NCBI GenBank assembly: GCA_041667185.1
Contig: JBAYFM010000006.1
Span: 6,591-70,590 of the forward strand
Source of the DNA: Patescibacteria group bacterium
GTDB taxonomy: Bacteria; Patescibacteriota; Patescibacteriia; SG8-24
Length of the DNA stretch: 64,000 nucleotides
Direction: 5' to 3'
The position numbers and the translations under genes are program-made. This document shows, one piece after another, positions 1-64,000 of this stretch. The notes beneath the pieces were generated by a model that was given only the letters and a program-made list of their open reading frames with translations, had not been told where the DNA came from and ran no database searches. The first letter of the stretch is position 1, and the number at the start of each line of letters is the position of its first letter.

Positions 1-213
1 GCCGTGGGAACTAGTGGCCCGGAGCGCCCAGACCCCCAAGTTGTAGGCCCGGGAGTAGTTGTCCAGATAGCCGCTGCGGCCGTCGGCCTCGAGCGCGAGC
101 CAGGGCACGAGCTGCCATTGCTCCTTTTGGGAGCGGGCGTACGCCCGGATGCTTTCAGCCAGGTCCGCTGTCGTTTTCTCAATGGCCTTTTTGGGGTCGA
201 TCTTTTTTGCCAT
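1..213 (-). CDS. hypothetical protein, 5' part of a tandem paralog (runs off the window start)
   Basis: Reverse translation begins MAKKIDPKKAIEKTTADLAESIRAYARSQKEQW..., nearly identical to the N-terminus of the 457..975 gene. A GGAGG RBS lies 6 nt upstream of the ATG at 211-213 (revcomp). Confidence 0.55.
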   Translation of the reverse strand, partial: MAKKIDPKKAIEKTTADLAESIRAYARSQKEQWQLVPWLALEADGRSGYLDNYSRAYNLGVWALRATSSHG

Positions 214-327
214 CAGAGCCTCCGTGGTTGTCGAAAGAACGCCCTTTTCTTATCATGGCGCATTGGCCGGGTCAAGGCGGTTGCTCGCATATCAAAACGC
301 GGGCCGTTGCTAGCCAGCGTTTTCGCC

Positions 328-347
328 ACGTCGTTCGCGAACGACGT
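328..347. repeat. perfect 20-bp palindrome ACGTCGTTCGCGAACGACGT (core of the dispersed repeat family)
   Basis: Exact palindrome. The same core recurs at 1161, 17528 and 35874, and a degenerate copy at 36667. Confidence 0.8.
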
Positions 348-382
348 AGCTCCGCATCTCCGTATTTCATACAAAAAAAGGC

Positions 383-412
383 GCCAAGGGTTGGCGCCTG
401 CGGTTCAAAAGC
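383..412 (-). terminator. rho-independent terminator for the 457..975 gene
   Basis: Minus strand reads ccgcaggcgccaacccttggcgcc followed by a T-tract: a GC hairpin plus U-run directly after the stop. Confidence 0.5.
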
Positions 413-456
413 GGATAGTCCTCTTCGATGTGAAAAAGACTGTCCCTTTTGCCTTA

Positions 457-975
457 TCAGAAGATGCTTGAGAGGTTGGCTGGGCCGCGCTGGTCGGCGG
501 TGTAGACCGGCTTCAGACCACGCTCCCGGCGGATCTTTTTGCGCCAGGCGGCCTGTTTAGCGGGGTCGTAGAACTTGTTGGTCGGTTTCTTGGATTTCCT
601 CTGGAGTCCCTTGATGATCGCGGCGGCGTCCAGTTCCTTGATGTGAGCGGCGAGAGCGAGCACCTCTCTGTCTGAGGCGGGAGTGGGCTTGCCTTGGTCC
701 CAGTGGAACATGCCGGCCCGGATCAGTTCGCCGGTCGCGAGGTCAACGTAGATGTTGTAGCCGCCGTCGGAGCGGCTCGCGTCGAGCGCCCAGACCCCCA
801 AGTTGTAGGCCCGGGAGTAGTTGTCCAGGTAGCCGCTGCGGCCGTCGGCCTCGAGTGCGAGCCAGGGCACGAGCCGCCACTGCTCCTTCTGGGAGCGGGC
901 GTACGCCCGGATGCTTTCAGCCAGGTCCGCTGTCGTTTTCTCAATGGCCTTTTTAGGGTCGATCTTTTTCGCCAT
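457..975 (-). CDS. hypothetical protein (tandem paralog; no domain recognised)
   Basis: ORF 457..1008 was trimmed to the ATG of MAKKIDPKK, which has a GGAGG RBS. The first ~300 bp plus the upstream region are ~95% identical to 1..310. Confidence 0.6.
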   Translation of the reverse strand: MAKKIDPKKAIEKTTADLAESIRAYARSQKEQWRLVPWLALEADGRSGYLDNYSRAYNLGVWALDASRSDGGYNIYVDLATGELIRAGMFHWDQGKPTPASDREVLALAAHIKELDAAAIIKGLQRKSKKPTNKFYDPAKQAAWRKKIRRERGLKPVYTADQRGPANLSSIF

Positions 976-1084
976 CAGAGCCTCCATGGTTGTCGAAAGA
1001 ACGCTCATTTCTTATCATGGCGCATTGGCCGGGTCAAGGCGGTTGCTCGCATATCAAAACGCGGGCCGTTGCCAGCCCGCGTCT

Positions 1085-1228
1085 CTCCCTGATCCAATGA
1101 ACGGGAGAGTGCGGGAGTGCAGGAGTCGGGGAGACCCGACAAAAACTCCTACACTCCGCCACGTCGTTCGCGAACGACGTGACTCCGTCTCTTCGTCTCT
1201 CCCTGACTCCGTCTCTCCTAAACTTCCC
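1085..1228. repeat. dispersed composite palindromic repeat element (copy R2)
   Basis: Contains gggagagtgcgggagtgcaggagtc, the palindrome core at 1161-1180, and gactccgtctct...ctctccctgactccgtctctcc. Confidence 0.75.
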
Positions 1229-1234
1229 AACTTT

Positions 1235-1780
1235 CTAAATCTTCTTCACTTGCAAGAAATCCAACTCCACCGGCGTCTCGCGGCCGAACATGGAGACGAG
1301 CACCTTGATTTTGCCGCGCGACTCGTCGATCTCGGCCACCTTGCCTTCGAAGCCCTTGAACGGGCCGTCGGTGATCTTGACCGGAGCGTTGACATCAATG
1401 TTGATCTTGTATTCCGGCTCGTTGACGCCCATCCGTTTCTGGATGGTCTTGATCTCCTCCTCGGAGATCGGAGTCGGCGTGTTGCCCGTGCCGATGAAGC
1501 CGGTCACGTTCGGCGTGTTGCGGACGACATACCAGGAGTCGTCGGTGACGATCATCTCGACCATGACGTAGCCGGGGAAAATCTTCTCCTCGACGATCTT
1601 GCGCTTGCCGTTCTTGATCTTGATCTTTTTTTCCTTGGGGATCAGGACGCCGAAGATCTTGTCCTGCATGTCCATGGACTCGATGCGCTGCTTGAGATTG
1701 TGGGCGACGTTCTCCTCGTAACCGGAGTAGGTGTGGATGGCGAACCAGCGTCGTCCGAGTTGTGATGTCTGTTTCGGCAT
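1235..1780 (-). CDS. nusG: transcription termination/antitermination factor NusG
   Basis: 181 aa with an NGN domain plus C-terminal KOW (GPFKGFEGKVAEID...KIKVLVSMFGRETPVELDF). It lies immediately downstream of secE, the classic pairing. Confidence 0.9.
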   Translation of the reverse strand: MPKQTSQLGRRWFAIHTYSGYEENVAHNLKQRIESMDMQDKIFGVLIPKEKKIKIKNGKRKIVEEKIFPGYVMVEMIVTDDSWYVVRNTPNVTGFIGTGNTPTPISEEEIKTIQKRMGVNEPEYKINIDVNAPVKITDGPFKGFEGKVAEIDESRGKIKVLVSMFGRETPVELDFLQVKKI

Positions 1781-1834
1781 AGGGGCCGAGAGGCAATTGG
1801 CAGCTGCCAGCTAGCGCCGGCCGCGCCCAAAGGA

Positions 1835-2023
1835 CTAAATGTTAAGAACGCGGCGGAAGATGATGACCAGGGCGTAATCGATGACGCCGAAAAACACGGC
1901 GGTCGACAGGGAAATGCCGATGACGACCAAGGTGTCCTTGACGACGTGGCTGCGAGTCGGCCAGGTGACCTTCGTGAGCTCGGCCCGCGATTCCTTTATA
2001 TAAGCGATGAGAGGATTGGCCAT
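1835..2023 (-). CDS. secE: preprotein translocase subunit SecE
   Basis: 62 aa with a single C-terminal TM helix (WPTRSHVVKDTLVVIGISLSTAVFFGVIDYAL), directly upstream of nusG. Confidence 0.85.
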   Translation of the reverse strand: MANPLIAYIKESRAELTKVTWPTRSHVVKDTLVVIGISLSTAVFFGVIDYALVIIFRRVLNI

Positions 2024-2224
2024 AGTGAGCCAAATTTCAGGTTCTTAAAACCGCCCCGGGGGCGGTATATAGATTGATATGCCGACTATAGCGCAGAAAC
2101 TGCGGGTTGGCAAGTGGGACGCTGTTTTGCCGGCCAGCGCCGACTTCAGCCCGGCCACAAGCCCAGTTGCGCTGTTTGCGCCCAGGGTGTTAAGTAGGGG
2201 CGGACCCAGACAAAGGAGAGTCCT

Positions 2225-2941
2225 ATGTATGGGGAGAACCTTTTACTTCGACTCATCCCGCTGTGGATACTCGCCGCGGTCGTGTCGATCGCGGTCATGC
2301 TGCTGCTCCGTCGCTTTCGCGGCGGCCGCGGCCTCAGAACCGCGACCGTCGTCATCTGGTCGCTCGCGGCGGCTGGCTACGGCGGCACGATCCTGGCCGA
2401 TCGCACCGGTATTTCCGCTTTGCCCGTCACGATCATCATTTCTGATTCTTGGTCCGAGGTCGAGAGGATCGAGATCATCGCGGCCGCGGATTATTGGAAC
2501 GGACTGGTCCTGGAGATGACCGGCCGTCCGGCTTTCATCCTGCGGCGCGGCGCCGCCGGTTATCAGCCGGATCGTTTCTATCTGGCCCCGGTCTTCGGAT
2601 CCAAGCCGTGCGATGGTTTGAACGTGGTCGCTCCGGATGACTCCGATCCGGCCAGTTCCGGCGAGGGCGTGGATGGCATAGGACGTTTCATCGCCTGCGG
2701 CTGGCATTGGCCGGGCGGCGACGTCATCGTTTGGCGCCGCCAGGTCTGGTTCGGTGATGAGTTGGATCATTGCGATCTGAACCGGATCGTTCGCCACGAA
2801 CTCGGCCATATGCTGGGGCTGTCTCACTATGGCGAGGAGGGTCGTTCGACCATGGCGTCGGTCGTTCGTTGCGGTACGGATGAAGCGGCTCTGCGCCGCT
2901 ATGACCGCGTCCTGCTGGAACAGCTCTTTTACGGCCGCTGA
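2225..2941 (+). CDS. membrane-anchored zinc metalloprotease, matrixin/metzincin-like (HExxHxxGxxH)
   Basis: N-terminal TM helix, an HELGHMLGLSH zinc-binding motif and a downstream Met-turn-like STM. Confidence 0.65.
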   Translation: MYGENLLLRLIPLWILAAVVSIAVMLLLRRFRGGRGLRTATVVIWSLAAAGYGGTILADRTGISALPVTIIISDSWSEVERIEIIAAADYWNGLVLEMTGRPAFILRRGAAGYQPDRFYLAPVFGSKPCDGLNVVAPDDSDPASSGEGVDGIGRFIACGWHWPGGDVIVWRRQVWFGDELDHCDLNRIVRHELGHMLGLSHYGEEGRSTMASVVRCGTDEAALRRYDRVLLEQLFYGR

Positions 2942-2946
2942 ATCTT

Positions 2947-2980
2947 AAGACCGCACTCTTTGGAGGGCGGTCTTTTTTTG
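2947..2980 (+). terminator. rho-independent terminator
   Basis: agaccgc-actctttggagg-gcggtct hairpin followed by T7. Confidence 0.6.
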
Positions 2981-3033
2981 TTTCGCGGTCGGACGGCTCG
3001 GTCGCCGGAGCGGTCGCTTCTTAATACCGAAGA

Positions 3034-4107
3034 TTAGCTGGCTGCCCCGTCTGCGGCGGGGGAGTCTTTTTTGACTTTCAATATGAGTTGACCGCACGCC
3101 GCGGCGATGTCCGTGCCCATGGAGCGCCGGCGCGTGGCGTCGATCCCGGCGCGTTCCAGGGCGGCCAGAAAATCCTGCGTCGCCGTCTCGTCGGAACCAG
3201 TGAAGCCGGAGTCGGTCGCATTGTAGGGGATGAGGTTCACCCGGGCCCGGCCGGACGCGCGCACGAAAGCAGTCAGAAGTTCGGCGTGTCGCGGCGTGTC
3301 GTTGACGCCGGCGAGCAGGAGGTATTCGAAAGTCACGTGCCGACGCCGGCCGCCTTTTTCCTGGAGATAGCGGTTCGACCAGGCGGCCAGCCGTCCGAGG
3401 AAGCCTTCGTATGAGGTCGGCATGATCTCGCGGCGCGTCACGGGGTCGGCGCTGTGCAGGGAGATGGCGAGACGCACCGGCGGCCAGTCTTGGTCGCCGA
3501 GGAGCGCTTCGAGCTGCGGCAGGAGCCCGACGCTCGAGACAGTGATGTGGGTGGGGCCGACGTCCGTCCGCTCAAGGAGCGTCCGGATCGCCGCTTTGAC
3601 GTTGTCATAATTCGCCATCGGTTCGCCCATGCCCATGAAGACCAGGTTGCTGATCCGTCCGGCTTGTTCCGTGTGTTCCGCCAGGTGGCGTTTCCAGAAG
3701 CGGTACTGGTCGACGATCTCGTCGGCGGTCAGATTGCGCTGGAGCCCCATCCGGCCGGTGGCGCAGAACGTGCAGCGCATGGCGCAGCCGACCTGCGAGG
3801 AGACGCAGATCGTCCAGGCGCCGCGGCGGTTGCGCATGAGCACGGTCTCGATGCATTGTCCGTCCGTCAGTTTCAGGGCCGCTTTGTGGGTCTCGTTGTC
3901 GCCGCTTCCGACGATGGTCGCGTCGACATAGGATGTCCAGGGAGTGTTTTCGGCCAAAGTTTGCCGCAGGCCGGCCGGCAGGGAAGTGGCGTTGTTCCAG
4001 CTGTTCCAGCCATCCTGAAACAAGGCCGAGCCGATCTGCTTCCAGCGGAAAGCCGGCTCGTCCGGGAAATTTTTTCTGAAGAGTTCTTCGCGGGTCAGTG
4101 GCATCAT
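3034..4107 (-). CDS. rlmN: 23S rRNA (adenine2503-C2)-methyltransferase RlmN (radical SAM)
   Basis: CAMRCTFCATG radical-SAM cysteine motif and an RlmN/Cfr family-like sequence throughout (GMGEP, IPYN). Confidence 0.85.
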   Translation of the reverse strand: MMPLTREELFRKNFPDEPAFRWKQIGSALFQDGWNSWNNATSLPAGLRQTLAENTPWTSYVDATIVGSGDNETHKAALKLTDGQCIETVLMRNRRGAWTICVSSQVGCAMRCTFCATGRMGLQRNLTADEIVDQYRFWKRHLAEHTEQAGRISNLVFMGMGEPMANYDNVKAAIRTLLERTDVGPTHITVSSVGLLPQLEALLGDQDWPPVRLAISLHSADPVTRREIMPTSYEGFLGRLAAWSNRYLQEKGGRRRHVTFEYLLLAGVNDTPRHAELLTAFVRASGRARVNLIPYNATDSGFTGSDETATQDFLAALERAGIDATRRRSMGTDIAAACGQLILKVKKDSPAADGAAS

Positions 4108-4191
4108 AGGTCAGCGCGTCTCATCTAATACTATCAGGGAATTGCGCGCAATACTAAACCGCCCCTTGCGGGGCGGTTTTTCGGCTGTCAG

Positions 4192-4881
4192 CTAGAGCGT
4201 GGCGTCGGCGCCTTCGGTGGTGTAGTCGCCGGAATTGCCGCTGGCCTTGCAGGTCTTGCGATCGGCATAGAACTGCTTCCAAGTGGCGTTCTTTTCGCTC
4301 TTGAAAGTCTTGTTGGCCTGGCGGAGTGAAGTCTGGTAGGCGGACCAGGCAGCCTTGGCCGCGGCGCGGCGTTCCTTGAGATCGACGATCTTCCAGGCTG
4401 CGACGAGCGCGGTCTTGCGGGCCTCGAGCGCGGCTTTGTGGGCGTTGTAGCGGGTCTCGATGGATTTGAGGAGAGCGGTTTCGCGGCTGGCGACGGCGGT
4501 CTGCATGCAGGCGATCATCGCGGCGTTCGCGGCTTCAGCCTCCAGGCGCTTTTTTTCCTTGAGCTGTTCCCGTTCCTTTTTCAGCTGTTCGCGGAGCTTC
4601 TCTTTTTCTTCCTTGATCCGTTCGCGTTCGGTTTTAGCTTTCTCTTTCCAGTCGTCATCATCATGGTCGTTGACGTTGGAATTGACGTTAGTGTTCGCGT
4701 TGGTGTTTGTGTTGGAGTTTGAGTTGCTGTTGGTGTTCGTATTCGTGTTTGCGTTCGTGTTGACGTTGACGTTCGAATTGGAATTCGAGTTGTCGTTGGT
4801 CTCGGTCGCAAGGACCGGGAGGGCCAGGGTCGAGGCCATGAGCGAGGCCAGGACGGCCGTGCCGAGGTAGCGTTTGAACAT
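4192..4881 (-). CDS. secreted protein with an N/T/S-rich repeat tract and a coiled-coil domain
   Basis: Signal peptide (MFKRYLGTAVLASLMASTLALPVLA), then a ~45-aa (N-x)n tract (NSNSNSNVNVNTNANTNTNT...), a DHDDDD stretch, and a heptad-rich K/E region. Confidence 0.6.
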   Translation of the reverse strand: MFKRYLGTAVLASLMASTLALPVLATETNDNSNSNSNVNVNTNANTNTNTNSNSNSNTNTNANTNVNSNVNDHDDDDWKEKAKTERERIKEEKEKLREQLKKEREQLKEKKRLEAEAANAAMIACMQTAVASRETALLKSIETRYNAHKAALEARKTALVAAWKIVDLKERRAAAKAAWSAYQTSLRQANKTFKSEKNATWKQFYADRKTCKASGNSGDYTTEGADATL

Positions 4882-5015
4882 AGTTTATGGGCGCTTGATT
4901 AGCGTTAATTTAATAAGGCGCTTAATAGCATAATATATGACGCCGTTCGTGGCAAAATCTTACAGGTTCAAAAAGACGCCGGCTGGAGCCCGGCGCCTTT
5001 TTATCGTGTGATTCG

Positions 5016-7668
<2,653 letters not shown>

Positions 7669-7789
7669 GGCATCCTCCTGTTGGTTTTGCGGCGTTGAAC
7701 CGCTGGAACTCGAGCTGAGCTATTATATAAAGAACCGGTATCCGCACCTTGCCCGCCGCAGCCGCCTTTGTCAAACGCCGGCTGCACCT

Positions 7790-7816
7790 GCCAAAGATCG
7801 GGAAATCTGATATCAT
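7790..7816 (+). promoter_or_regulatory. candidate extended -10 promoter (TGATATCAT) for the 7845 gene
   Basis: TGnTATCAT sits 29 nt upstream of the ATG; the -35 is weak. Confidence 0.3.
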
Positions 7817-7844
7817 TTGAGCTGTCCTAAAAAGTACGCGGCCT

Positions 7845-8726
7845 ATGGCTTTCGATCCGACCCGGGAAGGACAATTGACCGAGGATCAGCTCAAGTGGGG
7901 CTACTGGTGGGTCACGCACAAAGTGCAGGTCCGCAAGATCTTCGCGATCGCGCTGGTGGTTTTGGATGTCGCGCTGGTCGGTTACGGCAGCTTCGGTTTC
8001 ATTGACTGGTTCTTCTTGTCCGGGGCCAGGGAGCGGCAGGAGATCGGGCTCCTGGCCGAGACGGTGACTGATTTTCCTTACTTTCACGCCCGGTTCGCGC
8101 CGCGGGAGCTGGCTATCGAGGGCACGTCGGTCCTCGAGGCAGGGGAGGGTAGTTATGATCTGGCGACCAGGGTCGCGAATCCGAATCCGCAGTGGTGGGC
8201 GAATTTCAATTATCAGTTCCTGTCCGGCAGCGAGCCGCTGGGTGCGTTGCAGCGCGGCTACATCCTGCCTGGCGAGGTCAAATATCTTTCCGGCCTGGGG
8301 ACCAAAGCGGCGAGTTTTCCGAGCGGCGCCGAGGTCGCGATCACTGATCTGGTCTGGCATCGGGTGAACAATCATATTGTTCGTCCGGATTACGCCGTCT
8401 GGTCGGCCGCCCGTCTGAATTTCCTGCTCTCGGACATCAAGTTCCAGGCTCCGGATCCGTCCGATCAGCTGAAGGTCAGCCGGGCGTCATTCACTCTGAA
8501 GAACGATTCCGGTTACGGTTATTGGAAGGTCGGTTTTTTCGTCGCGCTGCTGCGGGGCGAGCAGGTGGTCGCGGCTAACTACGTCACTGTGAGCGAGTTG
8601 CGCGCTGGCGACGTGCGGCCGGTCGAGGCTAGTTGGTTCTCCGATCTGCCGCCGGTCGACCGGGTCGAGATCACGCCCGAGGTCAACCTGTTTGATGACC
8701 GGGTTTTCATCCCGCCGGGACAATGA
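7845..8726 (+). CDS. hypothetical membrane-anchored protein
   Basis: N-terminal TM helices then a ~230-aa soluble domain; no motif recognised. Confidence 0.5.
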   Translation: MAFDPTREGQLTEDQLKWGYWWVTHKVQVRKIFAIALVVLDVALVGYGSFGFIDWFFLSGARERQEIGLLAETVTDFPYFHARFAPRELAIEGTSVLEAGEGSYDLATRVANPNPQWWANFNYQFLSGSEPLGALQRGYILPGEVKYLSGLGTKAASFPSGAEVAITDLVWHRVNNHIVRPDYAVWSAARLNFLLSDIKFQAPDPSDQLKVSRASFTLKNDSGYGYWKVGFFVALLRGEQVVAANYVTVSELRAGDVRPVEASWFSDLPPVDRVEITPEVNLFDDRVFIPPGQ

Positions 8727-8871
8727 ACTGTCGCAAGGTTCACTTATCGGCGCGACTGGTGTAAAAAGAGCTGGTCCAGCTCTGTTTTTATTGAGTTCCG
8801 CTCGGCTGTGGGACCGAGCTCAGCTCGGTCTGAAAAGATGACGGCGAAGCCCGGCTTCGCATTCTCTTTAT

Positions 8872-9975
8872 ATGAATAGATTGACGGCGATATTCAGGCG
8901 GTTCGATTGGGTCCTGTTCGGGTCGGCTTTAGCGCTCACGATCTTCGGACTCGCGGTGCTTTATAGTACCTCGCTCGGCACGGGAGCCGCGGCCGGCGAG
9001 TTCGCCAATTTCCGCAAGCAGCTGGCGTTCGCCGGCGTCGGCGCGGCCGTGGCAGTGGCTTTCACCCTCGTCAATTACCGCTACCTGTCGAACTTTTCTA
9101 AGGTCCTGTACGTCGTTTCCGTCCTGTTGCTCATGGCCGTCCTGATCATGGGCCAGACGACGCGCGGCGCCCGGAGCTGGTTCGGTTTCGGCGGTTTCGG
9201 CATCCAGCCCGTGGAATTCGTGAAACTTTTCCTGGTGGTCTTCCTGGCCAAGTTCTTCAGCGACTACGCGCGCGACCATCGGCCGTTCCTGCCGATCGCC
9301 GGTTCCGGCCTCGCTTTCGGCGCGCTGTTCTGCCTGGTCGCGATCCAGCCGGATTTCGGTTCAGCCTTCCTGCTCGGCATCATTTGGTTCTCCATGCTGC
9401 TCATCGCCGGGGTCAAACGGTCGCACCTGCTCGCACTCGCGATCTTCGCGGCCGTCGTCGCAGCGACCGCCTGGCTCCTCGTCCTGCAGCCGTATCAGAA
9501 AGACCGCGTCCTGGCCTTCCTCGATCCCGGTCGCGATCCGCTCGGCCGCGGCTACAACGTCACCCAGTCGGTGATCGCCGTCGGCTCCGGCGGCTTCTTC
9601 GGCCGCGGTCTCGGCTACGGCTCGCAGAGCCAGCTGCACTTCCTGCCGGAGCGCCAGACTGATTTCATTTTCGCGGCCACGGCCGAAGAGCTCGGCTTCC
9701 TCGGCGTGCTGCTCGTCTGCGGCCTGTTCGCGATCATCTTCTACCGGTGTTTCATCCTGGCGAAGAACGCGCGCGACGATTTCTCGCTGTTCCTGGTCCT
9801 CGGCATCGCGATCTCGCTCGCCGCCGAGGTCGCGGTCAACGTCGGCGGCAACCTGCGGCTCATGCCGGTCACGGGCATCACCCTGCCGTTCCTGAGCTAC
9901 GGCGGCAGTTCGCTCCTCGCGAAATTCTTGACGCTCGGCGTCCTCGAATCCGTCGCCGTCCGCAGCGCGCGCTGA
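8872..9975 (+). CDS. SEDS-family peptidoglycan glycosyltransferase (FtsW/RodA)
   Basis: 367 aa, ~10 TM, conserved SEDS stretches (GSRSWF-like GARSWFGFGGFGIQPVEFVKL, FAATAEELGFLG, GITLPFLSYGGSS). Confidence 0.85.
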   Translation: MNRLTAIFRRFDWVLFGSALALTIFGLAVLYSTSLGTGAAAGEFANFRKQLAFAGVGAAVAVAFTLVNYRYLSNFSKVLYVVSVLLLMAVLIMGQTTRGARSWFGFGGFGIQPVEFVKLFLVVFLAKFFSDYARDHRPFLPIAGSGLAFGALFCLVAIQPDFGSAFLLGIIWFSMLLIAGVKRSHLLALAIFAAVVAATAWLLVLQPYQKDRVLAFLDPGRDPLGRGYNVTQSVIAVGSGGFFGRGLGYGSQSQLHFLPERQTDFIFAATAEELGFLGVLLVCGLFAIIFYRCFILAKNARDDFSLFLVLGIAISLAAEVAVNVGGNLRLMPVTGITLPFLSYGGSSLLAKFLTLGVLESVAVRSAR

Positions 9976-10040
9976 GCCTCCGGCCTGTGCATAAACCGGG
10001 ATTGAAAGGGGGCTGAAAAAATGCTAAAATATCAACAGGG

Positions 10041-10451
10041 ATGCGGATGACCCGCGGCCCTGAAAATAAAAAGTCGGCCAGTAAAACCAAAAATATGGCT
10101 TTTCAACAGCCCGCGGCCCGTCCTTCGCAATTTTACGATGAAGGGATCAAACTGATCTCCTACTGTCCGTTATGCGAGGCCAGTTACAATCCGCATGAGA
10201 CCAAAGTGCTGGGCGAGAAAGAGGATAGCCATCTGCTGCACATCCAATGCGGCAACTGCCGCAACGCCATCCTCGCGCTCGTCCTGATCTCGGCCGTGGG
10301 CGTGAGTTCCGTCGGTCTCGTGACCGATCTCAGCGGCGACGAGGTCGACCGTTTCAAATCCGGGCGCGCCGTTTCCACGGACGACGTCATTGATACCCAC
10401 CACTTGCTGCGCGACGAGGACGAGATGTTCCGCCGCCTGGCCATGGCCTGA
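10041..10451 (+). CDS. hypothetical zinc-ribbon membrane protein
   Basis: CPLC...CGNC cysteine pairs then a TM helix. The real start may be MAFQQ at 10095. Confidence 0.45.
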   Translation: MRMTRGPENKKSASKTKNMAFQQPAARPSQFYDEGIKLISYCPLCEASYNPHETKVLGEKEDSHLLHIQCGNCRNAILALVLISAVGVSSVGLVTDLSGDEVDRFKSGRAVSTDDVIDTHHLLRDEDEMFRRLAMA

Positions 10452-10468
10452 TCGACCAATAGCCAACA

Positions 10469-10491
10469 AGCCGCCCTCGGGCGGTTTTTTG
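10469..10491 (+). terminator. rho-independent terminator
   Basis: ccgccctcgggcgg hairpin plus T6. Confidence 0.6.
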
Positions 10492-10693
10492 ACTGGTCAG
10501 TTTTTCTGTTCATCGCGGATGAATTGTTCCAACTTGACGATCTTCAAAACCAGTCAACAGCCGCCAGCCGGCCGCCGTTAACCCAAAAGCCGGCGAGACT
10601 CTTGCGTGTTTCGGAAAAACAGTGTAAACAATTAGGAATGCGAATTCCTTTTTTTTTATTTTTCATTCAGCTTGGAATAAGCTCTGAACAGCT

Positions 10694-11383
10694 ATGGAAA
10701 CAGTGAAGTTGGCGGTCAAAGGCCGGTCGGTCAAAGGAAAACAGGTGAAGACGCTGCGGACGGCCGGCGTCATTCCCGCGGTCGTTTACGGCCACGGCGT
10801 CGATTCGCGCCCGGTCGAAGTCGATTACAAGATCTTCGAGAAGGTGCTGGATCAAGCCGGCGAATCCACGCTCGTCGACCTCGTGATCGACGGCGGCGAA
10901 ACGGTGAAGGTCCTGATCCAGGACGTCCAGCGCGATCCGCTCAAGGACACTATCACGCACGTCGACCTACGCCAGGTCCGCATGACCGAGAAGCTCGATG
11001 TCGACATCGAGATCAACTTCATCGGCGAGGCTCCGGCCGTCAAGGAATCCGGCGCCATCCTGGTCCGCAGCATGAGCGTCATCGCCGCCCGCTGTTTGCC
11101 GGGCGACCTGGTCCACGCCATCGACGTCGATCTGACCGGCATGAAGAAGATCGGCGACATCATCAAGGTCAAGGATCTGGCGGCCCTCAAGGGCATCGAG
11201 TTCATGGCCAACCCGAACGAGGTCATCGCGGTCGTCAACGAGCCGATCTCGGAGGCTGAGCTCAAGGCTATGGAGGCCAAGCCGGTCGAGGATGTCAGCG
11301 CCGTGAAGGTCGAGGCTGATGAGAAGAAGGCCGCGGCTGCCGCCGAGGAACCGGCCGAGGACAAGAAAGAAAAGAAGAAGTAA
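10694..11383 (+). CDS. rplY: 50S ribosomal protein L25 / general stress protein Ctc (long form)
   Basis: VKLAVKGRSVKGKQVKTLRTAGVIPAVVYGHG N-terminus and an acidic C-terminal extension. Confidence 0.88.
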   Translation: METVKLAVKGRSVKGKQVKTLRTAGVIPAVVYGHGVDSRPVEVDYKIFEKVLDQAGESTLVDLVIDGGETVKVLIQDVQRDPLKDTITHVDLRQVRMTEKLDVDIEINFIGEAPAVKESGAILVRSMSVIAARCLPGDLVHAIDVDLTGMKKIGDIIKVKDLAALKGIEFMANPNEVIAVVNEPISEAELKAMEAKPVEDVSAVKVEADEKKAAAAAEEPAEDKKEKKK

Positions 11384-11398
11384 GGCCGGCGCGATCGG

Positions 11399-12637
11399 TT
11401 GTTCACGCGGCGCCCCGCAAGTGTTAAAGTGAAGGGGCCAGCAGGCCGGGTTTCCGGCCGTGATCCCGCCAATGTGAACAACGCGAACATCCCGTCCAAC
11501 GAAACGCCGACTACCCGCCGAGAGAGCATCTCCCGGCGGGTAGTTTTGGCTCTCAGGGAATCTTTCTGGGCTAACATCGCCGCCTGGAGCGCGATTTTCT
11601 TCGCGGTCGTCCTGGGTCTGGCCGCGCTCGGCTGGTTTTTCTGGACCGGCGACCGCGCGGCCAGCGGGGGATCGTTTTTCTCGCGGTTCGTCCGCGAGTC
11701 CGCGCCAGCCGCGGCACCGCCGGCGGCCGAGACTCCAGCTGCGCCCATGGTCCGGCGGGCCATTGACGGCCTGCCTCTCGCAGCAGCCGCTGACGATACC
11801 GGATATTTCGCCGTGACCGTGGAGAACATGATCGAGGCCCGGCCGCTGTCCGGACTCGCCGCCGCCGCGCTCGTCATCGAAGCTCCGGTCGAGGGCGGCA
11901 TCACGCGCTTCCTGGCCGTGTATCCGGCCGCCGCGACGGTCGGTAAGATCGGTCCGGTGCGCTCGGCCCGGCCCTATTTCGTCGAGTGGTCGCGGGAATT
12001 CGGCGCGCTTTACGCCCACGTCGGCGGCAGCCCGGACGCCCTGAAGATCCTGAACGCTGCCTCGCCGCGCAGCCTCAACCAATTCTTCTGGGGAAAATAT
12101 TTCTGGCGCGATGCCGGCCGCCAGATGCCGCACAATGTCTACACGTCCGTCGAGTTGCTGGCCGGCGGGAATTCGGCGCGCTATGGCAGCCAGGCCGCGG
12201 CGCTGCCTCGGTCCTGGAAGTTTAAGGAGGAAGCGGCGCTCGAGGAGCGGCCGGCGGCTTCGCCCGACATTGTCGTTGATTATTCGACGCCGACCTATCG
12301 CGCCGCCTGGAAATATGACCGGGCCCGCAACATCTACCGCCGCTATCAGAATGACAGCTTGCAGCGCGACGACGCCGGTGCGGACATCCAGGCGAAGAAC
12401 GTCCTGGTGCAGTTCGCCAAAGTGGTCGTGCTCGACGAGGCTGGCCGCCGCAGCATCCAGACCGCCGGCCAAGGTCCGGCGCTGGCCGCTGTCGATGGCC
12501 GGACCATTTCCGCCACCTGGAAGAGCCTCGTGGACGGCCGGACCAGATTCTATGACGACCAGGGTGTTGAGATTACGTTCAATGCCGGGCCGACCTGGAT
12601 CGAGGTCGTGCCGCTCGGATCAGACGTGGCGCATTGA
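11399..12637 (+). CDS. DUF3048-like membrane-anchored protein (YerB family; tentative)
   Basis: N-terminal TM, then a domain with ITRFLAVYP / ARPYFVEWS / GALYAHVGGS stretches reminiscent of DUF3048. Confidence 0.45.
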   Translation: MFTRRPASVKVKGPAGRVSGRDPANVNNANIPSNETPTTRRESISRRVVLALRESFWANIAAWSAIFFAVVLGLAALGWFFWTGDRAASGGSFFSRFVRESAPAAAPPAAETPAAPMVRRAIDGLPLAAAADDTGYFAVTVENMIEARPLSGLAAAALVIEAPVEGGITRFLAVYPAAATVGKIGPVRSARPYFVEWSREFGALYAHVGGSPDALKILNAASPRSLNQFFWGKYFWRDAGRQMPHNVYTSVELLAGGNSARYGSQAAALPRSWKFKEEAALEERPAASPDIVVDYSTPTYRAAWKYDRARNIYRRYQNDSLQRDDAGADIQAKNVLVQFAKVVVLDEAGRRSIQTAGQGPALAAVDGRTISATWKSLVDGRTRFYDDQGVEITFNAGPTWIEVVPLGSDVAH

Positions 12638-12652
12638 TCGCGCCGCGAGCGG

Positions 12653-13090
12653 ATGAATATGAGATTTGTTCATCGGACCAGCGGTAATAGTGCGGCGGCT
12701 TTCTCCGCGATGGAGCTGCTTTTGACGGTCGCGGTTTTTGGCCTGTTCATTTCCCTGGTGCTCATCGGCGTCGCCGGCCGCCAAGCGGCGCGGCGCGACG
12801 TGACTCGCGTCGCCAATATGGACCAGCTGCAGAAGGCGCTGGCCATGTATGTTTCCGATGCCCAGGAGTATCCGGAAATGAAAGGGTGCGTGACGGGCGA
12901 TGATCCGCTGATGCTGGCGCTGAAAGAAAAGAAATTCTTTGACGACAAGGCCGTGCTTCGGGATCCGAAGACGCCGGACGACGCCGGCGGCTGTTTCTAT
13001 TATGACGGCGGCGGCAGCGCTTACTCGCTGCGTTACGTCTTGGAGACCGATGCCGTCGATTCCAAGGGCGAGCATTTCCTCGCGCCGTGA
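12653..13090 (+). CDS. type IV pilin-like (prepilin-type N-terminal domain) protein
   Basis: AAFSAMELLLTVAVFGLFISLVLIGVA matches the class-III leader (F+1, E+5) with Ala at -1. It is followed by the pseudopilin-like RQAARRDVTRVANMDQLQKALAMY. Confidence 0.55.
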   Translation: MNMRFVHRTSGNSAAAFSAMELLLTVAVFGLFISLVLIGVAGRQAARRDVTRVANMDQLQKALAMYVSDAQEYPEMKGCVTGDDPLMLALKEKKFFDDKAVLRDPKTPDDAGGCFYYDGGGSAYSLRYVLETDAVDSKGEHFLAP

Positions 13091-13103
13091 TCCTTTTGGC
13101 GGA

Positions 13104-13985
13104 TCAGTGGCGGCAATTCCGGCTGAAATGGATGCCGATCGTCACGCGCGACCAGTTGAGTATCTTGCCGGCTGCGAGGCCGGGTATTTTTTTTGCGGCC
13201 GCGGCGGCGAGGGCGCGGTATTGGCCGGGCAGGATTTCGCAGAAGAGATGCAGGTGCGCTTGCGGTCCCAGGGCGGCGGCGAGCTGGTCCAGGAGCCGAT
13301 AGTATAAGATGAGGCCGTCGCGTCCGCCGGCGAGCGCGGTCCGGGGTTCGTGCCGTCGGACGTCCGGCGGCAGGCGGCGCAGGGCCGCGGTCGGTATATA
13401 CGGCAGGTTGGCGACGATGATCAACGTGTCGGCTTGCCGCGCGGTCTTCAGGAACGGGGAGAGCAGATCGCCGCGGCGGAAAATGATCTTTTTGTTCAAT
13501 CCAAAAGCGCGGGCGTTGCGGCGGGCGATTGCCAGGGCGGCCGGCGAGATGTCGGTCGCTCCGATCCGCCAGTCCGGAGTTTCGGCCGCCGCGGTGATGG
13601 CGAGGCAGCCGGAACCGGTGCCGATGTCGAAGAACGCGGCGCGCGGGTGGTCGGCCCGCAGTCTGATGATCTCCTGGGCGATGATCTCAGTGGCGGGGCG
13701 GGGGATGAGGGTGGCCTCGGAGACCGCGAACTCGCGCCCCAGGAACGGCGCGCGGCCGACGAGGTAAGCGACCGGTTCATGGCAGAGCCGCCGCGCGATC
13801 ATCAAAAAGAAACGCCGCGCTCGCGCTGGCGCCAGTTTTTTTTCAGGATCCGCTATCAGCGCTTCCCGGCTGAGACCCGCGGCCGCGGTCAAAAAAAGCT
13901 CGCTCTCGCGCCAGGGATCGTTCCCGGCGCAGCGATGTTTCTTGAGCAGTTCCGCGCCCGCGCGCAGGGCTTCTTTAAGCGTCAT
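13104..13985 (-). CDS. prmC: release-factor glutamine N5-methyltransferase PrmC/HemK
   Basis: [15 protein letters not shown] motif and IVANLPYIP (an NPPY variant), directly downstream of prfA. The start was chosen at MTLKEAL. Confidence 0.8.
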
Positions 13986-14019
13986 GAGCGGTCCGGTCCG
14001 GCGTGATCCCCGCCGCGGC

Positions 14020-15093
14020 TCAGTCTTCATTATCTTCCTCGTCGCCCATGGCGCCCGCGCGCAGGGCGGCAAGCAGCGTCTCCAGTCCGCCGTCGAGGAT
14101 GGTCTGGATGTTGTGCCAGGATTTCTTGATGCGGTGGTCGGTGACGCGATCTTGGGGGAAATTGTAGGTGCGGATCTTCTCGGAGCGTTCGCCGCTGCCG
14201 ATCTGGCCGCGCCGGAGCGCTTTCTCCGCGGCCTGGCGCTTCTCTTCTTCGATGGCGAGCAGGCGCGAGCGCAGGATGCTCATCGCGCGTTCGCGGTTCT
14301 GGGTCTGGGAGCGCTCGTCCTGGCACTGGACGATCATGCCGGTCGGCAGATAGGTGATGCGCACGGCCGAATAGGTCGTCTGGACGCTCTGGCCGCCGTG
14401 GCCGCCGGAGAGGAAGGTGTCGACGCGCAGGTCCTTAGCCTCGATCTTGATATCAATATCTTCGGCTTCGGGCATGGCGGCGACCGTCACGGTCGAGGTG
14501 TGGATGCGGCCGGTCTTCTCGGTCTCCGGCACGCGCTGGACGCGGTGCACGCCGCTCTCGAATTTCAGGTCGCGGTAGGCGTTCGTGCCTTCGACGAAGA
14601 AGATGACCTCTTTGACGCCGCCGAGTTCGGTCCGGCTGAGCGAGGACATCTTGGTCTTCCAGCCGCGGCGTTCGGCGTAGCGCGAGTACATGCGAAAGAG
14701 TTCGGCCGCGAACAGCGCGGCCTCTTCGCCGCCGGCGCCGGCGCGGATCTCGACGTAGCAGTTCTTCCGGTCGAGCGGTTCGGGCGGCACGAGCGCGGCT
14801 TCGAGTTCGATCCGCTGCTCCGCCTCCGCGGCGGTCAGCCGCTCCAGTTCCTCGCGGGCGAGCTGCTGCATCTCCGGATCATCGCCCAGGGCTGCGGCCG
14901 CGCGGGCCTCTTCCTTGGCGGCGGCGGTCGCGAGGTACTTGTCGCCGATCTCCAAGCACTCCTTGGTCGCGGAATATTCCAGACCCAGGTCTTTCATCTT
15001 TTTCTGGTCGCCCAGGACCTCGGGACTCGAAAGCAGCCGCTCCAGTTCGGCGACGCGTTGCTTCTTGGTCTCCAGGGCTTTGTTGATGTCCAT
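14020..15093 (-). CDS. prfA: peptide chain release factor 1
   Basis: GGQ motif ([12 protein letters not shown]) and a PxT-type tripeptide ([14 protein letters not shown]). The start was trimmed to MDINKALE at 15093. Confidence 0.9.
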
Positions 15094-15168
15094 ATAAAAA
15101 TGGCGGAGGTTCGGAGGCCCGGCCGCAAGGGGCCGGGACGCCGGGACTTCCGCCACTTTAAAATTTAC

Positions 15169-15447
15169 CTAAGCGGACTTTTTCAGGGCTTTCTTGGCCT
15201 TGCGCTCGGCGGTCTTGGTCTTCTTGGAAGCGACGGTCTCGGTCGACTTCTTGGCCTTGCGCTCCTGGAATTTCTCCACGCGCCGCGCGGTGTCGACGAG
15301 CTTCTGCTTGCCGGTGTAGAACGGATGGCAGTTCGAACAAAGCTCGACGTTGATCTCTTCAACGGTCGAACCGACGGTGAACGTGTTGCCGCAGGCGCAG
15401 ATCACCTTGGCTTCCGGGAAATAGGTCGGGTGGATACCTTTTTTCAT
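15169..15447 (-). CDS. rpmE: 50S ribosomal protein L31
   Basis: MKKGIHPTY...CxCxnCxxCHP zinc ribbon plus a lysine-rich tail. Confidence 0.85.
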
Positions 15448-15622
15448 AGGCTCTGATAGCTAAATTTCGATGACAGGAGGTTAGCACGGCGGAAGAAATG
15501 TATCAAGTCTGGAGCGGGTCAGGCGGCTGTCACCGGTCAGTCGCAGCGTGAGCGACGGGGTTCGGTGGATATATATTAAAGATATCCGGGATAAGCGCCA
15601 GCGGCGTCGGCCGCCAGCCTCT

Positions 15623-15651
15623 TGCCAGTTCCGGCGGCATTAGGTAATCTA
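15623..15651 (+). promoter_or_regulatory. candidate sigma70-like promoter TTGCCA-N17-TAATCT; would give a ~185-nt rpsB 5' leader
   Basis: Hexamers with 17-bp spacing inside the 390-bp divergent rpmE/rpsB intergenic region. Confidence 0.35.
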
Positions 15652-15838
15652 TCGTCCGTGGAAAGCGTCCATCGCACTAAGTCCGCAAGGACCGCGCGAC
15701 ACGGTGTTTTCCCGCTTATTCATCCCACATACGCCCCATTTTCAAAGTGACGCGTCCTGCCGCGTAAAATCCGCTGAAGCGGATCACGCGGTCGCGCCGC
15801 CGGGTGCGTAGAGGTCTAAGGAACATTTTTTTGTTTCT

Positions 15839-16576
15839 ATGCCTAAATTACCGACAGTCCTGGAGCTCCTCCAGGCCGGAGTCCACTTCGGACATCAGTC
15901 GTCCCGCTGGCACCCTAAGATGAAGCCGTACATCTTCGGCGCGCGGAACGGCATCCATATCGTCGATCTCGAAAAAACGCTCGTGAAGCTGGGCGAAGCG
16001 CTCGACTTCGTGCGCGACACCGTCGCCCGCGGCGGCGTCGTTTTGTTCCTCGGCACCAAGCGCCAGGCCAAGGATATCGTCAAGTCGGCCGCGCTCGATT
16101 GCGGCATGCCGTACGTCTGCGGCCGCTGGCTCGGCGGCACGCTCACGAACTATGTCGAGGTCATGCGGCTCATCAAACATTTCAATGACCTCAAGGCCCA
16201 GCAGGCTTCCGGCGCGCTCGCCAAATACACCAAGAAGGAGCAGTCCAACTTCGCCAAGGAGATCGAGGATCTCGAGAACAAGGTCGGCGGCATCAAGAAC
16301 CTGACCCGTCCGCCGGACGCGCTCTTCATCATCGACGTCAAGAAAGAGAAGACCGCCCTCGACGAGGCTCAGACCCGGAAGATCCCGGTCATCGCCCTCT
16401 CCGACACCAATGTCAATCCGGAGGATATCACTTATCCCATCCCGTCGAACGATGACGCTATCAAGACCATCGAACTCATGACCAAACTCGTGGCCGAGGC
16501 GGTCAAAGAGGGCAAGGTCATCCGCGAGAAGGCGGTCACCGCTCCGAAAGTCGTCGCCGCCGCTCCGAAAGCGTAA
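15839..16576 (+). CDS. rpsB: 30S ribosomal protein S2
   Basis: LLQAGVHFGHQSSRWHPKM signature; 245 aa. Confidence 0.93.
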   Translation: MPKLPTVLELLQAGVHFGHQSSRWHPKMKPYIFGARNGIHIVDLEKTLVKLGEALDFVRDTVARGGVVLFLGTKRQAKDIVKSAALDCGMPYVCGRWLGGTLTNYVEVMRLIKHFNDLKAQQASGALAKYTKKEQSNFAKEIEDLENKVGGIKNLTRPPDALFIIDVKKEKTALDEAQTRKIPVIALSDTNVNPEDITYPIPSNDDAIKTIELMTKLVAEAVKEGKVIREKAVTAPKVVAAAPKA

Positions 16577-16606
16577 GCGGAACTAACCGCAGCAACTGCG
16601 CAAATT

Positions 16607-17212
16607 ATGGCCATTGATGCCAAGACCATCAACGAACTTCGTAATCTGACCGGAGCCGGGATCGTCGACTGCAAGAACGCGCTCGAGGAGACCGCTGGCG
16701 ACGTCGCCAAGGCGACCGACATCCTGCGCAAGAAAGGCCTCGCCAAGTCCGCCAAACGCGAAGGTAAGGACACCAAGGCCGGACTCGTCTACGCCTACAT
16801 CCACGGCGAAGGCCGCGTCGGCGTGCTCATCGAAGTCCAGTGCGAGACTGATTTCGTCGCGCGGACCGAACAGTTCAAACAATTCGTCCACGACGTCGCC
16901 ATGCAGGCCGCGGCCATGAACCCGCTGTACCTCTCCCCGGAAGCCGTTCCGGCCGAAGTGCTCGAGAAAGAGAAGGAGATCTACGCCGCCGAGTTCGCCG
17001 GTTCTTCGAAACCGAAAGAGATGGTCGAGAAGATCGTCTGCGGCAAGCTCGAGAAATATTTCTCCGAGACCTGTCTCACGAATCAGGCGTTCATCAAGGA
17101 TGAGGATAAGACCATCAGCGAGCTGTTGAAGGATATTTCCGCCAAGACCGGCGAGAAGGTTGTCCTGAAGCGCTTCGTCCGCTTCGCGCTTTCCGAGGCT
17201 TTGGTCTGCTGA
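16607..17212 (+). CDS. tsf: elongation factor Ts (short form)
   Basis: INELRNLTGAGIVDCKNAL UBA-like N-terminus and LIEVQCETDFVARTE; rpsB-tsf order. Confidence 0.9.
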   Translation: MAIDAKTINELRNLTGAGIVDCKNALEETAGDVAKATDILRKKGLAKSAKREGKDTKAGLVYAYIHGEGRVGVLIEVQCETDFVARTEQFKQFVHDVAMQAAAMNPLYLSPEAVPAEVLEKEKEIYAAEFAGSSKPKEMVEKIVCGKLEKYFSETCLTNQAFIKDEDKTISELLKDISAKTGEKVVLKRFVRFALSEALVC

Positions 17213-17250
17213 CCCGGGTCCGCATACACGCACGAACGAATGATATTCCA

Positions 17251-17276
17251 AACCCCGCCGCGTGGCGGGGTTTTTG
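17251..17276 (+). terminator. rho-independent terminator after tsf
   Basis: ccccgccgcgtggcgggg hairpin plus T5. Confidence 0.65.
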
Positions 17277-17299
17277 GCTGCTCCGCCCGCTTCACCCCC

Positions 17300-17570
17300 C
17301 CCATTGCTTCACCGCTCCAAATACTCCAGCACTCTCAAACTCCCTGACTCCGTCTCTCCCTGACTCCAGTACTCCAGAACTCCAGCACTCTCCCAATTGT
17401 TAGTGACCTCGGTGTCAGACACCGAGGAGATGGAGAGTGCGGAAGTGGAGGAGTGGGGGAGACACGATAAAACTTCAGCCCTCCAGCACTCCCTGACTCC
17501 GTCTCTCCCGCACTCCCGCACTCCGCCACGTCGTTCGCGAACGACGTGGCTCCCGCACTCTCCCAAGTTG
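17300..17570. repeat. dispersed composite palindromic repeat element (longest copy, R3)
   Basis: Multiple ctccagcactc / gactccgtctctccctgactcc units, an internal hairpin cctcggtgtcagacaccgagg, and the core palindrome at 17528-17547. Confidence 0.75.
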
Positions 17571-17667
17571 ACAACCCGCGAGGGGTGGATTAAGGTCGGC
17601 AACAGCTCTTTTCGCGGCCTGACGACAGGTCGGGTTTCTGTAGGTCATTGAAAATCCAAAGGAGTCG

Positions 17668-18276
17668 ATGATGCGGCACGAGCTTGATTTGCATTCTGCG
17701 TTGATCGCGGGAGTGGTAATAGGGATACTTTGGCCGCTATTGACCTATGTCATCCTCGTGGGGACGAAGTTGATGTCGGAGCCGGAGACTGCCCGCCACG
17801 AAGCCGGCCACGTCGTCGCGCATTTCGTCGGTTTCGGCAAGGCGCCGTATCGCGTCGCTCTGACTACGTTCCAACTGAGCAACACGATGGGGCGCACGAC
17901 GAACTGCAGCGGCGACGACTGTCGCGGCAATATCAGCGTGGCCGAGCAGTGGCACACGCTTGTGCTGCTCTTAGCTGGCATGGCCGCCGCTTCGTCGCGC
18001 GATGGCGGCGACAACGACATCCGCACCTTCCGGGATGTTGTTTTAGTCCTCCTGGATGAACAGCAAAGCGGTCAGGATATCAGTCCGCCGTGGCCCAACG
18101 ATCTGTCCCTCCGACAGTTTGACTTCACGGACATCAGCGAAGAGGCGTGGCGTCGGACGACCGAAGTGGTCGCCCAGCATCGTCCTCAGATTGACGCCTT
18201 GGCCGAAGCGCTTCTGCGCCGCGGCAGCCTCGAGCACGAGGAGATCGAGGCTATCATCGACGCGACCGGCAAGTGA
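17668..18276 (+). CDS. stand-alone FtsH-like M41 peptidase-domain protein (TM anchor, no AAA module)
   Basis: TARHEAGHVVA (FtsH TAYHEAGHA), GGDNDI (FtsH GASNDI), and a C-terminal HRPQIDALAEALLRRGSLEHEEIEAII that matches the FtsH helical tail. Confidence 0.65.
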   Translation: MMRHELDLHSALIAGVVIGILWPLLTYVILVGTKLMSEPETARHEAGHVVAHFVGFGKAPYRVALTTFQLSNTMGRTTNCSGDDCRGNISVAEQWHTLVLLLAGMAAASSRDGGDNDIRTFRDVVLVLLDEQQSGQDISPPWPNDLSLRQFDFTDISEEAWRRTTEVVAQHRPQIDALAEALLRRGSLEHEEIEAIIDATGK

Positions 18277-18295
18277 GTCCGCCGTTCGTCAGCTT

Positions 18296-18326
18296 GGCCG
18301 CCCTGCAATACTGCGGGGCGGTTTTT
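18296..18326 (+). terminator. rho-independent terminator
   Basis: ccgccctgcaatactgcggggcgg plus T5. An adjacent ccggacccagtccgggtccgg hairpin with a flanking A-run terminates the minus-strand gene. Confidence 0.6.
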
Positions 18327-18422
18327 AATTTCCTTTTTTTTGGCGCAATAAAAAAACCGGACCCAGTCCGGGTCCGGCAGAAAAGAACTGCGAGCGGTTG
18401 CCGTTCGATCATCGCTGCTGCG

Positions 18423-18779
18423 TCAGCCGCTTTGGCCGCCGCTGCCGTTGCTGTAGCGTCGGTTGCCGCTTGGTCCGTCATTCTTGAGGACGAGCGGATC
18501 GGACGGATCGGCGGCGACGATCGGATCCGCTTTCGACTGGAGGTCCGACTGCCGCGGCAGACACGCCGCGATCTCGCAGAATTGACGGAGGGTTTCCGCG
18601 GCCGCCTGTTTTCGGGCCGCCATTTCTTCAAGACTGATGCCGAATTTCCGGCAATGGTCGACCTCCCAGTCCGTCAGGCCGAGGCGCAGTTGTTGGCGCC
18701 GCGCCTGTTTCTCATCGAGTTTGATGATGAGCAATCCGACGGCGGCGACCGCGATCAGCAAAAGGACTCCTGCTGCCAT
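18423..18779 (-). CDS. hypothetical small membrane-anchored protein
   Basis: Start trimmed to MAAGVLLLIAVAAVGLLIIKL; a TM helix then a ~90-aa soluble part. It lies between the two M41 paralogs. Confidence 0.45.
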   Translation of the reverse strand: MAAGVLLLIAVAAVGLLIIKLDEKQARRQQLRLGLTDWEVDHCRKFGISLEEMAARKQAAAETLRQFCEIAACLPRQSDLQSKADPIVAADPSDPLVLKNDGPSGNRRYSNGSGGQSG

Positions 18780-18993
18780 GTGTTCTCCTTCCGTTGCCAA
18801 GGAACGATGTTTTCCGCAGACACGAATGATAGTCTTGCCCCAGCCGTTGTCAATGGCTTTTGAAGGCTGAGAACCAGGCTCCGTCGGACCCGAAGCGCCT
18901 TGACAAGACGGCATTTTTATGCTTAATTGTCAGGTTGCATCCGGCACACATCCGGGCTGAATAAGCTCTTTGATAACCCAGAAGGAGACCTCG

Positions 18994-19599
18994 ATGACCA
19001 CGGATTTTTCGGAGTGTTGGTATTTCCCGATGATGTTTCAGATCACGATGATTTTCTGTGGTTATCTCATCGGCGTACGCCATGCCTTTCGCAACAGCGA
19101 ATTTAATGCCAGGCATGAAGTTGGCCATACGATCGTAGGGCTAGCCAGCACTTGTCTCCAGGTGCATTACACGAAGCTGACGTCGCCACTCCTTCCATTC
19201 AGTGAAGAAGGAGGACGTGTGGTTTTCGGCGGGATCGATCTCAGCGGTCTCAACATTAATTCCAGCGCGTCTCTTTGGGAGTGCGGTGCGCTGGTGTCAG
19301 CCGGCGAGGTTGCCGTGCAGAGCGACATGGGCTGTGAAAATGACCTGGAGAATTTCGGATCGGTAGCGCGAGAATTGGTGCGCCGGCAGTCGGCTGGCGA
19401 GGATATCCGTCCGCCCTGGCAGACCGATGCCGTACGCCGATCGTATTCGGCCGCTGACATCCGCGAATTTTGTCTGGCACGCGCCAGCGAACTGCTGCGG
19501 CAACAAGCCGGTCTGATCGAACCGCTCATCGAAGCCCTTCTTCGCCAGCGCCGTCTTGACTGCGCGGAGATCGACATCATCGTCGCCAGTCAGGGTTGA
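18994..19599 (+). CDS. stand-alone FtsH-like M41 peptidase-domain protein (paralog)
   Basis: ARHEVGHTIVG and a C-terminal LIEPLIEALLRQRRLDCAEIDIIVA. There is a TM helix before the HExxH, and the ATG at 18994 has an AAGGAG RBS. Confidence 0.6.
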   Translation: MTTDFSECWYFPMMFQITMIFCGYLIGVRHAFRNSEFNARHEVGHTIVGLASTCLQVHYTKLTSPLLPFSEEGGRVVFGGIDLSGLNINSSASLWECGALVSAGEVAVQSDMGCENDLENFGSVARELVRRQSAGEDIRPPWQTDAVRRSYSAADIREFCLARASELLRQQAGLIEPLIEALLRQRRLDCAEIDIIVASQG

Positions 19600-19622
19600 G
19601 AGGTCAACGTCATTTCTTATAT

Positions 19623-19662
19623 GACCGTTTCGGGCAAACACCCGAGCGGTCATTTTATTTTT
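19623..19662 (+). terminator. rho-independent terminator
   Basis: gaccgtttcggg-caaacac-cccgagcggtc hairpin then attttattttt. Confidence 0.55.
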
Positions 19663-19663
19663 C

Positions 19664-19672
19664 TGATATAAT
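19664..19672 (+). promoter_or_regulatory. extended -10 promoter element TGATATAAT for the gap cluster
   Basis: Perfect TGnTATAAT 56 nt upstream of the gap ATG, directly after the terminator. Confidence 0.45.
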
Positions 19673-19727
19673 ATTTTCCTGTCGGCCAGCAGCTAACGGC
19701 CGGCAACTAAGCGCCAGATCAGCCATT

Positions 19728-20750
19728 ATGCCTATCCGCGTCGCCATCAACGGTTTCGGCCGCATCGGACGGAATACGCTCAAAGGAGCCTGGGGCCGGC
19801 TCAAGGATCTCGAATTCGTCGCTCTGAACGATCTCACCGACACCAAGACCCTGGCGCATCTCCTGAAGCACGACACTTCTTACGGCGCCTGGGACCGCGA
19901 GGTGAGTTACGACGAGAAGAATCTCATCGTCGACGGCAAGAAGATCCCGGTCTTCGCCGAGAAGGATCCGGCGCTGCTGCCGTGGGCCAAACTCCGCGTC
20001 GACGTGGTGCTCGAATGCACCGGCCGGTTCACGAGCGAGGAGAAAGCCTCGACGCATCTCAAGGCCGGCGCCCGGCTCGTCATCCTGTCCGCTCCGGCCA
20101 AGGGCGGCAACGTGCCGACTTATGTGCTCGGCGTGAACGCCGACGGCAAGACCAAGTTCGGCAAGGAGAAGATCATCAATAACGCTTCCTGCACCACGAA
20201 CTGCATCGCGCCGGTGGCCAAGGTCATCGAGGACACCTTCGGCGTCAAGCGCGCTTTCATGACGACCGTCCACGGCTACACCGCCGATCAGAATCTCCAG
20301 GACGGGCCGCACAAGGATCTGCGCCGCGCGCGGGCCGCGGCCGCGAACATCGTGCCGACTTCGACCGGAGCGGCCATCGCCGTCACGGAGTGCATTCCGG
20401 CGATGACGGGCATCTTCGACGGGCTCGCCATCCGCGTCCCGGTGCCGGTGGTCTCGCTCGCGGATTTCACGTTCCTGCTCAAGAAGAAGACGACCGTCGA
20501 GGAGGTCAACGCGGCGCTGAAGAAAGCCGCGGCCGGACCCATGAAGGGCGTGCTCGCCGTGACCGACGAACCGCTGGTCTCTTCGGATTTCATCCGTAAC
20601 AACAATTCCGGCATCGTTGATCTGAAACTGACCAAGGTCATGGAGGGCGACTTCCTGAAGGTCATCGCCTGGTACGACAACGAGTGGGGTTATTCGATGC
20701 GGCTCGCCGATATGGCGCAGCTCTACGCGTCGAAGATGCTCAAGAATTGA
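19728..20750 (+). CDS. gap: glyceraldehyde-3-phosphate dehydrogenase
   Basis: INGFGRIGR Rossmann N-terminus and the ASCTTNCIAP active-site Cys; 340 aa. Confidence 0.93.
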   Translation: MPIRVAINGFGRIGRNTLKGAWGRLKDLEFVALNDLTDTKTLAHLLKHDTSYGAWDREVSYDEKNLIVDGKKIPVFAEKDPALLPWAKLRVDVVLECTGRFTSEEKASTHLKAGARLVILSAPAKGGNVPTYVLGVNADGKTKFGKEKIINNASCTTNCIAPVAKVIEDTFGVKRAFMTTVHGYTADQNLQDGPHKDLRRARAAAANIVPTSTGAAIAVTECIPAMTGIFDGLAIRVPVPVVSLADFTFLLKKKTTVEEVNAALKKAAAGPMKGVLAVTDEPLVSSDFIRNNNSGIVDLKLTKVMEGDFLKVIAWYDNEWGYSMRLADMAQLYASKMLKN

Positions 20751-20760
20751 GTCCAAGACC

Positions 20761-21675
20761 GTGTCTGCCCGGGTCGCGACATGGCTGTTCGACGGGGTCA
20801 CCGCTGTTCTGCTGGCGGCGATCCCGTTGTATTTTTGGTCCTTGCGCGGGCGCTGGGCGAAGATCCCGCTTCGGGGGCGTTACGTCCTTTTCGCGGGAGC
20901 GCTCGGGTTTCTTTGGCTGGCGGTTTTTTACGGCAGTTTCATCGAGCCGAAAATGCTCACGGTCAGGACTTACGAGGTCAGCGCTGGTTCCGGTTCCGAC
21001 AAGATCTCGCTCGCGGTCGTGAGCGATCTGCATCTCGGCGTCTACAAAGGACGCGCCTGGACGGAGCGCGTCGTGCGCCGGATCAACGAACTCAAACCTG
21101 ACGTCATCCTGCTCGCCGGCGACTTCGCCGCCAACCAGGCCGGACTCGAAGCTCTCGAACCGTTCCGCGATCTCCGGGCGAAAGACGGCGTGTACGCCGT
21201 GCTCGGCAATATTGATTATGAGATCGGCGGCGTGGATATCCGCCGCCGCATCGAGTCCTACGGTATTGAGGTGTTGACCAACGAATCGGTGCGGCTGGGC
21301 GACAGCGAGCGCGAGGTGCGACTGATCGGACTCGATGATCTGAAATACGGCCATCCGGATTGGGAAGCGGCGCTGGCGGAGGTTCCGGCCGGAGCGTTCA
21401 CGATCCTCGCGGCCCATAATCCGAACGCGGTCCAGCGGGCGGAGACTCTCGGCCTCGACGTCGTCGTCTCCGGACACACGCATGGCGGTCAGATCCGGCT
21501 GCCCTTCATCGGGCCGCTGGCTCCGCTGCCGACCAGACTCGGCCGGCGTTTCGACCGCGGCCTCTTCGATTACGGACCTGTCAGCCTGCTCATCACGCCC
21601 GGAGCGGGGGAGACCGGCACCCGCGCCCGCCTCCTCTGTCCGCCCGAAATCTCGGTCCTGGAGATCTCTTATTGA
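20761..21675 (+). CDS. membrane-anchored calcineurin-like metallophosphoesterase
   Basis: VVSDLHLG, LAGDF, GNIDYE and GHTHGGQ motifs; N-terminal TM helices; GTG start. Confidence 0.7.
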   Translation: MSARVATWLFDGVTAVLLAAIPLYFWSLRGRWAKIPLRGRYVLFAGALGFLWLAVFYGSFIEPKMLTVRTYEVSAGSGSDKISLAVVSDLHLGVYKGRAWTERVVRRINELKPDVILLAGDFAANQAGLEALEPFRDLRAKDGVYAVLGNIDYEIGGVDIRRRIESYGIEVLTNESVRLGDSEREVRLIGLDDLKYGHPDWEAALAEVPAGAFTILAAHNPNAVQRAETLGLDVVVSGHTHGGQIRLPFIGPLAPLPTRLGRRFDRGLFDYGPVSLLITPGAGETGTRARLLCPPEISVLEISY

Positions 21676-21753
21676 TGCCTCCCGGCCGCGGTTAGAGCCG
21701 CCGGGCCGGATGTGTTATAATTGAAAAGCTTAAGTACTCTTCCGTGAATTTTT

Positions 21754-22947
21754 ATGAAACTCGCCGTCGTGGCCGATCTTAAGAAATTGGCCGGCAAACG
21801 CGTCTTGGTCCGCGTGGACTTCAACATCCCTCTCGGCCCGAAAGGCCGGATCGAACCAGCCGAAGGAGCCAAGATTCAGGCCACGCTTCCGACCGTGGAA
21901 TACCTGGTCCGCGCGAACGCCAAAGTCATCCTGGTCTCGCATCTGGGCCGGCCGCAGGGCTGCGAGCCGAAATATTCGCTGGCGCCGATCGCTAAGTATC
22001 TCGCCAAGCTGCTGGATCGTCCGGTCAGGTTCATTGATGATTGTCTGGAAGATGATGCCGACCAGGTCGCCAAGAAATTGGCGCAGCTTCAGGACGGCGA
22101 GGTCGCACTGCTCGAAAACATCCGGTATTACCCCGAGGAGGAGAAGAACGATGCTAGGTTCGCCAAGCGGTTGGCTGGTCTCGCCGACATTTTCGTGAAC
22201 GATGCTTTCGCGACTTGCCATCGCGCCCACGCTTCGACCGCCGGCGTGACGAAGTTCCTGCCGAGCTATGCCGGCCTGCTCGTCGAGAAGGAAGTGGTGA
22301 GTCTCGACAAACTGCTCAAGAAGCCGAAGAAACCGTTCTATGTGCTCATGGGCGGCGCCAAGATCTCGTCGAAACTTCCGACGCTCGAGAAGATGCTCCA
22401 GACGGCCGACAAGGTTTTTGTCGGCGGCGGCATGGCCAACAGTTTCTTCAAGGCCCGGGGTTACGGCATCGGCAAGTCGAAAGTCGAGCCGGAGGAGGTC
22501 AGGTTCGCCAAGAAGCTCCTGAAGAACAAGAGACTGATCCTACCGGTTGACGTGCTCGCGGCTTCGGCGCTCAAGGAAAATGCCGCGGTCCGCGTGGCCA
22601 AGCCCGATGACGTGCGCCCGAACGAGTACATCGTCGATATCGGCACGCAGACGATGCGCGACTTCGCGCTCGAACTGAAGAAAGCCAGGACGCTCGTCTG
22701 GAACGGACCGGTCGGCCTCTTCGAGATCCGCAAGTTCAGCCACGGCTCGATCATCCTCGGCCGCGTCATCGCGGCGCATTCGCGCGGCCGCGCTTTCGGC
22801 GTCGTCGGCGGCGGCGAGACGATCGTCTGCCTGGAACGGACCGGCATGGCCGAGTACGTCGACCACATCTCGACCGGCGGCGGCGCGATGCTGGAGTACC
22901 TGTCCGGCAAGGTCTTGCCGGGGATCAAACCCTTATTGCATAAATAA
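21754..22947 (+). CDS. pgk: phosphoglycerate kinase
   Basis: VRVDFNIPL N-terminus, GGGMANSF and GGGA hinge motifs; 397 aa. Confidence 0.93.
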   Translation: MKLAVVADLKKLAGKRVLVRVDFNIPLGPKGRIEPAEGAKIQATLPTVEYLVRANAKVILVSHLGRPQGCEPKYSLAPIAKYLAKLLDRPVRFIDDCLEDDADQVAKKLAQLQDGEVALLENIRYYPEEEKNDARFAKRLAGLADIFVNDAFATCHRAHASTAGVTKFLPSYAGLLVEKEVVSLDKLLKKPKKPFYVLMGGAKISSKLPTLEKMLQTADKVFVGGGMANSFFKARGYGIGKSKVEPEEVRFAKKLLKNKRLILPVDVLAASALKENAAVRVAKPDDVRPNEYIVDIGTQTMRDFALELKKARTLVWNGPVGLFEIRKFSHGSIILGRVIAAHSRGRAFGVVGGGETIVCLERTGMAEYVDHISTGGGAMLEYLSGKVLPGIKPLLHK

Positions 22948-22967
22948 CGGCTTAACCAAGCTCGAAT

Positions 22968-23750
22968 ATGGACATGAATAATGACAAGATCGGCTGCTGC
23001 CGCTGCAAGGGAAAAGCGCCCATGATGATCGCTGCGCTGCTGATGCTGGCGCTCACGGCTTGGCTCGGGCTCAAGGCCAGGAATGCCTGGCGCGAATACG
23101 AGTTCATCGGCGTGCCGATCGAGCGGCACACGTTCACGATCGCGGGCGAGGGCCGCGTCTCGGTCATTCCGGACATCGCCAAGATCGAGATCGGCAATGT
23201 GGTCGAACGGCCGACGGTCGGCGCGGCGCAGAAAGAGAACACGCGGATCATGAATGCGTTCAACGAGAAACTGGATTCGTTCGGCGTCGTCAAGGCCGAC
23301 GTCCAGACCTCGAACTATTCCATCCAGCCGGTCTACGATTGGAATGACGGCAGACAGCTCTTGCGCGGCTACCAGGTGGCGCAGAATCTGCGGCTGAAGA
23401 TCCGCAACCTCGACAACGTCGGCGACATCATCGGCGCCGCCGGCACGCTTGGCGCCAATCAGATCGGCGGCATCGAGTTCACGGTCGACGAACCGGAGGC
23501 GGTCAAAGAGCAGGCGCGGGTCAAGGCGCTAGAGAACGCCAAGAGCAAGGCCGACGCCCTGTCCAAGGTCGTGGGCGTCGAGATCGTTCGGGTCATCTCT
23601 TTCAGCGAGAACTCCACCGAGCCGATCTATAACCGGCCGTATTTCGCCGACAAGGCCATGGCCGTCGGCGGCGCGCCAGCTGCGCCGGACATTCAGGCCG
23701 GCAGCGCGGAGTACGTCATCAATGTCGACGTGACTTACGAGATCCGCTAA
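22968..23750 (+). CDS. SIMPL/DUF541 family protein (membrane-anchored)
   Basis: A TM anchor then a domain with [10 protein letters not shown]...[11 protein letters not shown]...[10 protein letters not shown] typical of the SIMPL / 26-kDa periplasmic immunogenic protein family. Confidence 0.55.
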
Positions 23751-23767
23751 GTGCTGATCATCATCTT

Positions 23768-25027
23768 ATGGCTAACAAGATCAAGGACATCAGGGCGAGG
23801 GAAATTCTCGATTCGCGCGGCAATCCGACGCTCGCGGTGAAGGTCGAAGTCGAAGGCGGATTCTTCGGCGCCGCTTCGGTGCCGTCCGGCGCTTCGACCG
23901 GCGTCCATGAGGCGCTCGAACTCCGCGACGGCGACAAGAAACGCTACGGCGGCCAGGGCGTGCTCAAAGCCGTCGAGAACGTCAACAAGATCATCGGACC
24001 GAAGCTGCGCGGCATGGACGTCACTCTGCAGCGCAAGATCGACGACGCGATGCTCGGCCTCGACGGCACGGAGAACAAGTCCAAGCTCGGCGCCAACGCC
24101 ATCCTGGGCATCTCGCTCGCGTGCGCCCGCGCCGGCGCCGCCGTCCGCGGCGTCCCGCTCTACGTCTACCTGCGCTCGGTCTACGGCATCGATCGCAAGG
24201 GGTTCGAACTGCCGCTGCCGATGATGAACATCCTGAACGGCGGCCGGCACGCCGATTTCGCGATCGACTTCCAGGAATGCATGATCATCCCGAAGATGAA
24301 GAGATTCGCGGAACGCGTCCGCGCCGGCAGCGAGATCTTCCATGCGCTCGGCAAGATCCTGAAGAAGAAGGGCTACGTCACTTCGGTGGGCGACGAAGGC
24401 GGCTTCGCGCCGCGCCTCGCCTCGAACGAAGAAGCGTTCGAACTCATCCTCGACGCGATCGAGGACGCCGGTTACGCTCCAGGCAAGGACGTGGCGCTCG
24501 GCGCCGACGTGGCGGCTTCGGAGTTCTATGACGAGGACAAGAAAGTCTACAACCTGAATGTCGAAAAGAAGGTCCTGGCTCCGGCCGAGCTCATCAAGCT
24601 GTACGAGAAGTGGCTGGCCAAATATCCGTTCATCCTCATCGAGGACGGTCTGGCCGAGGATGACTGGGAGAACTGGGAGGACCTGACCGCTAAGCTCGGC
24701 AAGAAGCTGGCGCTCATCGGCGACGATCTCTTCGTCACGAACGTCAAGCGTCTGGAGATGGGCATCAATCGCAAAGTCGGCAACGCCATCCTGATCAAGG
24801 TCAACCAGATCGGTTCGCTCTCCGAGACCATGGATACGATCATGCTGGCTCAGCAGAACAAGTACAAAGTCGCCATCTCGCACCGTTCCGGCGAGACCGC
24901 GGATACCTTCATCGCCGATCTCGCGGTGGCGGTCGGGGCCGAATTCATCAAGACCGGCAGCCTGTCGCGGAGCGAACGGCTGGAGAAGTACAACCGGCTC
25001 ATGGAGATCGAAGAGGAGATCGCCTGA
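23768..25027 (+). CDS. eno: enolase
   Basis: [26 protein letters not shown]-like [20 protein letters not shown]. Confidence 0.95.
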
Positions 25028-25166
25028 CCGCTGACAACCGGATCAATCAACCGCCTCCCGCGCCAGCAGGGGGCGGTTTTAGCTTAATTAAGGCTAATCT
25101 TGATCTTCGGTGGTCGGGAGCTTCATTTTTGGCTCTCTTACTTGTATAATTTCTACCACGCCCATT

Positions 25167-26738
25167 ATGACCACCAAAAAAATCGCCGCCGCTAAAATTC
25201 CGCCCGTCGTTCTGGCTGTCATTGATGGCTGGGGCTTGGCACCGCCAGGCCGGGGTAACGCAATCTCGCTCTCCAAGACGCCGAACTTGGACGCTTTGTT
25301 CGGCAAATATCCGCATTCCCAGCTCATGGCGCACGGCCGTTACGTCGGCCTGCTGCCCGACCAGGAAGGCAACTCCGAGGCCGGCCACATGAACATCGGC
25401 GCCGGCCGGATCGTCCGGCAAGATATTTCTTATGTCACCGAGGCGATCAAGGATCGCACTTTTTTCAAGAATACCGCTTTCAAGGAGGTCCTGAAGCACG
25501 CCAAGAAATACGGCACCACGGTTCATCTCATGGGCTTGCTTTCGAACGGCAACAGCGCTCATGCCTGTCCGGAGCATCTTTACGCCCTGTTGGAATTTTG
25601 CCGCGACGAAGGCATTGACCGGGTGTTGCTGCATCTCTTCACCGACGGCCGCGATTCGCCGCCGTTCTCGGCCACGCGGCTCCTGCATGATCTCGAGAAA
25701 CGGCTGTATCCGAACCAGCAGATCGCCACGGTCATGGGCCGCTTTTACGCCATGGACCGCAACAAGCGCTGGCCGCGCATCGAGCTGGCTTATAATGCCA
25801 TCGTCTGCGGCGAAGGCCTCGTGGCGGCGAACGCCCACGCAGCCATCCTGCACGGCTACAATCGCGGCGAGTCCGACGAATTCATCTTGCCGACCGTGAT
25901 GGTGGGCGAGGACAAGCGGCCGATCGGCGGCGTCCACGACAATGACGTCGTCATTTTCTTCAACCTGCGCAGCGATCGCGCCCGCGAACTGACCAAGGCT
26001 TTCGTGCAGAAGGATTTCGAACAGCGTTCCGAAGGCGTCTTCAAGCGCAAGTGCGTGCCGCGCAACACCCGCTTCGCGGTGATGGCGGATTTCGGACCTG
26101 ATCTGCCGCATGTCTTCACCGCGTTCCCCAGCCGCGACATCCAGCTCGGCCTCACCGAGGTGCTCGCGCCAGTGCGGCAGTTCTACATCGCCGAATCCGA
26201 GAAATACGCGCACGTGACCTACTTCTTCAACGGCGGCTTCGCCGACCCGCGCGTCGGCGAGGAGCGGATGCGCGTGCCGTCGCCTTTCGTGGCCCATTAC
26301 GATTCCAAACCGGAGATGCGCGCCATGACCATCGCCGGCGAAGTGGCGCGCCGGGTGCGGTCCGGACTCCATGATTTTACCGTCTTGAATCTCGCCAATC
26401 TCGACATGGTCGGACACACCGGCAATCTGTCCGCGACCATCAAGGCTGTGGAGACGGTCGATCATTGCATCGGGATCATCGCCGAAGCGGTGCTGGAGAA
26501 AAAAGGCCACCTGATACTCACCGGCGATCACGGCAACGCCGAACTCATGATCAATCCCGAGACTGGCGAACTCATGACCGAACATACCGCGAATCCGGTG
26601 CCGTTCCTGCTCGTGAGCGATGTTTTCCGCAAGGCCAAGATCGGCGACGGGATGCTGGCCGATGTCGCGCCGACCATCCTTGATATCATGCATATCCCCA
26701 AACCGGTCGAAATGTCGGGATTTTCGCTTCTCCGCTGA
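25167..26738 (+). CDS. gpmI: 2,3-bisphosphoglycerate-independent phosphoglycerate mutase (copy 1)
   Basis: VIDGWG, GNSEAGHMNIGAGR (catalytic Ser), and a C-terminal GDHGNAE transferase domain. Confidence 0.9.
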   Translation: MTTKKIAAAKIPPVVLAVIDGWGLAPPGRGNAISLSKTPNLDALFGKYPHSQLMAHGRYVGLLPDQEGNSEAGHMNIGAGRIVRQDISYVTEAIKDRTFFKNTAFKEVLKHAKKYGTTVHLMGLLSNGNSAHACPEHLYALLEFCRDEGIDRVLLHLFTDGRDSPPFSATRLLHDLEKRLYPNQQIATVMGRFYAMDRNKRWPRIELAYNAIVCGEGLVAANAHAAILHGYNRGESDEFILPTVMVGEDKRPIGGVHDNDVVIFFNLRSDRARELTKAFVQKDFEQRSEGVFKRKCVPRNTRFAVMADFGPDLPHVFTAFPSRDIQLGLTEVLAPVRQFYIAESEKYAHVTYFFNGGFADPRVGEERMRVPSPFVAHYDSKPEMRAMTIAGEVARRVRSGLHDFTVLNLANLDMVGHTGNLSATIKAVETVDHCIGIIAEAVLEKKGHLILTGDHGNAELMINPETGELMTEHTANPVPFLLVSDVFRKAKIGDGMLADVAPTILDIMHIPKPVEMSGFSLLR

Positions 26739-26747
26739 CGCAATTTT

Positions 26748-28334
26748 ATGCCCGAAGGCGTACCGAAACCGGTCCTGCTGCTGGTGCTCGATGGTTGGGG
26801 CGTGGCCCCGGCCGGCGAAGGCAATCCCGTTGAGGCCGCCGAGACCCCGGTCTTCGACGACTTGGTCCGTACTTATCCGACCGCGACCGTGCGCGCTTCC
26901 GGCGAAGCCGTCGGTTTGTCTTGGGGCGAGATGGGCAACTCCGAGGTCGGCCATCTGACGATCGGCGCGGGCAAGATCTTCTACCAGTCGCTGCCGCGCA
27001 TCAACATGCAGATCCAGACCGGGGCGTTCTTCGAGAACGACGTCCTGATCAAGGCTGCCGAACACGCCAAGAAGAACAATTCAGCGTTCCATATCATGGG
27101 CATCCTGAGTCCGGGCAACGTCCACGGTTCGGACGAGCACATCTATGCGCTGCTCGAATTCGCCAAGCGTCAGGGACTCACCAAGGTCTTCGTGCACGCG
27201 TTCATGGACGGTCGTGATTCCATCTTCAACATGGGCATCGAGTTCATGCGCGCACTGCAGAAGAAGATGACCGAGCTCGGCGTCGGGCGCGTCGCCTCGA
27301 TGGGCGGCCGTTACTGGGGCATGGACCGCGATAACCGCTGGGACCGGGTCGAGAAAGCCTACAATGCCATCGTCGGCAAGGACGGCGTCGCCAAAAAATA
27401 CGAAGATCCGATCAAGGCCATCGAGGAATCTTACGCCGCCAAGGTCTACGACGAAGAGATCGAGCCGGCCATCTTCACCGAGGGTGGCCAGCCGGTCGGT
27501 CCCGTCAAAGACGGCGACGCTCTGGTCTTCGCGAATTATCGTCCGGACCGTTCGCGCCAGATCGCGCAGGCGTTCTGCATCCCGTCGTTCGCCAAGTTCC
27601 AGCGCGACTACCTGCCCAACCTGTATTTCGCCACGATGATGGAATACGAGAAGGGGACGCCGGCCAAGATCATGTATCCGCCGGAGAACATCGACACCTG
27701 TCTCGCCAAGATCGTCTCGGAAGCCGGCTTGAAGCAGCTGCATATCGCCGAGACGGAAAAATACGCGCACGTCACGTTCTTCATGAACGGCATGCGCGAG
27801 GAGCCGTATCCGGGCGAGGATCGCGTGATCATCCCGTCGCCGCGCGTCTCGTCCTATGATCAGGCACCGGCCATGTCCACGCCAAAGATCGCCGAGCGCA
27901 TCGTCAAGGAATTTGAGGAGAAGAAATACGACCTGATCGTCTGTAATTTCGCGAACGCCGACATGGTCGGGCACACTGGTAAGTTCGAAGCCACCAAACA
28001 GGGCTGCGAGGTCATCGATCAGTGCTTGGGGACGATCGTGAACGCGGCGCTGCAGCACGGCGGCGCGATCGTGATCACGGCCGACCACGGCAACGGCGAG
28101 GAGGTCATCAACCTGCAGACCGGCGAGCTCGACAAAGAGCACAGCACCAATCCCGTGCCGTTCATCGTCGTCGCCGAGAGTTTCCGCGGCCAGGCGTCGC
28201 CGTCGGGCGAGGTGATCGGCGGCGATCTTTCGATCATGCCGCCGGTCGGCATGTTGGCCGATGCGGCGCCGACGGTCCTGAAACTGCTGGGCGTGCCGCA
28301 ACCGAAGGAATTGACCGGCTCGCCGCTCATTTAG
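26748..28334 (+). CDS. gpmI: 2,3-bisphosphoglycerate-independent phosphoglycerate mutase (tandem paralog, copy 2)
   Basis: VLDGWG, GNSEVGHLTIGAGK, ADHGNGE. Same architecture as copy 1, ~40% identity. Confidence 0.88.
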   Translation: MPEGVPKPVLLLVLDGWGVAPAGEGNPVEAAETPVFDDLVRTYPTATVRASGEAVGLSWGEMGNSEVGHLTIGAGKIFYQSLPRINMQIQTGAFFENDVLIKAAEHAKKNNSAFHIMGILSPGNVHGSDEHIYALLEFAKRQGLTKVFVHAFMDGRDSIFNMGIEFMRALQKKMTELGVGRVASMGGRYWGMDRDNRWDRVEKAYNAIVGKDGVAKKYEDPIKAIEESYAAKVYDEEIEPAIFTEGGQPVGPVKDGDALVFANYRPDRSRQIAQAFCIPSFAKFQRDYLPNLYFATMMEYEKGTPAKIMYPPENIDTCLAKIVSEAGLKQLHIAETEKYAHVTFFMNGMREEPYPGEDRVIIPSPRVSSYDQAPAMSTPKIAERIVKEFEEKKYDLIVCNFANADMVGHTGKFEATKQGCEVIDQCLGTIVNAALQHGGAIVITADHGNGEEVINLQTGELDKEHSTNPVPFIVVAESFRGQASPSGEVIGGDLSIMPPVGMLADAAPTVLKLLGVPQPKELTGSPLI

Positions 28335-28418
28335 AGTTGGGGAGTCAGGGAGAGGCGAAGCGGGGGAGATCGAGTCTCTCCCTGACCCCGTCTCTCCCTG
28401 ACTCCGTCTCTCGCATTT
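28335..28418. repeat. dispersed repeat element (copy R4)
   Basis: ggggagtcagggagag...ctctccctgaccccgtctctccctgactccgtctctc. Confidence 0.7.
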
Positions 28419-29246
28419 ATGCCCGAATTACCCGAAGTCGAGACCATCCGCCGCCAGTTGGAAAAAGAGGCCGTCGGTCGGCGCATCAAAGGCGTTGATG
28501 TCCGTTTTTCCGGCCGGCTGAATGTGAAGCCGGCGGTTCTGGCCAAAGCTCTGGTCAGCTCCAGGATCATTGCCGCCCGCCGCCGCGCCAAGCTGCTGTT
28601 CGTGGATTTTTCGAGCGGCTGGACGCTCGTACTGCACCTGAAGATGACCGGGCGACTGCTGCTCGTGCCGGCCAAGACCCGGCCTGGCAAGCACGATCAT
28701 CTGGTGTTCCATCTGAACGGCGGGCGCGATCTTTTTTTCGAGGACGTGCGCAAGTTCGGTTATCAGAAACTCATCCGGACCGAGGAGGTCGAGGAGGCAA
28801 TCGTCGTGGCCGGCGATTACGGACCGGAACCGTTGGAGCCGGGATTCACGCTGGCGCGGTTCACAGGCTGCCTGCGCAAGTTCGGCCGCAAGAAGATCAA
28901 GCCGTCGCTCCTGGATCAGACCTGTCTCGCCGGGATCGGCAATATTTACGCCGACGAATCCCTGTGGCGCGCCCGGATCAGGCCGGAGCGCCGCGTCGCC
29001 ACGCTCGGACCGGCGGAGCTCAAGGCGCTCTATGCTGGCGTGCGGGACAGTCTGAAGATCTCGATCCGCAATCGCGGCACTTCGGCCGATGATTATCTGG
29101 ATCTGTACGGCAAAAAAGGCACGAACGAGGCCGCTCTCAAAGCGTACGGCCGCGAGGGCCTGAAGTGCCGCCGGTGTGGCGGCCTGATCGCCAAAGTGCG
29201 GCTGGCCGGCCGGGGCACGCATTATTGTCCGCGTTGCCAGAAATGA
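28419..29246 (+). CDS. mutM: formamidopyrimidine-DNA glycosylase
   Basis: MPELPEVE N-terminus (catalytic Pro2/Glu3) and a C-terminal CRRCGGLI...CPRCQ zinc finger. Confidence 0.9.
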   Translation: MPELPEVETIRRQLEKEAVGRRIKGVDVRFSGRLNVKPAVLAKALVSSRIIAARRRAKLLFVDFSSGWTLVLHLKMTGRLLLVPAKTRPGKHDHLVFHLNGGRDLFFEDVRKFGYQKLIRTEEVEEAIVVAGDYGPEPLEPGFTLARFTGCLRKFGRKKIKPSLLDQTCLAGIGNIYADESLWRARIRPERRVATLGPAELKALYAGVRDSLKISIRNRGTSADDYLDLYGKKGTNEAALKAYGREGLKCRRCGGLIAKVRLAGRGTHYCPRCQK

Positions 29247-29285
29247 ATTCATCCGGCGGCTAGACGTCCGCCTGACACTTGATCT

Positions 29286-29939
29286 ATGTTCATACCCGAC
29301 ACGCGCGCGTTCCGTTATCTCAATGATCTCGCCGGGCAGAACTCCATCCTCGACTGGGTCGGCATTTTTGCGGCTAAGTACCTGATCTTCATCATGCTGG
29401 GTTACGTGCTGGCCGCCGCAGCGCTCATCTACTGGCGGGAACATCAGCACCGGCGCGAACCGCTCCTCCGCAAGATCGGGGAGATGTTCTCGCGCCGCCA
29501 CGCGGAGCATTCGGCCGCCGCCGCGGTCGCCGCGGTCCGGGCCCTGGTCGCGGCCGCGTTGGCTTATGTGATCAACCAGCTGATCGCCATGGTCTGGTTC
29601 CGGCCGCGGCCGTTCGTGACCCTGCGCGCGGTCAATAAACTGACCGACACGCCGGCGACCGATAAATCTTTCCCGTCGGACCACACGGCGATCTCGTTCG
29701 CGCTGGCTTTTTCCGTCGTTTATACGAAACCGGCCGCCGGCGCGATCCTGTTCGTCGGAGCCGCGATCGTCGCTCTTGGCCGGGTCTTCGTCGGCGTCCA
29801 TTATCCGAGCGATATTCTCGCCGGCGCGGCCGTGGGCTGCTTTTCAGCCTGGGTGACGCGGCTGGCGGAGCTGCGTTTCCGCGGCTTGGCGCCGCTCAAG
29901 GAACAGCTCAAGAATCTCGGCCGCCGCGCCAAATTATGA
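29286..29939 (+). CDS. PAP2-family membrane phosphatase (undecaprenyl-diphosphatase-like)
   Basis: PAP2 motifs RPRPF, PSDH, GRVFVGVHYPSD; the stop overlaps the manC-like ATG (ATGA). Confidence 0.75.
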   Translation: MFIPDTRAFRYLNDLAGQNSILDWVGIFAAKYLIFIMLGYVLAAAALIYWREHQHRREPLLRKIGEMFSRRHAEHSAAAAVAAVRALVAAALAYVINQLIAMVWFRPRPFVTLRAVNKLTDTPATDKSFPSDHTAISFALAFSVVYTKPAAGAILFVGAAIVALGRVFVGVHYPSDILAGAAVGCFSAWVTRLAELRFRGLAPLKEQLKNLGRRAKL

Positions 29940-31039
29940 TCGCTCTCATCCTGGCTGGCGGCGGCGGCACGCGCCTCTGGCCGGTTTCCCGCCGGAAGAA
30001 TCCCAAACAGGTCGAGGCGATCATCGGCGACCGCTCACTGTTGCAGACGACCTACGCCCGGCTCCGCCGCGGTTTTCCGGCCGCCAAGATCTTCGTCGCC
30101 GCCGGCATCGGCCAGCAGCGGAAGATCGCCGCTCAGCTGCCCCAGCTGCCGGCGGAGAACCTGATCCTCGAACCTTGCCGCCGCGACACAGCCGCGGCCG
30201 TCGGTTTCGCCCTGCTGCGGATCGCGCAGCGCCATCCCGGAGAGACTTTCGTCGTCATCAATTCCGACGCTTACATTCAGGACGTCCCGGAATATCTGCG
30301 CGTCATCAGACTGGCCGGACGCCTGGCCGCCGCGCGGCCGGAGAACGCCGTACTCATCGGGATCGCGCCGGATTATCCGGAGACCGGGTACGGCTACATC
30401 AAGACCGGTCGGCGCGCTCTGAAGCTCGCGGCCGGCGCGGGCCGGAGCCGCCGGACGGATTTCGTTTTCGCGGTCGAGAAGTTCGTGGAGAAACCCGATC
30501 TCGCGACCGCTCGCGAGTATCTGGCGCACGGCGGCTATCTCTGGAATCCGACACTGGTCGTCGGCCGCATCGATCGCTTTCTCGAACTCTACGGCCGGTA
30601 CTTGCCGCGGCACGCCGCCCTGTTCCGCCGGATGGCGGCCGCGTTCGGTACCCGCGGCGAGAAGGCCGCCATCGACCGCTTGTTCGCCCGACTGCCGTCC
30701 GTGAGCATCGATTACGGCATCCTGGAAAAAGAACGGTCCATGCTCGTGCTACCGGCCGCTTTCGGCTGGGCCGACGTCGGCAACTGGCGCGCGGTCAAGG
30801 AAGTCCTGTCGCCGTCCCGCGGGTCCAGCGTCGTCAAAGGCCTGCATGTCGGCCACGAGTCGAGCGGCAACATCATCTATTCGCCGGCCGGCAAACTCGT
30901 CGCCACCATCGGCGTCTCGGACATGGTGATCATCGATACCGGCGACACTGTCCTCGTCTGTCCGCAGGACCGGGCTCAGGACGTGAAGCAGATCGTCAGC
31001 CAACTCGAAGGCTGCGGCAAACTTAAGAAATTCATCTGA
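29936..31039 (+). CDS. mannose-1-phosphate guanylyltransferase (nucleotidyltransferase domain only)
   Basis: LAGGGGTRLWPVSR sugar-nucleotidyltransferase motif; 367 aa; no cupin/PMI domain. Confidence 0.75.
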   Translation: MIALILAGGGGTRLWPVSRRKNPKQVEAIIGDRSLLQTTYARLRRGFPAAKIFVAAGIGQQRKIAAQLPQLPAENLILEPCRRDTAAAVGFALLRIAQRHPGETFVVINSDAYIQDVPEYLRVIRLAGRLAAARPENAVLIGIAPDYPETGYGYIKTGRRALKLAAGAGRSRRTDFVFAVEKFVEKPDLATAREYLAHGGYLWNPTLVVGRIDRFLELYGRYLPRHAALFRRMAAAFGTRGEKAAIDRLFARLPSVSIDYGILEKERSMLVLPAAFGWADVGNWRAVKEVLSPSRGSSVVKGLHVGHESSGNIIYSPAGKLVATIGVSDMVIIDTGDTVLVCPQDRAQDVKQIVSQLEGCGKLKKFI

Positions 31040-32079
31040 TGAGAAAGCTACTGATCACGGTCGGCAGCGTCGCGGCGGTCGTCGCTCTGGGCGGCTGGAT
31101 CGCGGCTTGGCTCGTCACGCCGGGGCATCCGGCCGACGCCAGTTTCAGCGTGGCCGCGGGCGAGAACGTCGATCGTATCGTGGCGCGCCTCAGCGATCGC
31201 GGCTTCATCCGCAGCCGGGCGCTGTTCAAGCTGGCGCTCAGGCAAAGCGGCCTGGAAGCGAAACTCCAGCCCGGCAATTATGATCTGGCCGGCGTCTCGA
31301 CCCAGTTCGAGCTCATCAAGAGACTGACGAGCGGGGGAGTCTCCGCTGACGAGTTTGTCCTGCTCATCAAGGAGGGTTGGGATCTGCGTGATATCCAAAA
31401 GCGGCTGGAGGAGCTGGGGTATGCCGGCGCCAAGGAATTTTTCCGGGCGACCGGCGAGCCGCTCGCCGAACCAGGCCGTTCCGACAAGCGGCCCGCGCCG
31501 GATCTGACGGAAGAGTTCCCCATGCTGGCCTCGAAGCCGACCGGCACGAGCCTCGAAGGCTACCTGTTTCCCGACACTTATCGGCTGTTCAAGACAGCGA
31601 CGCCCGAGGAGATCGTGCAGGAACTGGTCGCCAATCTGGAGCGCCGGTTGCGCGCGGCCGGCCTGCTCGACCGGATCGTCGCCGACAAGAAACTGAACGA
31701 GATCCTGACGCTCGCGAGCATCGTGGAGCAGGAAGTGCGATCGCCGGAGGATCGCCGCCTGGTCGCCGATCTTTTCGAGCGCCGCCTGGAGCGGGGGATG
31801 GCCCTGCAGGCCGACTCGACGGTCAATTACGTCACCGGCAAGAGCGCCGCCGCAGCCAGCGCTGCCGATCTTCAGGCCGACTCGCCTTTCAATACTTACC
31901 AATATCCCGGCTTGCCGCCGGGTCCCATCTGCAATCCCGGTCTCTCCGCCGTGAGCGCCGTGCTGGATCCGGAGCCGAACCAGTACTGGTATTTCCTGAC
32001 CGATGACGCGGGGGCGGTGCATTACGCCAAGACCTTCGAGGAACACGTTCAAAACAAAGCGCGCTATCTGCGGCGCTAG
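31039..32079 (+). CDS. mltG: endolytic murein transglycosylase MltG (YceG family)
   Basis: TM anchor, LQADSTVNYVTG and YNTYQYPGLPPGPICNPG signature. Confidence 0.85.
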   Translation: MRKLLITVGSVAAVVALGGWIAAWLVTPGHPADASFSVAAGENVDRIVARLSDRGFIRSRALFKLALRQSGLEAKLQPGNYDLAGVSTQFELIKRLTSGGVSADEFVLLIKEGWDLRDIQKRLEELGYAGAKEFFRATGEPLAEPGRSDKRPAPDLTEEFPMLASKPTGTSLEGYLFPDTYRLFKTATPEEIVQELVANLERRLRAAGLLDRIVADKKLNEILTLASIVEQEVRSPEDRRLVADLFERRLERGMALQADSTVNYVTGKSAAAASAADLQADSPFNTYQYPGLPPGPICNPGLSAVSAVLDPEPNQYWYFLTDDAGAVHYAKTFEEHVQNKARYLRR

Positions 32080-32091
32080 CCCGGCAACCAT

Positions 32092-33828
32092 ATGGGTTCA
32101 ACTTCGCGAAGATCATTCGGCCTGATCATCCTGATCGCCAGTTTCGTTATCGCCGGTTTCGCAGTCGTGGTCCGGCCGGCTGTGGCGCAAACCGTCGAGG
32201 AGATCAGTTCGTTCGCGTCCGACATCGAGGTCCGGAGCGACGGGATCGTCGGGATCGTCGAGACTATCGAATATTATTTTCCCGACGAGCGCCACGGCAT
32301 CTATCGCGACATCGCGGAGGAATACGTCAACGACCGGGGCGAGCAATACCGCATTCCGATCACGGTCCTGAGCGTCCGCGATGAGCGCGGCAACGACTGG
32401 AACTATTCCCTCGAACGCGGCGGGAGCGGCTTGCGCGTCAAGATCGGCGATCCGAACCGGACCGTCACCGGCCGCCAGGTCTACGTCATCGCTTACGAGG
32501 CGACCGGTGCGCTCCGATATTTTGCGGACCATGACGAACTCTATTGGAACGCCACGGGGACCGAGTGGCAGGTCCCGATCCGCCGCGCCGCCGCGACCAT
32601 CAGGCTGCCCGAACCGATCGATCCGGCAACGATCACACTCAAGTGTTACACCGGCGGGCGCGGCTCGGCCGCCGAGAATTGCCAGAAGAGCGTCCAGGGC
32701 CGGCAGGCTGATTTTGCGGCGACCGGCGCGCTGACCGTGGTGGTCGGCTGGCCGCCGGGACTCATCGCGAAGGTCGAGGCAGCGGCGGCGCCGGCGGTGT
32801 CCTGGCCCGGCGTGCCGTGGCGCTGGATCCTGTCAGCGCTGCTCCCGTCGCTCGTCATCCCGTTGGGCGTCTTCATTTATCTGTTCGGACGCTGGCGGCG
32901 GTACGGCCGCGATCTCCAAGGCAGTCCGACGCTCGTGGTCCAATATGATCCGCCGGACAAACTGGGAGCGGCCGAGACCGGCGTCATCTACGACGCCACG
33001 GCCGACATCCGGGAGGTCTCGGCGGCCATCGTGGAACTGGCGGTCCGCGGTTTCCTGCTGATCCGCGAGGTCGAGACTCAGGGGCTGATCTTCAAGAGCC
33101 AGGATCACGAGCTCGTGAAGCTCGCGGCTCCGACTGGCGCCGCGCCGTTGGCCGAACATGAGAGCAAACTGCTCGCCGCGCTGTTCCCGGCCGGCGACAC
33201 GGTCCGGCTTTCCTACATCAAAGAGCACCATGCTTTCTCGGGCCAGCTGAAGGGCATCACCGATTCGATGTATGACCGGGTCACGACGCTCGGATATTTC
33301 GAACAGAATCCGGAGCGGGTGCGCGCCAAGTATTTCGGCGCCGGCGTGGCGTTCATGCTGGTCGGATTCTTCATTGCACCGCTCGCGATCGCGGCGGTCC
33401 TCGCCGGCATCATTTGTCTGGTCTTCGGCGCCATCATGCCCAAGCGCACGGCCCGGGGCGTCCAGGCGTTCGATCACGCCAAGGGTTTCCGGGAATATCT
33501 GGAGCACGCGGAAAAATATCGCCTGCAGTGGCAGGAGCGGGAAAATATCTTCGAGAAGTTCCTGCCTTACGCCATGGTCTTCGGGATCGTCGATAAATGG
33601 GCCAAGGCGTTCGAGGGACTCCAGTTGCAGCAGCCGTCCTGGTACGAGGGCCGGGCGTTCGGTTCCGGAGCCTTCAATGCCGTCATGTTCAGTTCGGCTT
33701 TCAACAGTTTCGGGACCGCGATGAATTCGGCTGTGCTCTCGACGCCGTCCCGGAGTTCGAGCGGCAGCGGTTTTTCGGGCGGCTTTTCCGGCGGCGGCGG
33801 AGGCGGTGGCGGCGGGGGATCGTGGTAG
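32092..33828 (+). CDS. DUF2207-family membrane protein
   Basis: Signal peptide or TM, a ~230-aa extracytoplasmic domain, a central TM, PTLVVQYDPP, C-terminal TMs and a poly-Gly tail (GGFSGGGGGGGGGG). Confidence 0.6.
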   Translation: MGSTSRRSFGLIILIASFVIAGFAVVVRPAVAQTVEEISSFASDIEVRSDGIVGIVETIEYYFPDERHGIYRDIAEEYVNDRGEQYRIPITVLSVRDERGNDWNYSLERGGSGLRVKIGDPNRTVTGRQVYVIAYEATGALRYFADHDELYWNATGTEWQVPIRRAAATIRLPEPIDPATITLKCYTGGRGSAAENCQKSVQGRQADFAATGALTVVVGWPPGLIAKVEAAAAPAVSWPGVPWRWILSALLPSLVIPLGVFIYLFGRWRRYGRDLQGSPTLVVQYDPPDKLGAAETGVIYDATADIREVSAAIVELAVRGFLLIREVETQGLIFKSQDHELVKLAAPTGAAPLAEHESKLLAALFPAGDTVRLSYIKEHHAFSGQLKGITDSMYDRVTTLGYFEQNPERVRAKYFGAGVAFMLVGFFIAPLAIAAVLAGIICLVFGAIMPKRTARGVQAFDHAKGFREYLEHAEKYRLQWQERENIFEKFLPYAMVFGIVDKWAKAFEGLQLQQPSWYEGRAFGSGAFNAVMFSSAFNSFGTAMNSAVLSTPSRSSSGSGFSGGFSGGGGGGGGGGSW

Positions 33829-33858
33829 GCCGTTTGATCTCATAACTCCTGAATTCCT

Positions 33859-34260
33859 ATGACCGACGCACAACTCAAGAAGATCTTCGCCATCAAGACC
33901 ATCGCCGCGGTCGGCTTGTCGTCGAACGCCGCGCGGCCGAGTTACGGCGTCTGCTCGTATCTGCAGGGCCGCGGTTATCGGATCATCCCGGTGAATCCCA
34001 ACGAGACCGAAGTTCTGGGGGAGAAAGCCTATCCGGACCTGGACGCCGTGCCGGGGCCGGTCGAGATCGTTCAGATCTTCCGCCGGCCGGAAGCCGTGCC
34101 GGAGATCGTCGAAGCCGCCATCCGCAAAGGCGCCCAGGTCGTTTGGATGCAGGACGGAGCCGGAAATCCGGACGCGGCGCGCCGCGCCGAAGCGGCTGGC
34201 CTGCTGGTCGTGGCGGATGATTGCATGTTGCGCCAGCACCGGAGGTTGTTCGGTGAGTAG
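33859..34260 (+). CDS. CoA-binding domain protein (YccU/YneT-like)
   Basis: 133 aa; IAAVGLSSNAARPSYGVCSYLQGRGYRIIPVNP Rossmann-like CoA-binding fold. Confidence 0.7.
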   Translation: MTDAQLKKIFAIKTIAAVGLSSNAARPSYGVCSYLQGRGYRIIPVNPNETEVLGEKAYPDLDAVPGPVEIVQIFRRPEAVPEIVEAAIRKGAQVVWMQDGAGNPDAARRAEAAGLLVVADDCMLRQHRRLFGE

Positions 34261-34261
34261 G

Positions 34262-34390
34262 GTAGCGGAGAGTGGGGGAGACGAAGTGTTGAAGTACTGG
34301 AGTACTGAAGTACGGAAGCTTAACCTCAAACCTCCAGCACTCCCGCACTTCAGCACTTCAGTACTCCTGCATTTCCTCACCCCCCCCATC
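34262..34390. repeat. dispersed repeat element (copy R5)
   Basis: ggagagtggggg...cctccagcactcccgcacttcagcacttcagtactcc, followed by the cassette terminator/leader. Confidence 0.65.
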
Positions 34391-34435
34391 TTCATCAAAA
34401 AACCGCCTCGTAGGCGGTTTTTTGACCATTATTCC

Positions 34436-34506
34436 AGTCTTTGTTAAGGTGCTTTCCGCAGCCGCTGGTTGCCGTGTTCTTTCACTAACATCATCGGAGG
34501 TAGAGA
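34436..34506 (+). promoter_or_regulatory. conserved cassette leader (TTGTTAAGGTG box + GC hairpin + GGAGGTAGAGA RBS), copy 1
   Basis: Near-identical to 35198-35264 and 36766-36841, and partially to 36000-36073. Confidence 0.5.
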
Positions 34507-34974
34507 ATGAATCCGAAGACGATCGTGGTCTCTCTTTTCGCCTTGTTTCTTTTGGCAGGGTGCGCCAAGTTTCGCTTCGATGTTCCGGACGGCTTCAAGA
34601 TCATCGAAGAGCAGAGGGATAATTTTGGCCAGGGCAAGTGGCAGCTCACGAACGAGGCGGGCAATAGCATGATTTTTGTCAACCTAATGTCAGCCGAGGT
34701 TTGGCCGCTGGATAAGCAAGTGGACGAGTACCTATCTCTCATCGCTGATCTGGATGGTGTGATCACCGAGAAAGTGATCACGGATTACAGAAGTTCCGCG
34801 AGGCTGGAGTTCACGTACGTCGCGCAACAGTCTCACAGGACTGGTCGGGTCTTCTTTCGTCAGTTGACTGAAAGAAATATGACCATCGTCGTTTTTGGTT
34901 GGTGGTTGGATTCCCAGGCTGCGACCGCCGGACCAGCCTTCGAAGCCGTCGCCGCTTCGGCCGACTATAAGTAA
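34507..34974 (+). CDS. paralogous small lipoprotein, cassette 1
   Basis: Lipobox LLAGC; 155 aa; C-terminal FEAVAASADYK shared with cassettes 2-4. Confidence 0.65.
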   Translation: MNPKTIVVSLFALFLLAGCAKFRFDVPDGFKIIEEQRDNFGQGKWQLTNEAGNSMIFVNLMSAEVWPLDKQVDEYLSLIADLDGVITEKVITDYRSSARLEFTYVAQQSHRTGRVFFRQLTERNMTIVVFGWWLDSQAATAGPAFEAVAASADYK

Positions 34975-35007
34975 CGGGTTCTTCATCAGCTCCGATTTTC
35001 TTCAGCT

Positions 35008-35038
35008 CGCCGCGCTCTCTCAAGGGCGCGGTTTTTTT
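35008..35038 (+). terminator. rho-independent terminator of cassette 1
   Basis: ccgcgctctctcaagggcgcgg plus T7. Homologous terminators follow cassettes 2-4. Confidence 0.6.
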
Positions 35039-35099
35039 CGCAACTATCAGAAAACCTCGGCGTCAGCCGAGGTTGAATAAAAGACGCGAATCCCCCGCA

Positions 35100-35150
35100 G
35101 TTTTAGCGGAGAGGGATCAGAACTCCCACACTCCCACACTCTCCGTCTTC
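35100..35150. repeat. dispersed repeat fragment (copy R6)
   Basis: agcggagagggatcagaactcccacactcccacactctccgtcttc. Confidence 0.5.
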
Positions 35151-35264
35151 ATCAAAAAACCGCCCCGTAGGCGGTTTTTTGACCATTACTTCAGCCTTTG
35201 TTAAGGTGCTTCCCGCAGCTGCAAGCTGCCGCGTTCTTTCATCAATATCATCTGGAGGTGGGGA

Positions 35265-35741
35265 ATGAATTTGAAAACGATCATCGTATCCGTATTCGCG
35301 CTGTGTCTTTTTGCAGGCTGCGCCGCTCCGCAGGCGCATCTGATCGTGCCGGACGGCTGGCAGGCCACCTCGATACACGATCTCGAGTCCGGCTTCAGCC
35401 AGACGTTGGCAAACGAGGGTGAGCAGGCCTACATCTTCGTCAAAATAGCCCCGGATAAAACTTATCCGCGCGTTAAGGAACAGCTGGACTCGGATCTCCG
35501 TTACATCAAAAGTGTTGGCGGCAAGCTGATCGAGTCCCTGGTTGTTGCCGATCAGAGCTTCGCGCGGCTGGCCTTCACGATCGAATTGGCAGATGGCACT
35601 CTGGGCATCGGCAGGATCATCTTGCGCAAGTCGACCAAGGGCAAGCGGACGGTTGCTGTCAGGGGTGTTTGGCCGCTGGATAAGGATGCGGTCATCAGGC
35701 CGGACTTCGAAGCCATTGCCGCTTCAGTCGACTACAAGTAG
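35265..35741 (+). CDS. paralogous small lipoprotein, cassette 2
   Basis: Lipobox LFAGC; 158 aa; C-terminal FEAIAASVDYK. Confidence 0.65.
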   Translation: MNLKTIIVSVFALCLFAGCAAPQAHLIVPDGWQATSIHDLESGFSQTLANEGEQAYIFVKIAPDKTYPRVKEQLDSDLRYIKSVGGKLIESLVVADQSFARLAFTIELADGTLGIGRIILRKSTKGKRTVAVRGVWPLDKDAVIRPDFEAIAASVDYK

Positions 35742-35799
35742 CAGGTTCGCCACCAGCTCCGATTCTCTTCAGTTCACCGCGCTCTCTCATGAGCGCGGT

Positions 35800-35990
35800 T
35801 TTTTTCGCCATTTTGAGGTGAAGAGACGGAGTCAGGGAGAGACGGAGTTGGGGAGATACGAAGATACGGAGTCACGTCGTTCGCGAACGACGTGACGGAG
35901 CCATATCGCTCACAAGCGACGCGACTCCGTCTCTCTGTTACTTCCTGACTCCGTCTCTCCCGCACTCCTGCACTCCCATACTTTCCACTA
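35800..35990. repeat. dispersed composite palindromic repeat element (copy R7)
   Basis: gagacggagtcagggagagacggag ... core palindrome 35874-35893 ... gactccgtctct ... cctgactccgtctctcc. Confidence 0.75.
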
Positions 35991-36073
35991 TTTCGGCCGC
36001 GTGTTAAGGTGGCGGCAGTCGATCGGATGTTCGTCGCACCTTTTTAACAACGCCGCTTCAGAGGAGGTTCAGG

Positions 36074-36568
36074 ATGAAGATCTCGCTGCTAGCGATCCTG
36101 GGTCTGGCCCAGTTGTTTTCTGCTGTCGATTGTTCGCCAGCCGGCGAGCCGAGACTCTGGTCCGAGTCGCCTCAGGGCTGGAAAGTCACGGCCGAACTGG
36201 TCCGCAGCGGTCGGGCGATGTTGGTCCTGAATCCGGAAAAGGCCGGTCTCGAGGCCGGATTCGGCGTGATCTGCGCGCCGGCCGGCAAGATGCCGCCTGA
36301 AGTCAGGTTCCGGTCGCTGGCGAGACAGGCCCGGGAAATGGCCGGCGCCGTGGACATCGAGGCGTACGACGCGGCCAAAAAGTTCTTTGTCCTGTCTTAC
36401 GCCTACGAGTCGGTTTCCGGCGAGGCTTACGTCGCTCGCGTCACCGTGAAGACGGATTCCTCAGGACTCGGCCAGACTCTGGTCATCTCCGGTTATTGGC
36501 CGGAGGCGGTCGATCCGGACCTGGCCCGCGTTTACGCCGACTTCGTCGCCTCGATCGATTTCAAATGA
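36074..36568 (+). CDS. paralogous small secreted protein or lipoprotein, cassette 3 (most diverged)
   Basis: Signal peptide with AVDCS; 164 aa; C-terminal ADFVASIDFK. Confidence 0.55.
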   Translation: MKISLLAILGLAQLFSAVDCSPAGEPRLWSESPQGWKVTAELVRSGRAMLVLNPEKAGLEAGFGVICAPAGKMPPEVRFRSLARQAREMAGAVDIEAYDAAKKFFVLSYAYESVSGEAYVARVTVKTDSSGLGQTLVISGYWPEAVDPDLARVYADFVASIDFK

Positions 36569-36614
36569 GTCCGTTCTGACCTGCTCCCGCGTCTCCTAGA
36601 GGCGCGGTTTTTTT

Positions 36615-36760
36615 CACCACTTTGAGGTGAAGAGACAGAGTCAGGGAGTGATGGAGAGACGGAGAGATGTCGCTCGCGAACGACACGGCCTCGTCTCTCC
36701 CTGACTCCGTCTCTCCTGCACTCCAGTACTCCCGCACTCTCCACCCACCCATCGTTTTGA
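36615..36760. repeat. dispersed repeat element with a degenerate core (copy R8)
   Basis: gagacagagtcagggag...ATGTCGCTCGCGAACGACAC...ctctccctgactccgtctctcctgcactccagtactcc. Confidence 0.7.
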
Positions 36761-36841
36761 CCATTCCCCCGGCCTTTGTTAAGGTGCTCTCCGCAGCCGC
36801 GGGCTGCAGTGTCCTTTCACCCAGATCATCGGAGGTAGAGA

Positions 36842-37312
36842 ATGAGCCTGAAAACGATCGTCGCGTCCGTCTTCGCGCTGTTCCTGTTGGCGGGGTGTGC
36901 GCCCAAGTTCCAAGTCACCGTGCCTGAAGGCTGGAAAGTGGCTAAGGAATTGAACGAAGAGGGCGTGCAAGCGAAACTCCTTGTCAACGCAAAGGAGGAT
37001 ATCGCGATCAAGGTCTTCTGCGTGCCGGCCGAACAAGTGCCGGTCGAGGAAGCTCTGAAGTCGACGGTCGACCTTGTGAACCAGGCTCAGGGCCAGATCG
37101 TCGAACAGGACCTCGCCGCTGACAAGAGCTCGTCCCGGGTCGTTTTTACGGTTACGGTTGATGGCACTGATCTTGCCGGCCGTCAGGTGTTCAAGCTGAG
37201 CAGCTATAAGCACGCCAAGGCGTTGCTTATCTCCAGTGTTTGGTTGGCCGCGCAAGATGCCGAGGCTGCCAAGGCTTTTGAGATCATCGCCGCTTCAGCT
37301 GACTTCAAGTAG
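36842..37312 (+). CDS. paralogous small lipoprotein, cassette 4
   Basis: Lipobox LLAGC; 156 aa; C-terminal FEIIAASADFK. Confidence 0.65.
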   Translation: MSLKTIVASVFALFLLAGCAPKFQVTVPEGWKVAKELNEEGVQAKLLVNAKEDIAIKVFCVPAEQVPVEEALKSTVDLVNQAQGQIVEQDLAADKSSSRVVFTVTVDGTDLAGRQVFKLSSYKHAKALLISSVWLAAQDAEAAKAFEIIAASADFK

Positions 37313-37494
37313 CCGCCCAGCGTCAGTTTCGTTTCCGATTCTCTCAGTTTGCCGCGTCTCGTCAGACGCGGTCTTTTTTATCCATTTATCCACAAAAGGT
37401 GTCAGGTACTTTTGGGGTGCCAAAGGTACCAGGTACCTTTTGCCCGGAAATCGGCGGTGCGGTACACTAGCCGGGCATTCATTAATATTTCGTT

Positions 37495-37944
37495 GTGACC
37501 ATGGATGAACTCGCCCGACAACTGGATCGTCCCGGGGACAACGCGCATTGTCCCGGCGTTTTCGTGCTGCGTGGCGGCCAAGTGCTCGTCGGTCTGCGGC
37601 ACTATGCCAAGCACGGCATCGCCGCGACCGATCTCTGGACCATCCCCGGCGGCCGCTGCGAAACCGGGGAGACCATCGGCCAGGCGGTCCGGCGCGAAGC
37701 GGCCGAGGAAGCCGGCCTGACCGAACTCGAGCTCACCGACTGGTTGGCCGAGATACCCGGCGCCCGGGCCGGCGACATCGTCCCGCTCTTCATCGGCCGT
37801 TCGTCCCAGCCGCCGCGCCTCATGGAGCCGGAGAAGTTCGCCGAGTGGCGCTGGTGCGATCCCGCCGCCGTGCCGCGGCCGTTCATCAATCCCGAAGCCC
37901 TGATCCTGCTCCAGGCGTGGGTCCGGTCGCATCCCCAAAACTGA
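37495..37944 (+). CDS. Nudix hydrolase
   Basis: Nudix box GGRCETGETIGQAVRREAAEEAGL. Confidence 0.8.
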   Translation: MTMDELARQLDRPGDNAHCPGVFVLRGGQVLVGLRHYAKHGIAATDLWTIPGGRCETGETIGQAVRREAAEEAGLTELELTDWLAEIPGARAGDIVPLFIGRSSQPPRLMEPEKFAEWRWCDPAAVPRPFINPEALILLQAWVRSHPQN

Positions 37945-37949
37945 CCGTT

Positions 37950-40079
37950 ATGCCGCACATCGATTTCGAAAAGGAACTGAACGCTGAACAGCTCGCGGTC
38001 GTGAAGAACGCCGACGGGCCGTGTTTGGTCTTGGCCGGCGCCGGCTCCGGCAAGACGCGGACCATCGTCTATCGCGTGGCCTATCTCGTGGAGCACGGCG
38101 TGGATCCGTCGAGCATCCTCCTGCTCACTTTCACCAACAAGGCCGCCAACGAGATGATGACCCGCATCGGCGAACTCCTCGGGCTCGCGGGCGACGCGCG
38201 GCCGGTCGGTCTCTGGGGCGGCACGTTCCATTCGGTCGCGAACCGGCTGCTCCGCATCTACGGCCGCCAGATCGGCTACGGCCAGAATTTCACCATCCTC
38301 GACGAAGAGGACGCTAAGGCGCTCATCAAGGCTTGTATCAAGGAGCTGAACCTCGACGCCGCCGGCCGCCGTTTTCTGTCGCCGGCCGGGGTCAAGGAGA
38401 TCCTGAGCTACGCGCGCAACTCGACCAAAGGCCTGGAGAAAGCGGTCGAACGGCACGATGCGCGGCTCGTTTCGGACCTCTCCAAGTTCACGGACATCGC
38501 CGCGCTCTACGAAAAGAAGAAACGCGCCGCGAACGCTATGGACTTCGACGACCTGCTCATCCGGCTCTACGAACTTTTGAAACAGGAACCGCGCCTGGCC
38601 GAACTTTTGTCCCAGCAGTTCCGTTACATCCTCGTCGATGAGTATCAGGACACGAATGCGCTCCAGGTGGCGTTCATCAAAGAGCTCGCGGGGCCGAAAC
38701 ACAATCTGCTTGTCGTCGGCGACGACGCCCAGAGCATCTATTCTTTCCGCGCGGCCGACGTGCGGAACATCCTGGATTTCCCGCAGCAGTTCCCGGACGC
38801 CAAGGTCTTCCGGCTGCAGACGAATTACCGCTCGACGCCGGAGATCCTCAGCCTCGCGAACGACATCATCGCCAAGAACGTCAATCAGTTCCCGAAAGAA
38901 TTGACGAGCGTGTCGAAAGGCCTGGAGAAACCAGCGGTCGTGCCGGCAGTCTCCGCTTCGAAGGAGGCGCAGTTCGTGTTCAATAAGATCGAACAACTGC
39001 TCGAATCCGGCGTGCCGGCGCGTGAGATCGCCGTGCTCTTCCGCGCCACGCACCATTCGCAGATGCTGGAGTTCGAACTCATGAAAGCCGCTCTGCCTTA
39101 CGACTACCGCGGCGGCCTGAAATTCTTCGACCGCGCGCACGTGAAGGACACGCTGGCGTTCCTGCGTCTCACGGTCAATTTCAGCGACGAGGCCGCCTGG
39201 CTCAGGGTGCTGGGACTTCAGGAGGGCATCGGCGATGTCTCGGCTGGCAAGATCTTCGAGGCTCTGCGCGCCGCCGGCAGTCTCGCCAAGTCCATTCTCG
39301 CGCCCATCGAGCAGCAGTTCGGCAATCGCGTGGCCCGCGGCTGGAAGGATCTGCGCGACATCCTGGAGGCGCTGCACGCGGCGGGCGGCAAGCCGGCCGA
39401 CCTCATCAAGGCTGTGACGACCTCGACCTACATCGATTATCTTGAAGCCGAATATCCGAATTACCGCGAGCGGCTGGAGGATCTGGACCAGCTCGCCGTG
39501 TTCAGCCGGAATTACGAGAAGGTCGAGGATTTTCTCGCGGACGTCACCTTGGACGACGGCGTCTTCGGCGGCGCGCGCGAACTCAAAGCCGGCGGCGGCC
39601 GGCGCGCCCCGTCGCGCGGCGACCGCATTGTGCTGTCGACCATCCATCAGGCCAAGGGGCTCGAATGGGACGCGGTGTTCATCATCCACCTGAACGACCA
39701 GTCGTTCCCGAACCGCAAGGCCGCGGCTGAACAGGGTGGTCTCGAAGAAGAGCGGCGCTTGTTCTACGTCGCCGTGACGCGGGCGCGCAAGTGGCTGTTC
39801 CTGAGTTATCCCGCGGCTATGGGCGGGCGCGAGGGCGGTTTCGATTACGCGCCGCCGTCGCTGTTCCTCGAAGAGATCGACGTTGCTTGCCTGAAGGACG
39901 GCGCCTGTCTCGCGGGCCGTCGCACCGGCAGCCGCTCGGGTGGCGACGATTGGTCCGATCCGGGATTCGACGATGAGTCGGTCGAAGTTGATCAGACGGG
40001 GGAACTGAAGGAAGTGGGGGAGCGGATGAAGAGCGTGAATGACGACTGGAAGAAAAAAAGCTTTTTAAGGGATGTTTGA
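37950..40079 (+). CDS. ATP-dependent DNA helicase, UvrD/PcrA/Rep family
   Basis: Walker A AGAGSGKTRT, motifs Ia/II (VDEYQDTN), VGDDAQSIYSFRAA, TIHQAKGLEWD. The start was trimmed to MPHIDFEKEL. Confidence 0.88.
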   Translation: MPHIDFEKELNAEQLAVVKNADGPCLVLAGAGSGKTRTIVYRVAYLVEHGVDPSSILLLTFTNKAANEMMTRIGELLGLAGDARPVGLWGGTFHSVANRLLRIYGRQIGYGQNFTILDEEDAKALIKACIKELNLDAAGRRFLSPAGVKEILSYARNSTKGLEKAVERHDARLVSDLSKFTDIAALYEKKKRAANAMDFDDLLIRLYELLKQEPRLAELLSQQFRYILVDEYQDTNALQVAFIKELAGPKHNLLVVGDDAQSIYSFRAADVRNILDFPQQFPDAKVFRLQTNYRSTPEILSLANDIIAKNVNQFPKELTSVSKGLEKPAVVPAVSASKEAQFVFNKIEQLLESGVPAREIAVLFRATHHSQMLEFELMKAALPYDYRGGLKFFDRAHVKDTLAFLRLTVNFSDEAAWLRVLGLQEGIGDVSAGKIFEALRAAGSLAKSILAPIEQQFGNRVARGWKDLRDILEALHAAGGKPADLIKAVTTSTYIDYLEAEYPNYRERLEDLDQLAVFSRNYEKVEDFLADVTLDDGVFGGARELKAGGGRRAPSRGDRIVLSTIHQAKGLEWDAVFIIHLNDQSFPNRKAAAEQGGLEEERRLFYVAVTRARKWLFLSYPAAMGGREGGFDYAPPSLFLEEIDVACLKDGACLAGRRTGSRSGGDDWSDPGFDDESVEVDQTGELKEVGERMKSVNDDWKKKSFLRDV

Positions 40080-40245
40080 GGAGCGCGGCGCGAGCGGAAC
40101 TGATCAAGAATAAGCGCCGCTCGCGAGATCTCGGCGGACGGCGAATCGTCCGACGAGGGGGGGAGGATATCCAGAGCAGACCTGCCGCAACCGCGGCGGG
40201 TTTTAGGTTCGGATCGGGCGATTTGCGTCCGGCTGGGATGGTGGC

Positions 40246-40274
40246 TTGACAATTAGCCCGAAATCGGGTATTTT
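40246..40274 (+). promoter_or_regulatory. candidate sigma70-like promoter TTGACA-N17-TATTTT
   Basis: Consensus -35 with 17-bp spacing, ~30 nt upstream of the 40304 ATG. Confidence 0.4.
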
Positions 40275-40303
40275 AAGCTGTTCTTTAACAAAGGGGGACT
40301 ACA

Positions 40304-40750
40304 ATGTCTGCATACGCTGGTGTGTTCTTTGGCGCGTTCATCATCTTTTTGCTCGGTGTCATCGTCAACACAGTGGTCAAATCCGTCGGGAAACAGGGGG
40401 ATGACGCGACGATCTCCAGAGTCCTGGTCTGCTGCATGTTCCTTCTGGGCATCATGGTCGCGACCACGTCTCTCGCGGTCAACAGATTCGGCCAGGCCCG
40501 GTTCAGCCACATGCTCGAGGTCGGCCAGGTCCAGGAGGTGCTCGGCGCCTTCACGCTCGAAGACGGCCGTTCTTTCGCCCTGTTGCGCGATCAGAGCGCC
40601 GGCACTGATGTCGTGTACTACGAGCTCGCTCAGCCTCTGCCCGCCGCCGCGAAATGCGTGATCTTCACGCATGAAAGAGAAAAGACTTTCCAGGATCCGA
40701 CCGGCGGCAGAGCTCTCGCGACCGTCGTCGATTGTCCCGCCAAGCAGTAG
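40304..40750 (+). CDS. hypothetical membrane protein
   Basis: Two N-terminal TM helices then a ~80-aa soluble tail. Confidence 0.5.
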   Translation: MSAYAGVFFGAFIIFLLGVIVNTVVKSVGKQGDDATISRVLVCCMFLLGIMVATTSLAVNRFGQARFSHMLEVGQVQEVLGAFTLEDGRSFALLRDQSAGTDVVYYELAQPLPAAAKCVIFTHEREKTFQDPTGGRALATVVDCPAKQ

Positions 40751-40798
40751 CTGCCGGCGGTCAGATCCTAGCGGACGCTGTCCATCCGCCGTCGCCTC

Positions 40799-40828
40799 GC
40801 CGCCGAGCTCAGCTCGGCGGTTTTTTTA
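40799..40828 (+). terminator. rho-independent terminator
   Basis: cgccgagctcagctcggcgg plus T7. Confidence 0.65.
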
Positions 40829-40926
40829 TTTGCTTCCGCCACGTCTAGTCCAACCTCATCATGACGCCTCGAATCCAAAAGAAAACCCGCCACGAGATCG
40901 TGGCGGGTCATTCTGATACGAACGGG

Positions 40927-41568
40927 TCAGGCTGTGAGGACGACCCAGGTGTCGGTTTGGCCGACGCAGTAGCCGAGCGGGATCATGGCTGGCATGAGCC
41001 TGATGAGCGGTGTCTGGATCCGCATTTCTTTCTTCGAACAGGTGATGGCGGCATCGAAGCAGCGGCAGAGGCAGGACCAGATCCCGAGGCTCAGGGATTT
41101 GCCGAGCTGCTGACCGCAGATGGCGTCGAGCAGCTTCGCAATTTCGGATGCGAGTCCTGTCCAGATCAAGTCAGCGAGCTTGCCGTTGTCGTTCACTTGT
41201 CTGATGGTCGGCTCGATGTCATCCAGGGTGCAGTTCGCCCAGCCGTTCACCGAGCGCTGAATGAATTCTGGTGACCCAGAAATCTCAAATGTGTTGCGGA
41301 CGTCGGTGACGACCTGAGTTTGCTGGTCGCGCAACGAGCGAGCCGAAAGACAGATGACATTTTTCACTTCGCGGTTGAGGCTCATGGCGAGGAGATCCCT
41401 GACGCCTTTTTTATTGATCTTCGAGGCAGGAGCCAGATTCAGGCAGCCGATGATCGAGGCTACGAACAGCGGGTCGGCGATTTTGATGACCTCATCCATG
41501 ACCAAGGGGTACTGCGCTTGTTTGATAAGCGTTTGTCTGAGCGCCACGGCTTTGCCTAGATAATTCAT
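40927..41568 (-). CDS. hypothetical cysteine-rich protein in a lower-GC islet
   Basis: Start at MNYLGK with a GGAGG RBS; C-terminal WSCLCRCFDAAITCSKK; local GC (~55%) is clearly below the window average. Confidence 0.45.
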   Translation of the reverse strand: MNYLGKAVALRQTLIKQAQYPLVMDEVIKIADPLFVASIIGCLNLAPASKINKKGVRDLLAMSLNREVKNVICLSARSLRDQQTQVVTDVRNTFEISGSPEFIQRSVNGWANCTLDDIEPTIRQVNDNGKLADLIWTGLASEIAKLLDAICGQQLGKSLSLGIWSCLCRCFDAAITCSKKEMRIQTPLIRLMPAMIPLGYCVGQTDTWVVLTA

Positions 41569-41777
41569 TGCAGCCTCCGTTTTTGCGTTGTTGTAAGGTA
41601 CGAGACGACGGACTCTAGCACAAATAAGCTTGATTGTCAATCCCGGCCGCTGTTGCGGCGAGGCGTGGTTGACCCGGCAGTCAGCGGCGCGATCTTTTGT
41701 TCGCGCGTCGGAACGGAAATATAAAATAAAAAAGAGACCCCTTGCGGAGCCTCTTTTGATCTTCGGGAAAGAGTCGC

Positions 41778-41882
41778 TTAGCGGCGGCGTTTCGCGGCCT
41801 TCTTGGACTTCTTCGCGACCTTCTTCGATTTCTTGGCGACTTTCTTCACGGCCTTCTTCGCCTTCTTGAGTTTCTTAGCCAT
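41778..41882 (-). CDS. 34-aa polybasic peptide (MAKKLKKAKKAVKKVAKKSKKVAKKSKKAAKRRR)
   Basis: Found by hand; it is below the 60-aa ORF-track cutoff. A (KKxA)n repeat. A minus-strand hairpin plus T-run terminator sits at ~41728-41758 directly after its stop. Confidence 0.35.
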   Translation of the reverse strand: MAKKLKKAKKAVKKVAKKSKKVAKKSKKAAKRRR

Positions 41883-42161
41883 AGTTGTAACGATGACCTG
41901 TTTGAGTAAAAACATTTCGACTTTTTTCAACTCGCGATCCTAGACAAGGGCGCGGCTGAATAACTGCTATAGTCATCGTAACACACGGACGCCTGCGGGC
42001 ACAAGAGTTTGGTCGAGCGTGGTGGCGTCAAAGCGGCGGACGACACGAGATCAGGACAATCCGGATCGGGTTCGCGTGTCTCGTTGTTGTCGTCTTGATT
42101 ATTTCCGTTTCGTATGCCAAGGTCTGGGTGGCGTTCTTTATTCAACAGAAAGGGGTTCGCC

Positions 42162-43136
42162 ATGACCTTGCTTAAGGGCACTCATCATGACCATATCGAC
42201 GGCTCAAGAGCCGTCAGCGACATCATTGATGATCTTTACCGGCTGGCCGGGAAGGACTTCCCGTTCCCGTCGGTCGAGGCCTGGCTCGCGTTCTTCCAGA
42301 ATCCGCAGGAGGATATCGTGAAGCGGTTCAACACCGTCACGAGCGTCCTGCAGAGCACTGAGGCGCTGGAGCTGCTCGGCTACGCTTACGGCCGACGGCG
42401 CGCCGCCGAAGGGCTGAAGTATGTCGAGGCCAAGTTCGCCCCGCAGTATCACGTGTTTGGCGGACTCGCGATGGCTGCCGTGGCCAAGGCCATGATCAGC
42501 GGTCTGAGGCGCGCGGAATGCGCTTCCTCTATCCGCATCCTGCCGGTGATCTGCATCGGCCGCGAGGCTGATCCGGCGACTGGCGTCAAGATCGCCAGGA
42601 TCGCGCTCGAGTACGACGGCGAAGCCGCGCTCGATCTCGTCTGCGACGAGGCGAACCACCCGCCGGAGAAGCATCTGCCGGCCTTCAAGTTGACGCAGGG
42701 CACGAAGGTCCGGCGCGACTGCCACGCCGGCGAGTGGGTCGCCAAAGAACCGGCCGCGACCTATCGCGAACGTTTGGTCCGGAACATCCGGACCGCGCTC
42801 TACGATCTTCGGGTCGACGGCATCGGCCAGGCGATCCCGTTGGCCGACGAACCAGAACTCATCAAGTTCATCGTCGGGAACGGCATCCGCGTCGCCGGCT
42901 GCCCGCTGTCGAACAAGTATTGCGGGCTACTGAGCGACGTGCGCGAATTACGCATCGGCGAGCTCCTGGATCAGGGCGTCATCTACACCCTGAACGCCGA
43001 CGACGACCTGTTCATGGCTTCTTTGCCCGAGGTCGCCGCAGTCTGCGACGCCGCTTACGGCTTCACACCGGAGCAGCAGCGCCAGCTCGAAGAGAACGTC
43101 TTCCGCGGCGCTTTCGCCGCCGACATCCGGCGCTGA
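42162..43136 (+). CDS. adenosine/adenine deaminase-family amidohydrolase
   Basis: HHDHIDGS (HxHxDG), CHAGE and LNADDDLF metal-ligand motifs typical of the adenosine deaminase superfamily. Confidence 0.7.
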   Translation: MTLLKGTHHDHIDGSRAVSDIIDDLYRLAGKDFPFPSVEAWLAFFQNPQEDIVKRFNTVTSVLQSTEALELLGYAYGRRRAAEGLKYVEAKFAPQYHVFGGLAMAAVAKAMISGLRRAECASSIRILPVICIGREADPATGVKIARIALEYDGEAALDLVCDEANHPPEKHLPAFKLTQGTKVRRDCHAGEWVAKEPAATYRERLVRNIRTALYDLRVDGIGQAIPLADEPELIKFIVGNGIRVAGCPLSNKYCGLLSDVRELRIGELLDQGVIYTLNADDDLFMASLPEVAAVCDAAYGFTPEQQRQLEENVFRGAFAADIRR

Positions 43137-43148
43137 GGACATCTGAAA

Positions 43149-43183
43149 TACCGCCACGCTCTGTGGCGGTATTCTTTTTTTTG
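43149..43183 (+). terminator. bidirectional rho-independent terminator
   Basis: accgccacgctctgtggcggt flanked by an A-run and T8. Confidence 0.6.
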
Positions 43184-43185
43184 GA

Positions 43186-43548
43186 TCAGCGGAAAAGGTT
43201 GAAGCGCTGGACGACGCCCAGGTAGCCGAGCGCCAGGACGAAGAAGGCCAGCAGGCCGGCCGCGATCGCCTTGTGCGGTCCGATCTTGGGAGCCAGCAGC
43301 GCGACGATGAGCATGTAGGGGACCCAGGCGATGATGGAGCCGATGAGGACGAGCCAGGCGTGCTGGGCCACGGCCGAGCCGCCGCGGGAGTCGCCGATGA
43401 AAAAATACGCCACGAGGGTGAAGACCGGGATGAGCGTCGCGAGACCCGACAAGAGCCGGTAGTTGCTCTGTTCGAGCGCGACGATCAGGGTCGTCACCGT
43501 GCCGCCGACGATGAAGTAAATGACCAGATTTTTCAGTTGGTCGGTCAT
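43186..43548 (-). CDS. hypothetical small membrane protein (4 TM)
   Basis: 120 aa, hydrophobic throughout. Confidence 0.5.
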   Translation of the reverse strand: MTDQLKNLVIYFIVGGTVTTLIVALEQSNYRLLSGLATLIPVFTLVAYFFIGDSRGGSAVAQHAWLVLIGSIIAWVPYMLIVALLAPKIGPHKAIAAGLLAFFVLALGYLGVVQRFNLFR

Positions 43549-43654
43549 AAGCTCGAGATCAATGATCGTATTATAGCAAGAGTCTGGTGATCAATGCCGC
43601 CGGGCGCGAGCGATGAAAAAACCGTCCGTTCGGCCGGGCGGTCGGCGCTAGCCG

Positions 43655-44518
43655 TTACGGAACGATGTAGGGCGCTTCGCGTTTGCCGGTCTTCGAGGCG
43701 ACATGCGCGATCACTTTGCGGATCGTCTCTGGCGCCACGCCGTAGCGCTTCGCGATCGTCCGTGCCGCCAGTCGACGGTCCCAGATGCCGGCGAGGATGA
43801 TGTCGATGGTCAGATAGTCGACGCCGAGCTCGCCTTCGTCGGTCTGGTCGGCCCAGAGTTCGGCGGTCGGTTTGCGTTTGAGGACGCTCTCCGGCAGGCC
43901 GAGCTGGGCGGCGAGCGCGTAGATCTGGACCTTGAAAAGATCGAGGAACGGTTCGAGCCCGGAGATGTTGTCACCGCCGATGGTGTAGTAGGCGAGGAGG
44001 TGCTCGGTCCGGTTCTCGGTGCCGATGAGGATGCCGCCGAACAGCGAGCATGTGTGTTCGAGGATCTTCATCCGCTCGCGGGCGGCCATGTTGCCGCGCT
44101 GGAGCGCGGAGTCGCCGCGCTCGCCGAGGACGTCCTTGGCGGCGCGCCAGCTCGCTTCCACCGCTTCGCCGATGTTGACGGTGTGGACGTTCACATCGGG
44201 GATGCCGAGCGCGGCCGCGATTTCGCCGGCGATCGTCACGGATTCGGTCGCGGGTCCGCAGGGCAGCCGGAGCACGATGACGTTCTCGGGTCCGATGGCT
44301 CTGGTCACGAGCGCTGCGGCCACGGCGGAATCGATGCCGCCCGAGAGTCCGATCACAGCTTTCTTGAAGCCGTGGCGCTGGAAATATTTCCGGATGAGTT
44401 TGGTTTTGGCCGCGATGAGCTTGTCGGCTTTTTGGGGCGGGAGCCGCAAATAATCCGGCGCTTTGGCCGGGTCGAGATAGGTGCGGTTGTCCTTGCGGCC
44501 ATGTTTTGTCATAATCAT
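43655..44518 (-). CDS. nadE: NH3-dependent NAD+ synthetase
   Basis: PP-loop IGLSGGIDSAVAAAL; 287 aa. Confidence 0.88.
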   Translation of the reverse strand: MIMTKHGRKDNRTYLDPAKAPDYLRLPPQKADKLIAAKTKLIRKYFQRHGFKKAVIGLSGGIDSAVAAALVTRAIGPENVIVLRLPCGPATESVTIAGEIAAALGIPDVNVHTVNIGEAVEASWRAAKDVLGERGDSALQRGNMAARERMKILEHTCSLFGGILIGTENRTEHLLAYYTIGGDNISGLEPFLDLFKVQIYALAAQLGLPESVLKRKPTAELWADQTDEGELGVDYLTIDIILAGIWDRRLAARTIAKRYGVAPETIRKVIAHVASKTGKREAPYIVP

Positions 44519-44524
44519 AATTTT

Positions 44525-44640
44525 TCCTTCAATTCTTTACTCTCCCAAACTCTGTCACGCCGTTCGAGAGCGACATATCTCCGTCTCTCCCGCACTCCTG
44601 CACTCCAGCACTCCGTCACTTCTTAATCCAATCTTATTTT
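44525..44640. repeat. dispersed repeat element (copy R9, degenerate core ACGCCGTTCGAGAGCGACAT)
   Basis: ...atctccgtctctcccgcactcctgcactccagcactccgtcac... Confidence 0.65.
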
Positions 44641-44792
44641 CAGGCTTTTATCGGAGGTCTGTCAAGCGGATCCGGTGCAAGCCTGTCGTCGGGCGTTCGG
44701 CGGATTTGGCAAATTGACCTTTGAACCGGAAACAAGTAGTTTGATGGCGTCATCTGCCAGAGCAGCAGCGTATCACAGAATGGAGGTCAGTC

Positions 44793-45197
44793 ATGGGACG
44801 TTCATTGAAAGAGAAGATTGCCACATCAGGATCGGGTCTCGTTCGCCGGATCCGCCGCTGGCTCGTTTCACCGCTCGCCGAATTTCAGGAACTGCGGCGC
44901 CAGCGCGCTCTGGTCAAACGCCAGTTGCAATATGCTCTGGCGACCCAGTATCTTGTCGGGCAATTGCGGTACCACGGCATCGAGGTGCTGGAATATGAGC
45001 CCGGCGATCACGGACCCAGAGTTCGGGCCAGAGTGCATCCGGAACAGTCCTGGGTCTACTGCCTCATCTATTCCGCCGTACGGCAGCATTTTCCCGGACT
45101 CACGGAAGCCGAACTCTGCGACGGGGCGGAACCGGGCGAACTCCTGACCGCGGCTCACGGTTTTCGCCGACGCGACCAGCCCGCCAGCAATAATTGA
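44793..45197 (+). CDS. hypothetical protein
   Basis: 134 aa; no motif recognised; flanked by repeat copies R9 and R10. Confidence 0.4.
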   Translation: MGRSLKEKIATSGSGLVRRIRRWLVSPLAEFQELRRQRALVKRQLQYALATQYLVGQLRYHGIEVLEYEPGDHGPRVRARVHPEQSWVYCLIYSAVRQHFPGLTEAELCDGAEPGELLTAAHGFRRRDQPASNN

Positions 45198-45239
45198 ACA
45201 GCTTCGTTTTTTCGATCTTCGGACGGCCTTGGGCCGTCT

Positions 45240-45345
45240 TTTTTTAGAAGTGACGGAGTCAGGAAGTGTAGGAGAGACGGAGTCGTTGAGAGATTCTCCC
45301 GAACTCCGTCTCTCCCTGACTTCGTCTCTCACAAAAAACCCCGCA
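45240..45345. repeat. dispersed repeat element (copy R10)
   Basis: gacggagtcaggaagtgtaggagagacggagtc...gaactccgtctctccctgacttcgtctctc: inverted arms. Confidence 0.7.
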
Positions 45346-45378
45346 GCGGAATGCTGCGGGGCGTAGAGTCGAAAGAAC

Positions 45379-47556
45379 CTACTTGGAGGAGCCGCGAACG
45401 AGCGCAATCAAGTCCTTGAAGGGCTTGCCGCGGTCGATGAGCGATCCCTCGACGGGTTCTTTGGTGTAGAAGGTCGCTTCGGTGGCGATGATGCGCTTGT
45501 CGGACGATTCGATGCGGATGAAGCCCACGCCGGTATCAACGGTCTTGAGCTTGTGATCCTCGAAGGCCGAACCACGCTTGATCGTACCGAGCTCCAGACA
45601 GACGCGCTGCCCGAGGTGGGCATCCCACATCTCGAGATGTTCGCTGACGTGGAAGTTGGCGCCCACGACGAGCTGGCTTTCCGCCGCCATCTCAAGCATC
45701 TCCTGCGGCCGGAGCGAAGTGGTCTTGGCCCGGCTCATGTGCGGATGCATGACGGAGACGCGGAGGCCGGACGGGAGATCGAACTCGCCGTTTTCCGGTT
45801 CCACGATCTTGCCGTTCACGAGTCCCATGAGGTGCGGAACATAGTACCCCTTCGCGTTGAGCAGGTCGGCGATCGCCTCGTAGACGCGCGTGGCGATGAC
45901 ATGTTTCATCACCACGAGCGGCGTGTGGCCGTCCCGGAGCGACCACAGGTCGTGGTTGCCGGGGATGACGACGAATGTCGGCAGCGACTGCTCGCAGATG
46001 CGAGCGATCTGGTCGGCCGCGGCGGTGCCGGAAGAGAGCTTCTCGATAGCCGTGTTGAAGCGGTGGTGGAAGACCTTCAGCAAGACCTTGGCGACGAGTT
46101 CGCCAGCCAGGGTCTCCTGCTCGGTGACGTTCATGGCCGCGTAGATCTCATCGAGGTATTTGTAACCTTCGACGAGGTCGCCGGCGCCGATGAGCATCTG
46201 CGCATCGCGTTCGATGATGGCTTTGGGCAGGGTATCGAGGAAATATCGGATGTCGGTCCGGATCGAGCCGGCGTGCAGACAACCGAACGCCACGATGGAG
46301 TCAGTGTGACACTCCTGAACCAGGGCCGGATAACGCAGATTTTCGCGCATCCAGTAGCTGTCGAAGTCCCAGCGTTTGGACTGGCTGTCGAAGCGCAGTC
46401 CGGGCCAGTTCTTCGGCTGCTTGCCGTAGCGGTTCGCGAGCGGCTTGAGTTCGGCTTCGACCGTCTCGCGGCTGAGCTTGGCAGCATCAGCCAGGAGGCC
46501 GGCGGACATCCGCCCGTGCTCCTTGAGGAGCGTGAGCAGCTTCTGCTGGCGCGGGGTCAGGCTCTTCGGCAACTCGATGTACGAGCGTTCGAGGCGCACG
46601 TAATCCTTGAAGCTGAAGCTCTTGACCACGGGGTCGCTGCGGTCGCGATGGACCGTCATGACGCGGACGCCGATCTGGTTCTCGTTGACCCGCACTTCCT
46701 GCAGACGATGCAGCACCGGGACCGAAACGTACGGCCGGGGCAGTTCGCCTGAAGGCTTGGTGATGGTCGCGCCGAAACAGCCGACGGCCTGGATGTCCGG
46801 GAGCTCGCGGGAGCTCTGGCGGCGCTTGTCTTTGAGGACGCGCTCGATCGGCGTCGAGAAGTAGTCGCCCCGCATCCACACGGATTTTTCGGGAACGAGC
46901 ACTTCGACGACCTTGCCAGCCTGTTTGATGGGTAGGCGGTCGCCGCCGGTCTGGTAGACGCGGATGTCAGTGTTGCGCAGCTCTGCGAGGAGCTGGGCCA
47001 CGGACTCACCGATCTCGCCGTCGTACGCCGGACTCGGGAAGATATACAACTTGATCTTCTCGCCCTTGGCGTTCGTGAAGACGGGGAGGGACTTGGCAAG
47101 GCGTTCGGCCATGCGGTCGGGTTCGAACTCATCGAGATACGACTGGAACCGCGCTGCCGTGGCTTCAAGCATCTCGATGTCCTTCGAATCGGCCGTGACG
47201 GGCTCGGCGTCCTTCTTGGTTCGGCGCTTGCCGGCGGCCTTGTTGGGCTTTCGCGCTGTCGGCTTCTTGGTCGTGGCCGCGGCTTCCGCCTTGGCCTGCG
47301 CCTTCTCGTCTTTCTGGATCCGCTTGATCAGCTTGTTGATCTCGTTGATCCGCCTCTTGAGCTTCAGCGTCTTCTCCCGGACGTACCGGGCGGCGATGAG
47401 ACCGCCAGCGAGGACGACGAAGTGGACGTCTTCGCGGCTGAACGTTTCGGCGGCCTGCTCGAGCAGGGCCTGGCGATAACCGTCGCTCGGAAAATCAATC
47501 CGGGAAATCAGACCGATGCGGGTCGACGAACCACTGCTATTGTCGGTGGGCATCAT
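45379..47556 (-). CDS. large multidomain protein with a winged-HTH and a divergent C-terminal calcineurin-like metallophosphoesterase; function unknown
   Basis: C-terminal motifs GAGDLVEG (GDxxD), VIPGNHD, MHPH, GANFHVSEH. Central RQQKLLTLLKEHGRMSAGLLADAAKLSRETV. A K-rich coiled linker. An N-terminal degenerate phosphoesterase-like segment (RIGLISRIDF...VVLAGGL). The start was trimmed to the ATGATG with an AGGAGG RBS. Confidence 0.6.
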   Translation of the reverse strand: MMPTDNSSGSSTRIGLISRIDFPSDGYRQALLEQAAETFSREDVHFVVLAGGLIAARYVREKTLKLKRRINEINKLIKRIQKDEKAQAKAEAAATTKKPTARKPNKAAGKRRTKKDAEPVTADSKDIEMLEATAARFQSYLDEFEPDRMAERLAKSLPVFTNAKGEKIKLYIFPSPAYDGEIGESVAQLLAELRNTDIRVYQTGGDRLPIKQAGKVVEVLVPEKSVWMRGDYFSTPIERVLKDKRRQSSRELPDIQAVGCFGATITKPSGELPRPYVSVPVLHRLQEVRVNENQIGVRVMTVHRDRSDPVVKSFSFKDYVRLERSYIELPKSLTPRQQKLLTLLKEHGRMSAGLLADAAKLSRETVEAELKPLANRYGKQPKNWPGLRFDSQSKRWDFDSYWMRENLRYPALVQECHTDSIVAFGCLHAGSIRTDIRYFLDTLPKAIIERDAQMLIGAGDLVEGYKYLDEIYAAMNVTEQETLAGELVAKVLLKVFHHRFNTAIEKLSSGTAAADQIARICEQSLPTFVVIPGNHDLWSLRDGHTPLVVMKHVIATRVYEAIADLLNAKGYYVPHLMGLVNGKIVEPENGEFDLPSGLRVSVMHPHMSRAKTTSLRPQEMLEMAAESQLVVGANFHVSEHLEMWDAHLGQRVCLELGTIKRGSAFEDHKLKTVDTGVGFIRIESSDKRIIATEATFYTKEPVEGSLIDRGKPFKDLIALVRGSSK

Positions 47557-47761
47557 GTCGTGCCTCCTTTGGGGTTTGGTTGTCAAAGTACTGCTGGCGC
47601 CGGATGCGCCGCCTCGCGGCCTTCGCGAGGTTCATAGCACCTTAGAAAGAAGGCGAGGTTTTGTCAATCGGATTTTTAGGCCGGGGCATCTTGCCAAAAA
47701 GCCGAAAATAGTGTATGGTCTCATGAACTGATTTTTCGTTGATCAGGCCAAATTTGAGGCT

Positions 47762-48799
47762 ATGAAGACCGTCGAATCGGTAACTGAAGGGCATCCGGAT
47801 AAAGTCTGCGACCAGATCGCTGACGCTATTTTGGATGCGTACCTGACACGCGACCCCGCGAGTCGCGTGGCGGTGGAGGTTTTGGGCACCCACGGGGCGC
47901 TCATCATCGGCGGCGAGGTCACTTCGCGCGCGACCGTCGATCCGGGCCAGATCGCGTCCAAGGTCTACAAGGAGATCGGCTACGACGACGATCTCGAGGT
48001 TTTCGTGAACATTGATGAGCAGTCGCCGGACATCGCCAAGGGCGTGGACGGCGGCGGCGCCGGCGACCAGGGGATCATGTATGGCTACGCCACGGCCGAG
48101 ACCAAAGAATATCTGCCGCCGCCGGTGGTACTCGCACAACGCCTGGCTTGGGGGCTCACGGATCTCCGCAAGAACAATCCGGATTTTTCCTGGCTGCGTC
48201 CGGACGGCAAGACCCAGGTGACGATCGATCAGGGTCGGCCGGTGGCGATCGTCGTGTCCGCGCAGCACGCCGAAGAGATCGATGCCGCCGCGATGCGGCA
48301 GCTGCTGCTCAAGAACCTTATTGCGCCGCTCGTTGATGACGCGCGGCGCACGAGCGTTTACATCAACGCCACGGGTTCCTTCGTGCGCGGCGGTTTCGCC
48401 GCTGACACCGGACTCACCGGGCGCAAGATTATGGTCGACACTTACGGCGGCCTCATCCCGCACGGCGGGGGAGCGTTCTCCGGCAAGGATCCGACGAAGG
48501 TTGACCGGTCGGCCGCCTACATGGCGCGCTTCGCCGCGAAGAACGTCGTGGCGAACGGCGTCGCCAAGAGCTGCCTGATCTCGGTAGCCTACGTCATCGG
48601 CAAGGAAGAGCCGCTCATGCTGCGGGCCGTCTCCGGCGATGGACGCGATCTCAGCGGCTACGTCAACCAGCATTTTGATTTCCGGCCGCGCGCCATCATT
48701 GAACGGCTGAATCTGCGCCGGCCGATCTATCGCCCCACGGCCGCTTACGGGCACTTCGGCCGCGACGAATTCCCCTGGGAACACATCGTCCTCGACTGA
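47762..48799 (+). CDS. metK: S-adenosylmethionine synthetase (short form)
   Basis: GHPDKVCDQIADAILD and GGGAFSGKDPTKVDRSAAY; 345 aa, ~40 aa shorter than typical bacterial MetK. Confidence 0.88.
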   Translation: MKTVESVTEGHPDKVCDQIADAILDAYLTRDPASRVAVEVLGTHGALIIGGEVTSRATVDPGQIASKVYKEIGYDDDLEVFVNIDEQSPDIAKGVDGGGAGDQGIMYGYATAETKEYLPPPVVLAQRLAWGLTDLRKNNPDFSWLRPDGKTQVTIDQGRPVAIVVSAQHAEEIDAAAMRQLLLKNLIAPLVDDARRTSVYINATGSFVRGGFAADTGLTGRKIMVDTYGGLIPHGGGAFSGKDPTKVDRSAAYMARFAAKNVVANGVAKSCLISVAYVIGKEEPLMLRAVSGDGRDLSGYVNQHFDFRPRAIIERLNLRRPIYRPTAAYGHFGRDEFPWEHIVLD

Positions 48800-48950
48800 T
48801 CAGCGCCTCGAATATCAGAACGTCGCCTCCGCGGGCGGCGTTTTGAACTTGACCGGGAATTGCCGGCGGCCCATACTGTGGACTGCCGAAGCCTCCGGGC
48901 TCATTCGGCGATCGCACTTTTGATCATTTCAGGAAGACTAGGAGGTCAAC

Positions 48951-49613
48951 ATGAACTGGCTAACATTGGCCACCGCTGTCTGTTTCGTCTTATCGGTCGG
49001 TTACGCTCTCGGTCGGTTGGCGACTCGCGCCGCCAGCCGTCGCCAACTCGAACGGATCTTCGTCGATCATTATCGGACCTGGTGCCATCTGCTCGGACGT
49101 CTGCATCCGGAGCCGGTCCCGCTGGGTTGGAATTGCCGGGTGGTCCAGGCTTTGCGCAAAGAGGTCGGGGCCAGACTCGATATGACGCTGAAGATGATCC
49201 AGTTCGGCCGGCAGCATTTCCAGGTCGATCGCGAGATCTCGGAGCGGCTGGAGAGATCGTCGGCCAGGAATCTCGAGGCCGCGTCCGCCCTGCTCGACTA
49301 TGGCGAGGGACAGGTCTTGCCGCTGCTTGGCCGCGTCCGCGATTGCGCCTCGTTGCTGCATGGCGAGGTCGAGATGTTGATCAAACTTGCCTCCGGACGT
49401 TACGACCGGCTCGCCGCGCGCGGTTGCCAGGTCGAAGCGGAACGACAAAGGATCACTATGATCCGCAATGCCAGCGCCGCCAGCCGGCTTCAGATCGCCG
49501 GCGCTCCGGTCACCACCATGAAACTGCTGCGGGTCCAGCTAAGGGTCATCCATGATCTGCTGCTCACCGCCGACGTCCTTGAAACCATGCTCCCGCCCGC
49601 AGGAGGGAAGTGA
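48951..49613 (+). CDS. hypothetical membrane-anchored protein
   Basis: N-terminal TM then an Arg/Leu-rich helical region; 220 aa. Confidence 0.45.
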   Translation: MNWLTLATAVCFVLSVGYALGRLATRAASRRQLERIFVDHYRTWCHLLGRLHPEPVPLGWNCRVVQALRKEVGARLDMTLKMIQFGRQHFQVDREISERLERSSARNLEAASALLDYGEGQVLPLLGRVRDCASLLHGEVEMLIKLASGRYDRLAARGCQVEAERQRITMIRNASAASRLQIAGAPVTTMKLLRVQLRVIHDLLLTADVLETMLPPAGGK

Positions 49614-49639
49614 GGCTCAGAGGCTTTCCAGACGGCTCA

Positions 49640-49770
49640 TTCGTTGGGCTGTCTTTTTTTTGTGGATGTGGAGAGTGGGGTGGGAGTGCTGGAGTGCTGG
49701 AGTGCTGGAGTGCTGGAGTGCTGGAGTGCTCTCATACTCCGTCTCTCCCACACTTCCAAACTCCCACACC
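49640..49770. repeat. dispersed repeat element (copy R11) containing a (GGAGTGCT)5 octanucleotide microsatellite
   Basis: gtggagagtggggtgggagtgctggagtgctggagtgctggagtgctggagtgctctcatactccgtctctccc. Confidence 0.75.
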
Positions 49771-49799
49771 TTGACTTTATGGCCATTTTGAGCTAATCT
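49771..49799 (+). promoter_or_regulatory. candidate promoter TTGACT-N17-TAATCT for the 49877 gene
   Basis: Good hexamers with 17-bp spacing immediately 3' of the repeat element. Confidence 0.4.
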
Positions 49800-49876
49800 T
49801 GCTGGTCCGATTTGCGGGCTTCGTACCTTGAACATTCATCGAGCTCAGCTCCTCTCATCAGACTGGAGGTCCGATC

Positions 49877-50539
49877 ATGACCATCATCAGTGCCAGCGCG
49901 GTCGCTATCATCGCTTTTTTGAGCGGCATCCTGTTCCAGAATTCGCGCGCTTTTCGTCAGCGGCTCCGATGCACCAAGGCCAGATTGACGGAGTCCGGAG
50001 CGCAGATCGCCAAGACTCGCCTGCAGTTGGCGTCCGCTGGTCGCGCCCATAATCCGAACGGCCTGATCGCCTGGGCGAGGCAGCATGCCGCGCAACTGCT
50101 CGATCAGAACGAAGGGACCCGTCTCGCTGCTCTGGGGCTCGCCGACAAAGATCGGGACGGCCTGGGCCACGCCGAGGACATGGAACGCGAGGTCTGGCAC
50201 GGCATCTGCGCCGCGCGCAGCATCATGGAGTGCACGGAACGCTATCTGTCCAAGCAGATCTGTCTCGACAATCAGAAGATGAACGGATTTTTGGACGATA
50301 TCGAAGGGTTGCGCCGTCGGCTGGGCGCGCGTCTCGATCGATCGACGGCCGGTCCGAGTATCTACGAGGAGCAGATCCGCCTCGTCCGGCTGGGCGCGCG
50401 CATCGTCGCAGAGCGGGAGACTTTCAAGAGCGATCCGGCCGTCGGCTGGAACCGCATTCAGTCACTGCTCCGCGCCCTCGTTGATGTCGACCAGAGTCTG
50501 GAGTCGAAGCTCGGCGCTTTCAACCTGAACGACCGCTGA
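49877..50539 (+). CDS. hypothetical membrane-anchored protein
   Basis: 220 aa; N-terminal TM; helical region. Confidence 0.45.
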   Translation: MTIISASAVAIIAFLSGILFQNSRAFRQRLRCTKARLTESGAQIAKTRLQLASAGRAHNPNGLIAWARQHAAQLLDQNEGTRLAALGLADKDRDGLGHAEDMEREVWHGICAARSIMECTERYLSKQICLDNQKMNGFLDDIEGLRRRLGARLDRSTAGPSIYEEQIRLVRLGARIVAERETFKSDPAVGWNRIQSLLRALVDVDQSLESKLGAFNLNDR

Positions 50540-50563
50540 CGGAACAGCGGACTTGAGAGACGA

Positions 50564-50598
50564 ACGCTTGTTCGTCTCTTTTTTTTGTGCGCCTGATC
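50564..50598 (+). terminator. rho-independent terminator
   Basis: gagagacgaacgcttgttcgtctct plus T9. Confidence 0.65.
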
Positions 50599-50645
50599 CT
50601 GAAATGGTAAAATGCCCGCGTATTCATTTAATCTCGCTTCTATCT

Positions 50646-51332
50646 ATGGATGCCGCTAATCCCGCCAAGCAGCCGGTTGCCGTTCCTCCGGCCGCTCCGC
50701 CGACGCCGCCCGCACAGTCCAATAACAGACTCTTGATCATCATCATCGCCGTCGTGGTCGGCCTTTCGTTTCTGGGCTGGGTCGGTTCGAAGGTCGCCGG
50801 TTTCGTCGCTCGCAAGGCTCTCGAAGCCGGTACCGGCCTGAAGATCGATGACAAAGGCGGCGTCGTCAGTTTCAAGGGACAGGACGGAGCAGAGATGAAA
50901 TTTGACGCCAACGGGCAGGGCGGCACGTTCACTTATAAGACCGAGACCGGCGAGACCGGCGTCATCGAGACTCAGGTCGGCGGCACGGACAAACTCCTGG
51001 CGCTGCCCGAGTCGTTCCCGTCGGATATCCCGGTCATGTCCGGTTTGAAACTGATCAATAAGTACAGTCTGGGTTCGGGCGAGATGAATACTTTCACGCT
51101 GACCTGGACCGCCGCCGAGAGCCAGAAGAAGATCGCGGATTATTATAAGGAAGCCATGCCGCGGAACGGCTGGACCTTGACGACCGAATTCGCCACGCCT
51201 GATAGCCTGATGATTTCTTTCGAAAAGATGTTCGACGCCAAGACCGAGACCAAGCATTCGGCGACCTTCAGTTTCACGTCGAAAGAGGACGGCAGCCTCG
51301 AAGTTTCGCTGGTGGCTCAGATTTACAAATAG
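50646..51332 (+). CDS. hypothetical membrane-anchored protein (Pro/Ala-rich N-terminus, TM, beta-rich domain)
   Basis: Start trimmed to MDAANPAKQ; a TM helix LLIIIIAVVVGLSFLGWVG. Confidence 0.5.
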   Translation: MDAANPAKQPVAVPPAAPPTPPAQSNNRLLIIIIAVVVGLSFLGWVGSKVAGFVARKALEAGTGLKIDDKGGVVSFKGQDGAEMKFDANGQGGTFTYKTETGETGVIETQVGGTDKLLALPESFPSDIPVMSGLKLINKYSLGSGEMNTFTLTWTAAESQKKIADYYKEAMPRNGWTLTTEFATPDSLMISFEKMFDAKTETKHSATFSFTSKEDGSLEVSLVAQIYK

Positions 51333-51351
51333 CGGCGAAGGTCAGACCCGC

Positions 51352-51403
51352 TGAAAAAATAGAAATGCGCCGGTCGTTGGCCGGCGCATTTTTCTATTTG
51401 GAT
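51352..51403. terminator. bidirectional terminator
   Basis: aaatgcgccggtcgttggccggcgcattt flanked by A-runs and T-runs. Confidence 0.6.
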
Positions 51404-51407
51404 ATGA

Positions 51408-51845
51408 TCAGGCCGCGGACAAAGCGGCGTGGTGCAGCGTCAACGGGCGGAAGATCGGCTGTGGCTGGGACTCGGGCAGGGCGAGGCGCTGAATGGCCAG
51501 CCAGAGGTTGTCGATCACATATTCCTTGAACATCCGGCGGCGATGGCGTTTCGCCTGTTCGGATTTTTTCTCTTCATGGGGATGCCGGACATGTTCGATG
51601 GCCTCTCCCGCAAGCGGTCCGCGGTGGGGGAGCGTGCGCATCAGGGATGTCCGATAGGCGTCGATCTGATTGTGCCAGGCTCGCGAAAATATCTCCCGCA
51701 GATCCCGTATCGTTTCGGCCGGGGTAATTTCTTGTTCACCCGTTTCGTGGAATCCTTCAAAGACTTTAGCGGCCGGCTCACGACAGATGACGAGGATTTG
51801 CGTGAGGTAAAGCAGGGCGAGCGCGATTTTTTTTATTTTACGCAT
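51408..51845 (-). CDS. hypothetical secreted protein
   Basis: Signal peptide MRKIKKIALALLYLTQILVI. Confidence 0.45.
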   Translation of the reverse strand: MRKIKKIALALLYLTQILVICREPAAKVFEGFHETGEQEITPAETIRDLREIFSRAWHNQIDAYRTSLMRTLPHRGPLAGEAIEHVRHPHEEKKSEQAKRHRRRMFKEYVIDNLWLAIQRLALPESQPQPIFRPLTLHHAALSAA

Positions 51846-51964
51846 GTTTGGGTCCTCCCAACTCAAGTGTATGAAGACTGGGTCATGCTTGTCAAGTTTT
51901 TATCAACAGTTAGCGCTTTTTTGGGTATATTGGCCGCGGCAAAAATGTGTTATAATGATATTCT

Positions 51965-52702
51965 ATGACACCCAGGGCTTTGGAGATCGCGTCCGTGACC
52001 AAGAAATTCGGCGGCCGCGCCGCGATCAGCGGTCTGACGCTTCAGATCGACCCGGGCGAGATCTACGGACTCATCGGACCGAACGGATCCGGCAAGACGA
52101 CGACCATCAAGATGATCGCCGGTCTTTATCGTCCGACCAAAGGTTCGATCAGCATCGGTGGCATCGACGTCGCCAAGACTCCGACGCGCGCCAAACGCCG
52201 GATCGGTTACGTTCCCGATGATCCGGCGGGTTACGATCGGCTGACCGGACGCGAATTCCTGGAGTTCGTCGGCCAGCTTTACGGCATGGAACGCGGTGCT
52301 CGCGACCGGAAGATCGATGAGCTCCTGGAACGTTATGATTTGGGACGTCTCGCTGACGGCCTGTTCGGCCGGTATTCCCGGGGGACCAAGCAAAAGTTTT
52401 CCATTCTGGCGGCGCTGCTTCACGCGCCGTCGCTGCTGCTCGTCGACGAGCCGATGGTCGGTCTCGATCCGGCGAGCGCCGTCGCGACCGAGGAACTTTT
52501 CCGCGAGTTCGCCCGGGCTGGCGGCGCCATCCTGCTTTCGACCCACACTCTCGCTGTCGCCGAGATCCTCTGTGGCCGCTTCGGCCTGCTCCAGGAAGGG
52601 CGTCTGGCGGCGGAAGGGACGCTCGTTGATCTGCGCGCCCGGGCCGGACTCGGGTCCGGGACCCTGGAAGAGTGTTATCTGAAGCTCGCGGCCAAGTTAT
52701 GA
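51965..52702 (+). CDS. ABC transporter ATP-binding protein
   Basis: Walker A GPNGSGKTT, signature LSGGTKQK-like YSRGTKQKFS, Walker B LLLVDEP. Confidence 0.85.
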   Translation: MTPRALEIASVTKKFGGRAAISGLTLQIDPGEIYGLIGPNGSGKTTTIKMIAGLYRPTKGSISIGGIDVAKTPTRAKRRIGYVPDDPAGYDRLTGREFLEFVGQLYGMERGARDRKIDELLERYDLGRLADGLFGRYSRGTKQKFSILAALLHAPSLLLVDEPMVGLDPASAVATEELFREFARAGGAILLSTHTLAVAEILCGRFGLLQEGRLAAEGTLVDLRARAGLGSGTLEECYLKLAAKL

Positions 52703-54378
52703 TCTTCGAGCTCGCTGCTTTGCGCGCCGTCCGCCGGCGCGAGATCCGGAACAGTTTCCGGGAGTTGACCTGGGCTGATGCCGCGGTGGCGTTTCTCTTC
52801 CTGGTCCTGTGTATTTTCGCGGCTCTGGCCGCATATTTTATTTTCCGGCGCGCTTTTTCGTTCCTGCTCAGCGAGTTGCCGGCCGGACCGCTCCTCGTCC
52901 GTTACGTGTTGGAGACGGCTTTCGCTTTCATTTTCCTGTTCGGCGCCGTCAGTTTCGTGGCGGCGTCCTTTCCGCTGATTTTCCGCTACGGCGAAGTGCG
53001 GCTGCTCCTCAGTCTGCCGGTCGAGCCGGTGGCGGTCTACATTCATCGTTTTTTAGCGGCCGCGGCGCTTTCTTCCTGGCCCATCGTGATCATCGGCCTG
53101 CCGGCGCTTTTCGCCCTGGGCGCGGCGCTTCAGGCTTCGGCCGCTTATTACGGTTTTTGCCTGATCGTGGCGCTGTTATTCCTGCTGGCGATCTCTCTGG
53201 CCGGAGGCTTGCTGTCTTTCGCTGTCGGTTGGCTGGCTCGGCCGCTGTCCTCGGGCTGGATCAAGGCTTTGGAAACTTTCGGCGCTCTCTATCTTCTGGG
53301 TCTTCTCATCCGTTATGTCGCTTCCCGGCAGGTCGTCGGCCTGTTCGGGGCTGTGACCGCGCCGGAGATCGCCGCTTCCGGATCCCGGCTGGCGGAAATG
53401 TTCGCCTGGTTCCCCAGTCATCCTTTCGCCGAGCTCGTCATCGGCGCTTTGCCCGGGGCTGCCGGAAATCCGGCCAGGACGGCGTTGGCGATCGCACTGG
53501 CTCTCGCGGCCGCAGCCGTGATTCTGCTGGCGCTCGCCCGGTCGTTCTTTTTGCCGATCTGGCGCTTCACTGAAGAGGGCGGATTCCTGGCCCGGCCGGA
53601 GGACGCTTCGGGGCGGCGGCCGGCCATGTCTTTTCCCAGGCTTTTCCGTTGGCGCTACGGCTACCTGTTCGAAAAAGAGTATCTGCAATTCCGGCGCGAT
53701 TCCGGAGAAGTGTTCAGCGCTGTCTTTCTGGCCGCGCTACTGTTCTTTTTCCTCCTGGCCATCCGCGCGGTCGCTGGTATGGATATCATCGATCAGGCCG
53801 CGATCCTCACCGAGCAGATGTTGTTCCGGGTGTTCGTGTCGATCGGTTATTTTTCCCTGATCCTGGGAATGCGGTTCGCTTTCCCGTCCCTGTCGCTCGA
53901 AGGCCGCGGCGCCTGGGCTCTCTGGTCGAGCCCGGTCCATATCCACGAGTTCTTCTCTTGGAAATTATTTTTTTGGACGGCGGCCAGCGCGATCCCGTTG
54001 CTCGCGGCGGCCGCGGTCACGACCCTGACTTTCGGACTCGGCTGGGTGCTGGGAACGTTCCTGGTCTTCGCTGTTCTCTGTCTGAACGCGGCGATCACGG
54101 CGCTGACCCTCGGCCAGGGCTGCGCCTTTCCGGATTTCCGGAAACGCGACGCGGAGTCTTTATCGACCTCGCCGGCCGGGATCGCGGCCGTGGTCCTGGG
54201 GCTTCTTTATATATATGTAGCCGCCGGCTATGTCCGGGGATTCACGGCTGCTTACCTGAAGAACGGAATGATCGACGCAGTGTCGATCCTCGGGCTCGCC
54301 GTCATCTCGATCCTGGTCGTGGCCGTCTATGGAGTGCTCGCTCCGCGGCGCATGAAGCGGTTGGAGATCGACGTCTGA
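52699..54378 (+). CDS. polytopic membrane protein, probable ABC-2-type permease partner
   Basis: ~12 TM; the ATG overlaps the ATPase stop (ATGA), which indicates translational coupling. Confidence 0.55.
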   Translation: MIFELAALRAVRRREIRNSFRELTWADAAVAFLFLVLCIFAALAAYFIFRRAFSFLLSELPAGPLLVRYVLETAFAFIFLFGAVSFVAASFPLIFRYGEVRLLLSLPVEPVAVYIHRFLAAAALSSWPIVIIGLPALFALGAALQASAAYYGFCLIVALLFLLAISLAGGLLSFAVGWLARPLSSGWIKALETFGALYLLGLLIRYVASRQVVGLFGAVTAPEIAASGSRLAEMFAWFPSHPFAELVIGALPGAAGNPARTALAIALALAAAAVILLALARSFFLPIWRFTEEGGFLARPEDASGRRPAMSFPRLFRWRYGYLFEKEYLQFRRDSGEVFSAVFLAALLFFFLLAIRAVAGMDIIDQAAILTEQMLFRVFVSIGYFSLILGMRFAFPSLSLEGRGAWALWSSPVHIHEFFSWKLFFWTAASAIPLLAAAAVTTLTFGLGWVLGTFLVFAVLCLNAAITALTLGQGCAFPDFRKRDAESLSTSPAGIAAVVLGLLYIYVAAGYVRGFTAAYLKNGMIDAVSILGLAVISILVVAVYGVLAPRRMKRLEIDV

Positions 54379-54494
54379 CGGATCTCACGGCTTGTGGCGG
54401 CTGCGCAGTTATTGTTATGTGAGCCGCGGCAGACCAGTCCTCGTCGTTTCTTGAGTTGTAAAAAAGCTGGAAATTTAGTATCATTAAGGCAGAT

Positions 54495-55532
54495 ATGAGC
54501 ACCCAAAGATTCCAGAGCTACTTCTTTATAGCCGTTCTTGTTTTGAGCGGCCTTCTGACCTTACTGGTCTTCAGATCGTATTTGCCGTTGCTGGCTTTTG
54601 GCGGGGCTTTGGCCGTGGTTGCGCGGCCGCTTTACGCATATCTGCTCAAGCTCATCCGTTCGGAGATTGCCGCAGCTTTCCTGACCGTGATCGTGGTCGC
54701 CCTGACCGTCGTCCTGCCGCTGATCTATTTCTTGGCTGCTCTGTCCGGCGAGCTCATTTCTCTGTTCGGTCACGCGCGGGGGTTCTTTTCGGCTGACGCG
54801 GTCGTAGCTTATCTTGAACGCATCCTGCCGTCCGGACTCCACATTCAGATCCCCGAGATCATCAACCAGTCCCTGAGCGTGCTCAGGGCTGTGGTTGAAG
54901 GATTATCTTCCAATCTTTTCGAGTTCTTCTCCAACATCCTGGGCATGTTCTTGGCTTTCGTCATCATCCTGATCTTCGTCTATTACTTGCTCAAGGATGG
55001 CGCCCGGATCAAGGCAGAGTTTTTGGCGCTGTCGCCGCTCGGCGATGATTACGATGAAATGGTCCTGAGCCGCGTCATTATCGCTGTTCGCGCCGTCGTG
55101 AACGGCGTGCTGGTGATCGGGCTCATCAAAGGCGTCTTAGCCGGAGTTTTCTTCTGGATTTTTGGCGTGCCGGCGCCGTTCTTCTGGGGTACGATGACCG
55201 GGGCCGCATCTTTTCTGCCGATCTTCGGCTCGTCGCTCGTCACCGTGCCGACGATCGTCTATCTGGTCATTTCCGGCCATTATGGCGCGGCCATCGGCCT
55301 GACCCTGGTCTCGCTCCTCCTCATCGGCACGGTCGATAATTTCCTTCAGCCCAAACTGGTCGAAAGCAAGACTAATATCCATCCGCTGCTGATCCTATTG
55401 TCCATTCTCGGCGGCCTGCAGTTCTTCGGTTTTGCCGGTTTCATTTTGGGCCCGCTGACGCTCGCGACCACCATGGCCCTGCTCGATATTTACAAGAAAG
55501 ATTTCCGCGGTCATCTTACGGACCTGACGTAA
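54495..55532 (+). CDS. AI-2E family transporter (PerM/YdiK, UPF0118)
   Basis: 8 TM; conserved GVPAPFFWGTMTGAASFLPIFGS and LQPKLVESKTNIHPLLILLSILGG. Confidence 0.75.
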   Translation: MSTQRFQSYFFIAVLVLSGLLTLLVFRSYLPLLAFGGALAVVARPLYAYLLKLIRSEIAAAFLTVIVVALTVVLPLIYFLAALSGELISLFGHARGFFSADAVVAYLERILPSGLHIQIPEIINQSLSVLRAVVEGLSSNLFEFFSNILGMFLAFVIILIFVYYLLKDGARIKAEFLALSPLGDDYDEMVLSRVIIAVRAVVNGVLVIGLIKGVLAGVFFWIFGVPAPFFWGTMTGAASFLPIFGSSLVTVPTIVYLVISGHYGAAIGLTLVSLLLIGTVDNFLQPKLVESKTNIHPLLILLSILGGLQFFGFAGFILGPLTLATTMALLDIYKKDFRGHLTDLT

Positions 55533-55587
55533 TCGGTGCGATGATAATAAAACCGCCGAGCTGGGCTCGGCGGTTTTGATTTCGGAT

Positions 55588-56073
55588 TCAGTTGAGGAAT
55601 TTTTTGATATCCGCGAAATTCTTGCCGGCCAGATTGTGATTGGCCGACCACTCCTCCTGCGAGACGTCGCGGCCGAACCAAGGCGGCGGCACGAAGGCTG
55701 TCCGCGCCGAATCGTTATTGAATTCAATCTCCACGACGGTCAGACCCTCGAGCGGACCGTGAAAAACATCGATCTCGCCCATGAGGCCTTCCGGCAGGGG
55801 AAAGAAATAGCGGGTCTTGGCCAGGCTGCGGATGGACAGGCCGCGGAGGCGCGTGAATTCCTCTTCGGTCAGCGGAATGTTGATCTCATCCTTGCGCGAG
55901 AAATCATTTTTGGCCACGTCCAGTTTCTTGGTCAGTTCGTAACGCTGGCCGATGCGGCGGATGCGCAACGGTTCGCCGCCTTCGGACAAGTAGTGCTGTT
56001 CGATCTCGCTGCGGCCGAGTTCATTGAGGTTCGGCGTCTCTTTGACCAGGAAGGAAAGCTCGCTTTCTAGCAT
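55588..56073 (-). CDS. CYTH-domain protein (triphosphate tunnel metalloenzyme / class IV adenylyl cyclase-like)
   Basis: N-terminal ExExK-type motif (LESELSFLVKE); start trimmed to MLESELSF. Confidence 0.55.
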   Translation of the reverse strand: MLESELSFLVKETPNLNELGRSEIEQHYLSEGGEPLRIRRIGQRYELTKKLDVAKNDFSRKDEINIPLTEEEFTRLRGLSIRSLAKTRYFFPLPEGLMGEIDVFHGPLEGLTVVEIEFNNDSARTAFVPPPWFGRDVSQEEWSANHNLAGKNFADIKKFLN

Positions 56074-56083
56074 AGGGGGCGGA

Positions 56084-56794
56084 TTATTCGCCGGCGGCCG
56101 GCTGCGTCGCGGCGGTTTTATTTTCGGAGTCATCATTGGCGGCGGCGTTCACGACGGGCACATCGGCGGCCGAAGGTTTCTTGGCCAGCGAACCGAGCCG
56201 TTTCCAGAAATTACCAGCGAGGTTGCGGAGCGAGATCCAGGCCTGGGCCAGGAAGGGGCGGGATTTTTCCCAGGCCAGCCCCCAAAAACTGCCGACGGCG
56301 GAGCCTAGCTCTTCGGCCTGCTGGGTCTGAGCGGTGGTGGCGACTTGGTTGACGGCGGTGACGGCAGCAGTGGTCGCTGCAGCGGTTGCGGCAGTGGTAA
56401 CGGTGGCGTTAGTGCTGGCGGCAGCAGCGTCGTTGGCGGAGCCGGTCAATCCCGCCGGCTTTGCCGCCGAGTCCTCGGTTTCAACGGCCACAGCCAACGT
56501 TGGATCGGCTGGCGCTGCGTTCGTCGGCGTCGATGCGGGTGATCCATTTGCCTGGACAGCCGCCGGTGGTTTCGTTTTCGCGATCGCGAGTTTCCGTCCA
56601 GCCGACTGCATCGCCGAGACCGCCCGATCTTTGATCTGCACGATGGTCGGCAGCTGCTCCTCTCCGAGCGGCGCGGCGTAGGTCTCATTATTGAAAGGGG
56701 AGATGCGCGCTAGGATGATCGGCACCGCGATGAACGCGGCCAGGATCGCCGTGATGATCAGCTTCTTTTTTTGGTCCGGGTTGGGAGTCGGCAT
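56084..56794 (-). CDS. hypothetical membrane-anchored Ala/Thr-rich low-complexity protein
   Basis: TM helix then an A/T/P-rich tract; start trimmed to MPTPNPDQKKK. Confidence 0.4.
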   Translation of the reverse strand: MPTPNPDQKKKLIITAILAAFIAVPIILARISPFNNETYAAPLGEEQLPTIVQIKDRAVSAMQSAGRKLAIAKTKPPAAVQANGSPASTPTNAAPADPTLAVAVETEDSAAKPAGLTGSANDAAAASTNATVTTAATAAATTAAVTAVNQVATTAQTQQAEELGSAVGSFWGLAWEKSRPFLAQAWISLRNLAGNFWKRLGSLAKKPSAADVPVVNAAANDDSENKTAATQPAAGE

Positions 56795-56838
56795 GGCGGT
56801 GGGATTAATCTCGTTTAGGTCGGCCGGGCAATCGCGCA

Positions 56839-58647
56839 TCATTCGACCGGCGGCGGATGTTGGCCATATTTAGCTTTGAGTCCGGCGATCTTCTGTTCGG
56901 CGGCCAGCGTCAGTTTTCCGGTCCCGAGCGGATCATATCCCCGCAAGACATCGCTGTCGTTGAAGCCGTCACTGTCGGTGTCGGCGTTCTTCGGGTCAGT
57001 GCCGTAGATTCGGATCTCATCGCCGTCGGAGAGGTTATCGCCGTCCATGTCGGGGTTTTTGCGATCAAGGTAATTGTCGATTTCGTACAGGTCGGCCAGG
57101 CCGTCGCTGTCCTGATCCGGTAGTTTGCCGCTCTTGGAAAGTGGGTCAAAGCCCGACCAGATTTCGTCCCAGTCATTGAAGCCGTCGTCGTCAGTGTCGC
57201 GTTTCAGTGGATCGGTCCGATAGACGCCGACCTCCTTGCCGTCAGCGAGGCCGTCGTCGTCAGTGTCGCGTTTCAGTGGATCGGTGCCGAGCCTTTTTTC
57301 TTCTTGGTCGCTGAGACCGTCGCTGTCAACGTCGCTGATCTCGGACGTGGCGGGCTGCTCGGTGTCGGCGGCCGGGGCGGTCGCGGTGGGTTCGCTCCGG
57401 ACCTGAAGCGGAATATCGAAGCCGCGCGCGCTCAGGATGTGCCCGCCGGGGGCGAGAGCCAGCAGTCCTTTTTCCAGAGTGAAGCTGATGCGATAGCCGC
57501 CCGGAATGAGTTCGTAGGCGTAAGGCTGGGCGGACGACGGGTCGAGCGGAAGTTTTTCGATCTGCGGTCCGACGAGGTCTTCGAGCCGCGCCGGATAATT
57601 CTTGTTCGAACTCTGGTAGGAATTCAGGCCGATGCGCAGCACGTTCATCGCGCGGTAGCGTTCCCAGTCGCGTTCCTCGGCCGGGTCGACTATTTTTTCA
57701 GGTTTCGCCAGTTCCGCGACGGCCGCTGTTTTTGACGTCGTCACTCGCGGCAGTCTGTCCAGGAGCGTCGGCGCGGCCAAACCGATGACGAGCAGCAGTG
57801 CGCCGCCGGCGGCCAGCCAGCCGTAGAGACGGCTGATCGCGTCATCCGTCCGCTGGTCGTCATTTTCAACCGCGTCTTCGTAATAGATCTGGAGATAGGT
57901 CAGTAGCGCAGCGAGGCCGATCAGGCCGACCAGGATCTGTCCGGCAACGACGAGCGCATCCCAGGAAAGGTCGGCGCCCAGGATCCGGAAAGCGCTGTCG
58001 GAAGCCTGCGCCCCGGGGATCATTCCGGCCGCCAGTTCGATGAGGGTGGCGAGGGCCGCGGTCCAGATCGAGAGGATGAAAAGCTGCAGCCCCAGGGCCA
58101 GGGTCCGGCCGCGAACCAGACCGTAACTTCGGGACAGCAGTTTCGTTCCGGACAGATCTTCGGCAAGCAGCGTTGGCAACAGCAAAGCTGATCGGAACAT
58201 GACGAGAAGACCGGGCAGGACCAGGGCGAGAGCGGCGGCGCCGGACGCCAGCAGTGCCAGGGCGGCGGCGCTGACCAGCCCGATGACGCGGCTGAAGCCG
58301 ATTGCCAGCGCTTGGCCGAGTCTTGTCTTGAAGGCGGCGACGGCGCTGATTCCGGCCAGAAGCCCCAGGAAGAGGATGACGCCGATCAGTAATTCCAAGA
58401 CCACCAGGCTGGTGGTCCAATTGTCGCTGGGCCAGTGTTGCTGCCAAGTGCTGAGCGCGGCCAGTGCGGTCGCCAAAATGACGAACCATTGTAGTGAGAT
58501 CAGCGCGGCGAAGAGGCCGGCTTTGCGCATCAGGCGGTTGAAAACCCTCAACAACCGGCCTTTGAAACCCGGAAAGTTCGGTTGGCGGCTCGGTGGCGCG
58601 ACTTTTTTGGTCGCAGCGCCCGATAAGGTCAGCGGTTCGAAAGCCAT
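56839..58647 (-). CDS. polytopic membrane protein with C-terminal thrombospondin-type-3-like Ca-binding repeats
   Basis: ~8 TM N-terminal half. A middle pilin-like segment (YRAMNVLRIGLNSYQSSNKNYPARLEDL). Five DxDxDGxxDxxE repeats (TDPLKRDTDDDGLADGKE, and others). Confidence 0.55.
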   Translation of the reverse strand: MAFEPLTLSGAATKKVAPPSRQPNFPGFKGRLLRVFNRLMRKAGLFAALISLQWFVILATALAALSTWQQHWPSDNWTTSLVVLELLIGVILFLGLLAGISAVAAFKTRLGQALAIGFSRVIGLVSAAALALLASGAAALALVLPGLLVMFRSALLLPTLLAEDLSGTKLLSRSYGLVRGRTLALGLQLFILSIWTAALATLIELAAGMIPGAQASDSAFRILGADLSWDALVVAGQILVGLIGLAALLTYLQIYYEDAVENDDQRTDDAISRLYGWLAAGGALLLVIGLAAPTLLDRLPRVTTSKTAAVAELAKPEKIVDPAEERDWERYRAMNVLRIGLNSYQSSNKNYPARLEDLVGPQIEKLPLDPSSAQPYAYELIPGGYRISFTLEKGLLALAPGGHILSARGFDIPLQVRSEPTATAPAADTEQPATSEISDVDSDGLSDQEEKRLGTDPLKRDTDDDGLADGKEVGVYRTDPLKRDTDDDGFNDWDEIWSGFDPLSKSGKLPDQDSDGLADLYEIDNYLDRKNPDMDGDNLSDGDEIRIYGTDPKNADTDSDGFNDSDVLRGYDPLGTGKLTLAAEQKIAGLKAKYGQHPPPVE

Positions 58648-58777
58648 ACTTAAATAAGTATAGCATAAACGTTCTTTTCAGCCGGTGCGGGCGGCGGCGC
58701 GGTCCAGTTGACAAGCTTGGTCCGTTATTACAAGCTGGACCCAAAGTTCTTTCACTAAGATCAAGGACAGGAGGTCG

Positions 58778-59380
58778 TTGATGAAGACCGGCAAGCCAGT
58801 GTTGCGGATCATTTTGATCGTCGTTTCTGTTTTGGCCGCGATAGTGATCCTGTCGGCGCTCGCCAGACTAGCGCTCAGGATGAACGGCGAGGCCGACCCG
58901 AACGTCGGTCAGATCCGGATCCTTGGTTCCGTCGTCACGATCGAGCATGTGCTCACGGTCAGGCTGCCGGAGCCGGCTGAACAATGGGAGGCGGTGACGG
59001 GCGCGCGGCTCGACGACTATTCTCCGCGTCCCGTGTTAGCGCTTTTTCACCAAGAGCCGGCGGCCCGGGTGCTTCTGCAGCTGTGGCCGGCCGAGGGGGT
59101 GACGCCGGAAAACATCTCTACAGAGCTGGCGAAACAGCTCACGGATCAGGGGTTCGAGGTCGCCGCTTTTTGCGGTATCGGGCCATCCGGCCGGCGCTGC
59201 TCTTTGGTCTTCGAGTCCATCAGCCAGGAATCCGCGCCACGCGGCAAGATCTGGATCGAGTACTTGCCGGGTGATCCGCAGATGTTGCTGATCATAATCA
59301 GTACTTACGCACCGACTGATTATGAACAGTTCGAACCACAGATCGATTATTTGGCCGATCATGTCCGGTCGGACGATTGA
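58778..59380 (+). CDS. hypothetical membrane-anchored protein
   Basis: N-terminal TM (VLRIILIVVSVLAAIVILSALA); 200 aa. Confidence 0.45.
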   Translation: MMKTGKPVLRIILIVVSVLAAIVILSALARLALRMNGEADPNVGQIRILGSVVTIEHVLTVRLPEPAEQWEAVTGARLDDYSPRPVLALFHQEPAARVLLQLWPAEGVTPENISTELAKQLTDQGFEVAAFCGIGPSGRRCSLVFESISQESAPRGKIWIEYLPGDPQMLLIIISTYAPTDYEQFEPQIDYLADHVRSDD

Positions 59381-59448
59381 AACGAAAACCCCCGCCGCTT
59401 GGCAGGGGTTTTATTGTCCGTAAACCCCGGGCCTTGGCCCGGGGAGCG

Positions 59449-60405
59449 TCATTGTCGGGCCAGTTCCGCGAGCAGGACGCCGAGATCATCCAGGTCCGAG
59501 ACGCGAACGGCCTTTTCCCGCCAGGACTTCGCGTCCGGCAGGCCTTTGAAATACCAGATCAGGTGTTTGCGGAAGGTCAGCAGCGGTTCCGGACCGGGCT
59601 GGAGTTCGGCGTGCAGCCGAGCGTGTTCCATGATGACGGCGGCGCGCTCGGCGAGTGTCGGCGGCCGGTACGCGGTCCCGTTCAGAGTCGCGGCGATCTC
59701 GGCGAAGACCCAGGGATTGCCGAGCGCCCCGCGTCCGATCATCACGCCGTCGCCAGCAGTCGCGGCGAGCGCTTTGCGCGCGTCAGCTCCAGACGCAATG
59801 TCGCCGTTCACGAGGACCGGGATCTTCACGAGCGCCCGGGCGCGGCCGATCGCCTGCCAGTCGGCCTGGCCAGTGTAGCCCTGCTCTTTGGTCCGGCCGT
59901 GGATCGTCACGAGGTCGGCGCCCGAAGCCTCGACGGTCTTCACGAACGTCAGGATCTCGTCGGGTCTCGACCAGCCCAGGCGCGTCTTCACGGATACAGG
60001 TTTGGAGGTCGCTTCTTTGGCCGCGAGGATGATCCGGCATGCCAGTTCCGGATCTTTCATCAGCGCGGAACCGTTGAAATTGCAGACGATCTTATAGACC
60101 GGGCAGCCCATGTTCAGGTCGAAGGCGTCCGGAGAATATTTCTCATCGATGATCCGGATCGCTTCGGCCACGACGCCGGGATCGGAGCCGAACACCTGTT
60201 GGACGATGGGCCGCTCTTCCGGTTTAAAGTCGGCCATGTGCAAGGTTTTCCGATTGTCGCGGACCACGGCTTCGGCGCTGATCATTTCATGGAAGACGAC
60301 CTGGGCGCCCTGGCGCTTCGCGATACGGCAATAAGCCGAATCGGTCATGTCGGCCATCGGGGCGAGCGCGATGATGGGGCGGGGGAGCGAGGTCCAAAAC
60401 TTCAT
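59449..60405 (-). CDS. dus: tRNA-dihydrouridine synthase
   Basis: LAPMADMTD, FDLNMGCP, and the TIHGRT FMN/TIM-barrel motifs; start trimmed to MKFWTSLP. Confidence 0.88.
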   Translation of the reverse strand: MKFWTSLPRPIIALAPMADMTDSAYCRIAKRQGAQVVFHEMISAEAVVRDNRKTLHMADFKPEERPIVQQVFGSDPGVVAEAIRIIDEKYSPDAFDLNMGCPVYKIVCNFNGSALMKDPELACRIILAAKEATSKPVSVKTRLGWSRPDEILTFVKTVEASGADLVTIHGRTKEQGYTGQADWQAIGRARALVKIPVLVNGDIASGADARKALAATAGDGVMIGRGALGNPWVFAEIAATLNGTAYRPPTLAERAAVIMEHARLHAELQPGPEPLLTFRKHLIWYFKGLPDAKSWREKAVRVSDLDDLGVLLAELARQ

Positions 60406-60495
60406 AATTAAGCCACGATATCCGGTAGCGGCCCGCAGGTCAACTCCGCCGACGGTCAAGCGGGTTGTTTATCAGCCTGAATCCTGATAGGATTT

Positions 60496-62244
60496 ATGGG
60501 TAAAATAACCATGATTATGCTCAAATTTTCCAAAAAGATCGCATTCATCATCATCGCTATAGCGGTCGTGGCCGGGGTGGCGGGTTATTTGGCGCTGCGC
60601 GGTCCGCAGACCGTCTATGAGACCGATGTCGTGAGCCGTGGTTCGGTCGTGGAGACGATCTCGGTCACGGGTTCGATCGCGCCGGGTTCCAAGATCAGCC
60701 TGCAGCCGGAAGCCAGCGGCCGCGTCGCCAAGATCCTGGTCGCCGAGGGCGATCACGTCCAGGCCGGCGATGCCCTGATCAAGATCGATTCCCGCGATAT
60801 CGAGACCCGGATCTCGTCCCAGCGCGCGGTCTTGGCTTCGGCCCAGGCCCAGCTCCGGGAGTTTTTGGCCGGAGCGACGGCGGAAGATCTGCGAGTCAGC
60901 GAGTCCGCCGTGGAGACCGCCTCCGCTCAGTTGGCGGCCGCCGAGGCGGCCAAGATCGACGCCGAGATCGCCAAGACCAACGCTCAGCGCAATCTGGAGA
61001 ATACGCAGGCCAAAGGCGCGACCCTCATCGAATCCAAGATCAGCACGCTGCTCTTGGATTTCGACGACGCGGTCACAGCATCGTCCGACGCGGTCAACCG
61101 CCTGTCGATGCCGTTGTTCACCACCACCGATCAGTTGTCTTTTTCCAGTTCGAATTCCCAGGCCGAGTCCGATGCCGTCAGCTCTCGCCGTCTGGCTAAA
61201 GATGCTCTGGCGCCGCTCGCGGCCGCCGCCGCGTCAGCCCGATCGGTCGGCACGCTCGCGGCGGTTAAGGATTCTTACGCGATCATCCAGGCCAAACTGC
61301 AGGTGGTCAAGGCTCACATCGACGCCGCGGCCGCGGTCCTGAATTATTCTCTGGGACTCAGTTCCACTACGCTGGCCACCTATCAGCTCAACATCAATAC
61401 GGCTCAGAACACGCTGAATACCATCATTTCCACGCTGTCGACCGACCGTTCGAGCCTGGATCTGCAGCAGCGACTCAACGCTTCGGATGAGACCGCGGCT
61501 TCGATCGCGCTCGCGAATTCCGAGACCGCCCTGAATGCGGCCGCGAGCAGCATTGAGACGAGTCTGCGGGCGAAAGCCCAGGCTCAGGCCGCCTACGATC
61601 TGAAGAAGATCGGCACCCGGCCGGAGACGATCGATGTCCAGCGCGCCAGAGTCGCCGCGGAATCCGCCGCGCTCGACGGACTCCTGAACGAACTCACCAA
61701 GCGGACCGTGATCGCGCCGATCGAAGCGGTGGTCACCGACATCGCCGTCGAACTTGGCGAGACCGTGACTCAGAATCAGGTCGTGATCACGCTCAATTCC
61801 AAAGGCGCTTTTGAGATCCTCTCCAACATTTCCGAGGTCGATATCGCCCGGGTGACGGTCGGCGATCCGGTCACGATCACGCTTGACGCCTTCTCCACCG
61901 GCGAGAAGTGGACCGGCAAGGTCATCACGATCCAGCCGGCCGAGAAAGTCGTCGAGGGCGTCATCTTCTATGAGACCAAGATCGTCTTCGATCAGGAGGA
62001 TCCGCGCCTCAAGTCGGGCATGACCGCTAATCTGGATATCGAAGTGGCGCGCCACGACGGCGTGCTGCGGATTCCGTTGCGCGCTCTCAAAGAGAACGGC
62101 CGGAAGTACGTCCAGGTGCTGGTGAACGGCGTGCCCGCGGAAAAGGACGTCGCGGTCGGTCTGGAGAGCAATGATTTCGTCGAGATCACGAGCGGGTTGA
62201 CCGAGGGCGAGACCGTCGTCATCGCCGCTAACGGCAAGAAGTAA
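60496..62244 (+). CDS. HlyD/MacA-type periplasmic adaptor (membrane fusion protein) with a long coiled coil
   Basis: N-terminal TM, biotinyl-lipoyl-like SGRVAKILVAEGDHVQAGDALIKID, a long Ala/Gln coiled coil, and C-terminal beta-barrel/MP domains. Confidence 0.8.
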   Translation: MGKITMIMLKFSKKIAFIIIAIAVVAGVAGYLALRGPQTVYETDVVSRGSVVETISVTGSIAPGSKISLQPEASGRVAKILVAEGDHVQAGDALIKIDSRDIETRISSQRAVLASAQAQLREFLAGATAEDLRVSESAVETASAQLAAAEAAKIDAEIAKTNAQRNLENTQAKGATLIESKISTLLLDFDDAVTASSDAVNRLSMPLFTTTDQLSFSSSNSQAESDAVSSRRLAKDALAPLAAAAASARSVGTLAAVKDSYAIIQAKLQVVKAHIDAAAAVLNYSLGLSSTTLATYQLNINTAQNTLNTIISTLSTDRSSLDLQQRLNASDETAASIALANSETALNAAASSIETSLRAKAQAQAAYDLKKIGTRPETIDVQRARVAAESAALDGLLNELTKRTVIAPIEAVVTDIAVELGETVTQNQVVITLNSKGAFEILSNISEVDIARVTVGDPVTITLDAFSTGEKWTGKVITIQPAEKVVEGVIFYETKIVFDQEDPRLKSGMTANLDIEVARHDGVLRIPLRALKENGRKYVQVLVNGVPAEKDVAVGLESNDFVEITSGLTEGETVVIAANGKK

Positions 62245-62255
62245 TTTCCGCAACC

Positions 62256-62930
62256 ATGGCTGAACTCATCCGGCTGGAAAATTTGGTCAAAGAGTATGTT
62301 CAGGGCGAGCAGTTGGTCAAAGCCCTGAATGGCGTTGACTTGGTCATCAACAAGGGCGATTTTTTCGCCATCATGGGGCCTTCTGGTTGCGGCAAGTCCA
62401 CTCTGATGCACTTGCTCGGTTTTCTGCTGAGCCCAACGTCTGGCAAGTACGTCTTCGGCGGCCGCGATGCCAGCTCGCTCACGGAGAATGACCGGGCTGT
62501 GATCCGCAATGAACAGATCGGTTTCGTCTTTCAGGCCTACAACCTGCTGCCGCGCACCTCGGTTCTCGAGAATGTTTTGTTGCCGATCGAATATGCCGCT
62601 GTTGTCGACGCCAAAAAAGCGAAGAAACGCGCTCTGGAACTTCTGGACCGGGTCGGTCTGAGCCACCGTCTCGACGCCCGGCCCAACCAGCTCTCTGGCG
62701 GCGAACAACAGCGCGCGGCCATCGCCCGGGCGCTCATCAACGAGCCTTCACTGATCCTGGCTGACGAGCCGACCGGCAACCTTGATTCCAAAACCTCGGA
62801 CGACATCATGGCCATCATCGACGGTCTCCACAAGGAGGGGAATACCATCGTCATGGTCACTCACGAGGAAGACGTGGCGCAGCGCGCGGAACGAACCATC
62901 CGGATGAAGGACGGCCGCATCGTCTCCTGA
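62256..62930 (+). CDS. MacB/LolD-type ABC transporter ATP-binding protein
   Basis: [36 protein letters not shown]. Confidence 0.88.
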
Positions 62931-62934
62931 ACTT

Positions 62935-64000
62935 ATGTCCCTCTCCAAGGACATCATCTACTCCGGGCACACTTTGTGGGCGTCCAAGAGCCGCACTTTG
63001 CTTACGATGCTCGGGGTCATCATCGGCGTGATGTCCGTGGTCGCGGTTTCTTCGGTCGGCAAGAGCGCCCAGAATCTTATCCTGGACCAGGCTGAAGCGG
63101 TCGGAACCAACGTCATCGGCATCTTGCCGGGCGGCAGCGGCGAGAACGAACCGCCGCCGATCGCCATGGGCATCGCCACGAGCAGCCTCAAAGAGAGCGA
63201 TTTTCGCGCCGTGCGCGCCTTGCCGCACGTCATCCTCGGCGTTCCCATGGTCATGGCGCTGGAGTCGGTCTCGCTGGGACAGGTCGCCGCGATGACCACG
63301 ATCTACGGCACCGGCGAGGAATTTCCGGCCATGATGGATATGACGGTGGCCGAGGGTCGTTTTTTCGACGTCCGCGACGTCGCGGCTTATGGCCGGGTCG
63401 CGGTGCTTGGTTCCGGCGCGGCGAAAGATCTTTCCTTGCGCGGCAGTCCGTTCGGCAAACAGATCCGCGTCAAAGGCTACAACTATCAGGTCATCGGCAT
63501 CCTGAAAGAGAAGGGCGGCGGCGCGCTGGGCCAGATGGATGACGCGATCTACATCCCGGTGACGGCCGTCCAGAAATATATCGCCGGCATCAATCATCTG
63601 ACCGCCGCGCGGGTCAAGGTCGACAACGCCAGCAATCTCAATTGGGTCAAGGACGAGATCAAGAAGACCCTGCGCCGCCGCCATCACATCACTGATCCGG
63701 CCAAGGATGATTTCACGGTGCAGGCGGCCGAGCAGGCCATCACCACCATTGCCGGCATCACCGATTCCATCAATTATTTCCTGCTGTTCGTGACGGCGAT
63801 CTCGCTGCTCGTCGGCGGCATCAACATCATGAACATCATGTACGTCGCCGTCCGCGAACGCACGCGCGAGATCGGCCTCAGGAAATCCCTGGGCGCCAGG
63901 CCGGGCCGCATCCTCAGACAGTTCCTGACCGAAAGCTCGCTGATCTCGTTTTCCGGCGGCGTCATCGGCCTGATCTTGGGGACGGTCATCGCCGCGGCCG
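62935..64000 (+). CDS. MacB/FtsX-type ABC permease (3' end beyond the window)
   Basis: Translated by hand and open to the window end. TM1 LLTMLGVIIGVMSVVAV, a periplasmic domain, then the FtsX segment LLFVTAISLLVGGINIMNIMYVAVRERTREIGLRKSLGA. Confidence 0.8.
   Translation, partial: MSLSKDIIYSGHTLWASKSRTLLTMLGVIIGVMSVVAVSSVGKSAQNLILDQAEAVGTNVIGILPGGSGENEPPPIAMGIATSSLKESDFRAVRALPHVILGVPMVMALESVSLGQVAAMTTIYGTGEEFPAMMDMTVAEGRFFDVRDVAAYGRVAVLGSGAAKDLSLRGSPFGKQIRVKGYNYQVIGILKEKGGGALGQMDDAIYIPVTAVQKYIAGINHLTAARVKVDNASNLNWVKDEIKKTLRRRHHITDPAKDDFTVQAAEQAITTIAGITDSINYFLLFVTAISLLVGGINIMNIMYVAVRERTREIGLRKSLGARPGRILRQFLTESSLISFSGGVIGLILGTVIAAA

Follow-up and report, generated by a model that had tools for sequence, protein, structure and literature searches.

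Tandem lipoprotein genes of a Patescibacteria genome are probably separate sigma-70-type units with a 5'-terminal stem-loop and partly gene-converted leaders

Four tandem paralogous lipoprotein genes lie within the window, the whole 64 kb stretch of DNA that was analysed. They are probably separate sigma-70-type transcription units whose mRNAs begin with a stem-loop and whose leaders have been converted in part among the paralogues. We propose that each gene is its own unit under a housekeeping promoter composed of TTGACC, a 17 bp spacer ending in TGT and the -10 hexamer TAAGGT, and that transcription would start 7-8 nt downstream of the -10, either on the first G of a GC-rich stem or one base before it. 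The hairpin would then fold in vivo as a 5'-terminal mRNA stem-loop with 0-1 unpaired bases, and most likely would guard the transcript against 5'-end-dependent decay by RppH and RNase E, or by RNase J. In the proposed leader the hairpin would be followed within 1-6 nt by a GTTCYTT motif, then by a G-poor spacer, GGAGGT and ATG. The elements of the four cassettes are listed below; the genes and their leaders are called W1 to W4 in the window, and further family leaders are given L numbers.

34397-34423, + strand: terminator-like hairpin AAAAAACCGCCTCGTAGGCGGTTTTTT, read from sequence, whose T-run enters the -35 of cassette 1
34422-34427, + strand: -35 TTGACC of cassette 1, 17 bp upstream of TAAGGT
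34442-34451, + strand: box/extended -10 of cassette 1 (TG 34442-34443, TAAGGT 34445-34450)
34458-34472, + strand: hairpin GCAGCC-GCT-GGTTGC of cassette 1, 6 pairs, one of them G.U
34476-34482, + strand: GTTCTTT of cassette 1, 3 nt after the hairpin, resembling the boxA core
34496-34509, + strand: SD GGAGGT (34496-34501) and ATG (34507) of cassette 1, invariant columns
34507-34974, + strand: lipoprotein gene W1, 155 aa, LAGC lipobox; intrinsic terminator at 35009-35032
35154-35180, + strand: the same terminator-like element before cassette 2; W1 and W2 are 97% identical here
35179-35184, + strand: -35 TTGACC of cassette 2
35199-35208, + strand: box/extended -10 of cassette 2 (TAAGGT 35202-35207)
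35215-35229, + strand: hairpin GCAGCT-GCA-AGCTGC of cassette 2, loop-closing pair U-A versus C-G in the other copies
35233-35239, + strand: GTTCTTT of cassette 2
35254-35741, + strand: SD GGAGGT (35254-35259) and gene W2 (35265-35741), 158 aa; terminator at 35776-35799
35982-35987, + strand: weak -35-like TTTCCA of cassette 3, 17 bp before TAAGGT; the orthologous L003b has TTGACC
36002-36011, + strand: box/extended -10 of cassette 3 (TAAGGT 36005-36010)
36018-36039, + strand: weak, uncertain stem of cassette 3, -3.8 kcal/mol, with 24% of shuffles folding as well
36036-36052, + strand: pyrimidine/boxA-like motif in its cassette 3 form, GCACCTTTTTAACAAC
36063-36568, + strand: SD GGAGGT (36063-36068) and gene W3 (36074-36568), 164 aa; terminator at 36587-36607
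36757-36762, + strand: -35 TTGACC of cassette 4
36777-36786, + strand: box/extended -10 of cassette 4 (TAAGGT 36780-36785)
36793-36807, + strand: hairpin GCAGCC-GCG-GGCTGC of cassette 4
36811-36817, + strand: GTCCTTT of cassette 4, one mismatch
36831-37312, + strand: SD GGAGGT (36831-36836) and gene W4 (36842-37312), 156 aa; terminator at 37351-37372

The preliminary description placed an invariant TGTTAAGGTG box before all four genes, and this was confirmed in four out of four, including the divergent W3. Exactly four copies were found in the window (34442, 35199, 36002 and 36777, all on the + strand), each 56-63 nt upstream of the ATG of one of the lipoprotein genes; a fifth site carries one mismatch (expected 0.75), and five matches were reached in 0 of 100 shuffles. 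Parsed as TG-T-TAAGGT, the box corresponds to an extended -10 in which T-12, A-11 and T-7 are retained. TTGACC, with 5/6 matches to TTGACA, is located 17 bp upstream of TAAGGT in W1, W2, W4, L001, L003a, L003b, L028 and L130; L006 has TTGACG, also at 17 bp, and W3 has TTTCCA (4/6). The leaders as originally delimited begin within the spacer of the promoter and leave the -35 elements at 34422-34427, 35179-35184 and 36757-36762 outside. The 17 bp spacing is constant in every leader while the spacer sequence diverges, as in L006 (cttaacagccgccg) and its orthologue L130 (tccggacaaggtca). Across nine aligned leaders the only invariant blocks are TGTTAAGGT, the TT of the pyrimidine motif, GGAGGT and ATG. 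In most leaders, including L003b, L006 and L130, an upstream terminator ends in a T-run that merges into the -35, so that read-through transcription of the box is unlikely. A pairing of the box with a downstream CTTTAACA-like sequence as an RNA helix, prompted by W3 and some unrelated loci, was rejected for the family: the box precedes the predicted start and sits behind a terminator, and no more than 4-5 weak pairs could form.

TAAGGT scores 3/6 against TATAAT, and for this reason a generic promoter scan missed the family promoter; promoters were located by anchored searches instead. The hexamer occurs at only 11 sites on both strands of the window, and 6 of the 11 have a -35 at 17 bp. Two of these six are perfect TTGACA-N17-TAAGGT promoters outside the lipoprotein family, at 17591 (+) and 47644 (-), which precede unrelated genes (17668 and 47556 (-), respectively); by our own arithmetic this would arise by chance with a probability of about 1e-5. 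The family promoters combine an imperfect -35 with TG, and the two perfect TTGACA promoters are without TG; offsetting a weaker -35 by the TG of an extended -10 is a classic compensation. The same arrangement reaches beyond this genome. A metagenome scan with the pattern TTGAC-N15-TGTTAAGGT-N30-60-GGAGGT returned 90 distinct leaders, mostly unrelated, in which the free sixth base of the -35 was A in 53 cases and a start codon followed the SD in 76; one site was located 13 nt upstream of a tRNA-Ala gene. Judged by its sequence, the invariant box is the extended -10 of an ordinary sigma-70-type promoter, one per lipoprotein gene, and TAAGGT appears to be the preferred -10 hexamer of this Patescibacteria MAG. 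It shares with known extended -10 sigma-70/sigma-A promoters the TTGACA-like -35, the spacing of 17 bp, a TG one base before TAnnnT, and the tolerance of a poor or missing -35 in the presence of TG (W3); it differs from them in its -10 hexamer, TAAGGT.

The box had previously been considered unlike a sigma70 -35/-10 pair and tentatively linked to a regulator of its own or to an alternative sigma factor. Such a factor would account for the invariance of the box across 11 leaders, even at positions where a -10 normally tolerates change, and for the distance of TAAGGT from TATAAT. However, a consensus housekeeping -35 at 17 bp, the TG, the use of TAAGGT with perfect TTGACA at unrelated genes, the like arrangement at about 90 unrelated metagenome loci and the replacement of the final G of the box by C in L006 and L130 all oppose it, and we regard it as highly unlikely. 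The earlier reading would imply a new regulon or an alternative sigma factor, whereas the evidence describes a textbook promoter and leader, which are therefore not for follow-up as the site of a novel regulator. What emerges is a concrete promoter model that can be put to the test in a Patescibacteria lineage not yet in culture: TTGACA, 17 bp, (TGn)TAAGGT.

Transcription usually starts 7-8 nt downstream of the -10, which would put the start of cassette 1 at about 34457-34458. Across the leaders the stem begins 6-8 nt after the -10, at the predicted +1, so the predicted start coincides with the first base of the stem and is not downstream of the hairpin. The GC hairpin reported downstream of the box was recovered in three leaders (W1, W2 and W4). 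The stem drawn for the first of them (cagc-c-gctg) cannot form, as it would close on a 1-nt loop; the homologous register is GCAGCC-GCT-GGTTGC. The first 26 nt of the predicted cassette 1 transcript fold with -7.6 kcal/mol compared to -2.4 for shuffles, 1% of which are equal. Over nine leaders the first 26 nt gave a summed folding energy of -71.9 against -26.5 ± 6.4 for shuffles, and seven of the nine beat UTR shuffles (fraction 0.016 or less). The weak stems of W3 and L003b were equalled by 24% and 22% of shuffles, respectively. Folding energies of whole leaders were no better than those of shuffles (z from -0.9 to +1.4), indicating that the leader is neither a riboswitch nor a compact structured RNA. 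Searched against Rfam 15 at the gathering threshold, the whole window gave no match, and at an E-value threshold the region 33000-38500 gave only sub-threshold miRNA-like matches to long inverted repeats and terminators; a search of the 64 kb window for tRNA genes was negative.

A single homologous hairpin accounts for six of the strong ones, and other leaders form different stems at the same position: besides GCAGCC/GGCTGC we found GGCCCG paired with CGGGTC in L006 and with CGGGCC in L130, CCCG/CGGG in L003b and CGC-TTTC-GCG in the orthologue L005a. Five stem pairs depart from Watson-Crick pairing, and read on the sense strand each of them is G.U, never A.C. The varied stems, together with the sense-strand G.U pairs, favour an RNA structure over an operator. 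Among the three window copies, the compensatory changes claimed for the stem come down to one two-sided change (the loop-closing C-G to U-A, in W2), the other being only G-C to G.U. Stem positions are paired in 75.9% of cells compared to 66.6% after shuffling (18 of 500 shuffles reach the observed value), and the covariation score is 0.315 against 0.179 (24 of 500), computed on a tiny protein family with about 11 leaders in all. This covariation is weak and within reach of unstructured related sequences. The proposal of an RNA hairpin in the 5'UTR is thus supported in part, by the position of the stem at the predicted +1, the varied stems and the sense-strand G.U pairs, and limited by the weak formal covariation.

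A 5' structure can stabilise an mRNA by denying RppH and RNase E the single-stranded 5' end that they need; the B. subtilis RppH requires at least 2 unpaired nt (PMC3997798). Stabilising 5'-terminal stem-loops are known from E. coli ompA and papA and from the B. subtilis aprE leader (PMC3997798). The lipoprotein leaders resemble them in the short GC stem at the predicted 5' end, in belonging to an abundant-envelope-protein mRNA and in the strong SD that follows, and differ in the weak stems of W3 and L003b and in a 5' end that is here only predicted.

Two other functions of the hairpin were weighed against mRNA protection. The palindromic operator suggested in the preliminary description (GCAGC-N-GCTGC) is disfavoured. 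As GCAGC-N5-GCTGC over the transcription start it would bind a dimeric repressor that co-regulates the cassettes; its half-sites are indeed near-constant around a variable centre (GCT, GCA, GCG or GTG) in W1, W2, W4, L001, L003a and L028, and +1 to +15 is a typical position for a repressor. But GCAGC/GCTGC is missing from W3, L003b, L005a, L006 and L130, which retain promoter, motif and SD and carry other stems instead, the symmetry is lost by C-to-T changes that are neutral only as RNA G.U pairs (GGTTGC in W1; GCTGT in L001, L003a and L028), and the window has no copies beyond the cassettes, all of which makes an operator very improbable. In the subset W1, W2 and W4 the GCAGC..GCTGC palindrome might still have a role at the DNA level. 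The hairpin and the U-rich GUUCUUU might also form a leader attenuator, either a weak intrinsic terminator or a pause site, and a consensus scan calls three leader hairpins terminator-like, with 6 pairs followed by CGTGTTCTTT. Yet the tail CGUGUUCUUU has a single U in its first 4 nt and a U-run broken by G and C, whereas the true cassette terminators are stems of 9-10 pairs directly followed by 6-7 T; in L003b the motif is 6 nt away from the stem, and no alternative antiterminator structure was predicted by folding. Attenuation is, on these grounds, highly unlikely, and the reading as a 5'-terminal protective stem-loop is preferred.

The pyrimidine motif recalls boxA, whose consensus is GYTCTTTAANA (PMC5725501). 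It begins 1-6 nt after the stem in all family leaders (6 nt in L003b) and persists in all relatives, with flanks that vary. W1, W2, L028, L003b and L005a match GYTCTTT, and W4, L001, L003a and L006 have one mismatch in this core; the AANA half is missing from the family leaders, none of which carries the full consensus GYTCTTTAANA. In the window GYWCYTT was found within 70 nt after 8 of 13 promoter-like sites (background 0.036, p = 3e-9), which indicates that GTTCYTT is, as far as the sequence can tell, a genome-wide leader signal and not the mark of a cassette regulon. Position 3 is A in five of the window instances (GTACYTT or GCACYTT), and a perfect 11/11 boxA consensus, GTTCTTTAACA, is located at 40280, between TTGACA-N17-TATTTT and the SD of the gene at 40304. 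Genome-wide, coding regions included, 32 GTTCYTT were found compared to 12 expected. Seven other Patescibacteria loci contain 20 further promoter-like sites, none of them with the motif, which is thus not universal in the phylum. A genome scan for box plus GTTCYTT returned 16 matches (about 14 expected by our own estimate), among them 7 Patescibacteria and 1 family member.

These observations raise the possibility of an antiterminator of the rrn type, with a boxB-like stem and then boxA, used on many mRNAs: NusB/S10 would bind GUUCUUU on the nascent leader and modify RNA polymerase, leading either to antitermination or, in the manner of E. coli suhB, to repression of translation. Such a signal could coexist with the proposed promoter and contests only what the hairpin and motif do. 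GTTCTTT agrees with the consensus over its first 7 positions (PMC5725501), and NusB-NusE recognition covers just 8 nt of BoxA (PMC3177189). The order of rrn signals is boxB, boxA, boxC (PMC10250234), and in all family leaders a stem likewise precedes the motif, at a distance of 1-6 nt. The presence of the motif after 8 of 13 window promoter-like sites, including the perfect GTTCTTTAACA, and its retention in all relatives despite changing flanks point the same way, as does a base order that is not optimised for SD pairing and fits recognition by a protein. Against this stand the absent AANA, the core mismatch in W4, L001, L003a and L006, the A at position 3, the enrichment in coding regions, the 0 of 20 sites in the seven other loci, and the nature of the motif-bearing genes, which encode small unannotated proteins and not translation proteins. 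Pfam searches with ten other genes with motif-bearing leaders gave nothing informative, only weak matches below the cut-off. No NusB homologue was found in the 64 kb window with an approximate E. coli NusB query, and the loci analysed contained no rRNA 5' end. Compared with the rrn boxB-boxA-boxC signals and the mRNA boxA site at suhB (Baniulyte et al. 2017, PMC5725501), the leaders share a stem-loop directly followed by GYUCUUU in a 5'UTR near the SD, and differ by a 7-nt core without a matching AANA, by the lack of a recognised boxC and by the presence of the motif on many unrelated mRNAs, not rRNA or Nus genes. We consider such an antiterminator unlikely, if the most serious of these alternatives. 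The wider proposal, also doubtful and more speculative, is that boxA-like GYUCYUU, often preceded by a stem, would be a general mRNA-leader signal in this Patescibacteria lineage through which NusB-S10 loads onto most independently transcribed mRNAs as well as rRNA, the lipoprotein leader being a boxB-boxA module spread by gene conversion. If Nus binding is true, control by the genome-wide boxA-like motif would reach ordinary mRNAs in a reduced genome. The motif might instead mask GGAGG in cis as an anti-SD, forming an RNA thermometer or translational switch. RNAalifold pairs CYUUC with GGAGG in nine of nine leaders, and W1 and W3 pair in this way when folded singly; however, no covariation is seen because the SD is invariant, the summed motif-SD duplex energy (-74.7) is close to that of shuffles (-67.6 ± 7.2, with 17% as good), for W1 and W4 about 90% of the shuffled motifs pair better than the real one, and the conserved G-T-T prefix is left unexplained, so that sequestration seems very unlikely.

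Three of the leaders (W1, W2 and W4) had been described as about 85% identical. Over the 92 nt before the ATG we measured 83% for W1-W2, 82% for W1-W4 and 76% for W2-W4, and the W3 leader is only 55-57% identical to the others, with the box kept. The shared ribosome-binding site is narrower than described: GGAGGTAGAGA occurs only in W1 and W4, W2 has GGAGGTGGGGA and W3 GGAGGTTCAGG, and GGAGGT is the invariant part. The mature coding parts of the window copies have 31-33% amino acid identity and about 30-55% nucleotide identity. W4 and its orthologue L003a share 71% of the mature protein and 68% of the leader, compared to 31-35% of the protein and 76-84% of the leader for W4 and its paralogues W1, W2 and L001; over the first 60 coding nt W4-L001 reach 85% and W4-L003a 60%. 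Leader similarity is thus higher among paralogues (76-85%) than to the true orthologue (68%), which points to gene conversion and indicates that the likeness of leaders within the genome stems in part from this process and not solely from selection on a regulatory site. We propose that a 5' module comprising promoter, leader and signal peptide has been converted among the paralogues, and likewise a 3' module comprising C-terminus and terminator. As in the concerted evolution of tandem surface-protein paralogues, 5' and 3' modules are homogenised around cores of 31-35% identity; unlike in such systems, recombination machinery, silent cassettes and phase-variation signals were not seen, and all four copies have complete expression signals. 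The lipoprotein family counts 8 sequences among 5.8 billion searched, and Pfam has no family for the four lipoproteins. The W4 protein adopts a PsbP/DcrB-like fold in a structure model. The locus exemplifies concerted evolution of expression and export modules in a small, fast-diverging family of PsbP/DcrB-like surface lipoproteins.

Four lipoprotein genes lie in tandem on the same strand between 34.4 and 37.4 kb of the window, each forming a cassette with its own promoter, leader and canonical intrinsic terminator:

34507-34974, lipoprotein gene W1
35265-35741, lipoprotein gene W2
36074-36568, lipoprotein gene W3
36842-37312, lipoprotein gene W4

Their products (155-164 aa, annotated by NCBI as hypothetical in a Patescibacteria group MAG under locus tags WCT10_03015 to WCT10_03030) carry a signal peptide with a lipobox (LAGC, FAGC). 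Conservation is seen at the C-terminus (AASADYK/AASADFK); the mature parts are just 18-37% identical, and the coding cores share 30-55% of their nucleotides, which is near saturation. The same organisation, with conserved ends flanking a highly diverged core, was seen throughout the family (the window, L001, L003, L006, L028 and L130). Pfam contained no family for the W1-W4 proteins. A structure model based on 8 sequences of the family (pLDDT 90) displayed the PsbP/Mog1/DcrB/LpqN fold of envelope lipoproteins, with a Foldseek E of about 1e-5. This is a tiny family: 8 clusters in 5.8 billion proteins. Outside the window it comprises a fifth paralogue elsewhere in this MAG, on a different contig (L001/L002), a syntenic array in a related organism, flanked by the same CoA-binding and NUDIX genes (L003/L004), the fragmentary loci L005 and L006, and two loci added by pattern scans (L028 and L130). 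L130 (CAYPMU010000056.1, 2589-2649, minus strand) clearly belongs to the family and shares its promoter and leader; it lies on a 6.8 kb contig of GC 0.65 from a MAG labelled 'uncultured Gammaproteobacteria'; either this contig is mis-binned or the cassette is present outside Patescibacteria.

The preliminary description had pointed out an invariant box, TGTTAAGGTG, before every cassette. There are exactly four copies in the 64 kb, one per gene, against 0.75 expected (one-mismatch sites included); the observed number was matched by no shuffle. The reported likeness of the leaders was also recovered, with W1, W2 and W4 76-83% identical over 92 nt, and the W3 leader keeps the box though it is only 55-57% identical to the others. 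The box had been judged unlike a sigma-70 -35/-10 pair, from coordinates that began within the spacer and omitted TTGACC at 34422, 35179 and 36757. When this hexamer is included, the leaders read TTGACC, 17 bp ending in TGT, then TAAGGT: the -35 matches at 5 of 6 positions, the spacing is optimal, the TG of an extended -10 is present and TAAGGT keeps T-12, A-11 and T-7. Judged on this architecture, the box is very probably the -10 element of a sigma-70-type promoter. The 17 bp spacing is exact in 11/11 leaders from at least three organisms and the spacer sequence drifts; between L006 and its orthologue L130 most spacer positions differ, and TTGAC, TGTTAAGGT, the stem, the pyrimidine motif that follows it and the Shine-Dalgarno sequence (SD, GGAGGT) are kept. 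W3 combines a poor -35 (TTTCCA; TTGACC in its orthologue L003b) with a retained TG-n-TAAGGT, which matches the known behaviour of extended -10 promoters.

TAAGGT itself is rare, with 11 sites on both strands of the window, six of which have a -35 at exactly 17 bp. A perfect TTGACA-N17-TAAGGT, without TG, precedes two unrelated genes (17668, and 47556 on the minus strand), a coincidence whose probability we estimate at about 1e-5, indicating that TAAGGT is a common -10 hexamer of this genome and not specific to the cassettes. Further window promoters display the same architecture with different TAnnnT hexamers. The T-run of a terminator-type hairpin runs into the -35 in most leaders (34397-34423, 35154-35180, and also in L003b, L006 and L130), so that transcription of the box from upstream is unlikely, and the remaining ~100 nt of each leader leave room for no other promoter. 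A scan of 241 million metagenome records with the pattern TTGAC-N15-TGTTAAGGT-N30-60-GGAGGT yielded 108 stretches, corresponding to 90 distinct leaders nearly all unrelated to the lipoprotein family. The -35 position left open in the pattern, its sixth, was the consensus A in 53 of them, and a start codon followed the SD in 76. At one of the sites, on an unrelated metagenome contig (L010, 9122-9210, minus strand), TTGACC-N14-TGTTAAGGT lies 13 nt 5' of a tRNA-Ala gene. Taken together, these features mark the layout as one commonly used as a promoter. The promoter spacing, the TG motif and the reuse of TAAGGT thus leave the proposed dedicated regulator or alternative sigma factor unsupported. 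The original observation is real and its meaning ordinary: each lipoprotein gene has an extended -10 promoter, a short 5'UTR, a probable stem-loop and a strong SD. The ribosome-binding sequence GGAGGTAGAGA, described as common to the cassettes, was found in W1 and W4 only. An unrelated 291 kb metagenome contig (L052, 4007-4094 and 4331-4414) also carries two AT-rich leaders in tandem, 320 bp apart, that share the -10 of the cassettes.

Leader identity groups by genome and not by orthology. W4 and its orthologue L003a share 71% of the mature protein and 68% of the leader, compared to 76-84% of the leader and merely 31-35% of the protein for W4 and the paralogues W1, W2 and L001. The first 60 coding nt are 85% identical between W4 and L001 versus 60% between W4 and L003a, and W1, W2 and L001 share 83-87% of the 70 nt 3' of their stop codons. 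Such a pattern, read from these alignments, is the signature of gene conversion acting on a putative 5' module (promoter, leader, signal peptide) and a putative 3' module (C-terminus, terminator). With gene conversion, conservation within the genome carries less weight, and so do the compensatory changes seen between the window copies. Between organisms selection is still evident: what survives there is limited to the -35, TGTTAAGGT, stem and motif, GGAGGT and the ATG.

The transcription start is predicted 7-8 nt 3' of TAAGGT. The discriminator of W1, W2, W4 and L001 consists of pyrimidines only (GCTYYCC), the stem-opening G being the first purine; a transcript would then start with 5'-(C)GCAGCC. 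Over their first 26 nt, the predicted transcripts out-fold dinucleotide shuffles of their own UTR in 7 of 9 leaders (fraction at most 0.016), six of these seven carrying one homologous hairpin, and the summed folding energy of the nine is -71.9 versus -26.5 ± 6.4 kcal/mol in shuffles. In W3 the stem is weak. Different stems occupy the same place in other leaders, providing independent support for the hairpin:

L006: GGCCCG-AATAAG-CGGGTC
L130: GGCCCG-AATGAG-CGGGCC
L003b: CCCG-ATT-CGGG
L005a, orthologue of L003b, leader truncated by the contig end: CGC-TTTC-GCG

The hairpins noticed earlier are real, except that the first leader's stem had been drawn with a 1-nt loop, its homologous register being GCAGCC-GCT-GGTTGC, and that the compensatory changes reduce to a single two-sided change among the window copies. 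Within the GCAGC-type stems, G-C became G.U at two positions, the loop-closing C-G became U-A in W2, and one pair is broken (C.C, L003a). Read on the sense strand, each of the five wobble pairs is G.U and no A.C occurs, which favours a coding-strand RNA over a DNA palindrome; the palindromic operator envisaged initially is further disfavoured because GCAGC/GCTGC is absent from five leaders that otherwise keep all elements. An attenuator is disfavoured as well, since the tail 3' of the leader stem is CGUGUUCUUU whereas the true terminators of the cassettes have 6-7 T directly after stems of 9-10 pairs. Formal statistical support for the stem is weak: pairing reached 75.9% of cells versus 66.6% in shuffles (18/500 as high) and at most 49% in slid registers; the covariation score was 0.315 versus 0.179 (24/500), values that, by the calibration of the covariation test, related unstructured sequences can reach. 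These data fit, without proving, a conserved 5'-terminal stem-loop, and an RNA 5' stem-loop function for the hairpin is in our view somewhat probable. The best-known role of a 5' stem is to shield mRNA against 5'-end-dependent decay, because RppH and RNase E require single-stranded 5' ends (at least 2 unpaired nt for B. subtilis RppH), as exemplified by ompA, papA and aprE (PMC3997798). By analogy, a stabilising role may be tentatively suggested for the leader hairpin. The gene directly 3' of the array (37495-37944) is a NUDIX hydrolase, syntenic in L003/L004, the call being based on Pfam NUDIX assigned to the orthologues there. NUDIX is the superfamily of RppH; with respect to the stem-loop its location beside the array is probably a coincidence.

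All family leaders carry GTTCYTT 1-6 nt 3' of the stem, with the variants GTCCTTT in W4 and GCACCTTTTTAACAAC in W3. RNAalifold pairs CYUUC with the SD, as would an anti-SD or thermometer element, but the SD is invariant and hence offers no covariation, the summed motif-SD duplex energy (-74.7 versus -67.6 ± 7.2 for shuffled motifs) is equalled by 17% of shuffles, and W1 and W4 pair with the SD worse than ~90% of their own shuffles. Absent covariation and unremarkable energies lead us not to favour this role. The motif also matches positions 1-7 of the boxA consensus GYTCTTTAANA (PMC5725501), NusB-NusE recognises just 8 nt of BoxA (PMC3177189) and, in rRNA leaders, a boxB stem lies 5' of boxA (PMC10250234). 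Against a boxA-like element bound by Nus factors, the AANA half is missing from the family leaders and the core is mismatched in several copies; the 7-mer is enriched genome-wide, coding sequence included (32 versus 12 expected), the strict motif only twofold in intergenic DNA (p = 0.012), and the motif was absent from all 20 further promoter-like sites scanned in seven additional Patescibacteria loci. We rate Nus binding as unlikely. A cassette-like leader, preceded by a terminator, was observed before an unrelated gene in a Candidatus Magasanikiibacteriota MAG (L123, 383-444): TTGACA-N17 (TGT) TAAGGT, the 7-pair stem CTAGCCT-TG-AGGCTAG, 3 nt, GTTCTTTC and GGGAGGT-ACC-ATG.

The motif is not cassette-specific, as it also accompanies promoters outside the family: GYWCYTT lies within 70 nt 3' of 8/13 TTGACN-N16-18-TAnnnT window sites (background 0.036, p = 3e-9). 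The genes concerned encode mostly small, unannotated or membrane proteins, and the motif often runs on into RACAAC; non-family instances are, among others:

40246-40306, perfect consensus match GTTCTTTAACAA / GTTCTTTAACA, flanked by TTGACA-N17-TATTTT and the SD of gene 40304
18779, minus strand, GTTCCTTGGCAAC
17568-17668, GCTCTTT, gene 17668
47667-47556, minus strand, GTACTTTGACAAC
41640-41568, minus strand, GTACCTTACAACAAC
49771-49877, GTACCTTGAACA
975, 213 and 7668 (minus strand), 58746-58778 and 48951, motif after less canonical promoters

GTTCTTT(A/G)A(C/T/A)AA was present in 14/90 of the unrelated leaders found by the promoter pattern alone, versus 0.7 in shuffles, and Patescibacteria accounted for 7/16 matches in a genome scan for the box plus GTTCYTT. 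This genome-wide boxA-like leader motif is the sole lead that we judge worth following. The minus-strand leaders at 213 and 975, near the window edge, are nearly identical (TTGACC-N17-TAAGAA, then GTTCTTTCGACAACC, then GGAGGCTCTGATG), one preceding a 172-aa and the other a 71-aa ORF, and so represent a local duplication.

Long imperfect inverted repeats separate cassette terminators from the next promoter (34286-34380, 35815-35976, 36631-36731) and recur at about 1181-1217, 17346-17507, 28384-28412, 45248-45330 and 49735-49747. Purine-rich units, GAGACGGAGTCAGGGAG and GGAGTACTGGAG among them, make up these repeats (arms of 33-63 nt, 72-79% complementary); the window has 22 copies of the unit GACTCCGTCTCTC versus 3 expected, spread over several intergenic regions and frequently lying immediately 5' of promoters. 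These repeats, whose miRNA-like Rfam matches are all sub-threshold, look like a dispersed REP- or MITE-like family. Just 3' of the array, a conserved promoter-like site TTGCCC-N17-TACACT (window about 37395-37470, L003 about 6040-6085, L005 about 2160-2210) precedes a 107-aa gene located before NUDIX in L003 and L005. On the 5' side of the window copy lie an inverted repeat, CAAAGGTACC...GGTACCTTTTG, and AGGTAC repeats, which may be an operator.

Follow-up and report, generated by a model that had tools for sequence, protein, structure and literature searches.

A minus-strand gene of a Patescibacteria group bacterium, contained in the 64,000-nucleotide stretch of DNA analysed here (the window), encodes a protein of new domain organisation, in which a pseudo-metallophosphoesterase with a coiled-coil insertion is followed by a winged helix-turn-helix (wHTH) and a Cys-type metallophosphoesterase (MPE). 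The best reading of this protein, one that we place slightly below an even chance, is that of a nucleic-acid phosphodiesterase made of a single chain, in which the dimetal site is altered. Most likely it serves as a nucleic-acid nuclease in housekeeping and not in defence. The original prediction, made from the sequence alone, had offered three functions (a DNA repair or processing enzyme, a cyclic-nucleotide phosphodiesterase-regulator and a single-protein defence or restriction factor), the first of which is the best supported.

Architecture of the protein

The AF2 model of the full protein, including the packing of its domains, reaches a pLDDT of 90.9 and a pTM of 0.88. AlphaFold and Foldseek delineate three modules, namely an N-terminal MPE fold (aa 10-320), the wHTH and a C-terminal MPE fold (Table 1), so that the MPE fold, a two-layer beta-sandwich flanked by helices, is present in both protein halves. 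Among the matches listed for the full-length and N-domain models, only MPE-fold structures occur at E<=1e-3. Since an hhalign comparison of the N-domain profile with the C-domain profile detected no similarity (probability 0.5%), the two MPE domains are related at the fold level only.

Table 1. Features of the MPE gene and its product, with positions in the window
Feature	Position	Strand	Basis
Complete CDS	45379..47556	-	ORF list; 57 full-length homologues, 34-100% identity; AF2 pLDDT 90.9
Promoter-like and leader region	47557..47667	-	Sequence; features putative
N-terminal pseudo-MPE part 1, aa 10-55, beta1-alpha1-beta2	47392..47529	-	AF2, Foldseek, conservation
Basic antiparallel helical hairpin, aa 56-142	47131..47391	-	AF2 helices 56-96 and 124-142; inserted after beta2
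N-terminal pseudo-MPE part 2, aa 143-320	46597..47130	-	Conservation; N-domain-only Foldseek
wHTH, aa ~328-400	46357..46575	-	Pfam below threshold; AF2 fold; PDB wHTH chains
C-terminal MPE domain, aa 411-700, probably active	45457..46326	-	Pfam, profile and Foldseek matches
Motif I, C426-L-H428 (Cys for canonical Asp)	46273..46281	-	Invariant 56/56; kept in distant members
Motif II, G459-D460 (GDxxE)	46177..46182	-	Invariant
Motif III, G533-N534-H535-D536	45949..45960	-	GNH invariant
Motif IV, H604	45745..45747	-	Invariant; opens highly conserved HPHMxRAKTTSxRPQE loop
Motif V, N634-F635-H636 (Asn for first His of GHxH)	45649..45657	-	Invariant
Intrinsic-terminator-like hairpin and T-run	45338..45362	-	16 nt past the stop codon

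The gene and its flanks

The gene is real: within an ORF spanning 45379..47586 (minus strand), the start ATG at 47556 is preceded at 7 nt by the Shine-Dalgarno sequence AAGGAGG (47569-47563), and 725 aa plus a stop codon are encoded. Further upstream on the same strand, a promoter-like TTGACA (47667-47662) is separated by 17 nt from TAAGGT (47644-47639) and followed by a leader of ~80 nt with two putative hairpins (47630-47612 and 47610-47596) and with CTTTGACAA at 47588-47580. Given this promoter-like site of its own, the Shine-Dalgarno sequence and the stem-loop with T-run right after the stop codon, the gene appears to be monocistronic, as had been proposed. Its predicted bracketing by a repeat element and the metK region was likewise borne out, with an 8-nt-periodic repeat (45243-45352) on one side and, on the other, a 205-bp spacer that holds the TTGACA-17-TAAGGT element and is common to the MPE gene and the divergent metK. 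The repeat is a genome-wide intergenic element and not the border of a mobile element. Two 220-aa ORFs downstream of metK were considered as paralogues and rejected.

The promoter/leader layout recurs at three related loci (L027, L031 and L032), promoter-like hexamers also occur at L006 and L015, and alifold applied to four leaders yielded three compensatory pairs. An Rfam scan of 43000-50500 returned one chance-level match only. A CTTTGAMAA motif lies upstream at 19 of 23 family loci versus 6.5% of 230 other genes, a comparison that is circular in that the PWM was trained on the same sites, and it precedes further window genes too (18968, 36042 and 40283). It is regarded here as a leader or translation feature of a general kind and was rejected as a specific operator.

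A repurposed N-terminal domain

The N-terminal region had been taken for a decayed copy, about 90 aa long, of the first phosphoesterase motifs. Its phosphoesterase-like nature stands, but neither the size nor the decay does, as the region is a whole MPE domain of 310 aa with a conserved pocket. The positions of motifs I and II are filled by conserved S18, R19, D21, R28, G51 and G52, and the most conserved stretch of the entire protein, VWMRGDY(F/Y)STPxERVxKD, resides in part 2 of this domain, where S175, D179, R229, D231, S234, T235, G259, E292, N293 and Q294 are invariant or nearly so (conservation and motif counts refer to an alignment of 56 homologues). The domain has no metal ligands and no conserved His or Cys. 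Arg, Ser, Thr and Asp abound in its extremely conserved pocket, as they do in phosphate-binding sites, and the pocket residues are conserved at least as strongly as the catalytic C-domain. Because the MPE fold is complete and the pocket so strongly conserved, the N-domain is repurposed, not decayed.

A Foldseek search with the N-domain alone retrieved Mre11, LpxH, MJ0936, DP1, SbcD, Vps29 and polymerase B-subunits, the top match being Mre11 of T. maritima (4nzv_B, E 7.8e-8), followed by SbcD, DP1 and MJ0936; the highest target-normalised TM-score, 0.72, was obtained with MJ0936 (1s3l_A). The K-rich segment once read as an inter-domain linker turned out in the AF2 model to be a helical hairpin inserted inside the N-domain, and its K-rich tip (aa 97-123, 47188-47268) is disordered (pLDDT<50). 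Across the family the hairpin varies from 17 to 134 aa, with a column identity of 0.20 and a median charge of +7. Models of SMC/Rad50 type match it weakly, with composition the probable cause.

A C-terminal metallophosphoesterase with two exchanged ligands

The proposal of a divergent C-terminal MPE with Cys in place of the motif-I Asp is upheld, and C426 and H428 are invariant in 56 homologues. The domain keeps the MPE motif order, motifs II, III and IV being canonical while motif I reads CxH and motif V N[FWY]H; in distant members the motifs persist as CxH, GD, GNH, H and N[FWY]H. All motifs quoted in the original prediction are thus present with key residues invariant in the 56 homologues, but motif II is GDxxE, and the stretch GANFHVSEH, read before as GHxH-like, holds motif V as N-F-H. 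Likewise, Cys in motif I is a hallmark of Dbr1 rather than the Mre11/SbcD trait for which it had been taken. Pfam Metallophos (PF00149) matches aa 421-555 at 17.6 bits (E 0.0055), below the gathering threshold of 21.5 bits, and reaches E<0.01 in only 8 of the 56 members.

It is conceivable, if very unlikely, that both MPE folds are pseudo-enzymes, like Vps29 or the B-subunits of the alpha, delta and epsilon polymerases, and that they organise a DNA-bound complex for replication or repair. The fold matches include Vps29 and polymerase B-subunits, the N-domain is clearly a pseudo-enzyme and the C-domain has two of its canonical ligands exchanged; however, the remaining ligands and His535 are invariant down to about 35% identity and beyond, which is typical of active enzymes. 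Ligand exchange is also known from 5'-nucleotidase, which has a Gln metal ligand. Both Cys and Asn are competent as metal ligands, Cys being used in Dbr1 (PMC4176325).

Resemblance to nucleases

Weak profile votes and fold matches suggest that the domains are nearest to the SbcD, Mre11 and PolD-DP1 nucleases. Foldseek with the full-length model gave E 7e-6 for the proofreading exonuclease PolD DP1 and E 1e-5 for Mre11; as chain 4nzv_B of Mre11 heads the matches of the N-domain alone as well, the full-length matches are not attributable to one domain. In a viral library, the matches were phage MPEs annotated as 'DNA pol II small subunit' or SbcD, with E-values as low as 5e-10. At the profile level, phrog_7339 ('DNA repair exonuclease') matched 37 of 56 members (best E 1e-5), phrog_284 ('exonuclease') 6 of 56, TIGR00619 (sbcd) 7 of 56 at E<=1 (best 0.0096) and TIGR03729 ('putative phosphoesterase') five members, and no protein-phosphatase or cyclic-nucleotide phosphodiesterase model was among the families listed. 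These resemblances are distant: the nuclease fold matches have TM-scores of 0.3-0.4, the curated models are all below threshold and the window protein scores 12.4 bits against the TIGR00619 cut-off of 77.65. Among PDB sequences, a single-sequence search found nothing, and the family profile matched wHTH chains only and no MPE chain. The earlier remark that the domain combination could not be assigned to a known family is supported, in that matches to PDB sequences and to Pfam, NCBIfam, PADLOC and PHROGs are all below threshold.

The winged helix and two alternative functions

A wHTH ahead of the C-terminal domain, as anticipated, is apparent in the AF2 model as a three-helix bundle (335-373) with a beta-wing (387-398) and a near-invariant W384-P-G, together with sub-threshold Pfam wHTH matches. 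The window sequence matches HTH_11, AsnC, HTH_24, DeoR and MarR at E 0.005-0.04, all below the cut-offs (aa 336-373 at E 0.005), while another family member matches HTH_24 at E 7.8e-7. In the PDB, the family profile finds wHTH chains of the Zalpha-like and MarR kinds (E 4e-4 to 0.07). This module has a median charge of +4.7. That it resembles transcription-factor and Zalpha-type domains no less than any others weighs against the nuclease reading.

Perhaps the protein is a one-component regulator and nucleotide phosphodiesterase: a phosphorylated small molecule or a second messenger would be sensed by the N-domain and broken down by the C-domain, with the wHTH bound to an operator. Hydrolases of cNMP and Np4N are found among the MPEs, the families to which the wHTH comes nearest are the transcription factors MarR, AsnC, DeoR, HTH_11 and ArsR, one NCBI record titles a homologue 'helix-turn-helix transcriptional regulator', and both the phosphate-site-like N-domain pocket and the conserved, putatively structured leader with its promoter would fit such a role. 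Yet the listed profile votes favour SbcD and 'DNA repair exonuclease' rather than cNMP phosphodiesterases or ApaH, no conserved operator-like palindrome was found upstream of family genes and no LexA or Cheo boxes (SOS control) upstream in 27 loci, the HTH segment shows comparatively low conservation within the protein (0.46) and no conserved target gene adjoins. We regard this scenario as unlikely.

We consider it quite unlikely that the enzyme is directed at RNA, be it as a Dbr1-like 2'-5' phosphodiesterase that debranches group II intron lariats or other branched nucleic acids or in RNA end-healing or decapping. This would accommodate the invariant Cys-x-His motif I, otherwise a signature of Dbr1 (PMC4176325), the profile match of the wHTH to Zalpha-type (Z-DNA/Z-RNA) domains (E 0.003) and the frequency of ribosomal-protein and translation-factor genes (rplJ/rplL, rpsB/tsf and rpmG) as neighbours. 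However, Dbr1 chains are absent from the top 50 Foldseek matches and no DBR1 Pfam model matches at E<=10, the DBR1 C-terminal domain and lariat-recognition loop are missing and motif V differs from the GHxH of Dbr1, and translation-gene neighbours are unsurprising in mostly housekeeping genomes.

Family distribution and genomic context

About 213 clusters at 50% identity, found among 1.84 billion proteins, make up the closed family to which the protein belongs; its members are nearly all full length and all unannotated (a 12-sequence alignment served as query for the GTDB scan). Almost all named sources are Patescibacteria, the named genomes being bacterial, and the family is chromosomal, stand-alone and lineage-specific (Patescibacteria, mainly Parcubacteria-type groups). 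Family proteins are basic (median pI 9.1, net charge +14), with the charge concentrated in the hairpin and the wHTH. Some carry N-terminal extensions of 100-240 aa with segments that look HTH-like by eye, and no Pfam domains were found in these extensions of long homologues. Nothing relevant was found in the literature on Patescibacteria metallophosphoesterases or on CPR Mre11 with a winged helix.

The 37 distinct loci have a housekeeping context: the synteny is conserved and takes in ribosomal proteins, EF-Ts, MetK, YceG, ATP synthase and FtsZ, and no partner gene is conserved or recurrent across the loci. A UvrD/PcrA helicase lies within 0.07-5.3 kb at 6 of the 37, in at least three different arrangements, a linkage that is in part inherited synteny, and LexA is nearby at one locus (L005). 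No neighbouring ORF of at least 450 aa with an N-terminal Walker A, as expected of an SbcC/Rad50 partner, was present at 65 loci.

A stand-alone gene that joins nuclease-like and DNA-binding domains and is flanked by repeat elements might be suspected of a role in anti-phage defence or restriction by a single protein, as had been suggested. This is disfavoured, and we deem it extremely unlikely, given that the sole PADLOC match, MkoC, lies in the coiled-coil region and is not significant (E 0.04), that no relatives were found in phage, plasmid or IMG/VR collections, and that the neighbours are housekeeping genes in conserved synteny and the flanking repeat is intergenic throughout the genome. 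No defence or mobile signal surrounds the family loci.

A possible mechanism and its implications

Under the preferred reading as a nucleic-acid phosphodiesterase, the architecture would be like that of an Mre11/SbcD dimer fused into one chain. The C-terminal domain would probably hold a two-metal centre, with site A formed by Cys426, His428, the bridging Asp460 and His636, site B by Asp460, Asn534, His604 and Asn634, and His535 acting as a transition-state or leaving-group helper. Since Asp is invariantly replaced by Cys and His by Asn, a mixed soft/hard metal pair (Fe/Zn with Mn/Mg) may take the place of the usual Mn2, and with two non-canonical ligands the chemistry may differ as well. The bond hydrolysed at this centre would be a phosphodiester of DNA or, less likely, RNA, the substrate being held by the basic wHTH, the basic hairpin and the conserved Arg/Ser/Thr/Asp pocket of the metal-free N-domain, and the enzyme could serve in the processing of ends or structures during repair or recombination. 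The N-domain might take the part that the second protomer has in an Mre11-type dimer, or it might sense phosphate or a ligand.

A bolder proposal, to which we assign a low probability, is that the family is a Patescibacteria-specific single-chain counterpart of the Mre11 dimer, in which a Dbr1-type Cys/His site cleaves an unusual linkage (for example 2'-5' group II intron lariat branches, or protein- or structure-blocked DNA ends) or which substitutes for end processing of SbcCD/AddAB type in such reduced genomes, with the N-domain as a new phosphate or nucleic-acid recognition module.

The genomes of Patescibacteria are very small, and no function has been assigned to a large proportion of their conserved genes. 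A lineage-restricted protein of 700 aa that is strongly constrained and sits among core genes is therein a testable enzyme candidate with a new domain organisation. If it is a nuclease, it would indicate a way in which reduced genomes may pack a machine like the Mre11 dimer into a single polypeptide. To MPE chemistry it would add a second, independent Cys-containing metal site after Dbr1. The N-domain, highly conserved but free of ligands, usefully illustrates how a pseudo-enzyme can be repurposed.

Comparison with known systems

Vps29, MJ0936, YfcE and LpxH share the fold, MJ0936 having the highest target-normalised TM-score, but are single-domain proteins. LpxH also has a helical insertion in its MPE fold, and its substrate is a lipid A precursor.

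With Dbr1 the family shares the invariant Cys in place of the motif-I Asp, an exchange described as setting Dbr1 apart from virtually all other MPEs (PMC4176325). Such a Cys-containing site is catalytically competent in Dbr1 (PMC4176325; PMC9202583), and by analogy a mixed Fe/Zn/Mn site is likely in the present family (PMC9202583). In contrast to Dbr1, the window protein is bacterial, lacks the PF05011 C-terminal domain (none at E<=10), has an altered motif V and differs in architecture.

PolD DP1 is the top PDB fold match at full length (9f29_A, 8ppt_A and 5ihe_A, E about 1e-5) and similarly joins an Mre11-like phosphodiesterase nuclease to an accessory domain that binds nucleic acid or protein. 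However, the window protein has no OB fold (AF2 secondary structure gives a wHTH and then the MPE), its MPE folds are in tandem, its host is bacterial and presumably without DP2, and the TM-scores are about 0.35. In the eukaryotic polymerases alpha, delta and epsilon, the B-subunits are inactive and offer a precedent for the use of MPE folds without ligands as scaffolds.

Finally, the protein differs from Mre11/SbcD in having CxH and NxH rather than DxH and GHxH in the C-domain, in that one of its MPE folds is without metal ligands, in the wHTH between the domains and in that its coiled coil is a short hairpin within the nuclease fold instead of part of a separate ABC ATPase, no SbcC/Rad50 gene having been found nearby. 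It resembles them in the MPE fold of both halves, with Mre11 as the best fold match of the N-domain, in the weak but recurrent matches of the C-domain to SbcD and 'DNA repair exonuclease' profiles, in the presence of a coiled-coil arm in the system and, as we would propose, in two MPE folds that act together as they do in the Mre11 homodimer.

The gene and its surroundings

The open reading frame behind the original prediction exists, and the start that makes most biological sense is an ATG 7 nt downstream of a Shine-Dalgarno (SD) sequence, giving 725 aa; a database protein with 100% identity begins one codon later. As proposed, the gene appears to be monocistronic, since it carries its own terminator-like hairpin and T-run 3' of the stop codon and promoter-like hexamers upstream, in the spacer to the divergent metK. 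The repeat element noted at its 3' side is indeed present, as one of several copies of an intergenic repeat with 8-nt periodicity that recurs across the window. Around the gene in the window lie those for adenosine deaminase, a GlpM-like membrane protein and NAD synthase, together with an unknown 134-aa ORF and metK. The MetK protein has its nearest sequences in Uhrbacteria and Parcubacteria and shares 100% identity with one from a 'Patescibacteria group bacterium' MAG; the window is patescibacterial.

The leader consists of two hairpins, next the motif CTTTGAMAA and last the SD sequence, a layout kept in the closest relatives (loci L027, L031 and L032 of other genomes, partly L006 and L015). 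Hairpin 1 shows three compensatory pairs across four sequences, and base pairing is possible between CTTT in the motif and AAAG in the SD sequence. Similar motifs are enriched upstream of family members, and because they also precede other genes of the window, they probably represent a general leader or translation signal.

The 8-nt-periodic units (CTCCGTCT, CTCCCTGA, CTCCAGCA and similar) occur in both orientations and often adjoin the palindrome CACGTCGTTCGCGAACGACGTG; one copy lies between convergent terminators 3' of the gene. The element is also contained in the repeated intergenic segments of a tandem array of four small paralogous lipoproteins of about 155-164 aa, the later copies being 18-37% identical to the first. 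All four have a signal peptide and a lipobox-like G/D-C, which reads LLAGC in two of them. ARAGORN found no tRNA genes in the 64 kb window. GC content, about 51-66% in the profiled 40-52 kb, is high by comparison with many related patescibacterial loci, where the sequences upstream are AT-rich.

Table. Positions of features in the window, and of active-site motifs in the protein
Feature	Position	Strand	Remark
Open reading frame	45379-47586	-	
Start codon ATG	47556	-	
SD AAGGAGG	47569-47563	-	
Leader	47557-47640	-	CTTTGAMAA ~15-25 nt before ATG
GC-rich hairpin, T-run	45362-45338	-	
TTGACA-17 nt-TAAGGT	47667-47639		inside 205-bp spacer
metK	47762-48799		MetK Pfam domains
UvrD/PcrA-type helicase	37548-40079	+	843 aa
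134-aa ORF	44793-45197	+	no Pfam match
Terminator-like hairpin of 134-aa ORF	45221-45239		
Two 220-aa ORFs	48951-49613, 49877-50539	+	no Pfam match; no detectable relationship to each other
ORF	50553-51332	+	no Pfam match
ORF	40927-41640	-	no Pfam match
CTTTGAMAA-like motifs before other genes	18968, 36042, 40283		
8-nt-periodic repeat	1157-1239, 17314-17553, 28325-28415, 34322-34396, 35812-35981, 36629-36745, 44553-44627, 45243-45352, 49675-49769		
Palindrome CACGTCGTTCGCGAACGACGTG	324-353, 1157-1186, 17524-17553, 35870-35899, 44553-44582		
Lipoprotein array	34507-37312		
300-nt direct repeat	1-300, 763-1062		94% identity, 762 nt spacing, left window edge
Motif I	C426-x-H428		
Motif II	G459-D460		GDxxE
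Motif III	G533-N534-H535-D536		
Motif IV	H604		
Motif V	N634-F635-H636		

A closed family

The original claim that the protein cannot be assigned to a known family holds. Pfam, NCBIfam, PADLOC and PHROGs give sub-threshold matches only: Pfam HTH_11 (aa 336-373, E 0.005) and Metallophos (aa 421-555, E 0.0055; 17.6 bits, cut-off 21.5), NCBIfam sbcd (12.4 bits, cut-off 77.65), PHROGs 'DNA repair exonuclease' (E 0.0014) and, as sole PADLOC match, one to the coiled coil (E 0.04). As a single-sequence query the protein matches no PDB sequence, and the family profile retrieves there only small winged helix-turn-helix (wHTH) chains (Zalpha-type, MarR, TFE; E >= 4e-4).

A word-indexed search returned 57 relatives, nearly all full length (34-100% identity) and, with one exception, 'hypothetical' or unnamed; where a source is named, it is Uhrbacteria, Yanofskybacteria, Kaiserbacteria, Paceibacterota, Parcubacteria or 'Patescibacteria group'. 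Searched exhaustively with an HMM, 1.84 billion representatives yielded 213 proteins at E <= 1e-3 (152 at <= 1e-30), nearly all with the same full-length architecture, a few members bearing N-terminal extensions of 100-240 aa that contain no Pfam domain. The family is closed, in that its profile does not extend into ordinary metallophosphoesterases (MPEs). A scan of one genome per GTDB species turned up 23 loci, mostly labelled as Patescibacteria lineages. The rest are on metagenome-bin contigs; their labels include Vicinamibacterales, Acutalibacteraceae and Gammaproteobacteria, one belongs to an unlabelled 'bacterium' MAG, and we suspect mis-binning. Phage, plasmid and IMG/VR collections contain no relatives.

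Two MPE folds around a winged helix

A confident AlphaFold2 model of the full-length protein, built with a 56-sequence alignment (pLDDT 90.9, pTM 0.88), predicts two MPE folds, for which the pTM implies confident mutual packing. In the model, aa 10-320 follow the MPE order of strands and helices. After beta2 this order is broken by two long antiparallel helices (56-96 and 124-142) that form a hairpin, with a K-rich tip (aa 97-123) predicted to be disordered. Modelled alone (pLDDT 83), this domain has 106 Foldseek matches at E <= 1e-3, and those listed are exclusively MPE-fold structures: T. maritima Mre11 is best (E 7.8e-8), and others are LpxH, MJ0936 (TM 0.72, target-normalised), PolD DP1, E. 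coli SbcD, Vps29 and polymerase B-subunits. Strand-helix order and fold matches thus identify one complete MPE-fold domain with an insertion; the 90-aa segment that had been read as a decayed copy and the K-rich stretch taken for a linker are both parts of it.

The family alignment shows no conserved His or Cys in the N-terminal domain, which is therefore unable to hold a canonical dimetal site. Its column identity is nevertheless 0.60-0.63 versus 0.56 for the catalytic domain, making it at least as conserved, and its invariant or near-invariant residues (S18, R19, D21, R28, G51, G52, S175, D179, R229, D231, S234, T235, G259, E292, N293, Q294) are placed by the model at C-terminal strand ends, the usual MPE motif positions. 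The pocket is repurposed, not decayed. The two halves are unrelated in sequence (hhalign probability 0.5%). The hairpin (aa 56-142) varies from 17 to 134 aa and is poorly conserved (0.20) and basic (median charge +7); weak SMC, Rad50 and SbcC matches of some members fall within it and are probably compositional.

The wHTH, a basic module (charge +4.7), is modelled as a three-helix bundle (aa 335-373) that precedes a beta-wing (387-398) and a near-invariant WPG. The C-terminal domain (aa 411-700) is predicted to adopt an MPE fold that contains helical insertions. In 56 sequences none of the five motif positions varies, and the most distant full-length members retain CxH, GD, GNH, H and N[FWY]H. 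Two canonical ligands are substituted: Cys stands in for the motif-I Asp, and Asn for the first His of GHxH. Three further conserved basic residues come from the loop behind motif IV (HPHMxRAKTTSxRPQE), one of the most strongly conserved stretches. That both folds are purely structural and the protein a pseudo-enzyme seems highly improbable to us.

Genomic context

Among 65 family loci, which form 37 groups at 85% identity, no neighbour recurs in more than 9 groups: YceG and rplJ (9 each), rplL, rpsB/tsf and a small MerR/HTH_17 gene (8 each), metK, UvrD/PcrA and PCMT (6 each). UvrD/PcrA lies 0.07-5.3 kb away in at least three different arrangements; the window's own copy has an extra ~140-aa N-terminal extension ahead of the helicase core. 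LexA is nearby in one locus, and one distant member is flanked by IMPDH and PCMT, with ftsA, ftsZ and the ATP synthase operon close by. No SbcC/Rad50-like ATPase or second MPE is encoded near any member in the 65 loci. The gene thus stands alone in a core-genome setting, and its association with UvrD is modest at most. A defence factor, as once suggested, is barely plausible.

The MerR/HTH_17 gene is excisionase-like and convergent, mostly 26-73 nt downstream. In the Yanofskybacteria-like clade (12132-12389 in locus L002; equivalents in L010, L012, L038, L039, L042, L045 and L065) it is followed by a very large Pfam-less protein (<=2342 aa, in L039).

Proposed function and comparison with known systems

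We tentatively favour a phosphodiesterase acting on nucleic acids, most likely a nuclease that processes DNA ends or structures. The C-terminal domain would perform the chemistry through a modified two-metal centre, and substrate would be held by the wHTH and the hairpin, both of them basic, and by the polar, conserved pocket of the dead N-terminal fold. What the data show are the folds, the invariant motifs, the charge, the limits of the family and its genomic context; catalytic activity, metals, substrate and biological role are inferred. The observation behind the original prediction is confirmed and its interpretation holds in part: the MPE and wHTH reading stands, and its domain boundaries, its meaning of the Cys and its defence idea need correction. 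In profile scans of each of the 56 members, phrog_7339 'DNA repair exonuclease' matched 37 (best E 1e-5), phrog_284 'exonuclease' 6, TIGR00619 SbcD 7 and TIGR03729 'putative phosphoesterase' 5; these matches, individually weak but concordant, place the catalytic domain nearest the SbcD/Mre11/DP1 nuclease branch. Protein-phosphatase, ApaH and cNMP-phosphodiesterase models were absent from the families listed, and we consider it unlikely that the protein is a wHTH regulator that senses a ligand, coupled to a phosphodiesterase that degrades the signal.

Neither the three-module architecture, nor the ligand-free, highly conserved MPE fold with its coiled-coil insertion, nor the CxH/NxH active site is matched by the curated models or solved structures searched. 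The MPE superfamily itself is known, and the sources of this family carry no annotation for it; the protein overturns nothing, and is a good biochemical target in a lineage rich in core genes of unknown function.

The motif-I Cys is shared with Dbr1, which this residue, as described in PMC4176325, sets apart from virtually all other MPEs, and for which PMC9202583 reports the use of combinations of Mn, Zn and Fe. Given this precedent, the Cys would be consistent with catalysis and hints at a softer site-A metal; for site B, Asn634 together with Asn534 hints at a harder one. The same Cys would favour an RNA or 2'-5' phosphodiesterase, which we regard as quite unlikely: the protein differs from Dbr1 in motif V and lacks the Pfam DBR1 C-terminal domain, no Dbr1 chain is among the best 50 Foldseek matches of the full-length model, and apart from the Cys it is not Dbr1-like.

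The best PDB match of the full-length model is PolD DP1, the archaeal proofreading exonuclease (E 7e-6; about 335 aligned columns with an rmsd of about 6-7 Å), followed by Mre11, Vps29 and YydB. The Mre11 match (4nzv_B) is probably due to the N-terminal domain, since its alignment is nearly as long in the search with that domain. In a viral structure library the best matches were MPEs of phages that bear the annotation 'DNA polymerase II small subunit', SbcD or calcineurin-like; the whole architecture is spanned by none of them. The Cys had been likened to Mre11/SbcD, wrongly, as those enzymes carry Asp. Mre11/SbcD is an obligate dimer, and it is this arrangement that the two MPE folds on a single chain recall.
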